A stretch of 64,000 nucleotides of DNA from Cenococcum geophilum (taxonomy: Eukaryota), in the NCBI GenBank assembly GCA_050273025.1, contig CP158635.1, forward strand, positions 20,646,001 to 20,710,000, written 5' to 3'. How positions within the stretch are numbered: the stretch's first letter is position 1; each line of letters opens with the position of its first letter. The notes under the pieces are model-generated. The model was not told the DNA's origin and ran no database searches. It saw only the letters and a list, made by a program, of their open reading frames with translations. Both the position numbers and the translations under genes were made by a program. Shown one piece after another: positions 1 through 64,000 of this stretch.

Positions 1-196
1 ATTAGTTCTGCTTACCGCCTTAACTAAGCTAATAGCAATTTTCTATCCTAGGGATAGAAAATCCTAATTAGCCTATTTAACGATTAGAACTAGTAAAACC
101 TTATACTACTACCTAACGCGAAAATATAATACGTAATAAGTTATAAGTCTTAACTAAAATTAAATTATTTAGACCTTTAGCTAAAAGTGGGGGTAC

Positions 197-482
197 TATA
201 ACGAGACTAGCCTAGTTATAATAAGAATGTCTTAATAAAACACTTAATAAATAAATTCCGGCGCTTTAACCAAATTTTACTAAAGTCCGTTAAAGACCGC
301 ATGCGTATATACACACGCATTAACTACTAAGCCCCTAACTATTTAATTATATAATTCTCTTATTATTCCTTTCTCTTCTTTATATAACGTCTTGTTCTTA
401 GCGAGAGCTATATACCCTTAGGTTTAGATAGAATTTATATCATTCCTTTAAATCTTCCCTAAAGTCTCTTCGCGCCCTTATA
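197..482 (+). repeat. 3' LTR of Ty3/Gypsy family H (RIP-mutated TG...CA ends), preceded by its 3' UTR and polypurine tract
   Basis: Ends tataac...cccttata (RIP form of tgtaac...ttaca). Preceded by aaaagtgggggtac. Homologous to 647-990 and to 49670-49974 (minus). Confidence 0.8.
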
Positions 483-646
483 GGGTTATAAACTTTGGTT
501 AAATAGACCCTAGTTATAAATAGGCCTATTTTATAATATATAAATAGTCTATTAAGCTAGTATAGAGTAATAAACTAGTTTAGGAAGGGTGCTCTTTAAA
601 TTAAGCTTTATTATTAGCGTACGCTATAGCTTTACCTATAAGTTTC

Positions 647-990
647 TATAACGGGACTAGCCCAGTTATAGTAGGAATGTCTTAGTAAAATACTCGATAG
701 ATAAATTCTAACGCTTTGACTAAATTCTGCTAAATTCTGCTAGCTTAATTGACTTCTGCTAAGTTCTGCTAGATGTATTGAATTTTACTAAAGTTAGTCA
801 AAGACCGCGTATGTACGTGCGCACGTATTGACTACTAAGACCCCTAACTATTTAATATATAACCCTTTTATTATTACTTTCTCTTCTTTACGTAACGTCT
901 TATTCTTAGCAAGAGCTATATACCCTTAGATTTAGATAGAATTTATATCATTCCTTTAAATCTTCCCCGAAGTCTCTTTGCGCCCTTATA
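647..990 (+). repeat. Solo LTR of family H with an expanded aaattctgct microrepeat
   Basis: Aligns end to end with 197-482. Flanks gtttc/gttgc resemble a TSD. Confidence 0.75.
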
Positions 991-1797
991 GTTGCCTATA
1001 AGTTACCTATAAGTCACTAGTATAACTAGGTTACATTAAAGTGTGGCTTATATAGGATATTAATAAATTACGCTTTATCCTATATATATACCGTAGTTCT
1101 TACTATAAGTATTAGCTTATTCTTTAATCCCTTAAAACGTCCTTTATTCCGCTTTAGCGTAATTATAAAAGGCTAGTCTAACCGGAACGTATAATTATCT
1201 AATTAATAGTATAGAATAAGAGTTATAGTTAAGTAGAAGATAAGGTAAGGTAGAATAATCTTTATAAATAAAGGATAAATACTTTCTAACCTCTTTTATT
1301 TAGAGACTAATTGCTAGCTCTTCTTTAAAGGAGAACTTGTTACAAACGCTTTAAGTACAATGTTATAACTACTTGGAGAAGAGTTGGAGGAAGCTAGTTG
1401 GTTAATATAAGCACGGTCCAGGATAGATCCGGTAGAACTATGTGACGAGGAATAGTAACCAAGTCACGTGATGTAATCTGTGTGATCTGTATAATCTGTG
1501 TAATCTGTGTAACAGAGTAAACAGAGCACACGTACCTTACGTATAAGAAGGATTTCATAGGAGTACGGTTATATATTTAAGGACCCTTAGTCCCTACCTA
1601 GATAGTTCCTTCCTTATAGTAATTCTCAGAATACAATTAGAGTTAATCTATTGGGCAACCACTCCACCAGTTATTATTACGTTATTAACTTTATATATTA
1701 CCTACACACCTAGCCTAATAACAAACCCACCGTAGTACTTGCTACAAGGTTCCGTTATATAATTACTACCTAGTTATAATATTAAAAGTTAAACAAT

Positions 1798-4700
1798 ATG
1801 CCACTAAAAGCAGCCACTATAACGCTATTGACGGCGGCAACTACTTTAAGGTTAGGAGGTAACACCAGTATAGCAGATACTAACTCATAACAACCTATAA
1901 CAGTTGAATAATTATAAGAAATAGTTAACCAGTTAATAGAAAATAATACGGTACTTAAATAAAGGGTTAATAGAATAGGAGCAGCAAAGGTTAAGTTACT
2001 ATTAATTAAAAGATTCTTAGGAGAGAGATTAAAGCTTAAAGGATTCCTTACGTAAATGCATTTTAAGGTTGCGTAAGAGGGAGTAAAGCTGGTAACACCT
2101 ATAGATTAAATAGCGTATATAGGATTGTTCTTATTAGGAAGAGCACTTAAATAGTTTAAGCCTTACCTTATAGAGATATAAGCAAATGGAATAATAACGA
2201 CGAACTAAGAAGTACGGTTTATATTCTTAAGCTAGAATGGATTTATAGAGCGACTTATACAGATATTTAGAGACCTAGAGGTAATAACTATGGCGGAAAG
2301 AAAGCTTTAAGATATTACGTAATAAACCTTAGCTATTAAGTATATAACGTAGTTCTAAACGCTAGTAATATAAGTTAAGTAAAATAATAGGGCGCTTATG
2401 GCATAGTATAAATAGGGACTTAAGGCTAAAGTCTAGGACGCAATTATTCTAATAGAAGATGCGGATACCCTAAGGGAATTAATAGATTAAGTAATAAAGA
2501 TTAATAATAGGATCTACCAAAGGGAATAAACTAAGAGAGGTTAAAATAAAGTTTTATAGTTATATAAGGCGTAGAGTACGCATTAACCAAAGCTAAGTTA
2601 GAAACTATAGTATAGCGCAGAGCTAATAGACCTAAGTAGTACTAAAGAAGCCTATAAGAGATAGAGTAAGATACTATAGAAACTAAAAGGATAAGGATTA
2701 AGTAATTAAAGGTCTAAAGAGCAAAGGCCAAATTAGGGATTTTAGTAGCAGAAGACATTTAGGCGGACTCTATAATAAGAAAAATAGTTTAAAGAGGGAG
2801 CTTGTATAAATTGTGGAAAATAGGGTTATTTCGCTAGAGATTGCAAAGATAGTTAAAGTTACTATATAATAAAGGGAACCGGACTAGTAGACGGTATATA
2901 CGTACAGAGGGATAATAATGCACTATAAGGAATAAAGGATTATTTAATTAACCACTTTATATTTTACTATAATAACGCGTGCTAAATTTATAAAGACGCT
3001 AAGTATAACGCAAGCTATTAGCTATAGGAACCTAGTTTAAAGAAACTAAGAGCTACCTAAGACTATAAAGAGCAAGATAGGCTTTACGAATGCGATGAAG
3101 ATCTAATAGCAACTTTTAGTACAGTGTTAATAAGGCAGTATTTAGAAAGGGACTTTAGGAAAAATCCATTTAGCGATATTAAGAAAGAAGATCTTAAGAT
3201 ATTAGTATTAGAAGTAGAGACTGAGACCGCTATAGAGTAAGGTTTAGTAACGGGCATTATAATACCGTTGGATACGGCATCTATCGCTTTATAAGACGGC
3301 AGGAAGAGTATCCTATAAAGATTAAGTAAGTAGACGACTACTAGTGCTAATTCACTACTTAATAAAGGTAAAAGGCTAAAGGCTTAAGATTCTTAAGATG
3401 AGATAAGAGACGACTAAGATTCTTAAGATAAGATGAGGTATACCTAAGGACCTATAATAGACGAGAACCGATAAAGTAGGGTAATAGCTTAGTTTAAGGA
3501 CATATAAATAAGCTTGGGATAGAGTTTCCCACAGGTATTAAATTCTTAAGATAAGATAGATAAGATTTAAGACTCTTAAGATAAGATAAGAATACTACGG
3601 ACGCCTAGTTAGACTAAGGCGGGAGCTAAGCTTAAGTTAGAAGTAAGCTTAGGATTAAAAAATCTAAGGGACTAAGAATTTAGAGTACGAATAAGGACAC
3701 CTATAGATAAGAGGTAAGGAGCTTCTTTATAGATTAGAGAATCTGTAATCTAGGTAGTAGTTAGACTAAAAGATAGATATATAGACCTAGAAGACTTACT
3801 AGTTAAACACGGTGTTTAGCCTAAAGATTAAAAAGTTAATACTAAGATTAAGAAGTACGAAGACTTTAAGGATCTACGCGTAAGACGCGAAAGAAAAGAA
3901 ACTATAAAGAAATTTAGAGTAAGAATTACCTTGTGGCAAGAGTAGAAACTAGATTAGAGATCTAGTCTGCTAGGTTATATAAGGGATAGAGCGTTAGTAT
4001 AAAGAATTATTAATAGGCTAAGAATAGGTATACTAAGAGCTAAGTGGCTTACTAAACTGGAATAAGAAGAGGATCTAGGGATTCTAACTAGATTTAAGGA
4101 ATGATATATAAAGGGCTGTCACGATATAGTAATAAGAAGATACTTCCTTACGGATAGAGCGTATATACTTAAGCAGCTGTACTAAAAGTGGTATAGGCAG
4201 CGATATAATAATAAGTGGGAAGATTTCTATATATAGCTAGATAAAAAAGTTGTCTAAGACCACCTAATTATAGAAAAGGCTATAACTTATATTAAAGGAG
4301 CCTTAATTATAACATTAAAAGATTTAAAGGAGTAATTAGAGGACTAGAGAAGCGAGAAATAAATTTTAGTACCTGTAAATAAAGTTGCGACGCTTAGATT
4401 AATATGAGAAAGGTTTAAACTTAAGGATAAAGACGAGCTAAGAGTTAACCTAAGACACTAAGTATATTATATACTATCTTAGATAGCATATGTGGATAAT
4501 ATGTGTAATATATATAAAGCACCTAAGGATAAAAATTGGAAGTATTTAATAAGGATATATTAGATAACGGATAAGGTGGAATATTAAAATACTAAGAATA
4601 TATATAGTTGGCACCTAGTAGAAGTTTAAGAATAAGGGGACTTAATACTTTAACTAGGAAGATTCCTTACGGAAGAATGCCTAGATGGATAATAATGGTA

Positions 4701-7700
4701 GGAATATTTAGAGAACACCTGTTTATAGCACATTAAAGAAAAGAAGTAAACTAAGTATTGGCCTAAGTCGGACTAAGTATAAATAGGATCTAGTAGCTAA
4801 TAGTTAGGAAAAGTAGAGGCCTACGGGATTAGAGGGAACTAGTAGTAGAGCCTTAAACCCTTAAAGGAATTTAAGAAAGATACCTAAATTTATAAATTAA
4901 ATAGTAAGATTAATAGTTTGAAGTACTAATAGATAGTAGAGTAATGAGGAACTATATCTTACTAGTAGCAGTTAAAAGAATAGGACTACTATATAGAAGA
5001 AAGGAGCACCTATATTTATTAGTAACAATTTTAGGAGATTTAATAGCCTATAAAGACGGTATTATTAATCTTAAAATAGGACCTATTTAGTTAACTATTA
5101 AAGGAAAATAAATTCGGATGTCTTTTAATATCCTACTATTAGGGAAGGATGAGGCGATATTAGGGATACTTTGGTTATAGGAGTATAATCTAAAGATTAA
5201 TTAGGTTATAGGTTAGGTTAATATTAAAGATACTTAACGCTATAAAGTGCGATAATAAGCTAAGTTGGTATGGTACTAAGTAAAAGCAACCTATAAGGAA
5301 ATAGAAAAGGGACTAAGCTATATACTAAAGAGATACTATAAGTATAGTAAGAAACTATAGTTACTAAAAAGTAAAAAGCTGTTAAAGTATATAGTATAGG
5401 ACTATAAGATAGAATTAGAACTAGAAATAAGTTTAAAATTCTTTCTAATTTATAAGCTTACCAAAAAAGAAGGTAGAGTATTAAAAGAGTTTATCTAGGA
5501 GAACTTATAAAAGGGATATATTAGACTATTGCAATTATTAGCGGGTTATCTAGTATTATTCGTCTTAAAGAAGAATAGTAAGCTAAGGCTGTATATTAAC
5601 TATAGATAGTTAAACAGCATTACTAGGAAGGATAGGTATTCTTTACCCTTAATTAGCGAGATCTAAGACAGGATAGGTAATGTATAAATCTTTATAAAGA
5701 TAGATCTAAGATAGGCGTACTATTAGATTAGAATTAAGGAAGGCGATAAATAGAAGGCAGCCTTTAGGTTAAAGGAAGGACTATATAAACTATTAGTTAT
5801 ACAATTTGGACTTATAAACGCACTAGTAATATTTTAAAAGTGAATTAATAATATATTAGGAGAATACTTAGATGAATTTATTATAGTATACTTTAATAAT
5901 AATATTATCTACTTAATAACTAAGGAAGAATATGGGGAATATGTTAAATAGGTTTTAAAGAGACTATAAGAGGAATAGATGCTAGTAGTAATTAAGAAAT
6001 ATAAGTTCTTTACTAGGAAGATAGATTTTATTGGATTTATTATTAAACTAGGCTAACTTAGTATAGATCTAAAGAAGATTAAGGCTATAGTAAATTAGTA
6101 AGAACTAGAGAACATTATACAATTAAGGTTATTCCTAGGGTTTTACAATTACTATAAAAGGTTTATAGCGCAATAGTTAAAGGATATTAAGCTATTTATA
6201 TAGTTAATAAAGAAAGAAGAACTATAGGCATAGGGATAGGAATAATAAGAATTATTTAAGGAAGTTAAAAGGTTATTTACCTAGGAGCTAGTTCTTAAGA
6301 TCTATTAACTAGAACTAGAGACGGTTGTTAAAATAGATATATTAGACTTTATACTAGGGGTATACTTTATATAAAAGCATCCGGATAGATGGCACCTAGT
6401 GGCATACTATAGTTAGAAGATAATACTACTAGAGTTAAACTATAATATTTATAATAAGAAGTTATTAGATATAGTTATAGTACTAAAGGAATAGAGAGCA
6501 TTCTTATAAGGTATAGAAAAACTATTTATAGTTAAAACGGATTATAAGAACCTAACGGGATTTCTAATAATAAAGGAACTTAACTAAAGATAGGTTAGAT
6601 AGGTAGAGATACTTATAGAATACTATTTTAAGATTTAGTATACTAAGGGTATAGATAACACAAGAGCAGATGCTCTAAGTTAAAAAGCTAAACTGTAAAA
6701 TAATAAAAAGCTATTAGGGGCTTTGTTGCGAAAAGATACAGATAGATTAATTAGGTATAATTATCTAAAAATTACAGTAACTTAGGAAGAACTAGAGAAG
6801 GTTTATAAGTTACTAAAAAGCTTTTAGGTATAAAGAATTCTAGAAATATAGCTAGAAGATCTATAGACGGATATATACGAAAACCGAGAAGTAAAGTATA
6901 TCCTAAAAAGCATAGTAGAGTAATTTGTGGAAGATTTCTATAAAGGACTAACTTAAGGATATAACGGAGCTATAGGCTTAGTGTTAAGACTCTAGGAGGA
7001 GTATATTATTAACGGAATCTAGAAAATAGCTAAAAAGGTTACTAAGAAGTGTTTAGATTGCTAAAGAAATAAACTAATAAGGTATAAGCCATATAGAGGG
7101 CTATAACCTATTAAAATACCAGAGAGACTATAGGAGGTCATATTATAGGACTTTATTATAAAGTTGCCAAAATTAAGAGATCCTATTACTGGACAAGATT
7201 ATAATACGATCTTAGTAATAGTAAATAAGCTTATAAAGTGGGGATACTTTATAGCGTGTATAGAAGAGATATTAGTAGAAGATATTACTAGAATCTATAT
7301 TAAAGAAGTGTTTATAAGATATAGAGCATTAAGCAAAATCATATCGGATAGGGATTTAAGATTTATAGCAGTATTCTAAGAGGTATTCTTAGCGGAGTAA
7401 GGAGTTTAAGTAGTAACTTCTACCGTATATTATCCGCAGACAGACAGTTAAATAGAAAGATTAAATTAGACACTAAAACAGTATCTAAGATATTATATTA
7501 ATTACGCATAAAATAATTAGGTATTACTATTACTAATTATACAGTTTATATATAATGTAATACTATAAGAAGAAATAGGTACGTTACTATTTAAGGCGAA
7601 TTATAGATATAAGCTAAGAATATCGCTATTGCTACGTTAAGTAAAAAAGATAAGTAGTACGGCTAAGTAAAGGATAAAGATATTAATAAATCTTTATAAG

Positions 7701-8213
7701 AACCTTATAGAAACAGCTAAGGTAGTATAGCAAAGAATAAAGAAATACTATAATGCTAAGAGATCTAAGGGACTAGATCTTAAGGAGGGAGATAAAATGT
7801 GGCTACTATACAAAAATTTTAAGAGTTAATAACTAAGTAAAAAATTAGACTATGTTAGGCTAGGACCTTTTAAAATTAGTTAAAGGATTTTACCGGTTAC
7901 ATTTAAGATAAACCTACTAGCTAAAATAAAGATCTACCCTATATAGTATATCGCAATGCTAGAGCTAGTATATAGGAAAGTTAAGCCACTAGTTTACGAA
8001 GCAGACACGTATAAAGGATAAGAAGAAGATAAATAGCAAGTTTTAAAGATCGTTAATTATAAGGACGTTAACGATAAAATATAGTATAAAGTTAAGTAAA
8101 TAGGCTATAACGAGACTACCTAAAAACTACTAAAAATTTTAAAAAACGCTATAGGAAAGGTATAGGAGTATTGGAAGAAAATAGGTTAAGTAATATTAAA
8201 GAAGGATTACTAA
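1798..8213 (+). pseudogene. gag-pol of Gypsy A copy 1 (gag with CCHC knuckle, protease, RT, RNase H, integrase, chromodomain), many RIP stops
   Basis: ATG at 1798. CINCGK*GYFARDC at about 2803-2845. LIDS-type protease motif near 4925. RT YxDD remnant near 5887. Integrase (ORF 7164-7379, IISDRDLRF). Chromodomain-like YKVK*IGY...EYWKK at about 8030-8180. Confidence 0.9.
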
Positions 8214-8229
8214 AGAATAAGTTACCTAA

Positions 8230-8842
8230 GGGGGACCTAGGAAGAGCGATTGCTAAACTACTTAGAATTATTTCCTTCGCTAATTAAAGAAAATCCATTT
8301 TTTTATTACTAAGTTCCTACAGACCTTATTCTATAAGTTTCTACTTTTTAAAATAAACCTTCTTATAACCCTTTTTAAGATAAAGAAGCTGAGTATAAGT
8401 AAAGGCGCGGGCTTTAAAGGCTTAATAATCTTCTTCTCTTACCCACTTAGCGCGAGCTTAATCTTCACGCTAAAGGCAATAAATCTTACCTAGGGCACCT
8501 ATAAGTTTACTATTAAGCTTTATAGCGGCAGATTAAACATAAGACCCTATAATAAATTACTTAGGGAACTTAATAACTATTAAGAGTTATAGGATACGTA
8601 TACTTAGCGTTAAATATAAAGCGAACGTTATAAGATAAATAGATATTTACTTTAGTACACTTTAAATAAGAAGAGGGTTGCTAAGATAAAGGGCTCGCCA
8701 GCGTAATATAAACTAACCCCTCTTTTATATAATAAGAATATGGAGATAGCATTATTCCACCCAGAGATAATATTATAGTAACGGTATAAGACCAATAAGC
8801 TATAGAAAAAGAAGGCGGAGGCTTAAAAACCTTTAAAGGCAT
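8230..8842 (-). pseudogene. Antisense accessory gene of Gypsy A copy 1: Zn2Cys6-like cluster plus coiled coil, one inferred intron
   Basis: ATG at 8842. De-RIP reading PCSxCAKEGLVC-x13-CSECTKANIRSSC. Inferred 55-nt intron at 8547-8601. Exon 2 is E/Q/R/K/L-rich. The 3' end is approximate. Confidence 0.6.
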
Positions 8843-9209
8843 TATAAGTAACAATATTAACTAAATTAATTAGACGGATATTATACCTCTAGTAAACAAC
8901 TTAGAGATATTAGAAATCTTTAAGGACAAAGATAGAGAGGAGGGAGATAGTATTATGGACGCTTTAAGTATAATATTATAACTACTTAGAGAAAAGTTAG
9001 AGGAAGCTAGTTGGTTAATATAAGTATAGTCTAAGATAGATCTAGTAGAACTATATAATAAGAAATAGTAACCGAGTTATATAATATAATCTATATAATT
9101 TATATAATTTATATAATCTATATAATAGAGTAAATAGAGTACACGTACCTTATATATAAGAAGGATTTTATAGGAGTACGGTTATATATTTAAGGACCCT
9201 TAGTCTCTA

Positions 9210-10498
9210 CAGTGCCAAGACATTAGTCTGTGCACACGCGAACCAACACCACACGATCGCAATATTGTCACCAAATTCAATCATTTACCACATCACAATG
9301 CAACGCTCGTTTGGAACGGAAATTAGTGGAAATCGAAGGCCTGGGGCAGAGCTTTCAGATGCACAAAGAGCTGGAATCCTTAGTGCAGTAGAGGCAGGGG
9401 AGGAGAAGACTAAAATCGCGGCGAGGTATCGCGTCAGTCGTCGCGTTATTTACAATATAATCGATCAATGGAATAACCACCACACGCTTAAATCTCTACC
9501 AAGACCCGGACAGCCCGAAAAGCTTACTCGATGACAGAAGCGTCTACTTCTTCAAATTGTACGCAGGAACCCTTGAATCGACTATGCAGCTCTTAAGTGT
9601 CAGGCTGTAGGGGTTACCGTTAAGCATAGAACTTTACAACGTCTATTCAAAAAACACCATATTACGAAGTGGCTCGCCAAAAAAAGACCAAAGCTGACGC
9701 CAGCGGTAGCTCAATTAAGGTATCTTTGGGCTCGAAAATACAAGGGATTCCCTTAGAGACGTGTCAAGTTTTCTAATAAATGCTCATACGAACGAGGCTT
9801 AGGAAAGAAGCCCGTTTGGGTCTTCCGGACGTCTCTACAAAAGTGGAATCATGACTTTATTACAGAGGTGTCCAACGGAAAGGATCTTACACAGATAATC
9901 TACGCACGCTTTTTGGTACGATGGCCGTTCGGAGTTGATTGCTATGGAAAGAGACGTTTTAGCGCGGAAGGAAGGCTATAGCGCCCGAAGCTATATTTAG
10001 GCCTTAGAAGAAGGTCTTATGCCAGTCTATAAGCCTTTAGATATCTACTAAATGGATAACACTCCAATCCATATGTCGAATCTTGTAAAGAAGTGGTTGG
10101 AAACGCACGGTGTTTAGACGCTCGATTTCCCCCCATACTCGCCCGATCTTAACCCAATTAAGCACCTTTAGCTGGCACTAAAAAGGAAGATTCTTAAGCT
10201 TCATCCAGAGCTTGAACAGATGGGACAAAGTAAGGAGAATTTGGAGCGTTTAATTGAGGCGTGTAAGGAGGCGTGGTTGGCTATCGATCAAGGCCTTATG
10301 CGACGATTAATCGACAGTATGGACCGAAGGCTGGAGGCAGTAAAAAAAGCACGTGGCTGGCAGACAAAGTATTAACTATAATTAAACAATCTCATACTAA
10401 TTTGGCTGCATTTAATTGCTGTGGCGTTGTGCGATTGTTCAAAGTCGTGTCGATTTTGGTGAGAATTCGGGTGTGCACAGACTAATGTCTTGGCACTG
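9210..10498 (+). mobile_element. Tc1/mariner (DD34E, impala-like) DNA transposon inserted in the middle LTR of Gypsy A
   Basis: 28-bp perfect TIRs cagtgccaagacattagtctgtgcacac. TA duplication at 9208-9209 and 10499-10500. The empty site tcccTAcctag is visible in the other two LTRs. Confidence 0.95.
9298..10375 (+). pseudogene. Tc1-family transposase pseudogene
   Basis: N-terminal HTH region (MQRSFGTEISGNRR). MDNTPIH...PPYSPDLNPIK gives 34 residues between D and the (RIP-mutated) E. C-terminus RRLEAVKKARGWQTKY*. Several stops and a frameshift near 9900-9940. Confidence 0.9.
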
Positions 10499-10701
10499 TA
10501 CCTAGATAGTTCCTTTCTTATAGTAATTCTCAAAATATAATTAGAGTTAATCTGTTGGGTAACCACTCTACTAGTTATTATTACGTTATTAACTTTATAT
10601 ATTACCTATATACCTAGCCCAATAATAAACCTACCATAGTACTTACTACAAGGTTCCGTTATATAATTACTACCTAGTTATAGTATTAAAAGTTAAATAA
10701 T

Positions 10702-13700
10702 ATACCACTAAAAGCAGCCACTATAACGCCATTAATGGCGGCAACTACTTTAAGGTTAGGAGGTAATACTAGTATAGCAGATACTAACTTATAACAACCT
10801 ATAACGGTTAGACAACTATAAGAAATAGTTAACTAGTTAATAGAAAATAATACGGCACTTAAATAAAGGGTTAATAGGATAGGAGTAGTAAAGGTTAAGT
10901 TACTATTAATTAAAAAATTCTTAGGAGAGAGATTAAAGCTTAAAGGATTTCTTACATAAATGTATTTTAAGGTTATATAAGAGGGAGCAAAGCTAGTAAT
11001 ACCTATGAATTAAATAGCGTATGTAGAATTATTCTTATTAAAAAGAGCACTTAAATGGTTTAAGCCTTACCTTATAGAGATATAAGTAAATGGAATAATA
11101 ATAATAAACTAAGAAGTACGGTTTATATTCTTAAGCTAGAATGGATTTATAGAGCGACTTATATAGATATTTAGAGACCTAAAGGCAATAATTATGGTAA
11201 AAAGAAAGCTTTAAGATATTATGTAATAAACCTTAGCTATTAAGTATATAACGCAGTTCTAAACACTAGTAATATAAGTTAAGTAGAATAATAGGGCGCT
11301 TATAGTATAGTATAAATAGGGACTTAAGGCTAAAGTCTAAGACGTAATTATTCTAATGGAAGATGCGGATACCCTAAGGGAATTAATAGATTAAGTAATA
11401 AAGATTAATAATAGGATCTACTAAAGGAAATAGACTAAGAAAGGTTAGGATAGAGTTTTATAGTTATATAAGGCGTAAAGTACGCATTAACCAAAGCTAA
11501 GTTAGAAACTATAGTATAGCGTAGAGCTAATGGACCTAAGTAGTACTAAAGAAGCCTATAAAAGATGGAGTAAGACACTATAGAAACTAAGAGGATAAGA
11601 ATTAAGTAATTAAAGGTCTAGGGAGTAAAGGCCGAATTAGGGATCTTAGTAGTAGAAGATATTTAGGTAGACTCTATAATAAAAAAAATAGTTTAAAAAG
11701 GGAGCTTATATAAATTACGGAAAATAGGGTTATTTCGCTAGAGATTATAAAGATAGTTAGAGTTACTATATAATAAAGGGAACCGGACTAGTAGACGGTA
11801 TATATATATAGAGGGATAATAATACACTATAAGGAATAAAGGATTGTTTAATTAACTACTTTACGTTTTACTATAATAACGCGTGCCGAATTTATAAAGA
11901 CACTAAGTACGGCGTAAGCTATTAGCTATAGGAACCTAGTTTAGAGAAACTAAGAGCTACCTAAGACTATAAAGAGTAAGATAGGCTCTATAAATGTAAC
12001 GAAGATCTAATAGTAACTTTTAGTATAGTGTTAATAAGGCAGTATTTAGAAAGGGACTTTGGGAAAAATCTATTCAGCGATATTAAGAAAGAAGATCTTA
12101 AGATATTAGTATTAGAAGTAGAGACTGAGACCGCTATAGAGTAAGGTTTAGTAACGGGCATTATGACACCGTTGGATACGGCATCTATTGCTTTACGAGA
12201 TGGTAAGAAGAGTATCCTATAAAGATTAAGTAAGTAGACGACTGCTAGTGCTAATTCACTACTTAATAAAGGTAAAAGGCTAAAGGCTTAAGATTCTTAA
12301 GACGAGATAAGAGACGACTAAGATTCTTAAGATGAGATAAGGTATACCTAAGGACCTATAACGGACGAGAACCGATAGAGTAGGGTAATAGCTTAGTTTA
12401 AGGATATACAAATAAGCTCGGGATAGAGTTTCCTATAGGCATTAAATTCTTAAAATAAGATAGATAAGATTTAAGACTCTTAAGACGAGATAAGAATACT
12501 ATAGACGCCTAATTAAACTAAGGCGGGAGCTAAGCTTAAGTTAGAAGTAAGCTTAGGATTAAAAAATCTAAGGGACTAAGAATTTGGAGTACAAATAAGG
12601 ACACCTATAGATAAGAGGTAAGGAGCTTCTTTATAGATTAGAGAATCTGTAATTTAGGCAGTAGTTAGACTAGGAGATAGATATATAGACCTAGAAGACT
12701 TACTAGTTAAATACAGTATTTAGCCTAAAAATTAAAAAGTTAATATTAAGATTAAGAAGTACGAAGACTTTAAGGATCTACGCGTAAGACGTAAAAGAAA
12801 AGAAACCATAGAGGAATTTAGAGCGAGAATTACCTTGTAGTAAGAGTAGAAACTAAATTAGAGATTTAGTCTATTAGGTTATATAAGGGATAGAGCACTA
12901 GTACGAAGAATTACTAATAGGCTGAGAACAAGTATATTAAGAGCTAAGTGGCTTACTAAACTAAAATAAGAAGAGGATTTAGGGATTCTAACTAGATTTA
13001 AGGAATAATATATAAAGGGCTATTACAATATAGTAATAAGAAGATACTTCCTTATAGATAGAGCGTATATACTTAAGCAGCTATACTAAAAGTGGTATAG
13101 GCAGCGATATAACGATAAGTAGGAAGATTTCTATATATAGCGGGATAAAAAAGTTATCTAAGACCACCTAATTATAGAAAAGGCTATAACTTATATTAAA
13201 GGAGCCTTAATTATAACGTTAAAAGATCTAGAGGAGTAATTAGAGGACTAGAGAAGCGAGAGATAAATCTTAGTACCTACGAATAAAGTTGCGACGCTTA
13301 GATTAATATAAGAAAGGTTTAAACTTAAGAATAAAGACAAGCTAAGAGTTAACCCAAGACACTAAGTATATTATATACTATCTTAGATAGTATACGTAGA
13401 TAATGCGTATAATATGTATAAAGCACCTAAGGATAAAAATTGGAAGTATTTAATAAGGATATATTGGATAATGGACAAGGCGGAATATTAAAATACTAAG
13501 TATATATATAGTTAGTACCTAGTAGAAGTTTAAGAATAAGGGGACTTAATACTTTAACTAGGAAGATTCCTTACGGAAGAATACCTAAATAAACAATAAT
13601 AGTGGGAATGTCTAGAGAATACCTGTCTATGGCATATTAAAGAAAAGAAGTAAACTAAGTATTAGCCTAAGTTAGACTAAGTATAAATAGGATCTAGTAG

Positions 13701-16700
13701 CTAATAGTTAGGAAAAGTAGAGGCCTATAGAATTAGAGGGAACTAGTAGTAGAGCCTTAGATCCTTAAAGGAATTTAAGGAAAATACCTAAATTTATAAA
13801 TTAAATAGTAAGATTAACAGTTTAAAGCACTAATAGATAGTGGAGTAATAAGGAACTATATCTTACTAGCAGCAGTTAAAAGAATAGGACTATTATATAG
13901 AAGAAAGGAGCACCTATATTTATTAGTAATAATTTTAGGAGATCTAATAGCCTATAGAAATGGCATTATTAATCTTAAAATAGGACCTATTTAGTTAACT
14001 ATTAAAGGAAAATAAATTCGGATGTCTTTTAATATCCTACTATTAGGGAAGGACGAGGCGATATTAAGGATGCCTTAGTTATAGGAGTACAATCTAAAGA
14101 TCAATTGGGTTACAGGTTAGGTTAATATTAGAGATACTTAACGCCGTAAAGTGTAATAATAAGCTAAGTTGGTATAGTACTAAGTAGGAGTAACCTATAA
14201 GGAAATAGAAAAGGGACTAAGCTATATACTAAAGAGATACTATAAGTATAGTAAGAAACTATAGTCACCAGAAAGTAAAAAGCTGTTAGAGTATATAGTA
14301 TAGGACTATAAAATAAAATTAAAACTAGGAATAAGTCTAAGGTTCTTTTTAATCTATAAGCTTACTAAAGAAGAAGGTAGAGTATTAAAAGAGTTTATCT
14401 AGGAGAACTTATAAAAGGGATATATTAGACTATTGCAATTATTAGTAGGTTATCTAGTATTATTTGTTTTAAAGAAGAATGGCAAGCTAAGGCTATATAT
14501 TAACTATAAATAGTTAAATAGCATTACTAAAAAGGATAGGTATCCTTTACCCTTAATTAGTAAGATTTAAGATAGAATAGATAACGTATAAATCTTTATA
14601 AAGATAGATCTGAGATAAGCATACCATTAGATTAGAATTAAAAAAGGCAATAAATAAAAGGCAGCCTTTAGGTTAAAGGAAGGACTATATAAACTATTAG
14701 TTATACAATTTAGACTTATAAACGTACTAGTAATGTTCTAAAAGTGAATTAATAATATATTAGGAGAATACTTAGATAAATTTATTATGGTATACCTTGA
14801 TAATATTATTATCTACTTAATAACTAAGGAAGAATATAGGGAATATATTAAATAGGTTTTAAAGAGACTATAAGAGGAACAGATGCTAGTAGTAATTAAG
14901 AAATATAAGTTCTTTACTAGGAAGACAGATTTCGTTGGATTTATTATTAAACTAGGCTAACTTAGCATAAATCCAAAGAAGATTAAGGCTATAGTAAATT
15001 AGTAAGAACTAGAGAACATTACATAATTAAGGTTATTTTTAGGGTTTTACAATTACTATAGAAGGTTTATAGCATAATAGTTAAAGGATATTAAGTTATT
15101 TACGCGGTTAATAAAGAAAGAAAAACTATAGGTATAGGGATAAGAATAATAAGAATTATTTAAGGAAGTTAAAAGGTTGTTTACCTAGGAGCTAGTTCTT
15201 AAGATCTATTAACTAGGACTAGAGACGGTTATTAAGACAAATATATTAGACTTTATACTAGGGGTATACTTTATATAAAAGCATCTAGATGGATAGCACC
15301 TAGTGGTATACTATAGTCGGAAGATAATACTACTAGAGTTAAACTATAACATCTATAATAAGGAGTTATTAGGTATAGTTATAGCACTAAAGAAATAAAG
15401 AGCATTCTTATAAGGTACGGAAAAACTATTTATAGTTAAGATGGATTATAAGAACTTAACGGGATTCCTAATAATAAAGAAACTTAACTAAAGATAGGTT
15501 AAATGGGTAGAGATACTTATAGAATACTATTTTAAGATTTAGTATACTAAGGGTATAGACAACATAAGAGTAAATGCTCTAAGTTAAAAAGCTAAACTAT
15601 AAAATAATAAAAAGCCATTAGGGGCTTTGTTGCGAAAAGATATAGATAGATTAATTAGGTATAATTATCTAAAAATTATAGCAACTTAGAAAGAACTAGA
15701 GAAGGTTTATAAGTTATTAGAAAGCTTTTAGGTATAAAGAATTCTAAAAATATAGCTAGAAGATCTATAGACGGATATATATAAAAACTAAGAAGTAAAG
15801 TATATCCCAAAAAGCATAGCAGAGCAATTTATAAAAGATTTCTATAAAGGACTAATTTAAGGATATAACGGAGCTATAGGCTTAGTGTTAAGACTTTAGA
15901 AGGAGTATATTATTAACGGAATCTAAAGGATAGCTAGAAAGGTCACTAAGGAGTATTTAGATTACTAAAAAAATAAATTAATAAGGTATAAGCTATATAG
16001 AGGGCTATAACCTATTAAAATACTAGAGAGACTATAGGAGGTTATATTATGGGACTTTATTATAAAGTTACTAAAATTAAGAGATCCTATTACTGGATAA
16101 GATTATAATATAATCTTAATAATAGTAGATAAGCTTATAAAGTGGGGATACTTTATAGCATATATAGAAGAGATATTAGTAGAAGATGTTACTAGAATCT
16201 ATATTAAAGAAGTATTTATAAGATATAGAGCACTAAGTAAAATTATATTAGATAGGGATCTAAGATTTATAGCAGTATTTTAGGAGGTATTCTTAGCGGA
16301 GCAAGGAGTTTAAGTAGTAACTTCTACTATATATTATCCGCAAACAGACGGTTAAACGGAAAGATTAAATTAGATACTAGAACAGTATCTAAGATATTAT
16401 ATTAATTACGTATAGAATAATTAGGTATTATTATTACTAGTTATATAGTTTATATACAATATAACACTATAAGAAGGAATAGGTATGTTATTATTTAAGG
16501 CAAATTATAGATATAAGTTAAGAACATTATTATTGCCACATTAAGTAAAGAAAATAAGTAGTACGGCTAAGTAAAGGATGGAGACATTAATAAATCTTTA
16601 TAAGAACCTTATAGAAACAGCTAAGGTAGTATAGCAAAGAATAAAGAAATACTATAATGCTAAGAGATCTAAGGGACTAAATCTTAAGGAGGGAGATAAA

Positions 16701-17117
16701 GTGTAGCTACTATATAAAAATTTCAAGAGTTAACAACTAAGTAAAAAATTGGACTATATTAGGCTAGGACCTTTTAAAATTAGTTAAAGGATTTTACCGG
16801 TTACATTTAAGATAAACCTACTAGCTAAGATAAAGATCTACCCTATATAGTATATTACAATACTAGAGCTAGTATATAGGAAAGTTAAGCTATTAGTTTA
16901 TAAAGCAGACATATATAGAGGATAAGAAGAAAATAAATAGTAAGTTTTAAAGATTATTAGTTATAAAGACGTTAATAATAAAATATAGTACAAAGTTAAG
17001 TAAATAGGCTATAATGAGACTACCTAGGAACTACTAGAAAATTTAAAGAACGCTATAGGAAAGGTATAGAAGTATTAGAAGAAAACAGGTTAGGTAATAT
17101 TAAAGAAGGATTACTAA
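10702..17117 (+). pseudogene. gag-pol of Gypsy A copy 2
   Basis: Colinear with 1798-8213 at a constant offset of 8904 bp. ALIDSG near 13826, YLDN near 14793. Confidence 0.9.
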
Positions 17118-17133
17118 AGAATAAGTCACCTAA

Positions 17134-17746
17134 GGGGGACTTAGGAAGAGTAATTACCGAACTACTTAGAATTGTTTCCTTTGCTAATTAAAGAAAATCT
17201 GTTCTTTTATTACTAAGTTCCTATAGACCTTATTTTATAAGTTTCTACTCCTTAAAATAAACCTTTTTACGAACCTTTTTAAGACGAAGAAGCCGAGCAT
17301 AAGTAGAGGCGCGGGCTTTAAGGGCTTAACGATCCTCTTCTCTTACCTACTTAGCGCGAGCTTAATTTTCGCGTTAAAGGCAATAAATCTCGCCTAGAGT
17401 ACCCGCAAGTTTACTATTAAGCTTTATAGCGGCAGATTAAATATAAAACCCTATAACAAATTACTTAGGGAACTTAACAACTATTAAAAGTCATAAGATA
17501 TGTATACTTAGCATTAGATATAAAGCGAACGTCGCAAGATAAACGGATATTCGCTTTAGTACACTTTAAATAAGAAGAGGGTTGCTAAGATAAAGGGCTT
17601 GCTAGCGTAATATAAACTAACCCCTCTTTCGCATAATGAGAATACGGAGATAGTATTATTCTACCCAGAGATAATATCGCAGTAATAGTATAAGACCGAT
17701 AAGCTGTAGAAAAAAAAGGCGGAGGCTTAGAAACCTTTAAAGGTAT
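17134..17746 (-). pseudogene. Antisense Zn2Cys6-like accessory gene, Gypsy A copy 2
   Basis: Colinear with 8230-8842. Keeps TGC for the sixth Cys (SCDVR) and ARLLRLKKVRKKV in exon 2. Confidence 0.6.
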
Positions 17747-18699
17747 TATAAGTAATAATGTTAACCAAATTAATTAGACGGATATTATACCTCTAGTAAA
17801 TAACTTGGAGATATTAGGAATCTTTAAGGATAAAGATAAAGAGAAGGAAGATAGTGTTATAGACGCTTTAAGTACAATATTATAACTACTTAGAAAAGAG
17901 TTAGAGGAAGCTAGTTGGTTAATATAAGCACGGTCTAAGATAGATCTAGTAAAACTATATAATAAGGAATAGTAACCAAGTCATATAATATAATCTATGT
18001 AATCTATATAATTTATATAATCTATATAATAGAGTAGATAGAGCACACGTACCTTACGTATAAGAAGGATTTTATAGGAGTACGGTTATATATTTAAGGA
18101 CCCTTAGTCCCTACCTAGATAGTTCCTTCCTTGTAGTAATTCTCAGAATATAATTAGAGTTAATCTATTGGGCAACTACTCCACTAGTTGTTATTACGTT
18201 GTTGACTTTACATATTACCTATACACCTAGCCTAATAACAAACCCACCGTAGTACTTGCTATAAGGTTCCGTTACAGAACTAGCTCCCTATATAATCCTT
18301 TTAAGACGCTAGTAAAACCCTTTACCCCTTATCTGTCTAACTATATCTTTTAGGACGTAGATAAAATATAAATAGGATATAAATAGAACCTTTTACTATC
18401 TTATCCGATATATACCTTCTAGGGGATTCCGTTACAATAGGCCATATTTTAATAGCGGCGCTAGCTTTTCGCCTTTGCTTTAGCTATAAGGCTAGGGTAT
18501 TTTACTTACGGTACTTATCTAATAGTTATTAATAATTTTTAAGTTTTGTCTTGTATTTCTATTTATTATACTTATTTAGCTATTTTAACCATTTAATAAG
18601 GTACTATAGTTATCTAATATAATCCTAGTAGGTGATAATTACTTCTACTTCCCAGCTGCCTTTTTTAAGCTCTTTTGCTGCTAAGGGTTAAAACCTAAG

Positions 18700-19540
18700 G
18701 TCCAACCTATAAGGCTCTAGTAGGGAGATATAGAAGACTAGGTAGAGCCGTACTATAGTAAGTAAAAGCTCCAGCTTATATGCTTACCGCCTTACACGCT
18801 TTAGGATTTAAAATAGTCCTATAAACTTATAGTTAAGCTTCTTATAGGGACGTTTTGTGTGGATATTTTTAGAGGAGAGTAGGACTTAGTTACTAACGGC
18901 GAAGTGCTTAGCTAGATAGTGACGATTATAGTATTTTACCTAAAGCTTTTAGGCGTATATTATTGGCGCTACTACTACCTTATAAATACGCCTCTATAAG
19001 TTAGACATTTATTAACTTAAATCCCTCCCTACCTTACTAGCTAGCTATAGGCGAGCTTAATAGGGGAACGCTTTATTATAATATAAACCTTAGAGTTATA
19101 GGTAAAGGCTGTATTTTTAAGTAGGGAGGCCTAATTAGATTATTCCTAGTTTGTAAATATATATAGGTATATCTTAAGTTCCTAGTTTTAACGCTCTATC
19201 TAACTATCTATCTATAGGTAAAATATAGTGATACGTTTACGTTAAATGCGGAGATGGTAATATATAGTGCTTTAATACTCGCTTATAAATATACTACCCC
19301 TATTAAAGATAATATTATTTAAAGGCCCTATTTACGTAAAGACTCTAAATAAGAGTTCTGCGAGTTGTATAGCATTAATTACCTTACGCACTAGATAGTA
19401 GCGTACTAGCTTTATAAAACGGTCTGTAAGGCTAAGAATAGAGTTATACTCTACGCTATTAGGAGTTTTAGACTCTAAAAGATCTATAATAAAGTTAAGT
19501 AAATAATGCCGCTAGGCTTAGGTGGGGACTTAAAGAAGCT
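18700..19540 (-). pseudogene. Ty3/Gypsy integrase fragment
   Basis: Minus-strand reading NSILSLTDRFIK...GPLNNIIFNRGSIF...IER*N*ELK...AYKLELL...VFYISLLEPY. Boundaries approximate. Confidence 0.75.
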
Positions 19541-19619
19541 ATAGCTTATTATAAGGGTTATAGCGGCGCGATTTAAAGCGTTAGTAGGTATTATAGTTAT
19601 TTAGGTATTTACGGAGGTC

Positions 19620-21628
19620 CTAGGTAAGGCTACTAACGCCCTATTTAAGAAATTAAGGCTTATTATCTAAGGTTACAATAATAATAGTAAGGAGATAATT
19701 CTTATACAATCTCCTATAATTCAACGAGCTAGTTAACAAGTTATTATTACATTAGCTCCCTTATTAATAAAAAATAGAATAGCAGTTTATTTATAAGATA
19801 TTACCTAGGCTTATACCCAATTAGAGATATACCTTTAGCGCTTAATATTAGCACACCTTCTAGAGCAAATTCGCTACCAATATCCCGAAGATATAATTAT
19901 AGTTATGCTTAAGCCATTATACGGAATCGCAGAGGCAGGAACTTATTAGTAAGCTACCTATAGCAAGCACTACAAAGAGAAGCTATTAATAACTATATCT
20001 ATATTTAATCCCTACTTCCTTATTATAACCACAGGAACTCTATTTGGAATCGTTGGTATATAAACTAATAATATAATTATCTTAGGAGACGACCAATTCT
20101 TAGCTCTTAAAGAGGATAAGCTAGTAAAGGCAAATCTTATAGTAAAGCTAAAGGAAAAGCTTAATTTAATAATACCATTACTCTTTAATAGATGCATCCT
20201 CTCCCTAAATAAGGATTCTATTGCTTTACGCCAGAAGGGTTAAGGTAAGAAGATTAATATTATTAACGTTAATCCTCTAAAGCAAGGATATGTAGAGCAA
20301 CGTACTTGCGAAGCTTATATTACTTCTATCTATTAACCTAAGGCTTTATTTAATCTCTCTATTGCCGCTTAACACTAGGAACCCACTAAGGATAACGTTC
20401 TTGCCCTAAATAAGCGTCTTTTTTAATAAATAAACTATCTTAATCGGGAACTACTCTATATGCCTATTAATCTTCCCACCGCTAAGCTCTTTATATTTGT
20501 TAATAGATTATTTATAAATAATAAAGATTTTAGCTCCTAATTAGGATATAAGATTATTATCGCAAATAAATCTACTAGAGAGAATAACTTTATAATCTAC
20601 AGTAACCTTATCTATTAGAGCTTAACTAAGAGTAAGCGTATTACTTAAAGCGTTTTAGCGTTAGAGATATATAGAATGGTTAGCGGAGTTAATATAGTAA
20701 TTATAATTGGAACTACCCTAAAAATAATTATAGATCGACTTAAACTTCCTATTATCCCTACAATTATATGCACTAACTTATATTCCCTCTACGAGTGTTT
20801 AGTTAAGCTTAGTACTATAAAGGAGAAGCGCCTTATAATTAATATTATGGCACTTTAGCAATCCTATAAGCGTTAAAAACTCTTTAAGATTTAATAGATT
20901 AATGGCTAAGATAACCCAGTAGATATAATAACAAAGGCGAACCCAAATAAGGCACTAGAGACGTTTATTAATATAAATACTCTATATATACGAGTTAAAG
21001 GTTAGGTTAAAAGGGAGTCCCTAAAAATTTCTTAGTTATATAAGGTTTTAAGATATCTAGAAACTTTAACCGGTGGTTAAAGTTATCTAATTAGTCAGAT
21101 TCTCTTACTAAGACTTTTTTAGAGCATAATATTCTGCAGACCCTAACTTAACCTAGCTAATTAGGATTTTCCATCCCTGGGATAGAAAATCGCTATTAGC
21201 TTACTTACCACTAGCGCCTTAGCGGCCCTACTAACAAGATACCTACCTATAACTTATAAGTAAGAAAGCACTACGTACTAAAAGGCAAATTTTGGGATAG
21301 CGAGACTTATATTATAATGGTAATAGTAAGTAAGGAGGATTAATATTTATTCCGCTAGTTAAGCGGTATATATATATAGATAGCAACTATAAAAGAAAAG
21401 TTGCTAGTGTTAGGAATAAAGGTAGGGGGTCACCATATAAGGTATATTGCCGTCACGTATAGCAAGTTGCCGTTACGTACGGTAAGTTGCCGTCACGTAT
21501 TGCCGCGGTACTAGCGTGGCGAGGAGCCTTAAGCTCCTCGCCCTCCCTTATTAAGATAAGAAGAATAATAACTATTACTATACTATCTACGAACCGTAGC
21601 TACGTGATATCACCTTATATAACTAACA
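19620..21628 (+). mobile_element. 5'-truncated Ty1/Copia element D (GalEa-like RT/RNase H, 3' UTR, 3' LTR 21408-21628)
   Basis: RIP-mutated SRL..QGYND, TQSPTIQR, DITQAY, KPLYGIAEAG and SVLA motifs. LTR tgttagg...ctaaca with internal 19-bp tandem repeats. Confidence 0.8.
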
Positions 21629-22216
21629 GTTAGCTTTAAAGAATAAGTTTATTTATTATATTAGAGGTCTTTATTAATTTATTAATACTATTTATACTAA
21701 TTTAATAGCACGAGTGAGTTATATCCTGGGGCACGAAATACGTATAGTATTGTATGCTCTTTAGGATAGTGGTGACTATTAATTATATAAAGCAGACTAC
21801 GTGGTCTATATACTAATACACCTCCCCCCTAATTAGTTAGTGCTTTATAAGTGCACTAGACGCGTAAGTAAGTAGTTAATATACTAAACGCGTAAACGCG
21901 TACCTAGTGTACCGAACGCGTAAGCACGCGGTTAGTATAATAGGTGCTGTAATTATACACTAGCAGTACTTGAAAAATGAAACCACCTATATATAGCCTC
22001 CGTAATTGCTTTAATAAAACTATAAAACATATAGGAAAATACATAAGAAATCTTCCCTAAGGTGCCGTCTAGGCTGCCTTCTAAACGGTGCTTTAAGCTG
22101 GCCGTAAGTCAGATCTTAAGGGCCGCTAAGGCGCTAGTGATAAGCGAGCTAATGGCGATTTTCCGTGCCCGGCATGGAAAATCGTAATTGGTGGATTCGA
22201 CTACCGTGGCAGAATA

Positions 22217-25200
22217 TGTCGAATATTAAGGTCACTGTTAAGTACCACCTTATGACTTACACCCTGTTTCTTGCCATTGTATATCTTACTATCTATTTTC
22301 TATTACCTATTCATTACCTATTACTGACTGAGTGGCAATGTCGACCTGGTGGCGATTAAGTAATAGTTCCAAATCGTTATTAGTGTCGTCGTCAGTGTCG
22401 TCGTTAGTCTTTTGCCCTAACGTTATATATATAGAGAGCTTCTAGAGCTAGCTTTAATTGACAGAGTTTTTATAAGTGACTTGTTTGTCCAACAGTTATA
22501 AGCCCGGGCTATCTACTGCATTATCTTTAATTTGAAACCCTAATTATCCTATTATTAACTAAACAGTAGAAGCCTTAAAATGTCCTCTTAATAATCTAAA
22601 ACCCTTATTATAACGCATACTATAATCCTAGTAGGCCTAAATAATTGGGACTAATAGATTGGTGTTATTAAGTATAGAGCTAACGGTAAGAGTATATGGA
22701 AGTATATTGATTCGGATGTTAAGAAAAATAATCTACCTAGACATAGAGCACCGTTAGAGCTATTACTATTAGTTGTTAATCCTTAGAAAACTACGTTCTC
22801 AGCCCTTAATAAAGGCGAGAAGGAAGAGCTTTAAGCTTTATAAAAATAGTATAACTGTGCTTATAAGCGGTATAAGAAAGAGGAAGCAGCCCTTAGATCT
22901 CTACGCACCTATATTATTAGCACGATCTCTTATAACTATATTAACTACACCTTTAAAGGGAATACCGTCTACGATGTCCTTATGTTACTTAAGTAGGCTG
23001 TCGCCCTAACTAACGACGCTTAGAAGGTTAATCTAGCTACCCAATATTTAAAAATAAAGAAAGCCCTAAAGAGTTAGAATATTAAGAAGTGGCTCCGCGA
23101 GTGGGAAAAGGTATATAATAATTGCAAAAAGGTTAAACTACCTAAGGTAGATGGCGATTAACTAGTTAAGGACTTTGTGTATACCGTTAAATCTATCTTA
23201 TTAGGATGGTTAGAATACTAGAAAAACGAATTATAGAACCTTAAGAGGAAGAAGGAAAAACTATCTACCCTTTAAGTCATTATTGAGGTCTATTAAAATT
23301 ATTGTTAATTGGACTTAGCTTAGAAGGCAAGGAGCTAGTAGGGCTCCTATATAGTAAGCTTTAAAAAAGAGCTAATTAATAAGCCTAAATCGGAAACTAA
23401 ACCGGAAGCTAATTCTTTAAGGAGGATAGATAAGAAGGAATGGATAAGGCCGTGCTTATGCGGATTGCTATACCCGTAGAGGAAATACTTTTACCTTATT
23501 AAGTTAATTTAACCATCGGGTTAGAAACTAAATGACTTAAAAATATAGTTAGTAGAGCAGAAGCTTGCTAAGGCTTTACCTGAATTTAAGGTCTTAATTA
23601 ACTAATTAAGGAGCCAAGCCTTATCTAACAAGAAGCCAGGAAATGTAGAGAATGTAGAGTAGAAGAGCTTACCTAGTAAACTACACGGAAGCTTTAAAGT
23701 TAATTAAGCTAGAGCTTATGTCGCATCTAATTACGCTCTCTATAATAGTATAATTCTTAACTTTATAACAACCCTATATATTATTAACGACCGAGTAAGG
23801 TTTATAGGTAATATCCGACTAGCTAGTAATTAGTTATATATAGGATCTAATATAGAAACTATTAAAGGCTTTAGAATAGCTAAAGTTATAGTTATTACCC
23901 CATTAGGAAAGAAGAAGATTTATTTAAATAAGGCTGCGTATATATTAGGATTTTATACAAATCTAGTCTATAATTAAAGACTTAATAAAAAAGGTGTCTT
24001 TTGGCATAATAAGGGCAACTACCTCTACCGTCACGGTGGTGAGAAGTTTGTATATTGCGGATATTACTACGGTTAGATAACCCTTAAATATAACAAATTA
24101 AAGCTAAGGACGGAGGACGTGTCCTTTGCGGCTAAATTAACGGAATCTCTACTGAATTAAAAGGTAGACGGACGACTTTGGCACAGTCGACTCGGATATA
24201 CAAGAAGTGCTGCTATCGAGCAATTGCCTAAGGAAGTGACTGGGGCGATTTTATAAGGCCCTATGATAATTAAATATGAGACCTATGTAGTTAGTAAAGC
24301 TTATAAGATTATATTAAGAAGGACACCTACGGATAAGGCGATAAGGCCCTTCTACCGTATACACGTGGATTTAATTTAGGAAATTAAAGCCTATAACGGA
24401 AATAAATACGTAATATATTTTCTTAACAATCTAACATAAATAAATAAGGTTAAGATATTCGCGTAGAAGTTATTAACTACCCAAGTAATTATTAAGTATT
24501 GTAATGTAGTTAAGCAACGCTACGGCTTTAAAGTCGCTATAATTTATATTAATAATAAGTTATCGCTTAGAAACAAATTCGATAACTAAATAGCCGAAAA
24601 GGGTATTATAGTAGAGTACTTAGCTCTAAGTATACTAGAACAGAACGGTCCTACAGAATGTTTTAGGGGGGTAATTATAATAAAGTCCTAATGTATGTGA
24701 ATTAAAGCACGACTATTAGAAGAACTCTAGCCCAAAGTCTTTAAAGTAGTAGTATATATAATAAATAGGACACTAAGCTAACGGCTTAACTAGAAGACGC
24801 CCTTTAAAAAGCTTTAGTTAGTAATAGGGCTCTTACTAACTAAGCTAAATATAGCTCACTTACGTGCCTATAGCTGTAGAGTATACCTACTTAAATATAA
24901 CATTCCTCGCACCTAAAAGCTTACTCCTAGAGCCTATATCGGGTATCTAGTAGGGTATAATTTAACGAATATCTTTTAAATATATATACCAAGCGAAGGG
25001 AAGGTAATTTGTACGAGAGACGTTACGTTTAATAAATGACTTGTCTATAATGATAGCTAGCTAGATCTAGTAAATTTGCTTTAGGAGAAAGCTAATTAAA
25101 TGCTAGAAGTAATTAACGTAATTAACCCTAATAGGACGCTCTAGGAAGACCTGGCAGATAATATAAGTAAGGACGATAAAATTCTAGATAAAATTTAAGT

Positions 25201-28200
25201 TGAAAATAATAGAAATTAACGCGTGGATTCTTATGGAAATCAGGACCGTAAGGAGCTAGATACTTAAGGCGATAACGTAATTATAGTAAACACCTTTAAG
25301 ACTAATCCTCTACCTAGCCTTCCTATACTAGAATTAACGCTAGAGCCTTAATCGATTCCTACTAATATAGAATCCTTAAGCACCTCTAGATCCTCCGCTC
25401 CATTAACCCGTTAACGCCCCGGTTTTAAGTACATTAAAATTAACCTAGAGAAGTTAAGGAAGAAGGACTTAGCTAAGGTCTTTAAGGATAATATCATATA
25501 AGGAAGAAGATTAAAGAAGCCAATAAAGCGAAATAAGGCTTATTTAACTTATCTTAAGGAGGTGGATACCTTCCAACCGTTTTAAGTAGCCTTTTATATA
25601 GGGCTTAAATATTAAAGGAAAATACATCGCGATGAGCTTCTACCTCTACCTAAGAATTAGAAGGAGTTGCTAATTTACTAGTATAAGGCAGAGTTCTTAG
25701 CAGCCGCTATAAAGGAGTATATAGACCTAGACAATTATAGAACGTTTAAGGTTGTAGATAAGACACTATTAATTAAAACGGTACCTATTACCTAGGTATT
25801 TACCTATAAAATAAACACGGACGGATACCTAATAAAATTTAAAGCCTAACTTTATGTTAGAGGTAACCTATAAGAGTTAATCTATAAGGACACCTATGCA
25901 GCAACTTTAGTAGCTAGAGTCTTTAGAGCTCTCGCAGCAATTATTATAGCATTTAATTTGGACGTTTAGTAGGGTGACGCTATTAACGCGTTTATAAATA
26001 GCCTAATTAACAAGACAGTCTATATTAAGTGTTTAGATGGATTTGCTATTAAGGGCAAATGTTTACTACTATATAGAGCTCTCTATGGACTTCGATGATT
26101 GCCACGTCTTTAGTATAATAACTTTAGCAATTAACTTATTAAATTAGGGTTAAAACCCGTTAGTGGAGAGCCGTGTCTCTACCATAATAACTCACTAATT
26201 ATATTCTTCTACGTAGACGATATCTACGTTGCCTCTACTAGAGAAAATCGATTAGAGCTCTAGAGCTTTAAGAAAGCACTTATAAAGAAGTATAAGATAA
26301 AGGACCTAGGTAAACTATACTGGTTCCTAGGAATTTAAGTCTTAAGAGATAGAAGTTAAAGAAAGCTATAGCTCTGTTAAGACTCCTATATTAAGAAGAT
26401 TGCTAATGCATTTCACCTAACTAATATGCGCTTAGTTAGTATACCTATAAACACTAACAAGCTCCTACCTAACCCGGAGGAAGCTTTAAAGTAGGAGATC
26501 TACGTCTACTAAAGGATGGTCGGATTACTACTCTATATAACCTATATTATAAGACCTAATACAGCTAGAGCTTTAAGTAAGCTATTAGAGTTCCTATAAA
26601 ACCCCTTACCTTTTTACAACGCCGTAGCTTAATAAGCAATTGCATACCTATATTAGAATAGGACTTTGGCGATTAAATACTTAGGATAAAATATAGGAAG
26701 TTATGCCTTTATAGGGGTAAGTAATGCGGCGTTCGGAGACAATTTAATAAGTAGACGTAGTATAGAAGGATATTTGTTTACCTTATTCGGAGGAGTAATT
26801 AATTAACGCTCTATAAAGTAGACGCTAGTAATAAAGTTAAGTATAAAGGCAAAGCTTATGGCTCTATCCTATACAGGAACTAAGTTAATTTAGTAGAGTC
26901 GCTTCTTTAAGGAAATTAAATTGTCCTTAGATAAGGAATAAATAATTAGCTGCAATAATCTATAGACAATTAGACTACTTATAAAGGACAAATAAGAGCT
27001 CTTTATAAAGCTTTAATATATTAATATATACCACTATTGGCTATGCTAAGAGGTACGTGATAATTGAATTAGAATTAAATAAATACCTACTGCGGCTATA
27101 GTCGCAGACGGCTTAATAAAGGCCCTACCACGTTAGAGGCATAAAGGATTCGTTTAATAATTAAATCTCGTTAATATTAAGGATCAAATTTAATTTAATT
27201 TGGATAATATTTAGATAAGATAACTCTATAGAGGATTTCTTTAACTTAATACCAAATTAGTATTATGACTTTTTCTATTTTTTATTTAGCTGCTTAGTCT
27301 TAACTAAGTAGCTAGGGGGGTGTATTAAACATTAAGGTCACTGTTAAGTACCACCTTATAACTTACACCCTGTTTCTTGCCATTATATATCTTACTATCT
27401 ATTTTCTATTACCTATTCATTACCTATTACCAACTAAGTGGCAATGTCGACCTAGTAGCAATTAAGTAATAGTTCTAAATCGTCATCAGTGTCGTCGTTA
27501 GTGTCGTCGTCAGTCTTTTGCCCTAATGTTATATTGTGAGGGGATCTTATAGACAGGGGGCTATAAGGACACGATTGGAATAGGATAGATTGGTAAGAGA
27601 GACAAATCCTTAAGGAGGTAAGGCCTCTAGGATCGTGGAGACTATATACTACGGGCACGTGCCTTTAGTACGTGACCGGCGACCATCCAAGGGGCATCCG
27701 GGGGTTGTCCTAAGGGCAACCCGAGGTATCCGCAATAATATCCCTTACATTACCCCCCCCCTTCTTACGGTTGGCCCCCAATCGCCATTACCTTACGGTA
27801 GGGAGATTATAAGGGCTCGTCCTGGAAGAGGTTCGGAGAGATATTGGAGAGGTATTAGTATGCCGCTATATATTATCTATCTATCTAACCCCTACTTTAA
27901 ACTTCTAAAAAACCTTAATAAGGAAAAAATATAACTAGAGAAAAGACGTGAGGATTGCTAGGAGACCTATTAAAAGCCTACCGGAAGCATGCTGGTGACT
28001 ACTTAGGCTAATATAGGGATTTTTATACAACTCTACTTCTAAGCCTTTATGCCGGTCTGTAATTAATCACGAGTATTATAGGCAATTTAGTGTTCTAGTA
28101 TAATTCCATAGAACCTTTTAGTATGGGATTTAATGTATAGAGCCTTAGCTTACCGTTGTCTTTAACTGCTAAGATATGGTCTATAATTCTTTCTCATAAT

Positions 28201-31200
28201 CCTTTTCTTATAATCCTCTGCGTTACTGACGCATTGCTCCCACATTTGCCCTTAGGCTATTAGATGTAATTAAGATATTAATCAGTTAGTTAAAGAGACT
28301 TATCTCTTAAGATTTAATATATATGCTTTTAAATCTGGTGGTCCTGTGCTGTATATTTGGCGTAGCTCTACTACCTAGCAACTAGGGACATTTCGCGATA
28401 GCAATTGTAGCTATTATGCGATTGTTAAGAACGTTTATAACGTTGTTCTTTGATACTATAGTATTGTTTTAGGTATAATTTAACCCATATACGTCTTTAA
28501 TTTAATATCTTAATTGCCTTCCCCTAGCCGCGTAGTCAGTTTTTGTAAGGAAGTGATAGTTAAATAACTTATACGCGTGTTTCCTTCCTTCTAAATAACG
28601 CTATTATAACGGAGTTATATCGGCAAGGTTGCGGCTATTCACTAAAAGGGTATTAGAAGGTAAAGTATAAAGACACCTTGCTCATCGAGCTGCTCCTTTT
28701 CTTGAATACCTCACTTCTCGCCATCAACCGTCGTCCAATTTTAGACGTATCTTTAATATATTATTAAGATTTTCTTCTTTTTTATCAATAATTCAATATA
28801 CCTCTTTGTTCTCCTACTAACTGCTCTTCTAAGTAGATTCTACAGCGTATCCTAGCCTTGCCTTTGTATATAGAACCCTAACCTCCGCTAACTCGTAACT
28901 AGTGCTGGTCCTACCTAAATAATTTTGCCTATATATCTTTAAAAGACCAGAAATCTAATGATAGGATTCTAGAGGCTTATAACAAGACGCACTACATTAG
29001 ATCCAATACCTTTAGTCCTTATAATTAATGCATACGTACCAAAAGCGGCAGTTGTATTAAGGTAAGTTTTTCTATCCTTAATAGATTTCTATTACTAACT
29101 TTAAGCTTTAATAGCCTAGGCCTAAGTGGTGACGTTCCTTTAATGTCCTTGACTACTATATCGCCCGGGCTCTCTCTTATTCCAGCGTAAATGCTAAATA
29201 ACTTGGCCGAATTTAAGACTATGCTACGGCTATCTACACTACCTATAATTCCTAGTAAGCTAGCTAGTAACGCCTAATATGAGAGTAAGGTTAGTATACT
29301 GAGGATAGGGTAAGGGATAGGGGTGATGAGAAGAAGGTCGCTGTCTACTATAGGAAGGAGTTCGCGTATGTGCGTTAAGTTTTAAAAGAGCATAACATAA
29401 TACGGTATTAGGTAGGTTACCCTTTAGGTACCTAGTGGATAGGTAACTAACAGTTGCCGTAGCAAGGTCTTAGTAGTTCTAGACTATGCCAGCCAGCCAA
29501 CGTCTCTGTTCATTCTAGGCTTAAGCGTGTCTTTATTAACTATAAGCTTACGCTATAAGAGCTTTATTGGTATTGGTTTGGACCTAATATTAGTATTAAG
29601 CGTTTAAGAGTCTCTGCTTTATCTACACCTTATTGTCCTGCCCCTGTTTTTATGCCTACTTATATACCTACTAAGGGATCTGGATCCCATTCTTGTTAGC
29701 CATTACTTAGTAGCCCGATGGATATTAATCCTACTCCTAATGATAAGGCATAGTGGCTTTTTAGATTAGGCATTTATAGTTTAGACTTTTGGGATTCGTT
29801 CTTGTATATAGTAGCAATTAAGGACCTTAATTAGGTGCTTAGAAAGGCCTTATAAGGCTTTTAGAAAGGGCTTAGAAGCCCTAGGAACTATATTCCTAAT
29901 ATAGATTTATAAATAAGAATGCAATTCTAGTAAAATGCCCTATTAACTCTATGTTATATACGTGAAAAGGCTAAGGACCCGTCCTGCCTTGGGCCGTAGC
30001 CCTATCCCTATAGTTTCCGGAGCTTGTCCGTACTATATCCAATTTAACCTATTTACTCTTTAGGGCCTTTTGCGGCCTACTATAAGCTTTCTTCATAGGT
30101 TGCGATAACACCGTAGTATTAGAGCGCTTTCTGTGATTTGCAGATTGTGGACCTTAGTCCCAATATTCTTTTAGAATATCTTTATAATAATTAAGGTGAT
30201 CCTCTGGTTCCTATATAAAGTCCTTAGCGGGCCAACCTAGCCATTTAACTTCAAATTAAAGCTTGTTCTTGACAGATTTATAGCATAGTATAGCTTTAAC
30301 CTTATACCGCTCGCCCACTACCTTAGGGTGTTTAATTAGGCCTAGACGGAAGTTCTTTTCCGGCGGTGGTCTATACTATAGCTTTAGTAGGTTTATGTGA
30401 AACACTAGATATATATGGGCCATAGATAGGGGTAGCCGGAGACGGTAGGCTAGCTTACTAATTCGTTCCTTAATTTAGAAGGGACCTAGGTATCTTATAT
30501 TAAGCTTCTTTAATAGTTAATGGGTCTTAATATTTGTTAAATATAATAGAACCTTATCGCCTACTCTGAAATGCTTATCCTAGTGCTTGCGGTTGTACTA
30601 AAGTCTCTGCTACTCTTAGGTATCTTACAGGCTCTGCTTTACATACTTCCATTACTCCTCCTATTTTTAGAGGTATCCTTATACTCTCTAGTAGATGTCT
30701 TTGGACTTCCTAGTAGGGTCCTATAGCTAATTATGCGGCCTTAGCTAGTGATTATTAGGTATACTATTAAACCTGAATAGTTGGACGCTATAGGCAATCT
30801 GGATTGGTGCATACTTATATAATGCGTGTTGCTTTAAATTGTAAGCATACTCTGTGTACAGAAGTAGCTCGTACTAGTTGTCTTGCTAGTAGTTTAAATA
30901 CATTTATAGGTAAGACTCCAGTTCCTGGTTCTAGCGTTCCGTTTACTCATCCGTCTATAGGTGGAAAGCCGTACTATAACGGTGGTCTATCTTTAAATAG
31001 AAGTATAGATCCGACCAGTACTGACTTATAAAGACGCTGCCCCTATTAGTAATAATAGAGTATAGCTAATCTACTTTAAGAAAGCATTTCTCCTTAATTA
31101 GGTTGGTGAGCTTTTGTGTGTTGATTGTCTTGTTAATGGGAAGGTATTGGACGTACTTTGAAAACCTATTAATAAGTACGAGGACTAAATTGTATGTTCG

Positions 31201-34200
31201 TCCTTGGCCATTTTTAGATGGCGGGAGATCTGTAATGAAGTCTATGGCGTAATATTGCTATAGCTTACTGGCGGGGGGAACTGATTTAAGTAGACCCTAT
31301 GGCTTGTGCCTGCGGATCTTATATACTTAGCACTTCTCGTAATGGCTGATATACTCCTTTGCTTCCTAATTAAGCCTTAGCCAATAGTATTTGCGCTGAA
31401 GTAATTCCACTGTTTTTGCTTGACCATAGTGGCCGCCTAGAGGATTATTATAATTCTTTATAAGAATCTTCTATCGTAGATTTACTTTTTATAGCACCTA
31501 AACCTTACTACCTTTATACAGTAGGCCCATCGGGTCTAGTTCCCAATAGTAACGCTTAGCAGCTTTCTTTCCGTTACGTTTCCGGTCTACTTCCGTATTA
31601 AGAATGGCATAGGAAGCGTCCCTTCGTTATACCTTGCGGATGAGATCCGTTAACCCTTTAGATAGTTCCTAGGTGAAAGCTGTTTTATCCCATACTACTC
31701 CAAGTATAAGACTAGATGGTACTATAGATCTTGCAACTCTTTAATATGCGTATGTTAGGAAGGCCGCTATAAGGTTGAAGTCCTTTAGTTATTATAGGGC
31801 TCCAAGTTCTAATTGCTCTATGGCTTCGCTATTAGCTTAAGGGGATAGCTTAGCAATTAGGGATGGTATATTACTAGGTTCTAAGAATGTATTAGGGACG
31901 TCCTGTTTAGGTATATTTGGACCCTTATTAGCAACAGACCGGGTACTAGCTAGAATATTAGTAGAAACCGATAGGGCTTATACCGCCTAAGACTTGGTGT
32001 ATGGAGCTGTGGGTACTTAAACATCCTATACCTGGAGCTTGTTCTGCAATATAGGGAGTAAAATATCTATTATCTATTTTCCTTCTCCCGTTTTAAAGCC
32101 TTTGGTATAGTCTAGCTGTCGTGACAGTCCATTAGCAGGGTTATTTTCCCCTAGCTTGTATTTAATCTTAAAATTAAATCACGCGAGCTCCTCTGCCTAT
32201 CTGGCTTATTAAGGTATAAGCTCCTTTATAGTTATAAAGTAGCATAGATTATAGTAATCTAAGAGTATATGAGTGGTATAGCTTACGTGCTTAAGGTAGT
32301 GTCGCCACTATTTAAAGTAGTTAACTATAGCTAGCAGTTCCTTATCGTGGGTATAATACCTAACTTTAGGTCCCTAGAATTTTCTGCTATAAAATGCTAC
32401 TGGTCTCTAATAGAGCTGGGTAGCGTCCAGGTGCCTATTAGGTTGTAGTAGGATACTAGCGAGGGCAAAATTCGATACATTAGTAATTATTATTAATGGC
32501 TAATCTGGGTTGAAATGCCGTAGCAATAAAGCTTCTATAAACTTTACGCGAAGTTCCTAAAAGGCCTTTTAAACCTTTCCGGGCCATAACTATAGCTTAT
32601 ACTATTTAGTTAGTCCCTTCTTAGTTTTCTTCCTTGCCGCCTTTAAGCTTTTTACTTCTTAGGTTAGGTCTTAAAAAGCTTCCGTAATATAGTTAGATAG
32701 GTATTAGGTGACGTCTAAGTAGTTATATATAAAGCGCCTATAGAAATTAGCAAAGTTTAGAAACACTTAAATATCCTGGTAGCTCTCTGGCTCCGGCTAC
32801 TCCTAGATTATCTATACCCGTATTGGATCTATAACTACACCTATAGGCGTTACGATATAACCCAGGAACTTAACCTGCTTAGTGTTAAAGATATACTTTA
32901 ACGCCTTAGCGTAGAGGCCCCAATTATCTAAACGTTCCAGCACTTCGCGGACGTGTTGCTTATATTAATCCTCGTCTTCTAAGTAGATTAAGATGTTATC
33001 TAAATAGATGACGTATATGCGGTCGACTAGTCCCCCTAAGGCTCTGTGAATATATAATTGGAATATCGCAGGCGCATTAGCTAGCCCGAAAGGCATTATT
33101 AGATACTTAAAGTGGCCGTATTGGGTCTTAAAAGCGGTCTTTTACTTATCCCCTTCTTTAATACGGAGCCTATAATAGGCGTCTTATAGATCCAGCTTTG
33201 TGAAGATCTTCGCCCTAGATAGTTAATCCAGTATTTCACTAACTAGTAGTAGTAGGTAACGGTTCTTAATTATAATCTTATTAAGACCGCAATAGTTTAC
33301 GCATAGCCTTATGGTTCTATCTAGTTTTAAAATAAAGAGGATTGGTGCGCCTAACGGCAACTTACTAGGCTAGATCTACCCCTTTTCCAGTAACCTATTA
33401 AGGTACTCCCGTAGGATCTTAAGCTCTTTACGCGAGAGGTTATAAATAGGAAGGTTCGGTGGTTATTTGCCTTCTTCTAGATTAATTATATAATCGTACT
33501 CCGAGTTCTATAGTAGGACTTTAGCTCTCCTGCCCGAAAATACCCTTAGTAAGTCCCTTAGGCCTACTAGAATATTTAATAAATCGGGGTCGCGTTTGTC
33601 CTCCGCGTTATCGTCGGGTAGGTCTTAAAGCTCCCTCAGGATGCTCGCGGGCAGCGTCGTGCGCTGTAGTGGTTACTTATATATAGTTGCCACCGTATAT
33701 TAAACCGTTTTATGCGGTAGCCAGTAAAGGGTAAAGAACTCCTTAACGTAGCGTTTAAGGTGCCGTAGTATACTCTCCGTATATTGCTTAAGCTAGAGTA
33801 ACCCGTAGCGGTTAAAGTATCTTATAAGATCCTTAAGATCGCCGCCTCCCTATAATGTCTCCGCGGCCTATCTAGCAGTTCCCTATAGGGTCTCCATTAT
33901 AAAGGGGTTATTACCTATACTAGGCTCTATACCCATTTTATTATTAAATAGGGGTTAGATCTAATACTCCTTTAGGTATAGAGCGTACACTATTTCGCCT
34001 AGGGCTACATTCTCTAGGATGTCCTTTAGGCTTATTAGTAATATACGCCCTTCTAAATCTTTATCGTTCTACTATTTAAAGGCTCCAGTCTTAAAGCGTA
34101 TCTTAAAATCTACTTCCACTAGCTAAGGGTATCCGAGGATAAGGTTATAACCTACAAAATTAGCCGCCTAGAAGGGTTACGGGTTAACCACCTTAGTGCG

Positions 34201-36539
34201 GTTATATATATCGGCCACTAACACTATAAGCTTATGGGCACTATATAGTTTAATCTAATACTCATCCAGGAAGCCTATAATAGGTTTCCGCCACCTTTAT
34301 AATAGGATAAGTTTATGCTCTTTTACCAAATTATATTATATAAGATTAATTTCGGCGCCGCTGTTGTATAGTGCTTAGAACTATTATACCTTACCTATAG
34401 GGAGTGTTATTTCTAGCTTAACAGCAATACGGAGAGTCTCTCCTTCCGTATCTTGCCCTAGTTATAGCCAGAAAAAGTCCGTAACTAGGGCTTTTTTTTT
34501 TAGATTATTAGTGCGATTATTACCCTGCTTGTTTTTCTAATAGAATCTACCTCTAGAGTTTTCTCTTAACTTCTTAAAGTGTTCCCGTAAAGGTACCGAA
34601 TGGGTGTTGGGTTAGCCCTAGGAGTCTTTCCTATTATTTAAGGTTCCTAACTTTAACCCTTCTAAAGTTCTCTTTAAGAACGGCTTCTTTAAAGGTTAGG
34701 TCTGCCCTATATTACTACTAGAGTGCCTATACTTCTAGTAACCCCCTAGCTTCCTACCGGAAGAGGTCTGGTTCCTTACTATATCTTTAGCATTTAGAAC
34801 TACTCGTTTAAAATCCGCATATATAGTAATCCGCAATAGGGCTCCTACGCGCTTTATTTCGTCACAAATTGCTAGCTTAATTTTAGCCTAGATGAACCCA
34901 ATTTTCTCCTTTTTATAGATGCTACCGTCCTTGTTTTTAAAGGGCTTTAGATCTATCTACTAAGTATAAGTTTCTACAAAGTTTATAAACTGGCGGAAGT
35001 TATAGTGGTCTAGCTATGTCCCATTCCAGAATAGCTTTATATTATTATACTATACAATATACGGATCTTGAGTCCATTTCTTTAGGAAGGTTTGTAGCTA
35101 TAGCTATATAGTAATTTACTCTTTATTAAGCTAATTAAGTGCGATCTAGTTTAGCAATCGGTCTTTAATCTTACTGATAATCCAGCATATACGCTCTTTG
35201 GTATTATCTCGTATTATTAATATCTTAAAGAAGTTGTTTACCTTATAAACCCAATCGTCTAACTGCTGGGCGTTAGGTCTATAGCGGAGTTCTAAACTAC
35301 TAGAGGCCTTAGCCAGTTGGTCCATATCCTTTTTCTATTTATAGCGTAGATAACTCTCTAAGTCTTCTATACCTCCTTAGGTAGGTACTAGGTAGCTCCT
35401 AAGAAGCCCTTAGCCTTAACTAAGTTATAAAAGAATTTGCCTAGCTTAGATTAGACCCTACCAGATCTAGATTTGCCCTTAGAGGGTTCTAATATATTTA
35501 TTAATGGCTTCCTCCCGTATAGCTTCCGAGAGCCTTATAACAGCTTCCCAATATCTATCTTAAAGGAGATTGGTGTAGGGCTCTTAACCTTTTAAACTTA
35601 GGCCTAGGGAGGCTCCTGCTATAGAGGTAGTGTTGGTACCAGTAGCTAGTATAGGCTTCCCAATAAGGCTTGGGTTTTAAGTCAGTAATTAGCTTAGATT
35701 ACCTAAAGGGGTAGGCCCGCTTGGCTTATAAGCAGTTTATACACCGCCACTATACCGATTATAGGCCAGTAGTTTTTTGGGAGGGTTCCGGTTGGTTCCT
35801 TAATCGGACGCGTTAGTATATTCCTCTAGCATTTCTGGCTTAGGGGAAGATCTTAGAGTCGCCTCTGGCGCTTAATCTTTTAATTAGCCTAAGTGGGGCT
35901 AGAGGGGTTCCGGCTGCTTTCCCGCAGTATTATAACCGTTGTAAAGGGTATCTATATTTTCCTTAGCGTTGCCAGTAACCGTAGGTATACGAGAGTCTTT
36001 AAGCTCCTAGAGCATCTGGGTATTAGGGCTTATTTAGCCGTCTTACCCAGAGGGTTATATTGTCGCAATCTCTCGCTATTAAAGGGACCTTCCTGCCTTT
36101 ACGCGACGGCTTTCCATAAGGTATCCGTGGAGTTTCCATTTAGGTCATCGCGAGATTTTAAGGGAGAATAGTGGTTATAAACAAAAGATATAAACAAACA
36201 ATCTGGTCCTTAAAGCCGACTACCCTTCTAAAAAAGAGTAGGAAGGATTTAAATGTAAGGGGATCTTATAGACAGGGGGCTATAAGGACACAATTAGAAT
36301 AGAATAGATTAGTGAGAGAGACAAATCCTTAAGAAGGTAAGGCCTCTGGGATTGTGGAGACTATATACTACGGGCACGTGCCTCCGGTACGTAACCAGCG
36401 ACCATCTAAGGGGCGTCCGGGGGTTGTCCTAAGGGCAACCCGAGGTGTCCGCAATAATATCCCTTATATATATATATAGAGAGCTTCTAGAGCTAGCTTT
36501 AATCGATAAAGTTCTTATAAGTGACTTGTCCGTCCGACA
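22217..36539 (+). mobile_element. Ty1/Copia element F, complete; its 3' LTR is split by Gypsy G
   Basis: 5' LTR 22217-22494. 3' LTR starts 27323 and resumes after 36468. TSD GAATA (22212-22216, 36540-36544). Copia-type PBS remnant gttataagccc at 22495. LWHSRLG near 24176, FYVDDI near 26206, VADGLIKAL near 27100. Confidence 0.93.
27535..36468 (-). mobile_element. Ty3/Gypsy chromovirus G, complete, RIP-inactivated
   Basis: 215-bp LTRs at 27535-27749 and 36254-36468. TSD TATAT. G-rich PPT read as a C-run at 27753-27762. RT VIYLDNILIY near 33000. Chromodomain FEVKWLGWP...EPEDHL at about 30160-30310. Confidence 0.93.
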
Positions 36540-39500
36540 GAATATGGTAGAATTTGGTAGGTTATATAAGTCTACTAAGTTCCATTATAGCTTTTTACTG
36601 TTTTCTACTTGTTAGCTTACGGTCCGTAGAATAGGCCGTATAATGAGCCGTACGGCCTTTTAACGGGCTGTAGGCGTACCATAGGTACTCCGTTAGTCCC
36701 GTTTTACCTATTTTATAACTTTTAGGTTAAGCTTATTTGTGTTAATTAGGGTTTTAAGGGCTTAATACGGCTTTGCCTTAGTTATAGCGTCTACTAGGTT
36801 ATTTCCGCCGCTGATCTATTTAACCTCTATAATTTTACGTTGTTTATAGGCCTAACGTAAGTATATTAGGTTAACTATAAGCCTCTTTTTTTATATCGTA
36901 CCTAGTTTAACTAGGTAGTCGTAGAGGGACTTTAAATCAGTATATAAAACTAGGGGTAACTGCTCTAGTTATAGAATCTTCTAGACCGTTAATTTAATTG
37001 CGGCTGTTATATTAAATCTATAAGCTAGTGCATATAGTTTAGAAGCTAGTACATTACGGGTTACTTGTTTGCACTTAATTAAGGACTAGTATAGTATATT
37101 TACGTCTTAATTACGGTCTGTAAGTACAATTATAAAGCCGATTTGCGATAATAGGTCCCTATTATTGGTAAAGAAGGCGTCCGTAAATACTATTACGCTA
37201 ATAGAATTTAGGTCTAGCGGTATAAAAGTAAGTCCTCTTATCGCATTATTAATCTGCTATTAAATGCGCTTATTAAGCTGCTTAATATTTTCTTCTTATA
37301 GGTCTACTGCCTAGGCCGTAAAGGATAAGTTATAGGCAGATTTAGGTTAGCAGACTATGGCAATATAGGCGCCTCTTACACGCTATATAGCGTATTGGTC
37401 CTTTATATTTACGGTCTTATAGGTCTCTCCGTAGGAACTAGTAAGGTCCGTAGGCTTTGCTATAATAAGCTTTAGGTTTTAAGCTTAGCGTTCCTAGGTT
37501 AGCTAAATTAAGTTGCTCTTTTATATAATTAAGCCTCTGTTAAACTTAATTGGAGTCTACTTAGTTAACTGCTCTCGCGGCTTTACTAGGAACTTAGCTT
37601 CTTATAGTTTAGTCTCTTTAGCGTCCGCAAATATCCGGTCTGCTAAGAAGAGGGTATTATTTATTTAGAGTCCAATAATACTAAGGCCGTTTAATAGGGT
37701 GTATAGGAGGTAAGGGTTATAGGTTAACTGCTCTATTTTAAGTTTATAGACGTAGTACTAGTAGTATATCTTAAACCAATGGTTTCTAGCTTCTAGTACT
37801 CTATAGAGTAGTTTTATAACCTATAAAATTATTTCTAGTTATAAATTAAGCTCTAGTGGTGGTTATATAAAGATATCCCTACTTAGGTAGGTATTAGATT
37901 ATATGTAGGCTTATAAGATATCCTATAGGTAAAGAGTTATAGGTTTACTTTGCTATAGGCCGGGCGTAAGTACAAATATAATCTGTTAGCTGACTTGTTA
38001 AATTGTAGGCGATTACATAAGGACTAAGCCCTTTCCTTAGTCGTTGTAGGCTTGTATAATAAGCCTTAATTTTTTAAAAGCTTTATTAGTACTAGGGTGC
38101 TTAATTTTGTCGATAAAGCGTAAATTAAATATACGGGCGCCTTACAGAACGTCTCTTTCCATTATAACTATAAAGACACCCTTTTTAAGTAGTCTATTAA
38201 TTTCTTTATGTTGTAAGTCCGTAAACGGGGTTTCCTATACTAGAACTAATATATCTGTAGGCGGAGATTGCCTTGCGGATATTCCTATGGAGGTTAGGTA
38301 ATTTTTTATTATGGGGTTTTTAGTTATAGGGTGCTTTTAGGGGCGTCCTTAACTACGCTTTATAGGTTTAATAGGTTTAGTAAGTTTCTAGGAGACTTCT
38401 AAGGTAGGTAGGGGTGCTTTTAGTTTATCTAGTTTAACGGGTGTTTCCAGTTTATCTAGCTTAATGTTATAATTATCTTCGGGCCGAAAGTAGGGTTTTA
38501 TGGACGTGCTTCTAAAGCTAGTTGGCCTACTAGGGAGTTATACGCAGTACGTCTCATTTTCTACGGCTAGTAGGCAATAAGGTCCATTCTAATTACCGCT
38601 TTTACGCTATATAAGGACTTTAGAGTTAAGTAAAAGGTCGTGTACTAGGGTTGTATTAGGTCCGTTACGGTGGTATAGAGCGTTATTAATAGTTTATTTA
38701 GCCCGTAGCTTAACTATCTTAGCTATTACCTTTTGTATTACGGCTGCTCGTTCCGTAATAGACGGGGTAGGAAGATCCAGTTTGCTTATCCTTAGGTAGG
38801 CTCTATAGACTAAGAGGGTAGGTACTAGTCCGTCCAGGCTAGCAGTGTTATTAATAGCTTTTACGGCCATCTATAGAGCTAGTTCCTTTTAAATATCCTT
38901 ATACTTGTCCGTAATAATCTAGTAAGCTCTCTATAGAGCTAGGTAAGCTCGCTTAATAAGCCTAACAGACTAGTACGCCTTAACTAGAACAGCTTTTGTT
39001 AATATAGCTATAGCTATAGTATACTACTAGAATTCCTTACTAATAAAGTTCCTATTAGCGTTATAGGTAATATACTGCGGAGGTCTAACGTATGTGTTAA
39101 TCTAGCAGGTCCGTAAAATATCCTAAGTGTATTTTATAGATATGTTTTACAACTAACGGGCGGCTTAATAGCGGGTTGCCTTGTCGATTATATATAATAC
39201 TAAACTGCCGTTAATGTATATAATGTCTATATACACTAAGTGGTTAAAGTTAAGGTCCTTATAAAGGGTGAACTTAAATCGGCCTAGGGAACGTCTGTAT
39301 TTCTAGCAGAAGGAGCAGTATTTAGTTAGGTAATTAACTACCTTCCTATTAACGTCGTTATGTCTAGAGCGTTTAAGGACTTTATATAGCTTTTTGGCTA
39401 ACAGGTAGCCGAAACGGCGGTATAGACGGTAGATCTCCGTACTAGTAAGGTAGCACGGGTTATAGTTAAAAGATTCCTAAATGTAGGTCCGTAAGGTCTC

Positions 39501-41039
39501 TCCCTATATAAGAAACGGGTGTCTAAATTGTTATGTAATTAGTAAGGTAATATGCTTATTTCCTAGGGTAGTTACGGGGCCAATTAGGGTGTCCGTAACA
39601 TTATTGTAGTATACCTATAACCTATTTATATCTATAAAATAGAGTAGAAAGGGGGTATTTATTTTTACTACGTAAAAGTTAACTAGGCTAATTAGAGTCT
39701 TAACTTTAACTAATCTAATTAATGCGGTTAAGCCAATGCCAAATTAGACGTTTACGGCCCTAGTTTATATAATATTAATGTCCGTATTATTATTTATGGT
39801 GGTCCTATATATAAAGTATTATCCGTAGCCCGCGGTAGACTTCTTTAAGGCACCTATATCGATTATAACACCGTAGAATTCTTTAGAGGTATAGCGTTCT
39901 TTGGTAATATATGCAAATAGGTCCTATTCGTAGTCTATAATATCCGTAACGGGTCTAGCGGGTGTACTTATAGATTGGTTTTTAGGTGTAATTAAGTATA
40001 TAAATAAGCGGTCGGCTAATACGGTTGTAATATTAAAGGCTTAGCTGTCCGTAAAAGGTCCGAAAGTAGTTAGGAACATCTCTAAGGTCTCCTATTCCTA
40101 GTTATTTAAGTTAAAGTTAATTATAAGGGCTTCTATTAACTTATTAGGGGGCTCCTCTTCTTCCTTTCCTTCGTATTCTAAGATAAACTGGCTAATTCAT
40201 TTATTAAATCTCTTCTTAAACCTATTACGTTCTTCCTAGGTATGCCTTATAGACTAATATCCTTCCTTACCACATACGAAGCATTTCTGGCTTATTTGTC
40301 TGCGGGGGTATACTTTTATACGGGAGTTGCTATAGGGGTTATAAGTAGGACTTAGTCGGTATAGGTGCTGCTAGCGGTAACGGCGGTCCGTAAAGTAGAC
40401 GTTTAAGTCTATTTATGGATATTAAATATCCATAACAAAGGCTTTAGTGCTGCCTGGCGGGTTTAAGACTTTATATATTATAATAGAGGAGCGTAGATTA
40501 TTAATAAGGCCAGCTAAGGTATTTATAGGCTTATAGTAGGTATACTTATAGAGCTCTACTTTCTAGTAAGCCGTAATAAGTTTATTATATAGGAAGTTAT
40601 TTGTTTAAAGCTTAGCGTTAAAGCCGTGCTATAGGTGCCGAAGGTCTTTAATAAGGATTTGCAGACACTCTATAGTCGATTTTTCGGTATTCTTATCAAT
40701 TACGGTCCGTAGCTTGGTCGCATTCTATTAGGTAAAAATATTACGCTTATATTCCGGTCCTTTAAAGTAGTTATATATAGCTTTGCATAGCTTATTAAAT
40801 GGAACACCAAGGGGGTTACTCTTAAGGTTGGTATAGTAGTGGTTAAGGGCTAGGCCGCACAGTATAGTAGAGTAGGCTTAGCTAAACTTCCGTTTAGGAA
40901 TATTAGCCTTCTAATAAAGGTCCGTAAAGATGGTTAGTTTAAAATTAAAATTATCATTTTTGCTGCTGTATTTGGATTCGTTAGTATAGAGCTTAGCTAG
41001 GTTAGCTAGCTCCTTACCATAGGTCTTTACTTAGGTAGG

Positions 41040-41143
41040 TTGCGGATCTATAACTTACAGATCTATAGTTTGCGGATCTGTAGTTTACGGATATATAGCT
41101 TACAGATATATAGTTTGCGGATATATGGCTTGCGGATCTATGG
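41040..41143 (-). repeat. 15-bp tandem repeat within gag of E' (Q-T/A-I-D/Y-P units)
   Basis: ttgcggatctatagt-type units. The RIYGL ORF in the track is the antisense reading. Confidence 0.8.
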
Positions 41144-42465
41144 TTTAAATAACGGGGGTAATTTAGTCCGTATTTTGGTTTACAGGGGTGTTATGGTCCG
41201 TAGCTTAAGAGTAGGGTATATTTTGGCCAATAAGGTTAAGTCTAAAGCCGCTTGGGTTTATGGGACGAATTTGGTTAAGTAGGTTAGGTATAAGGCTAGC
41301 GATTATATTAAGTTTAAAAGAAGTAAAGAGTTCTTTAGTTTCTTAGAACTGGTCTAGGATTTCCTCTTTAGTCTATTCCGTTTGGTCCTTCTTATATACT
41401 ATATTGTATAAGGACTATATAATAGTAACTCGTTTATTCCTTTTAACCCATACACCTTAGTTATATAAGAGGGTCCGTAGGTTATAGATAGTAGTAGGGT
41501 TATATACTTTAAAGATAGCTTCCGTAAGGTCCGCGAAGTCTTTCTAGTATTACTCCTATAGGTCGACGTTTATAAGCTTAAAATATTCATATTTAAGAAC
41601 TTTAAATTTAATATAGTTGTTAACGTCAGGTATAGACGTAAGGTCGGCTCCCTACCTCCACTTTTCCTAGCCTTTATTGACTTGCTTCCTTAGGTCTGCC
41701 ATACTATATAGTGTAGTGTAGTACGTAGTGGGTGGAAGAGGTCTTATAGTGGTCCGTAAAGGTGGTTAATGTCCATAACGGTTTATAGAAGGGTAAGGGG
41801 TTTCTATAAGGTTTTATAACGGTCTATAGAGGTAATTAATAGGTCCGTAGTAGTTCGTAGAAGGGTAAGGGGTCTCCGTAAGGGGTCTGAGAGAGGTTAG
41901 AGGAATTGGGGGAGGGTGTAGTAGGAATAGGGGTTCGAGGTTTAAGGATAGGGGTTTGGTGTTTAAAGGAGGGTAGGGGGTTCCGTATAGGTCTGTATTC
42001 GCGTCTATTATACTTCCGGTAAACCGTACTAAGACTTAAATAAGTATATAGAGTTAGTGATAGTTCCGTAATCCCTAACTTCTAACCTTTTAGTAGGTCG
42101 TACTAGGAGTCTAAACGGGTAGTTACTGTCGTATATCGCTTAGGGGGAGGTGTTAAGTAATTGCTAATCTGTGCGCGCTTACTAATTAGTATTCGTACTA
42201 ATTTAATAGCATAAGTAAATTATATCCCGGGGCACAAAATACGTATAGTATCGTATACTCTTTAGGATGGTGGTAACTATTAATTATATAAAGCAGACTA
42301 CGTGGTCTATATACTAATGCACCTCCCCCCTAATTAGTTAGTGCTTTATAAGTGCACCAGACGCGTAAGCGAGTAGTTAGTGCACTAAACGCGTAAACGC
42401 GTACCTAGTATACCGAACGCATAAGCACGCGGTTGGTATAATAGGTGCTGTAATTATATAAATAC

Positions 42466-43254
42466 ATTATAGCAAATTTAGGTAAGTCCTTTAGTAGTTC
42501 TCTACCTACTAACTATACTTTAATTTTATCCAAAATAGCTTAATAGAGAGTAGTAACTCTAGCGGCTTAATTCTAATTCAGTTTACTAATAAGGCCTAAA
42601 AATTCCAAGAAGAAGCTAGTAAAGTCTCGGTTCCATTATTATAGGTTTTTAAGTTTAGTAATAGCTATATATTCGCGGCTGGCGTTATTATATATTTATT
42701 CTAGTAGAGAGATAAATATTTTAAAATTAACGAAGTTGCTATTATAAAAGAATAGGTCTATAGTTTATATAGTATTTTTACTTAAATAAGACATTCTATA
42801 GCCAATCTTGCTAGCTTTAGTAAGGTATTAGTTATAGTTTATTAAAAGTTTAAGACGGAGCTTAGTTATAAAGGGATATAGGTTATTTTAATTTCTATTA
42901 AATATTAGAGGGTTAGGGAGCTTTTTAGATTTTATAGTAAGTATTAAGTTTATTATAGGTATAGGTTAAGCTACTATTACTAGTTTAGGGTTTATATTTA
43001 ACGGGCCGGGTTTATATATAGTTATTTTAATTTTATTTATAGGTGTTATTATTAGGGTCTCTAATATAAGTGCTTTAAGGTTATAGAGTTCTTCGCGGAT
43101 TGCTCCTATTAATTGCTAGTACTAAGCTTCTAATATCGCTTGCTATTAGGCCAAAGTATTTATAAAAAACTATTATATTATAGTTAACTATTCCCTATCT
43201 AGGGCTATAATGCTTATAGTTAACACAGTAGGTTTAAGTTTATTTACTATTTTA
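42466..43254 (-). pseudogene. gag fragment of Gypsy H, the host of E, E' and D; continues at 21629-21688
   Basis: KSKKLPNPLIFNRN...FITKLRLKL...RDFTSFFLEF...LPKFAIMY continues in frame across the E' TSD into **INKDL* (de-RIP QQIDEDLR). Confidence 0.75.
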
Positions 43255-43530
43255 ATAGTTGTATAATTACAGCACCTGTCGTACCAACCGCGTGCCTACG
43301 CGTTTGGTACGCCAGGTACGCGTTTACGCGTTTGGTGCACCAGCCACTCGCTTACGCGTCTGGTGCACTTATAAAGCACTAACTAATTAGGGGGAGGACG
43401 CATTAGTATATAGACCACGTAGTCTACTTTAATACAATCGACAGTCACCACCGTCTAAATAAGCATACGATACCACACGTATTTCGTGCCCCTAGACACG
43501 ACTCACTTATACCATTAAATTGGTACCAAC

Positions 43531-43540
43531 ACTGATTAGT
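43531..43540 (+). promoter_or_regulatory. Palindromic site A-CTGATTAGT in place of a tRNA primer-binding site (Conserved Hairpin Site of fungal GalEa elements)
   Basis: Immediately follows the 5' LTR. E' has ACTAATTAGT at 42181-42190. Both fit RIP of ACTGATCAGT. Confidence 0.7.
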
Positions 43541-44632
43541 GAGCGCGCATAGATCAGGAGATACGCACTTACTTAGAAGACGTTTACGCTCCACCTTACA
43601 AGCCCCTATTTCAGTTAAAGAGAATTAAAGTACTCTAGATTTGGAAGACGTCTGACGCTCCATCTTACCTAAAATTACCTTAAATCTACCCTGGTTTTGG
43701 AAGACGTTTACGCTCCACCTTAATCAGAGATATTAACCACTATACCAGTAGTCAACGCAACCATATTAAGAACGCGATCACTAAGAACGCGACCACCTCG
43801 AACCCCAACCCTTACTACACCCTCTTTTAATACCTCCGACGTCTTTTAAACCCCTTACAGAGACCTCTTACCCTTCTGCGAACCGTTACGGACTCGTTAA
43901 TTACCTTTACGGACCATTATGGAGACCTCCTACCCCTCTACGGACCACTACGGACCTGTTAAGACCCCTTACGGACACCCTTACCCTCCTATAAACTACC
44001 ACGGACCCGCCAACCGCCTTTACGGACCACTACAAGACCTCTCCTACCCACTACGTACTATACTACACAATACAGTATAGCAGACCTAAGAAAGCAAGTT
44101 AATAAAGGTTAGGAAAAGTGGAGGTAGGGAGTTAACCTCACGTCTATACCTGACGTTAACAACTATATTAAATTCAAAGTTCTTAAATACGAATATTTTA
44201 AGCTTATAAACGTCAACCTATAGGAGCAATACTAGGAAGACTTCGCGGACTTTACGGAAGCTATCTTTAAAGCATGCAACCCTACTACCATCCGTAACCT
44301 ACGGACCCTCTTACGTAACTAAGGTATATAGGTTAAAAGGAATAAACGAGTTACTATTACATAGTCCTTATACAACATAATACACAAAAAGGACCAAACG
44401 GAATAAACTAAAGAGGAAATCCTAGACCAGTTCCAAGAAACTAAGGAACTCTTTACTTCTTCCAAACTTAATATAATCGCTAGCCTTATACCTAACCCAC
44501 TTAATTAAACTTATCCTACAAATCTAAGCAGTTTCGGAATTAATCTTACGGGCTAAAGCACACCTAGTACCCAAGTTACGGACCGTAATACCCCCGTAAA
44601 CCAAAATATGGACCAAAACCCTTCCGTTAATA

Positions 44633-44748
44633 AAGCTATAGATCCGTAACCTGCCCAAGTTATAGATCCGCAAGCTATATATCCGCAAACTATATATCCG
44701 TAAGCCATATATCCGCAAGCCATAAATCCACAAGTTATAGATCCGCAA
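44633..44748 (+). repeat. 15-bp tandem repeat within gag of E
   Basis: aagctatagatccgc-type units, homologous to 41040-41143. Confidence 0.8.
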
Positions 44749-47700
44749 CGCACCTAAGCAAAGACCTACGGTAAGGAACTAGCTAACCTAGCTAAACTCT
44801 ATACCGACGAATCTAAGTACAGCGGTAAAAACGACAATTTTGACTTTAAACTAACTATCTTTACGGACCTTTGCTAAAAGGCTAATATTCCTAAATAAGA
44901 GTTCAGCCAAGCCTACTCTACTATGCTGCGCGGCCTAGTACTCGACTACTACTACACTAACCTCAAGAATAAACCCCTTAGTGTTCCCTTTAATAAGCTA
45001 TGTAAAGCTACCCGTAACTACTTTAAAGGACCGGAATATAGGCGTGATATCCTTACCCAATGGAATGCAACCAAGCTACGGACCGTAATTAATAAGAACA
45101 CTAAAAAATCGACTATAGAGTGCCTGCAAATTTTCATTAAAGACCTCCGGCACCTATAGCACGGCCTTAACGCTAAGCTTTAAATAGACAACTTCCTGCA
45201 TAATAAACTAATTACGGCCTGCCAGGAAGTAGAGCCCTGTAAGTACGCCTATTATAAGCCTGCAGACACTTTAGCTGGCCTTATTAATGATCTACGCTCC
45301 TCTATTATAACGTACGAAGTCTTAAACCCACCAGGCAGCACTTAAGCCTTCATTACGGATATTTAATATCCGCAAATAGACTTAGATGTCTACTTTACGG
45401 ACCGCCGCTACCGCTAGCAGTACCTGTATCGACCAGGCCCTACCCGCAACCCCCGCAATAACTCCCGTACAAAAGTATACCCCTATAGACGAACCAGCCA
45501 GAAGTGCTTTATATGCGGTAAGGAAGGATGTTAGTCTATAAGGTATACCTAAAAAGAACGTAATAAGTTTAAGAAGAAATTTGACAATCGGATTAACTAG
45601 TTTATCTTAGACTACGAAGGAGAGGAAGCGGAGGAGTCTCTTGACGAGTCAATAGAAGCCCTTATAATTGACTTTAACTTAAATACTTAGGAACAGGAGA
45701 TCTCAGAGACGTTCCTAACCACTTACGGACCTTTTACGGACAACCAAACCTTTAATATCACGACCGTATTAGCCGACCGTTCCTTTATACACTTAATTGC
45801 ACCCGAAAACCAGCCCGCAAGCATACCTATTAGACCCATTATGGACGTTACGGACCGCGAATAGGACCCATTTGCATATATCACCACAGAACGCTATACC
45901 CCTAAAGAATTCTACAGCATTATAATTAATACAGGTACCTCTAAGAAGTCTACTACAGGTTACGGACAATACCTTGCATATAAGACCACCGTAAATAACA
46001 ATACGGACATTAATACTATGTAAACTGGGGCCGTAAACGTCCAATTCGGCATTAGCTTAACCGCATTAATTGGATTAGTTAAAGTTAAGACCCCAATTAG
46101 CCTAGTTAACTTCCACATAGTAAAAGCAGACACCCCTTTCCTACTCTGCCTTGCGGACATAGACAGACTATAGGTCTACTATAACAATATTACGGATACC
46201 CTAATTGGCCCCATAACTACCCTAGAAAGTAAGTATATTACCCTACCAATTATATAACGATTTGGACACCCGTTCCTTATATAGGGAGAAACTTTACGGA
46301 CCTATATTTAGGAATCTTTTAACCATAACCCGTGCTACCTTACCAGTACTAAGATCTACCGCCTATACCGCCGTTTCGGCTACCCGTTAGCCGAAAAGCT
46401 ATATAGAGTCCTTAAACGCTCCGGATATAACGACGTTAATAGGAAGGCAATCAACTACCTAATTAAATACTGCTCCTTTTGCTAGAAATACGGACGTTCC
46501 CTAGGCCGATTTAAGTTCACCCTTTATAAGGACCTTGACTTTAACCACTTAGTATACGTGGACATTATGTATATTAACGGCAGTCTAGTATTATATATAA
46601 TCGATAAGGCAACCCGCTACTAAGCCGCCCGTTAGTTGCAAAATATATCCATAAAATATACTTAGGATATTTTACGGACCTGCTGGATCGACATATACGT
46701 CGGACCTCCGCAGTATATCACCCACGACGCCGGTAGGAACTTCATTAGCAAGGAATTCCAGTAGTATGCTACGGCCATGGCTATATTAACAAAAGCTGTC
46801 CCAGTTAAGGCATATTGGTCCGTTAGGCTTATTAAGCGAGCTTACCTAGCCTTATGGAGAGCTTACTAGATTATTACGGACGAATGTAAGGATATCTAAA
46901 AGGAACTGGCCCTACAAATAGCCGTAAAAGCCGTTAACGACACCGCTGGCCCTAACGGATTAGTACCCACCCTCTTAGTCTACGGAGCCTACCCAAAGAT
47001 AAGCAACCTAGATCCTCCTGCCCCGTCTATTACGGAACGAGCAGCTGCAATACGGAAGGCGATGGCCGAGATAGTCAAGCTACGGGCTAAACAAACTATT
47101 AATAACGCCCTGCACTACTATAATGGACCTAACACGACCTTAGTATACGACCTCCTGCTTAACTCTGAAGTCCTTATATGGCGTAAAAGCGGCAAGTGGA
47201 CTGGACCCTACCGTTTACTAGCTGTAGAAAACGAGACGTGCTATATACAACTTCCTAGCGGCCTAACTAGCTTTAGGAGCACGTTTATAAAACCCTACTT
47301 TCGGCCCAAAGACACCCATGACGTTAAGCTAGACGAACTAGAAGCAACTACTAAGCTAGATAAACCGGAGGTAACCGCCAAACTAGACAAACCAGAAGCG
47401 ACCGCCGAATTAGACGAGCTAGAAGCACCCTTGCCTACCCTAAAAGTCCCCTAGAAACCTACTAAACCCGCTATACCTACTATAAAGCGCGGTTAAGGAC
47501 GCCCCTAAAAGCACCCCGTAACTAAGAATACTATAACAGAGACTTACCTAACCTCCACAGGAATATCCGCAAGGCAATCTCCGCCTGCGGATATATTAGT
47601 TCTAGTATAGGAAACCCCCTTTACGGACTTACGACGTAAAGAGATTAACGGACTACTTAAAAAGGGCGTCTTTGCGGTTATAACGGAGAAAGACGTTCCG

Positions 47701-49669
47701 CAAGGCGTCCGTATATTTAACTTACGCTTTGTTAACGAAATTAAGCACCTAGGTACTAACAAAGCTTTTAAAAAATTAAGGCTTATCGTACAAGCCTACA
47801 ATGACTAAGGGAAGGGCTTAGTCCTTACGCAATCGCCTACAATTTAACGAGTTAGCTAACGGATTATACTTGCACTTACGCCTGGACTACAGCAAAGTAA
47901 ACCCGTAGCCCTTTATCTACGGGATATCTCGCAAGCCTATATGCAGTCTAATACCTACCTAAGCAGAGACATCTTTATACGGCTACCCCCTGAGCTTAAC
48001 CTACAACTAGGAACAATCCTACGGGTCGTAAAACCTCTATACGGAGTACCGGAAGCTAGAAACCATTGGTTTAAGACATACCACCAGCATTACGTTAGTA
48101 AGCTTAAAATAGAACAGTCGACCTATGACCCTTACCTCCTATACAGCCCATTAAACGGCCTTAGTATTGTTAGACTCTAAACAGATAATACCCTATTCCT
48201 AGCAGACCAGACCTTTATAGATGCTAAAGAAACTAAACTATAAAAGGCCAAGTTCTTGGCAAAGCCGCGAGAGTAGTTAACTAAGTAGAATCCGATTAAG
48301 TTTAATGGAGGCCTAATTATATAAAAGGGCAACCTAATTAAGCTGACTTAGGAACGCCAAGCTTAAAACCTAAAGCCCGTTATAGCAAAGCCTACGGACC
48401 TCACTAGTTCCCGCGGAGAGACCCGTAAGACCGTAAATACGAAGGATTAATACGCTGCACAGCGTGTAAGGGGCGCCTATATTGCCACAGTCTGTCAACC
48501 TAAATCTGCCTACGACTTGTCCTTTGCGGCCCAGGCAGTAGATCCGCAAGAAGAAAATATTAAGTAGCTTAATAAGCGCATTTAGTGGCAAATTAATAAT
48601 GTAGCAAGGGGACTTACTTTCGTACCACTAGACCTAAGTTCCCTTAGCTTACTAGCATTTACGGACGCCTTCTTTGCCAATAACAAAGACCTATTATTAC
48701 AAATTGGCTTTATAATTGTACTTATAGACCACAATTAGGACGCAAATATACTGTACTGGTCTTTAATTAAATGCAAACGAGTAACCCGCAGCGTACTAGC
48801 TTCCGAACTATACGCACTAGCTTATAGCTTTAATATAGCAGCCGTAATCAAATTAACAGTCTAGAAGATCCTATAACTGGAGCAGTTACCCCTAGTTTTA
48901 TATACCGATTTAAAGTCCCTCTACGACTGCCTAGTTAAACTAGGTACGACACAAGAGAAGAGGCTTATGGTCGACTTAATGTGCTTACGTCAGGCCTATA
49001 AACAACGTGAAATTGCGGAGGTTAAATGGATTAGCGGCAGAAATAACCTAGTAGACGCCATAACTAAGGCAAAGCCGTGTTAAGCCCTTAAAACCCTAAT
49101 TAATATAAATAAGCTTAACCTAGAAGTCATAGAATGGGTGGAATGAGACTGACGGAGCATCTACGGAACGCCTACGGCCCGTTAAAAGGCCGTACGATTC
49201 ATTTTACGGACCGTAAGCAGGACTTACGACCAGCTTGGGGCACCGTTTGGAAGGCAGCCCAGAAGGCACCTTGGGAGGAGTTTCCTATATATTTTCTTTT
49301 GTGTTTTATGGTTCTATTAAAGCAATTACGGAGACTATACACAAGTGGCTTCATTTTTCAAGTACCGCCAGTGTATAATTACAGCACCTGTCGTACCAAC
49401 CGCGTGCCTACGCGTTCGGTACGCCAGGTACGCGTTTACGCGTTTGGTGCACCAGCCACTCGCTTACGCGTCTGGTGCACTTATGAAGCACTGACTAATT
49501 AGGGGGAGGACGCATTAGTATATAGACCACGTAGTCTACTTCAATACAATTGACAGTCACCACCGTCTAAATGAGCATACGATACCACACGTATTTCGTG
49601 CCCCTAGACACGACTCACTTATACCATTAAATTGGTACCAACAATAGTAGTTATTTTAACGTAACGTAA

Positions 49670-49974
49670 TATAAGGGCGCGAAGAGACTTTAGGGAAGAT
49701 TTAAAGGAATAATATATATTTTACTTAAACCTAAGGGTATATAGCTCTCGCTAAAAATAAGACGTTGCGTAAAGAAGAGAAAGGAATAATAAGAGAATTA
49801 TATAATTAAATAGTTAGAGGCTTAGTGGTTAATGCGTGTGTATATACGCACGCGGTCTTTAACGGACTTTAGTAGAATTTAATTAATTTAGCAGAATTTG
49901 GTTAAAGCGTCGGAATTTATCTATTAAGTGTTTTACTAAGACATTCCTACTATAACTAGGCTAGTTTTGTTATA
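49670..49974 (-). repeat. 5' LTR of Gypsy H
   Basis: Reverse complement of the 197-482 LTR family. On the minus strand it is followed by a short leader, the E insertion and then gag. Confidence 0.8.
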
Positions 49975-50631
49975 AACCCGCTAGTAACCTACTAGTAGTA
50001 ACCTATACTAATAACTTATATACTATTCTATATATATACTCTATAGATAATACGCAAGGCTAAAGTATAAATTAGTAATGGGTTTAATAGGTATATAGCC
50101 TCACCGTTTATAAATCTAGCTGTATATAAATAACCTATAACCTACCCGTAAGGTACTAGTAACCTACCTATATAAATAAGCTTTTAGAATATTTCTAATT
50201 TTCTAATAATCTTCTAAATTTGGGCAATAGTATTAAGCCCTAGCTCTACCCATTAAATAGACTAATTAGGATTTTCTATACCAAGTATAAAAAATTGCTA
50301 TTAACTTAGTTAAATGCGGAGAAGTCTTAGTAAGGCAAATCTAACTAATTAGACAACTTTAACCACTAGTTAAAGTTCCTTAACATTTTCGCGCCACGTA
50401 TATATACCACCTATCTCTCTATACGCAAAATTAAGACGCTCTTTCCCCTCTAAAATTTTTCCTTATTAAGGCTTAAGTATATAAAGGATTGGGGATAATC
50501 CTTTTAAAAAGGAGGATATTATTAGGTAAAACCTAAGTAGATAGTTATATAGGTATAAAGTACGGGCGACCTAGGGGTAACTTACCTATAAGGTATATAC
50601 GCTATATATACCTAAGGAAAACCCTTTCTAC

Positions 50632-53600
50632 TATTACGGCACTAGCAGGACTTAATAGAACTACGCACTAGTAAGTTACCACAAATTGCCGCATATTGTG
50701 GTCACGTGACGCAGAGATCTTATAAAACATTGAACGGCGCTACTCTTCTTCTTCTTTCCTTTCCCTAACTTTAGATTCTTGTTTATAGACAATCTAATTA
50801 TATAGGCTTACGCGTCCCTTTTGCCGTGCCTATACCTTAATTAACTAAATCGCTAATATTATCTAAAGCTTTCTCTACTCTTTCTTCCTAAGAAGGAACT
50901 TAAATATATCTATAAGAACATAGAATAGAACCCTAAGGACATTACTAGAACTATAAGGATAGGACCTAAAAGAATAGAATAAAATCCTAAGGAAAGGACC
51001 TATAAGATACATATAGACTAGAACCCCTAAAGAAATTACCTAAAATTACCTAATATACCTACTACTATGCTATAAAACATAGCAGTAGGTAAAGCAGCTA
51101 TAGGACCCTTAAATACTTCAGATAAAGAAATAATTAACGTTTTAACCCCCTAGGCGGAGCTTATAGCTACTAATGCCGAAATTAAACAACTATAAGAGCT
51201 ACTTAAAGCCAGAAATACCCCTATATCTAATAATAAGTCATTATTAAATAACTAAAGACTTACTATAGTCCTTTAGGCCCTATCTTAGCGCCTTAGCAGA
51301 TCTACTAAGGCCTATATAGTACTAAAGTAGTTAGTAAAGGTCGTGGATCTCCTATCACTTATAGATAAAACCAACCCTATATTTAATAATTAGAAGCTTT
51401 AATTACAGGATAAGCTTAAAGTTAATATAAACTACTTCCCTAACGCCCGAGCTAGAATAGCCTATATCTTTGGCCGTACTAGCGGAGACGCCTAAATGCA
51501 TTTACGCCTATAATATATTAAAGACTTAGCAGACCCCTTTATCTCTAAAGAAGAAATAATTAAATACTTATCTTTTATTTATAAAGACCCTTTTAAAGTA
51601 TAAAACGCCTACCTTAGCTATAAAAGCCTAAATATAAAAATAACGGAGACCTTCTTAGCCTTCTAAACCCACTTTTTATACCTGGCTAAATAGGCCCAAA
51701 TCTCCTAAAAAGACCTACTGCTAGACCTCTTTAATAAGCTTACCCTAGATCTATAGCGGGCCGTATTACTAGCTTATACTACGGTATAGATATTAAAGGA
51801 ACTTATAGACTATTGCCTAGCTATTAACTAAGGCCTCCGTTAAATTAAGGTATATGCTAATTAGCTAAAAACTAGAAACCTTATAAACTAAGCCGTAAGT
51901 ACTATAAGTACGGCCTATAGTACCCTAGCATAATTGGCAACTCCTATAGTTAACCTAGCAGCTAGCCGCGTAGCTACCCCCACTATAGGCCTAGTATATA
52001 CCCGGCCTATATATAGTAACCCCTATATATAGGCCCTTAGCGATTAAGGAGCTTACTTCTTATACGGTTAAATAGGCTACCCTATAAGGAACTGCCTAAT
52101 AAAGGTAAAGATAAATAAGGTCCTATCAATCTAGGAGGATAATATAGAGCTTAAAAAAAGAAACTCTAAAGGAAGACTCTTTTTTAGGGTTAAAAGGGAT
52201 TAATATATTATATATTAATCTAGGTTAGCTAGTTAGTAAAAGAAGCTACACTATCCCTTATACTTTATTCTGTAATAAATATTAAGTTTTAACCTTTGCT
52301 TTAGCTAACTTAGGAGTAAATACCTTTACCTTAATTAACACAAAGTGCGCTGCAAAACTAGTTAACTTTTTAAATATACCCCTTAAAGAACTGCCTAAAT
52401 TAATCCCTATTTATGGTTATAACGGACGGATAGGGCTACCTATTATAACTATCTTATAGATCTACCTCCGCGTTAATAAATAAAGGTAGTATAATATCCC
52501 TTTCTTTATTATAGGCCTTAGGAGCTATAATATAATCTTAGGAAAAAAATAGCTAGCCTATTTAGGCTTATAGCTTAATATATAAAATAGGCAGCTTATT
52601 TAGCCCAAAACTATACCCCTAATGCCTTCCTTTATAAAAGAGATTAGTATTATAATAGAAAACCTTATACAGCCGCAGATAAACACTATTTACTAGGCTA
52701 ATGCGACACGTAGGGACTAGGCTTTTAAGAAGGATATATAGCTTAATTTATAACGGACCCGTATACTATGCCGCCCCTAGACTACCTATATTATACTACC
52801 CGCACTAAAGACTTAGGAAGTTGGTAGTAGCCTAGCTAAGTCCCTAATAGAGAACTTAGGCCCTACGCAGCTATAAAGGAAGGCTAGGGATATTAGACAA
52901 TATACTAAACTAATAGACTAAAAGGATAACTTACGGAAAATAGAATATAAGCTAAGAAAGACTATAAACCTTATACCGCAAAATACGGCCTAATAAATAT
53001 CCGTAAAGAAACCTATGGACTTCCTACTAGTTAATATCTACTACATTGGCGCTATAGGGTTCTACTAGAACCTAGTTTAGCCTAATACTATTACCTTTAT
53101 AACTAGCTTATACGAAATTAATTAAATAATTAAAGAGAAAGAAGCCCTAGCTTAAGGGAAAGGTAAGTTTATAGATAAGAAGCTAGTAGAACAAAAACTA
53201 CCCCATTAATACTAGAAATTTAAAAATACTTTCTCCAAAGCAGCGTCTAATATACTCCCGCCTTACTAACCGTATAACTATAAGATTAAAATTAAGCCGG
53301 ATAAGGTGGTTACCCTTAGCTATAGCCCCCTCCAATAGTAATCTACTGCTAAATTATAGGCTATAAAGCAGTATCTTATTAATAACCTAGATAAGGGCTT
53401 TATTAAGCCTAGTTAAGCCCCTTTTAACTTACCTATTCTTTTTACTAAAAAGCCAAATAGAGGACTTTATTTCTATATTAACTACTATAAGCTTAATAAT
53501 TTAACCCTTAAAGACCGCTACCTACTACCTTTACTTAATAAGACTCTAGCCTAAATAAGTAGAGCTAAGATCTTTACAAAGCTTAATATCCGCTAGGCTT

Positions 53601-56581
53601 TTTACCAAATTAGAATAAACCCTAGATTAGAAGACCTTATTATATTTTAGACCTATTATAGAACGTATAAATATAAAGTACTACCTTTTAAACTAACTAA
53701 CGGACTGGCTATATACTAACGATACATAAATAATATACTATTTAACTACCTTAATAACTTCTATATAGTATACCTAGATAATATTATAATTTGCTTTAAA
53801 AATAAACTAGAATATAAAGAGTATATCTATAAAGTCCTATAACGGCTTTAGGAAGCTAGCCTCCAAGCCAATATTAAGAAGTTAGAATTTAGTATTAAGT
53901 ATATAAAGTACCTAGGGTTTATTATTAGTATAAACGGGATTAAGGCAGACCTAGAAAAGATAGCTATAATTAACTAATAGGTACCTCTAAGGACTATAAA
54001 TGGGGTGTAGTTATTTTTAGGGTTCTATAACTTCTACTAACGCTTTATTAAGAACTATAATAGAATTACCTGGCCATTAAGCCTACTTACCTACAAGGAC
54101 TAGCCCTTTTACTTTAACACCGCATATAAGTAGGCCTTTAACGAGCTCTAGTCTCTACTTCCTTACTCGCCTACTTTAACCTAGAATGGCCCTTAATACT
54201 AGAAACTGATGCCTTAGATAGTATTATAGCTAGTATTTACTCCTAAAAGTAAACAGACGGAGAATAGTACCCTATTACTTACTATTTAAAGACTATAGTA
54301 GATATTAAGCTAAACTACCCAATTTATAATAAAGAAATACTGGCTATTATCTCTAGCTTTTAGCACTGGTAAGCCTAACTAGAAGGCACCCCTAAGTCTA
54401 TCTAGGTAGTTTCCAATTATAAGGCCTTAGAATATTTTATAATAATAAAGGCCCTTATAGCCTAATAGGCGCGCTAGGCGGACACCCTATCTTAATTTAA
54501 TTTCCTAATTATATATAGGCTAGGCGCCACTAACCATATAGATGCTTTTATAAGGCGTAAATAGGATATAAATAACTAAATAGCCGTAAAGATCTTATTA
54601 CGGACCTAAGCGCTACTATAACTAAAGCACCTTAACTCCTAGATACGGGCAGAACTAAATATAAACTCTTTAAATGCCAAGATATGCCCTATTAACTCTA
54701 TAGAACTAAACCTTATTAATAAACTGCTATAGGTAAACCGTACGGCCCCTTCTCTATAGGAGTACCGCTAAAAGGCAAAGAACGTTTCTAGCCTATAGTC
54801 CCTTAAAAGTAAACTACTTAAGCACTATAAATAGCTAGTAGTAGTAGAGGAATAGAACTTACGGACTTAGCTTATTGCCAAAGTATATACCTAGGTCTCT
54901 ATAGCCTACCCTAGAAAAAATAAGACCTATAGGATTATTAGCAACCGCTACTACTAGCCTAGAATAATTATAGATATTAACCACTATATACGGAACTATA
55001 ATAACTGCTATAGGTTTACAATTCTATACAATAAGACCCTAGGACTATTAAAACCCCTTCTAATACCTAATCGCCCCTAGTAATATATCTCTATAGACTT
55101 TTATAAGCTACCTCTAGACCGTAACAGATATAATATAGTTATAATCCTAATTAACTACTTTGGTAAGCGCCCGTTTTTAATTCCTTATTATAAAAATATT
55201 AATATTAAAAAGGCGGCCTAATTATATATTTACTACGTCTACTAAATTTACGGACTACTAGATACTATTATATCCGACTATAGGCCGCAGTTTATATTAG
55301 CCTTTTAGAATAAGTTTACCTAGATCCTAGGCATTAAGCTAAAGCTTTTTATAGTATATTACCCCTAAATAGATAGTTAAACAGAGATTATAAATTAATA
55401 CTTAAACTAGAGACTCCGGCCTTTTATTAACTATTTCTAGAATAACTAGGCTAAACTGTTACCCTTAATAAACTACGCCCAAGCCACCCTACCTTACAAC
55501 TCTACTGGATTTGCCCCTATTTAACTAAAAATGGGTTACCTACCCCGCATAAGCTTTAACTAGGAAAGACTAGAAGGGCCCTAGACTATACGCGAAAAAC
55601 TATCTTATAAGGAGGCCTAGCAGTACGCTAAGCGCTTAGAAGAAGCCTAGAAAGTAGCCCATACAAACCTAAAAAAGGCTTAAAAATTAATAGAATAGTA
55701 GGCAAATAAGCATAGGCGCGAGCCTGACTTTACTATAAGTAATATAGTCTAGGTTATAATAAAGAACTAAAAAACAAAACGGCCTAGTTATAAGCTAGAC
55801 TATAAGATAGTAGGACCTTATAAGATTCTTAATAAAGTAGGCAACTTATATAAAGTTAAGCTCCTAAACTTAATTAAAGTTTACCCTATTTTTTTACTAG
55901 ATAAGCTATAGAAAGCTATAAATAACCTACTACCCAAATAAAAGAATAAACCTCCTTTGCTAATCTAAGTTAACGATAATAATAAATAGGAAATTAAAGA
56001 AATACTAGCCTATAAACTTGTAAAGGGAACGTTAAAGTATTATATTAGTTAGAAAGGATATAACTTAGACCCCACTTAGTACCCTATAAGCTTTAGGAGT
56101 TTTATAGCTATTACCCTAATAAACCTAAACCGCTAAAGTACCTAGATAAATAAATAGAATACTAGTATAATAAAGATAATAAGCTACTAGAAGAATATAA
56201 GGATAAAAACGCCCTAGAAATTTCTTAGTTATATAAGGTCTTAAAATATCTAGGAACTTTAACCAGCGGTTAAAGTTATCTAATTAGTTAGATTCTCTTG
56301 CTAAGACTTTTAGCAATAAAGCCTAAGGGCAGGCTTTTTTGGAGGGGGGGGTAATATTACGGCACTAGTAGGACTTGGCAGAACTACGCACCGGCAAGTT
56401 GCTATAGATTACCACATATTGCGGTCACGTGACGCGAAGATCTTATAAAACATCGAACGGCGCTACTCTTCTTCTCCTTTCCTTTCCCTAGCTTTAGATT
56501 CTCGTTTATAGACAATCCAATCGTATAGGCTTGCGCGTCCCTTTTGCCATACCCATGCCTTAATTGACTAAGTCGCTAACA
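50632..56581 (+). mobile_element. Ty3/Gypsy chromovirus I, complete, RIP-inactivated
   Basis: 227-bp LTRs at 50632-50858 and 56355-56581. TSD TCTAC/CCTAC. PPT ggagggggggg. RT YLDN near 53771, integrase PDTIISD remnant near 55260, chromodomain at about 55980-56090. Confidence 0.92.
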
Positions 56582-56739
56582 CCTACCTCGCATATAGACT
56601 CCTCCTTTTTTTCTTAAGGATTTATCTATCTATATAATATACCCTATTATTCTATTATTAGACTCCCTATCTATATCCTTACCTTATAGTTAATCCTTTA
56701 ATATAGTAAGGTAAGGCGGAGCTAAGATATCTTTATTAG

Positions 56740-57068
56740 GTACTTTAGAAACTAGTAAAGAAACATAGTCTAAGTTTAAAAAAAAAAAGGTAAAAAAAGA
56801 CTATTATAGACGCGGAGGACCTCGCCCTAGTCTTTAAGACTAACTTAGTTATAATAAGGAAGTAATATATAGTTAGACAATATTAAATATAAGTATATTT
56901 CTTAATATAACTAGGTCTTTATACTATAAGCCGACCTAAGGCTTTTCTAAACTTATACTACTAATATATAATAGTTATACTTATTTAAAACCTAAAGGGC
57001 GGGCCTTATAATATCATACTTAAGTTTATATTTAAATTTACTAAGGAATATCTTAGCATAAAGGAAGT
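56740..57068 (+). pseudogene. RIP-degenerate exon of a DUF3435-type tyrosine recombinase (Starship captain-like)
   Basis: One frame reads VL*KLVKKHSL...IIDAEDL...Y*I*VYFLI*LGLYTISRPKAFLNLYY*YIIVILI*NLKGGPYNIILKFIFKFTKEYLSIKE. Bounded by a tag acceptor and a gtgcgt donor. Family recognised from remembered motifs, not from a search. Confidence 0.65.
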
Positions 57069-57412
57069 GTGCGTTATCTTTCTACCTTAGTAGTAGGCTG
57101 GCTTAGCGGCAAAGACTTTTAAAACGTATCTCTATATAGCTAACGTTAACAAGTGTATATAAGTAGGCCAATGGGTTCAGCTAATAGTACCCAGGGCCAG
57201 CTATAGGCTAGCCCTTACCAGTCTCTAGTTTTCCTAATGCTAGTGCTTTGGCGGCCCTTTAAAGGCTTCTTATTAAATAGCTCCTAATAATTTTATTCCT
57301 TCTCCTTAATTTAAAATCTTTATATATAGGTTATTAATAGATTTAATTCTATTACTAAAGCTTTTACATTTTATATATATAAGTTTTATATAAAAAGAGC
57401 TTTTTATAATTA

Positions 57413-57558
57413 ACGTAGGTGATAGGGTTATAAAGGGGTTGAACAATGAACATCAAAGTGTTGGAGCACAGACGAAGCAGGGCGCATCGACGAAATTTGT
57501 TTGCAAAACCTGCAAACCTTCATAACTAGGGTCACCTTCATAACCCCATCACCTACGT
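57413..57558. mobile_element. 146-bp MITE or internally deleted Fot1/pogo-type element
   Basis: TA-flanked 24-bp TIRs: acgtaggtgatagggttataaagg and ccttcataaccccatcacctacgt. Subterminal direct repeat ccttcataac. Confidence 0.7.
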
Positions 57559-57630
57559 TAAGTGGTACACATTAGAAACTGAAGATTTATAATGCCATTG
57601 CCGGGCGCCTTCATGCTCTACGGCCACTTT

Positions 57631-60600
57631 TCACGGCCTTGCAGACCTGCCACCAAGTTGTCCTGCAACTAAAGCCTGTAACCTCAAACCATCGACCCTT
57701 GGTAACTCAAACTCGCCCTTCTTCACCGGCGCAGGCAGGAAGCCCACTGCAACTAGGTACGCCAAGTACATGCCGAGAGTTTGCGCATCTACGGTGTTTG
57801 CAGCTAGAGGATCCCCCTGATTACCCGTCTCTTTACCATATGGCCCCAGCGCCGCTGCTGCATTCGCATCATCTAGCTCCGGGGCAATGGAGTTCCCAGG
57901 CAAGTCTCCCACCACGAAGTGGAAGAGTGGGAGCAGAGCATGCTCTTCCTTGGCGTCCTCACTTACGTACTCCGTGATCTTCGTGCACCACTCCTGATAC
58001 GATACCATCGGCACAGGATACCCATACCCCTCAAGAGCACCAATCCAATCATTTAACGTCAGGCGCGGATGGCTGGTAACCTGAGCCACGCCCAAGAGCT
58101 GCCCGAGAGCAGCAGGGAGATGAAACGCCGCGGCGACAACGATGCGGCTGACCTGCGTGACAGGAACTACGTTGGCCGTGTTTGCAATGTTAGGGCGCGC
58201 TCCCACCTGCAAACACCCTTTCCACAGCCTGACTAAAAAGTCGTCCGTAACCGAAATGCCAGATCTCGGATCCCCTGTGACATATCCCGGGCGAACAACG
58301 GCACCCACGAGGCCCCGCCGTCCGGCCTCGCGCACCACAAACTCACTCGCCCACTTAGACTGCCCATAACCCGTGCTAAGACCCTTGCAACTACCCTCCA
58401 GGTCGTCCGCCTCCAACACAGCGGTTCCAAGCTCCCGCGAGAGACGGAAGTAGTACTCATTGTCCAGTGTCGAGGTTGAGCTGACGAATGCTAATCGCTT
58501 TGGCTTTCCAGTGGCGCAGAGCCGGATGCAAGCCAGTGTGCTAAGCACGTTGGCCGCCCGTAGGCTTGAATACGGCAGCATCCAATTAACCTGTGCGCCG
58601 TTGTGGATGACGGTATCTACCTCGTCGGAGAGGCGATCCCAGATGTTCTGGGATAGACCGAGGCGTGACTTGGAGATATCCCCTACCACGACCTCGAGCC
58701 TGGATGTAGATGTCCAGGTTGGGGACCACAGGCCGAAGGCATTGGCTGTTGCCTCAAGTCGAGCTAGACCTGCGGCTGTGTCCTTGGCTCGCACGTGCGC
58801 AATAACATGCGCTTTGGTAGGGCCCTCGAGGAGCTCGTTCAGGATGTATGAGCCTAGGAAGCCCGTGGCGCCAGTCAGGAACACAGTGGGAGGGGTATTT
58901 GCGTAGTCGCACTCTATTGCTGCACTCCGAATGGACTCGGGAAGTTGACGCACCAGATCCCTCGCGTCCGCTGCATACGCCTCATCCTCAACATTTCCGT
59001 CTCCAGGGAGAGGCATCGCGTCGAGGCGAAGACCAATAGGGTCTTGGGCTCGATCAATCTCTGCGGCAAGAGCCTCGAGGGTCTGGGACTGAAATATAAC
59101 GCTCACTGGTACGTCGATATCCTTCCATTCTTTCTTAAGACGGAAAAACATCTGCTGTGCGAGGATGGAGTGACCGCCTTCATCAAAGAAGTTGGAAGCC
59201 GGTACAAACATTCGTGCAGAGCGGTTGGGAAGCACTGATGCCCATATCCTAGCTAGTCGAGTCTGGGTGTCGGTCAAATTAGCAGTTATGGACGAAGCCC
59301 TCCTCTTGGAGAGAAGAGCGAGATCTGCCACATCGGGGAAGGGGAGTGAGGGTCTGTCTATCTTGCCGTTCGGATCTGGGAGCTGTTTGTTAGGCTAAAT
59401 ATGGATATGCTTCATCGGGGGAACATACTTAAGGGCATCCGAGATAGAGGAATAACGATGCTAGGAACAGCGTATTTGGGAATCTTGGTCGCAAGAAACT
59501 TCTTGCAGTCGTCAGACAGCGACTTGAACCGTCTAAGCATTCCTCCCATCGACTCATCTTGTATATCCTGCTCGGTGAATCTCCCATCTTCCTGCTGCTG
59601 AAGGTATTGGAGCCACCGCTTTGTCTCGGGAACGAAATAAGTGACGAGTGTTTGCTCCTCGTCCTTATCTCTTCGAACTACTGTGATGTTTTCGCGCACA
59701 AATTGGTACTGTGATAAGAATACATCGATCTCACCTAGCTCAATTCGAAAACCACGTATCTTGACCTGCGAATCAATCCGGCCTATACACTCGACACTTC
59801 CGTCAGCACGGAGTCGACCAAGATCACCAGTTCTATATATACGATCTCGTGGTCCTTTAAAAAGCTTCCTCCAAGCCTCATGACCTCCCAAAGTCATCTG
59901 GTGGTCATATTGCTGTGTCCACTTGGTAGAATCGACAAACCAGTTGGGTAGAAACTTTGAATGATTGAGTTCTGCCGTCTTTTCGTCGTTTCCTAGGTAA
60001 CCCTCTGCGAGACCCCCTGCTCGCAGGAACAGTTCCCCTTGCTCACCAGCGCCACAAAGCCTGGTCCTGTCCTCACGATCAACAACTAAGAGCTGGACAT
60101 GCAGCATACCATGGCCAACCGGAATGATATCTGGTAGGTAGTCAAGAAACGCAGGATTGTTGGCTTTGCTTGGGACTTCAAAAAATGATACGGCACGCTG
60201 CGTCTCGGTCGAGCCATAGAGGTTTATCACGGTAGCATTGGGTGCGAGGCCGCGTAGTTTCTTACAATCTTTTTTAGTCAGGAGATCACCGACGAAGAAG
60301 GCGTTCCGAAGGGAGGGGAATTGAGTTGTGGCTCCGCCAACGAGAATTTGGCCCTGCGGATTGGCTTAGTCTGAAAATCGACAGCGGCATTAGAAGCGAC
60401 CATACTGACCATAGCAGGAGTCAAGTGGGTTACTGTGACGCTGTGCTCTTTCATCCATTCTGCGAGCCGCTCGTAGGTAATCACATCTGTCGGAGGAACA
60501 ACTAGTTTGGCGCCTAGGAAAAGCGGGGTGAAGATATCTCTCTTTGTATACGCTAGTTAGATCTTCCGTATCACAGAAGTGAGTGGGGATATTCGGATAG

Positions 60601-61492
60601 AGAATAGCTTACTTGCACCGGATCATGGGCTATGCCCGATAAAAGGGTGAATCTGTCCTCCTCTGAAAGGCCAAATCTTTCTGCCATCCAAGGTAGGTAA
60701 TAGGTCAGTGAGAAGTGGCGTCCCTGGACGCCCTTCGGCCTACCCTCAGATCCGCTCGTAAAACTCAGAGTAGGAACCGAATCCGGGCCAACCAGGACAT
60801 GAGAAAATTCCTCTCTGCCGGAGACCCAGGGTTCGAGGCAATCTTTGCCGTCGACAATGCCCCCGGTAAGCTCCCCATTACCAGAAAGCTCTAGCGCTGG
60901 AACAGTAGACTTGATGCTTAGGTTGCTCGCAATAAAGTCCATAACAACGTCAGAAGGCTTGCCGAACTCCTCACTAGCTCTCTGGATACAGACAAGGAAT
61001 CTAGGGCTCGCAACGTCCAACAGTATCCTCTGGCGCTCTGGAGGGTACTGTGGATCAAGTACGCTGACAGTTGCGCCGGCTTTGAGGGCCCCCATATAGG
61101 CAACCACAAGGTCAACCCTACATCCTGGTCAGTCAGTAACGAGAGAGAGGAAGCAGAGGAAGAACCGACCCTCGATAGGCATATATCATGACAACATCCC
61201 CCACTTCGCACCCGTGGGCCAAGAAGTGGTGTGCTAACTGGTTGGAGCTCTCGTTGATCTGGCGATATGTGAAAGTGCGCTGAGCGATTCGTGGGCTCTT
61301 GGTTTCAATGACACATTGCCTGTTTGGAAAGCGCTTGGCATTGGATGCGAAAATTTCATGGATGGCTGTAGTAGATAGGTGAGAAGGGTGCTGAAGTAAG
61401 TGGAACAAGAGGTGAAATTAAACGCATTATATCTTACCTCCACGATAATCACCCCAATGAAGGTCGATTGTCGGATCCGGGGCTTGGGACAT
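57631..61492 (-). CDS. LYS2: L-2-aminoadipate reductase (Lys2-type NRPS-like A-T-R enzyme), 6 exons, about 1185 aa
   Basis: Exons 61438-61492, 61170-61365, 60613-61117, 60410-60541, 59429-60353 and 57631-59375, with GT-AG introns, join into 3558 nt in one frame. Motifs: PDPTIDLHW, TLSFTSGSEGRPKGV, SGIAHDPVQRDIFTPLFLG, YGSTETQRAVS, YRTGDLGR, NPNGKID, FFDEGGHSILA (PCP Ser), VFLTGATGFLG, YGQSKW. Ortholog versus paralog is not resolved. Confidence 0.93.
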
Positions 61493-62049
61493 TTTCAACG
61501 CAGCAGGAAAATGTCGGGCACCTCGTTCAGATTCTTCTTCTTTCCACCGTTGGCAATAGCACCTTTCGTCGCCTAATACACAATCGATGGTCTAGCTAGT
61601 TCTGGGTAGTCTCCTTAAGTCAGGTCAAGGTGAGACAGGCTAGTGAAGATGATTCCGAGGACTGTGATTTCGAAGATGGGTGTGTGTTATCTCATAAATC
61701 AGACCCCCCGGTGGACTGGTACGTGCACTACGCGCACGTGCGGGCATACTGCTCCTTATCACCAACGAATTCTCCACCGAGCGTCCAAAAAGTCTCAGCA
61801 TATTACATAATGCCAAATCACTCTTTTACCCTCTCGCGAAAAAAAACACGAATCTTTGCGAAAATTGAAAATTTGAAATAACTCTACAACCACAACCCCT
61901 AGCGTTCTAATTCAAGCTGCATTCTTCCCATAGGCCCTCTAGCTATCGTTTGATACCTAGAGATAGCTAAAAAGAAGGGTCGTTGGCCTAAAGTGGGACG
62001 CGTCAACCTAAACCACAACGCGCACGGTTAAAACATCACGGTTAAAATC

Positions 62050-63300
62050 GCCAAAATCCTCAAATTCGGCACTCCGCCGCACGAAAAATCGGACGGGAAG
62101 GCCCTCCCGTACAGGGTATATAAGCCCTTCTTTAATTTAGTGTTAAAATACATTAAAACTGCCCTTAAATAGCCCTTAGGAAAGAAACTAGAAGAGACCT
62201 TTACGCGTCTTAAACGCCAAACAGAAGCTATAAAAAAACGCAGTAGATTACATTAAATATAACTAAAAGACAGCTATACCCCCTACCGCACAAAGCAGAA
62301 GCCCACAGTTAGCCGTTTAAAGCTGGGCGAACGTTGCTGCAGCCGCACCACTACCCCCGTCCGTATAGTCCCGCCTCTTACCTAGCGTTACTCTAACGCT
62401 AGTAGCACCGGAATACCGATATATAGTTATTAAATTTAGTAAGAAGGTAGACGCGGAGCTTCTTTAGACACTTAAAGAGCCTTATAAAAACATTTTAAAA
62501 AAACTAAATAACGCGTTATCTAAATTGGGAAACGCTTTTATAAATAAGGCACGGATCACCGCGCCACGGATCCTTAGGTTAGGAGACGTCATTATTTTTA
62601 CAGAAATACTAGCGCAGGTAGATGACTTGCGTAGATACGGAGATAAAAAGACCTTAGGGAGAAGTGCTTAGGTAATTAAGCCTATATACGGAGTAGTTAC
62701 ACATAATATACCTATACGTTTAGTTAATAATATAGAGAAGGAGGCCGTTATTAGGAAATTTAAGCTAGAAAATTAGAGAGTACTTAGTAGTTATAGGATT
62801 GTTAGCTAGAGGTGGCTTAGGCCCCTAAAGGAGAAGTAAAGAGATGCCTCTTTAGTGCTAGAATTTAAGACTATACTAGGTGCAAATACTACGATATACG
62901 CGGAGGTTCTTTACTAGGATAGTACCTATAAGAAAACTAAAAGGTTTAATAGAGCCTACCTAGTAAAGCGATGTTTTAAATGCTACTATTACGGATATAT
63001 AGGAACCTAATATTGTAAACAAGAAATATGCGGAAGATGCTCCACTTAAGATTATAATATAAAAAAATACAAGGCTAACTAGTAGAAGTGCACCCTCTGC
63101 TAAGGAAAGTATAACTCCTAGTTACTAACCTGTCCTAAATATAAAAAGGAGACAATTTATATAGAGAAGGTAAAAGTTAGACTCCGTGTAAACCTATACT
63201 AGCCTAAGAACCTAGTATATATTATACTAGGGCTATTAGAAATAGGGAGTCGAATTAATAGCGAGCTAAGCTCCCTACCCCTATTAGCAATACTAAATAT
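62050..63300 (+). mobile_element. Tad1/CgT1-like LINE 5' region with RIP-degenerate ORF1 (gag-like)
   Basis: Triple knuckle remnant RCFKC...GYIG, CGRC...DY, KCTLC*GKY...TCP at about 62965-63140. The 5' boundary is approximate. Interrupted at 63301 by an LTR. Confidence 0.75.
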
Positions 63301-63966
63301 TATAACGGAACTTTGTAGCAAGTACTACGATGGGTTTGTTATTGGGCTAGGTGTATAGGTATTATAAGTAAGTCAATAACGTAATAATAACTAGTAGAGT
63401 GGTTGCCTAATAAATTAACTCCAATTATATTCTAAGAATTACTATAAGGAAAGAACTATCTAATATAGGGACTATGGTCCTTTAAATACATAACCGTACT
63501 AACTGCTAGGAAACCCTCCTTATACGTAAGGTACGTGTGCTTTATCTACTCTATTATAGATTATATAAATTATATAGATTATATAGATTACATTATATAA
63601 CTCGGCTACTATTCCTTGTTATATAGTTCTATTGGTTCCATCCTAGACTATATTTATATTAACTAACTAGCTTCTTCTAACTTCTCTCTAAGTAGTCGTA
63701 ATATTGTACTTAAAGCGTCCGTAATACCATCTCCCTCCTCTTTATCTTCGTCCTTAAAGATTCTAAATATCTCTAAGTCGTTTATTAGAGGTGTAATATC
63801 CATCTAATTAATTTAGTTAATATTGTTACTTATTATACCTAAAGTAACTTCTCTTTCTTCTATAGCCTATCGTGCTTATACTATCGCCGTAGTGTTATTA
63901 CTAGGTAAAATAATACTATTTCCGTGTTCTTGTTATGCGAAAAAGGGGTTAGTCTATATTGCTGTC
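63301..63966 (-). mobile_element. 3' end of a diverged Gypsy A family copy: 3' LTR 63301-63726, PPT, and start of the antisense Zn-cluster gene (63835 onward, plus strand)
   Basis: Reverse complement of the 422-bp LTR with small indels. ccatctccctcctc is the PPT. Reading ...PCSCYAKKGLVYIAV. Confidence 0.85.
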
Positions 63967-64000
63967 ATGCGATGCGCTACCCATACCTACGGTATAGGCT

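Follow-up and report, generated by a model that had tools for sequence, protein, structure and literature searches.

Remnant of a one-intron gene antisense to the pol tail of a degraded Ty3/gypsy retrotransposon in Cenococcum geophilum

Accessory genes of LTR retrotransposons are seldom annotated and almost never studied. A 64,000-nucleotide stretch of Cenococcum geophilum DNA (contig CP158635.1, positions 20,646,001 to 20,710,000; hereafter the window) raises the question of whether such a gene can be recognized on the strand opposite gag-pol in an element mutated by RIP. An earlier note, made from the letters alone, had proposed that a gypsy element in the window carries a spliced, minus-strand gene for a Zn(II)2Cys6-like protein with a coiled coil. 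We find that the degraded fungal Ty3/gypsy element bears the remnant of a real one-intron gene, antisense across the pol tail. This gene exists, is conserved and under purifying selection, and has its intron as predicted.

Two colinear copies of the gene (A and B, offset by 8904) belong to a tandem pair with a shared middle LTR, and a third (C) is part of an inverted partial element. The features, in window coordinates, are as follows.

1333..1337 (left) and 18277-18281 (right): target-site duplication GAACT, read from the sequence
1338..1759, plus strand: 5' LTR, 422 bp, TG..CA type, RIP-mutated (self-BLAST 1338-1780 against 17855-18296; boundaries read in the sequence)
1855..4839, plus strand: gag of copy A, RIP-degraded (tblastn with gag of the intact relative L008, 48.9% identity)
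4758..9065, plus strand: pol of copy A, RIP-degraded (Pfam; tblastn with L008 pol residues 1-1419)
8034..8180, plus strand: chromodomain part of pol, approximate (L008 Chromo domain, aa 1091-1139, equals nt 875-1021; anchor L008 906 = window 8149)
8149..8546, minus strand: copy A exon 2, with the long-helix region, a variable acidic region and the conserved C-terminal motif ..LLNLFSSNTPIPFL before the stop; 8 stops
8547..8601, minus strand: copy A intron, 55 nt, donor ATACGT (G to A from GTACGT), acceptor TAG
8602..8842, minus strand: copy A exon 1, 80 codons plus one base, encoding the basic, Ser-rich N-terminus and the Cys6 module; a single stop, TAG at codon 54
8928..8950, plus strand: polypurine tract (purine-rich), immediately 5' of the LTR, read from the sequence
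8951..9210, plus strand: shared middle LTR, part 1 (self-BLAST; sequence read)
10499..10663, plus strand: shared middle LTR, part 2, beyond an inserted DNA transposon (self-BLAST; sequence read)
17053..17450, minus strand: copy B exon 2 (tblastn and alignment)
17451..17505, minus strand: copy B intron, 55 nt
17506..17746, minus strand: copy B exon 1, start codon ATA, a G to A change of ATG
17855..18276, plus strand: 3' LTR of the tandem pair (self-BLAST; boundaries read in the sequence)
63823..63960, plus strand: copy C, in the inverted partial element; codons 1-46 of the antisense gene only, with TGT at Cys1

The pol of copy A runs in the order protease, RT, RNase H, integrase, chromodomain and long tail, with Pfam matches to RVT_1 (2.7e-17), RT_RNaseH (4.1e-14), Integrase_H2C2 and SH3_Tf2-1. 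Its tail covers the entire antisense gene and extends about 115 nt into the LTR, and the antisense stop codon falls within the chromodomain-coding part of pol, the span of which is approximate. The gene had been placed between the chromodomain and the 3' LTR, which holds as a position but not as a description of a spacer, since the stretch is pol reading frame. The predicted minus-strand ATG is present in copy A at 8842, 109 nt inside the LTR edge at 8951, with the polypurine tract between the two. At the other end, 8230 had been taken as the limit of the gene; alignment to intact relatives puts the end of exon 2 at a conserved TAG, 8151-8149.

Copies A and B are 88.8% identical over 901 nt; across 961 nt they differ at 110 positions, 108 of them by a C/T or G/A transition. 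This near-pure transition divergence, along with the dinucleotide indices of the mutated element (TpA/ApT 1.63 and (CpA+TpG)/(ApC+GpT) 0.36, as against 0.79 and 1.16 in the gene block), identifies a RIP-mutated repeat. In the window the antisense gene totals 212 codons, with copy A interrupted by 9 stops and copy B by 10; both of these copies, and the rest of the element in the window, are dead. Pfam searches with the RIP-mutated minus-strand frames of the window gave no match at E<=0.1. The six positions that the earlier note had read as Cys or Tyr, with TAT as the RIP form of TGT, have codons that agree with this view. In copies A, B and C, respectively, Cys1 is TAT, TAT and TGT, and both Cys2 and Cys3 are TAT throughout; in copies A and B (similarity to copy C ends past 63960, and C is without this part), Cys4 is TAT in both, Cys5 is TGT in both, and Cys6 is TAT and TGC. 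The ambiguous residue between Cys1 and Cys2 is encoded by TAT, CAT and TGT in A, B and C, which is compatible with an ancestral CGT (Arg). When all six frames of the whole window were searched with a RIP-tolerant version of the six-position pattern, only the sites in copies A and B matched, which places the pattern beyond chance.

A family profile was built from the three window copies, and a search with it returned 151 proteins at E<=1e-3, of which 43 reached E<=1e-10. Metagenome stretches encoding a relative numbered 361, and 80 of these loci were retrieved; the 80 carry just 8 contig-name prefixes, three of them dominant, so the family may derive from few fungal genomes. Of these loci, 14 were too short to judge; among the 66 that extend 700 nt or more downstream, 65 have pol antisense to the ORF and running into it. 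Three elements (L008, L004 and L009) are un-mutated by RIP, with RIP indices of 0.71 and 1.12 in L008, and have uninterrupted exons. In L008 the gene occupies the same element position as in the window, with ATG at 258, a 55-nt intron (GTGCGC..TTGAT..TAG) and TAG at 906, and encodes 197 amino acids. Among 40 aligned rows, the six Cys positions hold solely TGT/TGC or TAT/TAC and no CAY, making Cys, rather than His or Tyr, the ancestral residue at all six, as had been proposed. Of the 40 rows, 18 start with ATG and 20 with ATA; the stop codon is TAG in 38 of 39, with TAA in the remaining one. Word-index protein searches (64 + 19 + 3 matches) returned only jgi/ena metagenome ORFs, with no annotated fungal protein and no precomputed Pfam domain among them. 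One candidate, P0002 (1390 aa, tandem repeats, 20 short matches), was excluded as a low-complexity artefact.

The predicted 55-nt intron (8601-8547), joining exon 1 in frame to exon 2, is present in both tandem copies. It is placed after the first base of codon 81, and its removal restores the split codon T|GG (Trp), which is TGG in 38 of 39 aligned rows. Intron length is 55 nt in 38 of these rows and 64 nt in one, while other subfamilies have introns of 61, 127, 130 or 133 nt at an identical junction; the lengths are invariably 3n+1. Un-mutated introns begin with GTGCGC, GTACGC, GTACGT or GTATGT, continue with TTGAT, CTGAT or CTGAC, a branch-site-like yTRAy near the 3' end, and close with TAG. 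The features of a spliceosomal intron are thus all present, exon-joined forms included: six database ORFs (P0151, P0169, P0171, P0173, P0178 and P0181; 61-79% identity to P0151) are joined exactly at the predicted junction ..AEW|SRVQ.., although they could stem from RNA or from intron-less DNA copies. A further 82 ORFs read through into the intron. The P0073/L001 sequence is also intron-less, and is RIP-mutated genomic DNA with a junction displaced by 3 nt. A first tblastn impression that L003 and L019 were intron-less did not stand, as alignment shows the intron kept in both.

The encoded protein has about 197-212 residues. Its N-terminus is basic and rich in Ser and leads into the Cys6 module, which is followed by a helix some 75 residues long; beyond the helix come an acidic variable stretch and a conserved C-terminal motif (..FSMLPD..SSDTPVPFP). 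The module, C-x2-C-x6-C-x13-C-x2-C-x8-C, has near-invariant spacing: of 222 proteins searched, 122 matched a variable-gap motif, and the gaps are 6/13/8 in 121 of these. A coiled coil had been expected, and for exon 2 AlphaFold2 predicts a single long helix (residues 77-151, pLDDT 95-99); the Cys module was modelled with low confidence (pLDDT 48-61 in the full model, mean 47.9 for the module alone). This helix probably pairs into an antiparallel dimer. The homodimer model scored 0.50 and the best of three controls 0.02, the mark used being one that 21 of 30 solved one-chain pairs and 0 of 23 solved single chains reach (17 of 29 and 0 of 30 in eukaryotes). Dimer runs share at least 71% of contacts, with partner pLDDT of at least 78 and the helices antiparallel and centred on residue 115. 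The model was made without an alignment and with zinc riding along, outside the calibration, and long helices readily pair in models.

Assignment of the module to a known domain is less clear. The earlier note favoured the GAL4-type Zn(II)2Cys6 cluster, but Zn_clus (PF00172) reached at best E 0.0063 and 17.0 bits, short of its cut-off of 21 and along only part of the profile, and matched 5 of 48 members at E<=0.1; the gap of 13 between Cys3 and Cys4 is one above the range of 5-12 that had been quoted for such clusters. Like GAL4-type clusters, the family has six Cys in a C-x2-C-x6-C ... C-x2-C-x6-8-C rhythm, with a dimerising helix behind them and an acidic C-terminal end. It differs in the Cys3-Cys4 gap and in its modelled antiparallel dimer, whereas the Gal4 coiled coil is parallel; GAL4-type clusters are also far more basic between Cys2 and Cys3 than the ..AKEGLV.. 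of this family. DUF3716 (Pfam PF12511) fits better, although both profiles stay below cut-off: residues 23-74 of L008 exon 1 match profile positions 3-59 of 59 at E 6e-4 and 20.1 bits (cut-off 22), L004 and L009 score 18.6 and 12.2 bits, and 2 of 48 members match at E<=0.1. A PDB sequence search with the family profile found coiled-coil noise only (best ELL2, E 0.004) and no match to the Cys module. In the ESM Atlas, the cluster that comes closest (Ascomycota, score 0.90, about 204 aa) is auto-named 'Zn(2)-C6 fungal-type domain-containing protein', which we treat as a lead only.

Together, these observations make it fairly likely that the stretch was once a genuine accessory gene, belonging to a family of Ty3/gypsy chromoviruses, and was killed by RIP. 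In intact relatives such as L008, the gene lies opposite gag-pol, starting some 110 nt inward of the 3' LTR's inner edge and ending within the chromodomain-coding region. Transcription would start from a promoter close to the LTR edge or at the edge itself, the product would be a dimeric zinc-binding nuclear factor, and this factor would act on the expression or chromatin of the element itself. The gene could then encode a putative element-encoded regulator, in logic like retroviral antisense factors, a role that seems possible and is our best guess, put forward tentatively. HTLV-1 HBZ and HIV-1 ASP are minus-strand proteins transcribed from the 3' LTR side, and HBZ is a dimerising helix factor, made from a spliced message, that regulates viral transcription. 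The likeness of HBZ and ASP to the window gene is one of logic only, with no sequence relation, and HBZ differs in being a bZIP protein without a Cys module, encoded outside pol. A retroviral parallel is drawn in general terms for antisense ORFs in the available part of one source (PMC7264820).

It is also conceivable, though unlikely, that the protein is a retrotransposition cofactor and no DNA-binding regulator. As an adaptor or chaperone it would bind Gag, integrase or the pol tail and have a part in assembling particles, in nuclear import or in targeting integration. The Cys module has few basic residues and scores under the Zn_clus cut-off, the C-terminal motif resembles a short peptide-docking motif, and gene and pol tail are locked together on the same DNA. 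The best Pfam lead, DUF3716, is a domain of unknown function that, in the accessible text of PMC8232023, is present in accessory genes of a Zymoseptoria class II transposon. However, the basic N-terminus, Cys6 module, dimerising helix and acidic tail fit a small transcription factor equally well. Less probable again is a counter-defence factor directed against RNAi/quelling, heterochromatin, or RIP and its methylation, an idea that the earlier note had also offered. All 65 informative loci place the gene inside an element, and it is kept in element copies only; overlapping sense and antisense transcripts would make double-stranded RNA, in which case a silencing suppressor would benefit the element. 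Against this, similarity to known suppressors is absent, and most copies, including both in the window, are so heavily RIP-mutated (TpA/ApT 1.63) that the gene plainly gives no protection from RIP in this host. Compared with either of these, the chromovirus accessory gene acting on its own element remains the reading that we prefer.

Purifying selection on the antisense frame shows in how the sequence has changed. Transversion parsimony was applied to 37 rows. In exon 2, transversions at antisense codon positions 3, 1 and 2 numbered 138, 48 and 46 (chi-square p 3e-16); the earlier note had asked for purifying selection in this frame, and the peak falls at the antisense third position, which is the second codon position of the sense frame. 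Chromodomain and pol controls had their transversion peak at the sense third position. The intron was without periodicity (8/15/14, p 0.31), and the periodicity is displaced by one base exactly across it. Both frames share third codon positions in exon 1, and periodicity there therefore cannot separate them. For un-mutated pairs, NG86 gave antisense dN/dS of 0.20-0.36 in exon 2 and 0.06-0.25 in exon 1, and sense-frame values of 0.73-1.26 and 0.18-0.33, respectively; the sense values near 1 are no proof of neutrality, because dN/dS values of overlapping frames are not independent. None of the three outcomes named beforehand as fatal to the proposal was found, namely Tyr or His in place of Cys in less-mutated copies, lack of the GT-AG intron, or lack of purifying selection in the antisense frame. 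The antisense gene is very probably a real gene under selection.

The antisense gene lies wholly within a 280-300-aa C-terminal pol tail whose frame is open as well, and in all three intact elements the sense frame stays open across the stretch, contrary to expectation, with P 0.014-0.064 per element for zero sense stops under synonymous resampling. It is nevertheless scarcely credible that there is no antisense gene and that selection on pol in the sense frame, combined with RIP-biased composition, produced the open antisense frame and its conservation incidentally: open sense frames, 3n+1 introns and the uninformative third positions of exon 1 would suit such an origin, but the exon 2 peak is inexplicable by sense coding, a one-base change of phase coincides exactly with the intron, the start and stop codons are conserved along with the donor, the acceptor and the TGG split codon, and six ORFs are joined at the predicted bases. 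Equally remote is the suggestion that the antisense RNA is itself the functional product, with double-stranded RNA or transcriptional interference damping the element and the protein taking second place; the review PMC7264820 considers, for ORFs of this type, that antisense transcription may itself be regulatory, but a function of RNA only would not need dN/dS of 0.06-0.36, invariant Cys spacing or a conserved stop.

With the protein-coding accessory gene retained, a wider and rather doubtful generalization may be offered: that ascomycete chromoviruses, as a large family, have their own small dimeric Cys6 factor, overprinted antisense on a translated pol tail, with about 650 bp coding on both strands, an exon 2 sequence set by the antisense frame, a sense frame held open and an antisense intron kept to lengths of 3n+1. 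If this is true, and the factor has the LTR or the pol tail as its binding partner, the result would be a self-contained retrotransposon regulatory circuit. Such factors would also be a fungal counterpart of retroviral antisense regulators and a possible source of DUF3716-type Cys modules in host and transposon genes.

The kind of gene is already known, though hardly studied. The closest known case is brtn of the Botrytis Boty elements, reportedly described by Zhao et al. in 2011 (Virology 417:248). As far as the available portions of the literature describe it, Boty is an ascomycete gypsy element with a chromodomain pol and an extra antisense gene between pol and the 3' LTR, and a Monilinia transcript is reported to match BRTN as well as a truncated Pol, as would be expected of overlapping or adjacent genes (PMC7264820, PMC8365987, PMC4227169, PMC5987419). 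In these descriptions, brtn and the window gene are alike in host type, position and orientation, a likeness by description; none of the 64 + 19 + 3 word-index matches is named BRTN. Among fungal accessory genes of LTR retrotransposons, brtn is the only one named in the open literature searched. To this, the present case adds purifying selection at the sequence level, an exact intron, exon-joined forms in six lineages, a defined protein layout and clean evidence of two-strand coding with the pol tail. The intact natural templates (L008, L004 and L009) and the joined-exon record P0151, whether of RNA or DNA origin, allow direct tests of function. For annotators, the stretch from pol to the 3' LTR of fungal gypsy elements can carry a gene on the opposite strand.

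More distant parallels come from plants and from DNA transposons. The window gene has the pol core domains on one side and the 3' LTR on the other, reads antisense to gag-pol and shows coding-type conservation, as expected of an antisense additional ORF of LTR retrotransposons (aORF-3R), a class that includes brtn. In plants, a review lists such ORFs in maize Grande1, rice RIRE2, Silene Retand and Phaseolus PvRetro13, and the likeness extends to position, orientation, conservation on a par with other element proteins, and a function that is unknown (PMC7264820). The plant ORFs differ in belonging to mostly non-chromovirus elements with long non-coding internal regions, whereas the window gene is overprinted on pol, and no sequence relation to them was seen. 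REP9-1 and REP9-2 of Zymoseptoria tritici, as the available text presents them, are DUF3716 accessory genes of a class II transposon (PMC8232023). Being genes of a DNA transposon that, in the same portion of text, are not antisense to a polymerase, they differ in setting; what they have in common with the window gene is a fungal Cys-rich module of about 60 aa carried as a transposon passenger.

Up to about 58 kb the window is an AT-rich fungal block (GC 0.27-0.36), followed at 58-62 kb by a gene block with GC 0.50-0.53. Positions 1338-18276 form a tandem Ty3/gypsy array, arranged LTR-internal-LTR-internal-LTR, whose two element copies (A and B; 1595-9210 and 10499-18114) are 91.75% identical across 7616 nt. 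Pfam matches on the plus strand comprise RT, RNase H, the integrase zinc finger and a Tf2-type SH3 domain. The extents of gag and pol were obtained by tblastn with an intact relative as query, and those of the antisense gene were mapped from an intact relative:

1338-1759, 5' LTR, 422 bp
1855-4839, gag of copy A
4758-9065, pol of copy A
8842-8602, minus strand, antisense gene of copy A, exon 1
8601-8547, minus strand, antisense gene of copy A, intron
8546-8149, minus strand, antisense gene of copy A, exon 2
8951-9210 plus 10499-10663, middle LTR of the 422-bp type, common to both copies
17855-18276, 3' LTR, 422 bp

The same 5-bp duplication, GAACT, is present at both ends of the whole array (1333-18281). 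This single target duplication, together with the shared middle LTR, implies that one insertion was probably followed by unequal recombination, with RIP acting only afterwards. The element in the window is RIP-mutated; 108 of the 110 differences between copies A and B in 961 nt are transitions, TpA/ApT is 1.63 in the element and 0.79 in the gene block, and (CpA+TpG)/(ApC+GpT) is 0.36 and 1.16, respectively. A relic of a Tc1/mariner-type DNA transposon lies within the middle LTR at 9211-10498 (Pfam HTH_Tnp_Tc3_2, 9e-12; DDE_3, 4.5e-11; two frames). More distant gypsy-family relics, together with a 5.4-kb repeat present as an inverted pair (82.8% identity), occupy 18589-19580, 30163-33498 (-), 53198-55935 (+), 36636-41941 and 43795-49209; a pattern search of the window found the six-Cys pattern in none of them. 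The GC-normal block carries an adenylate-forming reductase gene (57634-61128, minus strand; AMP-binding, PP-binding and NAD_binding_4, 4e-67) split by apparent introns.

An earlier note, made from the sequence alone, had placed a spliced six-cysteine gene on the minus strand at 8230-8842. Its ATG at 8842 is present in copy A (ATA in copy B), the six Cys/Tyr codons are exactly as listed there, the proposed 55-nt intron (8601-8547) starts (A<-G)TACGT and ends TAG, and the second exon follows in frame across a split codon (T|GG), its translation being rich in A, E, R, L and K. The start of that interval holds, but the true gene continues 81 nt past its end point, for a total of 212 codons, interrupted by 9 stops in copy A and by 10 in copy B. 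The third copy claimed there, part of an inverted partial element (copy C), is real (63823-63960) but covers just 46 codons, similarity being gone after 63960. When all six window frames were searched with a RIP-tolerant form of the six-position pattern, there was no match besides copies A and B.

The three window translations, stops being replaced by X, were combined into a profile. Among 1.84 billion representatives it matched 151 proteins at E<=1e-3, of which 43 reached E<=1e-10; the majority are short ORFs that share the motif and derive from RIP-mutated DNA. Of the 122 proteins matching a variable-gap form of the motif (222 searched), 121 have the 6/13/8 spacing. Less-mutated members led to P0151, an un-mutated database ORF of 152 aa with all six cysteines, which passes from exon 1 to exon 2 as had been inferred (..SDAE-W-SRVQSAAAKLD..). 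A scan of metagenome contigs identified 361 stretches encoding a relative, the best 80 of which were used for locus analyses. Where the downstream sequence amounted to 700 nt or more (66 loci), an opposite-strand pol, up to the chromodomain, runs into the ORF in all but one (65); the other 14 loci were too short for this context to be judged. Three loci (L008, L004 and L009) are un-mutated full-length elements of 7.5 kb each, with gag and pol open. The anatomy of L008, whose antisense product has 197 aa, is as follows, with the plus strand being that of the antisense gene:

near 150, LTR edge (positions 1-150 recur about 7.4 kb off in many loci)
258, plus strand, antisense ATG
258-498, plus strand, exon 1
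499-553, plus strand, intron, GTGCGC...TTGAT...TAG
554-906, plus strand, exon 2

At each of the six positions all 40 aligned rows carry TGT/TGC or TAT/TAC, and CAY or CGY codons occur in none of the 40. Cys is therefore ancestral, as had been proposed, and, since TGY and TAY alone are found, the Tyr codons are TpG-to-TpA products of Cys codons. The residue previously left open between Cys1 and Cys2 is Arg (CGT/CGC in 20/40 rows). The start codon is ATG in 18 of 40 rows and ATA in 20, the stop codon TAG in 38 of 39 and TAA in one, and the split codon TGG in 38/39. The intron is kept in relatives, at 55 nt in 38 of 39 spanning rows and 64 nt in one; un-mutated copies have GT..AG, with TTGAT, CTGAT or CTGAC 13-17 nt upstream of the acceptor. 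Introns of 61, 127, 130 or 133 nt, with an identical junction, occur in other subfamilies, and a RIP-tolerant intron pattern matched 68 of 82 sequences.

Read-through into the intron is seen in 82 database ORFs, and the exon-joined form in six distinct ones (P0151, P0169, P0171, P0173, P0178 and P0181), the other five being 61-79% identical to P0151. Splicing cannot remove an antisense intron from the sense genomic RNA, so these six lineages are most simply read as putative spliced messages from RNA-derived assemblies. L001, the source contig of P0073, carries a RIP-mutated genomic copy without the intron (about 1225-1260); the junction is 3 nt off (..E-C-T-F-H-V-R.. in place of ..E-W-S-R-V-Q..) and the sense pol frame is broken, which could reflect imprecise deletion, or splicing at different sites and later recombination with cDNA. 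In P0169 (residues 1-45), about 20 residues upstream of the Cys module follow another genomic frame, and about 70 nt are apparently missing, the usual ATG among them. This gap could mark an additional intron at the 5' end or a deletion; in the former case the initiator might be the conserved Met that immediately precedes Cys1.

The location between the chromodomain and the 3' LTR stands, but not as a spacer, since the pol tail covers the entire gene. In L008, pol has 1420 aa with the chromodomain at residues 1091-1139, and the tail of 281 aa spans the whole antisense gene and then about 120 nt of LTR, a layout found also in L004 and L009. Overall, the tail measures 280-300 aa, reaching about 115-120 nt inside the 3' LTR. 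Window pol homology reaches 9065, with the tail at about 8181-9065 (+) and its L008 equivalent at 29-1021 (-). A conserved acidic sequence closes the tail: ..DITPLI.DLE...IFEDE... Synonymous resampling of exon 2 yielded a stop-free sense frame with P = 0.014-0.064 per element, about 3 stops being expected, so that sense openness is not a by-product of antisense codons. Antisense intron length classes are all 3n+1 (6/6), indicating that length changes preserved the sense frame. Between the antisense ATG and the edge of the LTR lie 107 nt that contain a conserved antisense stop and show sense-phase periodicity (27 events vs 7 and 5, p 1e-5). We infer that the pol tail is probably translated as far as its conserved acidic end.

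Because RIP yields only transitions, selection was assessed from transversions alone, counted by parsimony in 37 rows, each with a single long BLAST match to L008 1-1100 (short or more distant loci and four partial rows were left out). Exon 2 transversions at antisense codon positions 3, 1 and 2 number 138, 48 and 46 (p 3e-16), a peak that coincides with the second position of sense codons; chromodomain and deeper pol sequences peak at the third. The intron showed no periodicity in the 37 rows (8/15/14, p 0.31), and the peak moves one base across it, as splicing predicts. Nei-Gojobori dN/dS between un-mutated pairs is 0.20-0.36 in exon 2 and 0.06-0.25 in exon 1 for the antisense frame, and 0.73-1.26 and 0.18-0.33 for the sense frame, values that are non-independent in overlapping frames, making the codon-position pattern the cleaner evidence. 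Purifying selection on the antisense frame, which the proposed gene entailed, is thus evident in both the third-position peak in exon 2 and antisense dN/dS of 0.06-0.36. In exon 2, the pol tail appears to be constrained just to remain open, with the antisense protein setting the sequence.

Five regions make up the protein. A basic N-terminus rich in Ser precedes the Cys6 module, after which come a long helix-forming stretch (..ARLLRLEKVREKVRSKEWKLVEQGLQEL..), a variable acidic part and a conserved C-terminal ..FSMLPD..SSDTPVPFP. Pfam gave nothing above cut-offs for it; the top match was DUF3716, to L008 exon 1 (E 6e-4; 20.1 bits vs a cut-off of 22; profile positions 3-59 of 59). Membership of the Zn(II)2Cys6 family, suggested earlier, was not borne out, the best Zn_clus score being 17.0 bits, under the cut-off of 21, with partial coverage. 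At E<=0.1, Zn_clus matched 5 and DUF3716 matched 2 of the 48 members scanned. The nearest ESM Atlas cluster (score 0.90; about 204 aa; 77 members, Ascomycota, without a common Pfam) is auto-named Zn(2)-C6 domain protein, a name that offers a lead but does not test the assignment. From 48 sequences, AlphaFold2 predicted one helix at residues 77-151 (pLDDT 95-99), in line with the coiled coil proposed earlier; the Cys module had pLDDT 48-61 in the full protein and 47.9 alone. A homodimer model passed with a score of 0.50 (best of 3 controls, 0.02), a mark reached by 21/30 proteins solved as one-chain pairs and 0/23 single-chain proteins, and on eukaryotes by 17/29 pairs and 0/30 single chains. 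At least 71% of contacts are shared between dimer runs, partner pLDDT is at least 78 and the helices are antiparallel about residue 115. The model, which included zinc outside the scope of the calibration, supports but does not prove formation of a homodimer.

A class of additional antisense ORFs located between pol and the 3' LTR has been described in plants (PMC7264820). For fungi, that paper, PMC8365987, PMC4227169 and PMC5987419 describe brtn of Boty-like elements in Botrytis and Sclerotinia, an antisense gene likewise between pol and the 3' LTR. A Zymoseptoria DNA transposon carries DUF3716 genes (PMC8232023). Among open-access papers and preprints we found neither this protein layout nor the pol-tail overlap described; the additions to known antisense ORFs are two-strand coding and the evidence for selection.

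By analogy, the layout (basic N-terminus, Cys6, predicted dimerising helix, acidic linker, short conserved hydrophobic-acidic end) is that of a small fungal transcription factor. We tentatively propose, at somewhat below an even chance, that an antisense message would begin close to, or at, the edge of the 3' LTR and yield an element-encoded nuclear regulator. The main rival, that the protein assists particle assembly or integration as a cofactor, seems rather unlikely; the Cys module, which is not basic, and DUF3716, a domain of unknown function, would both suit it. A role in counter-defence is improbable; the protein clearly fails to stop RIP here. That there is no gene, or that only an RNA is made, is contradicted by the selection data.
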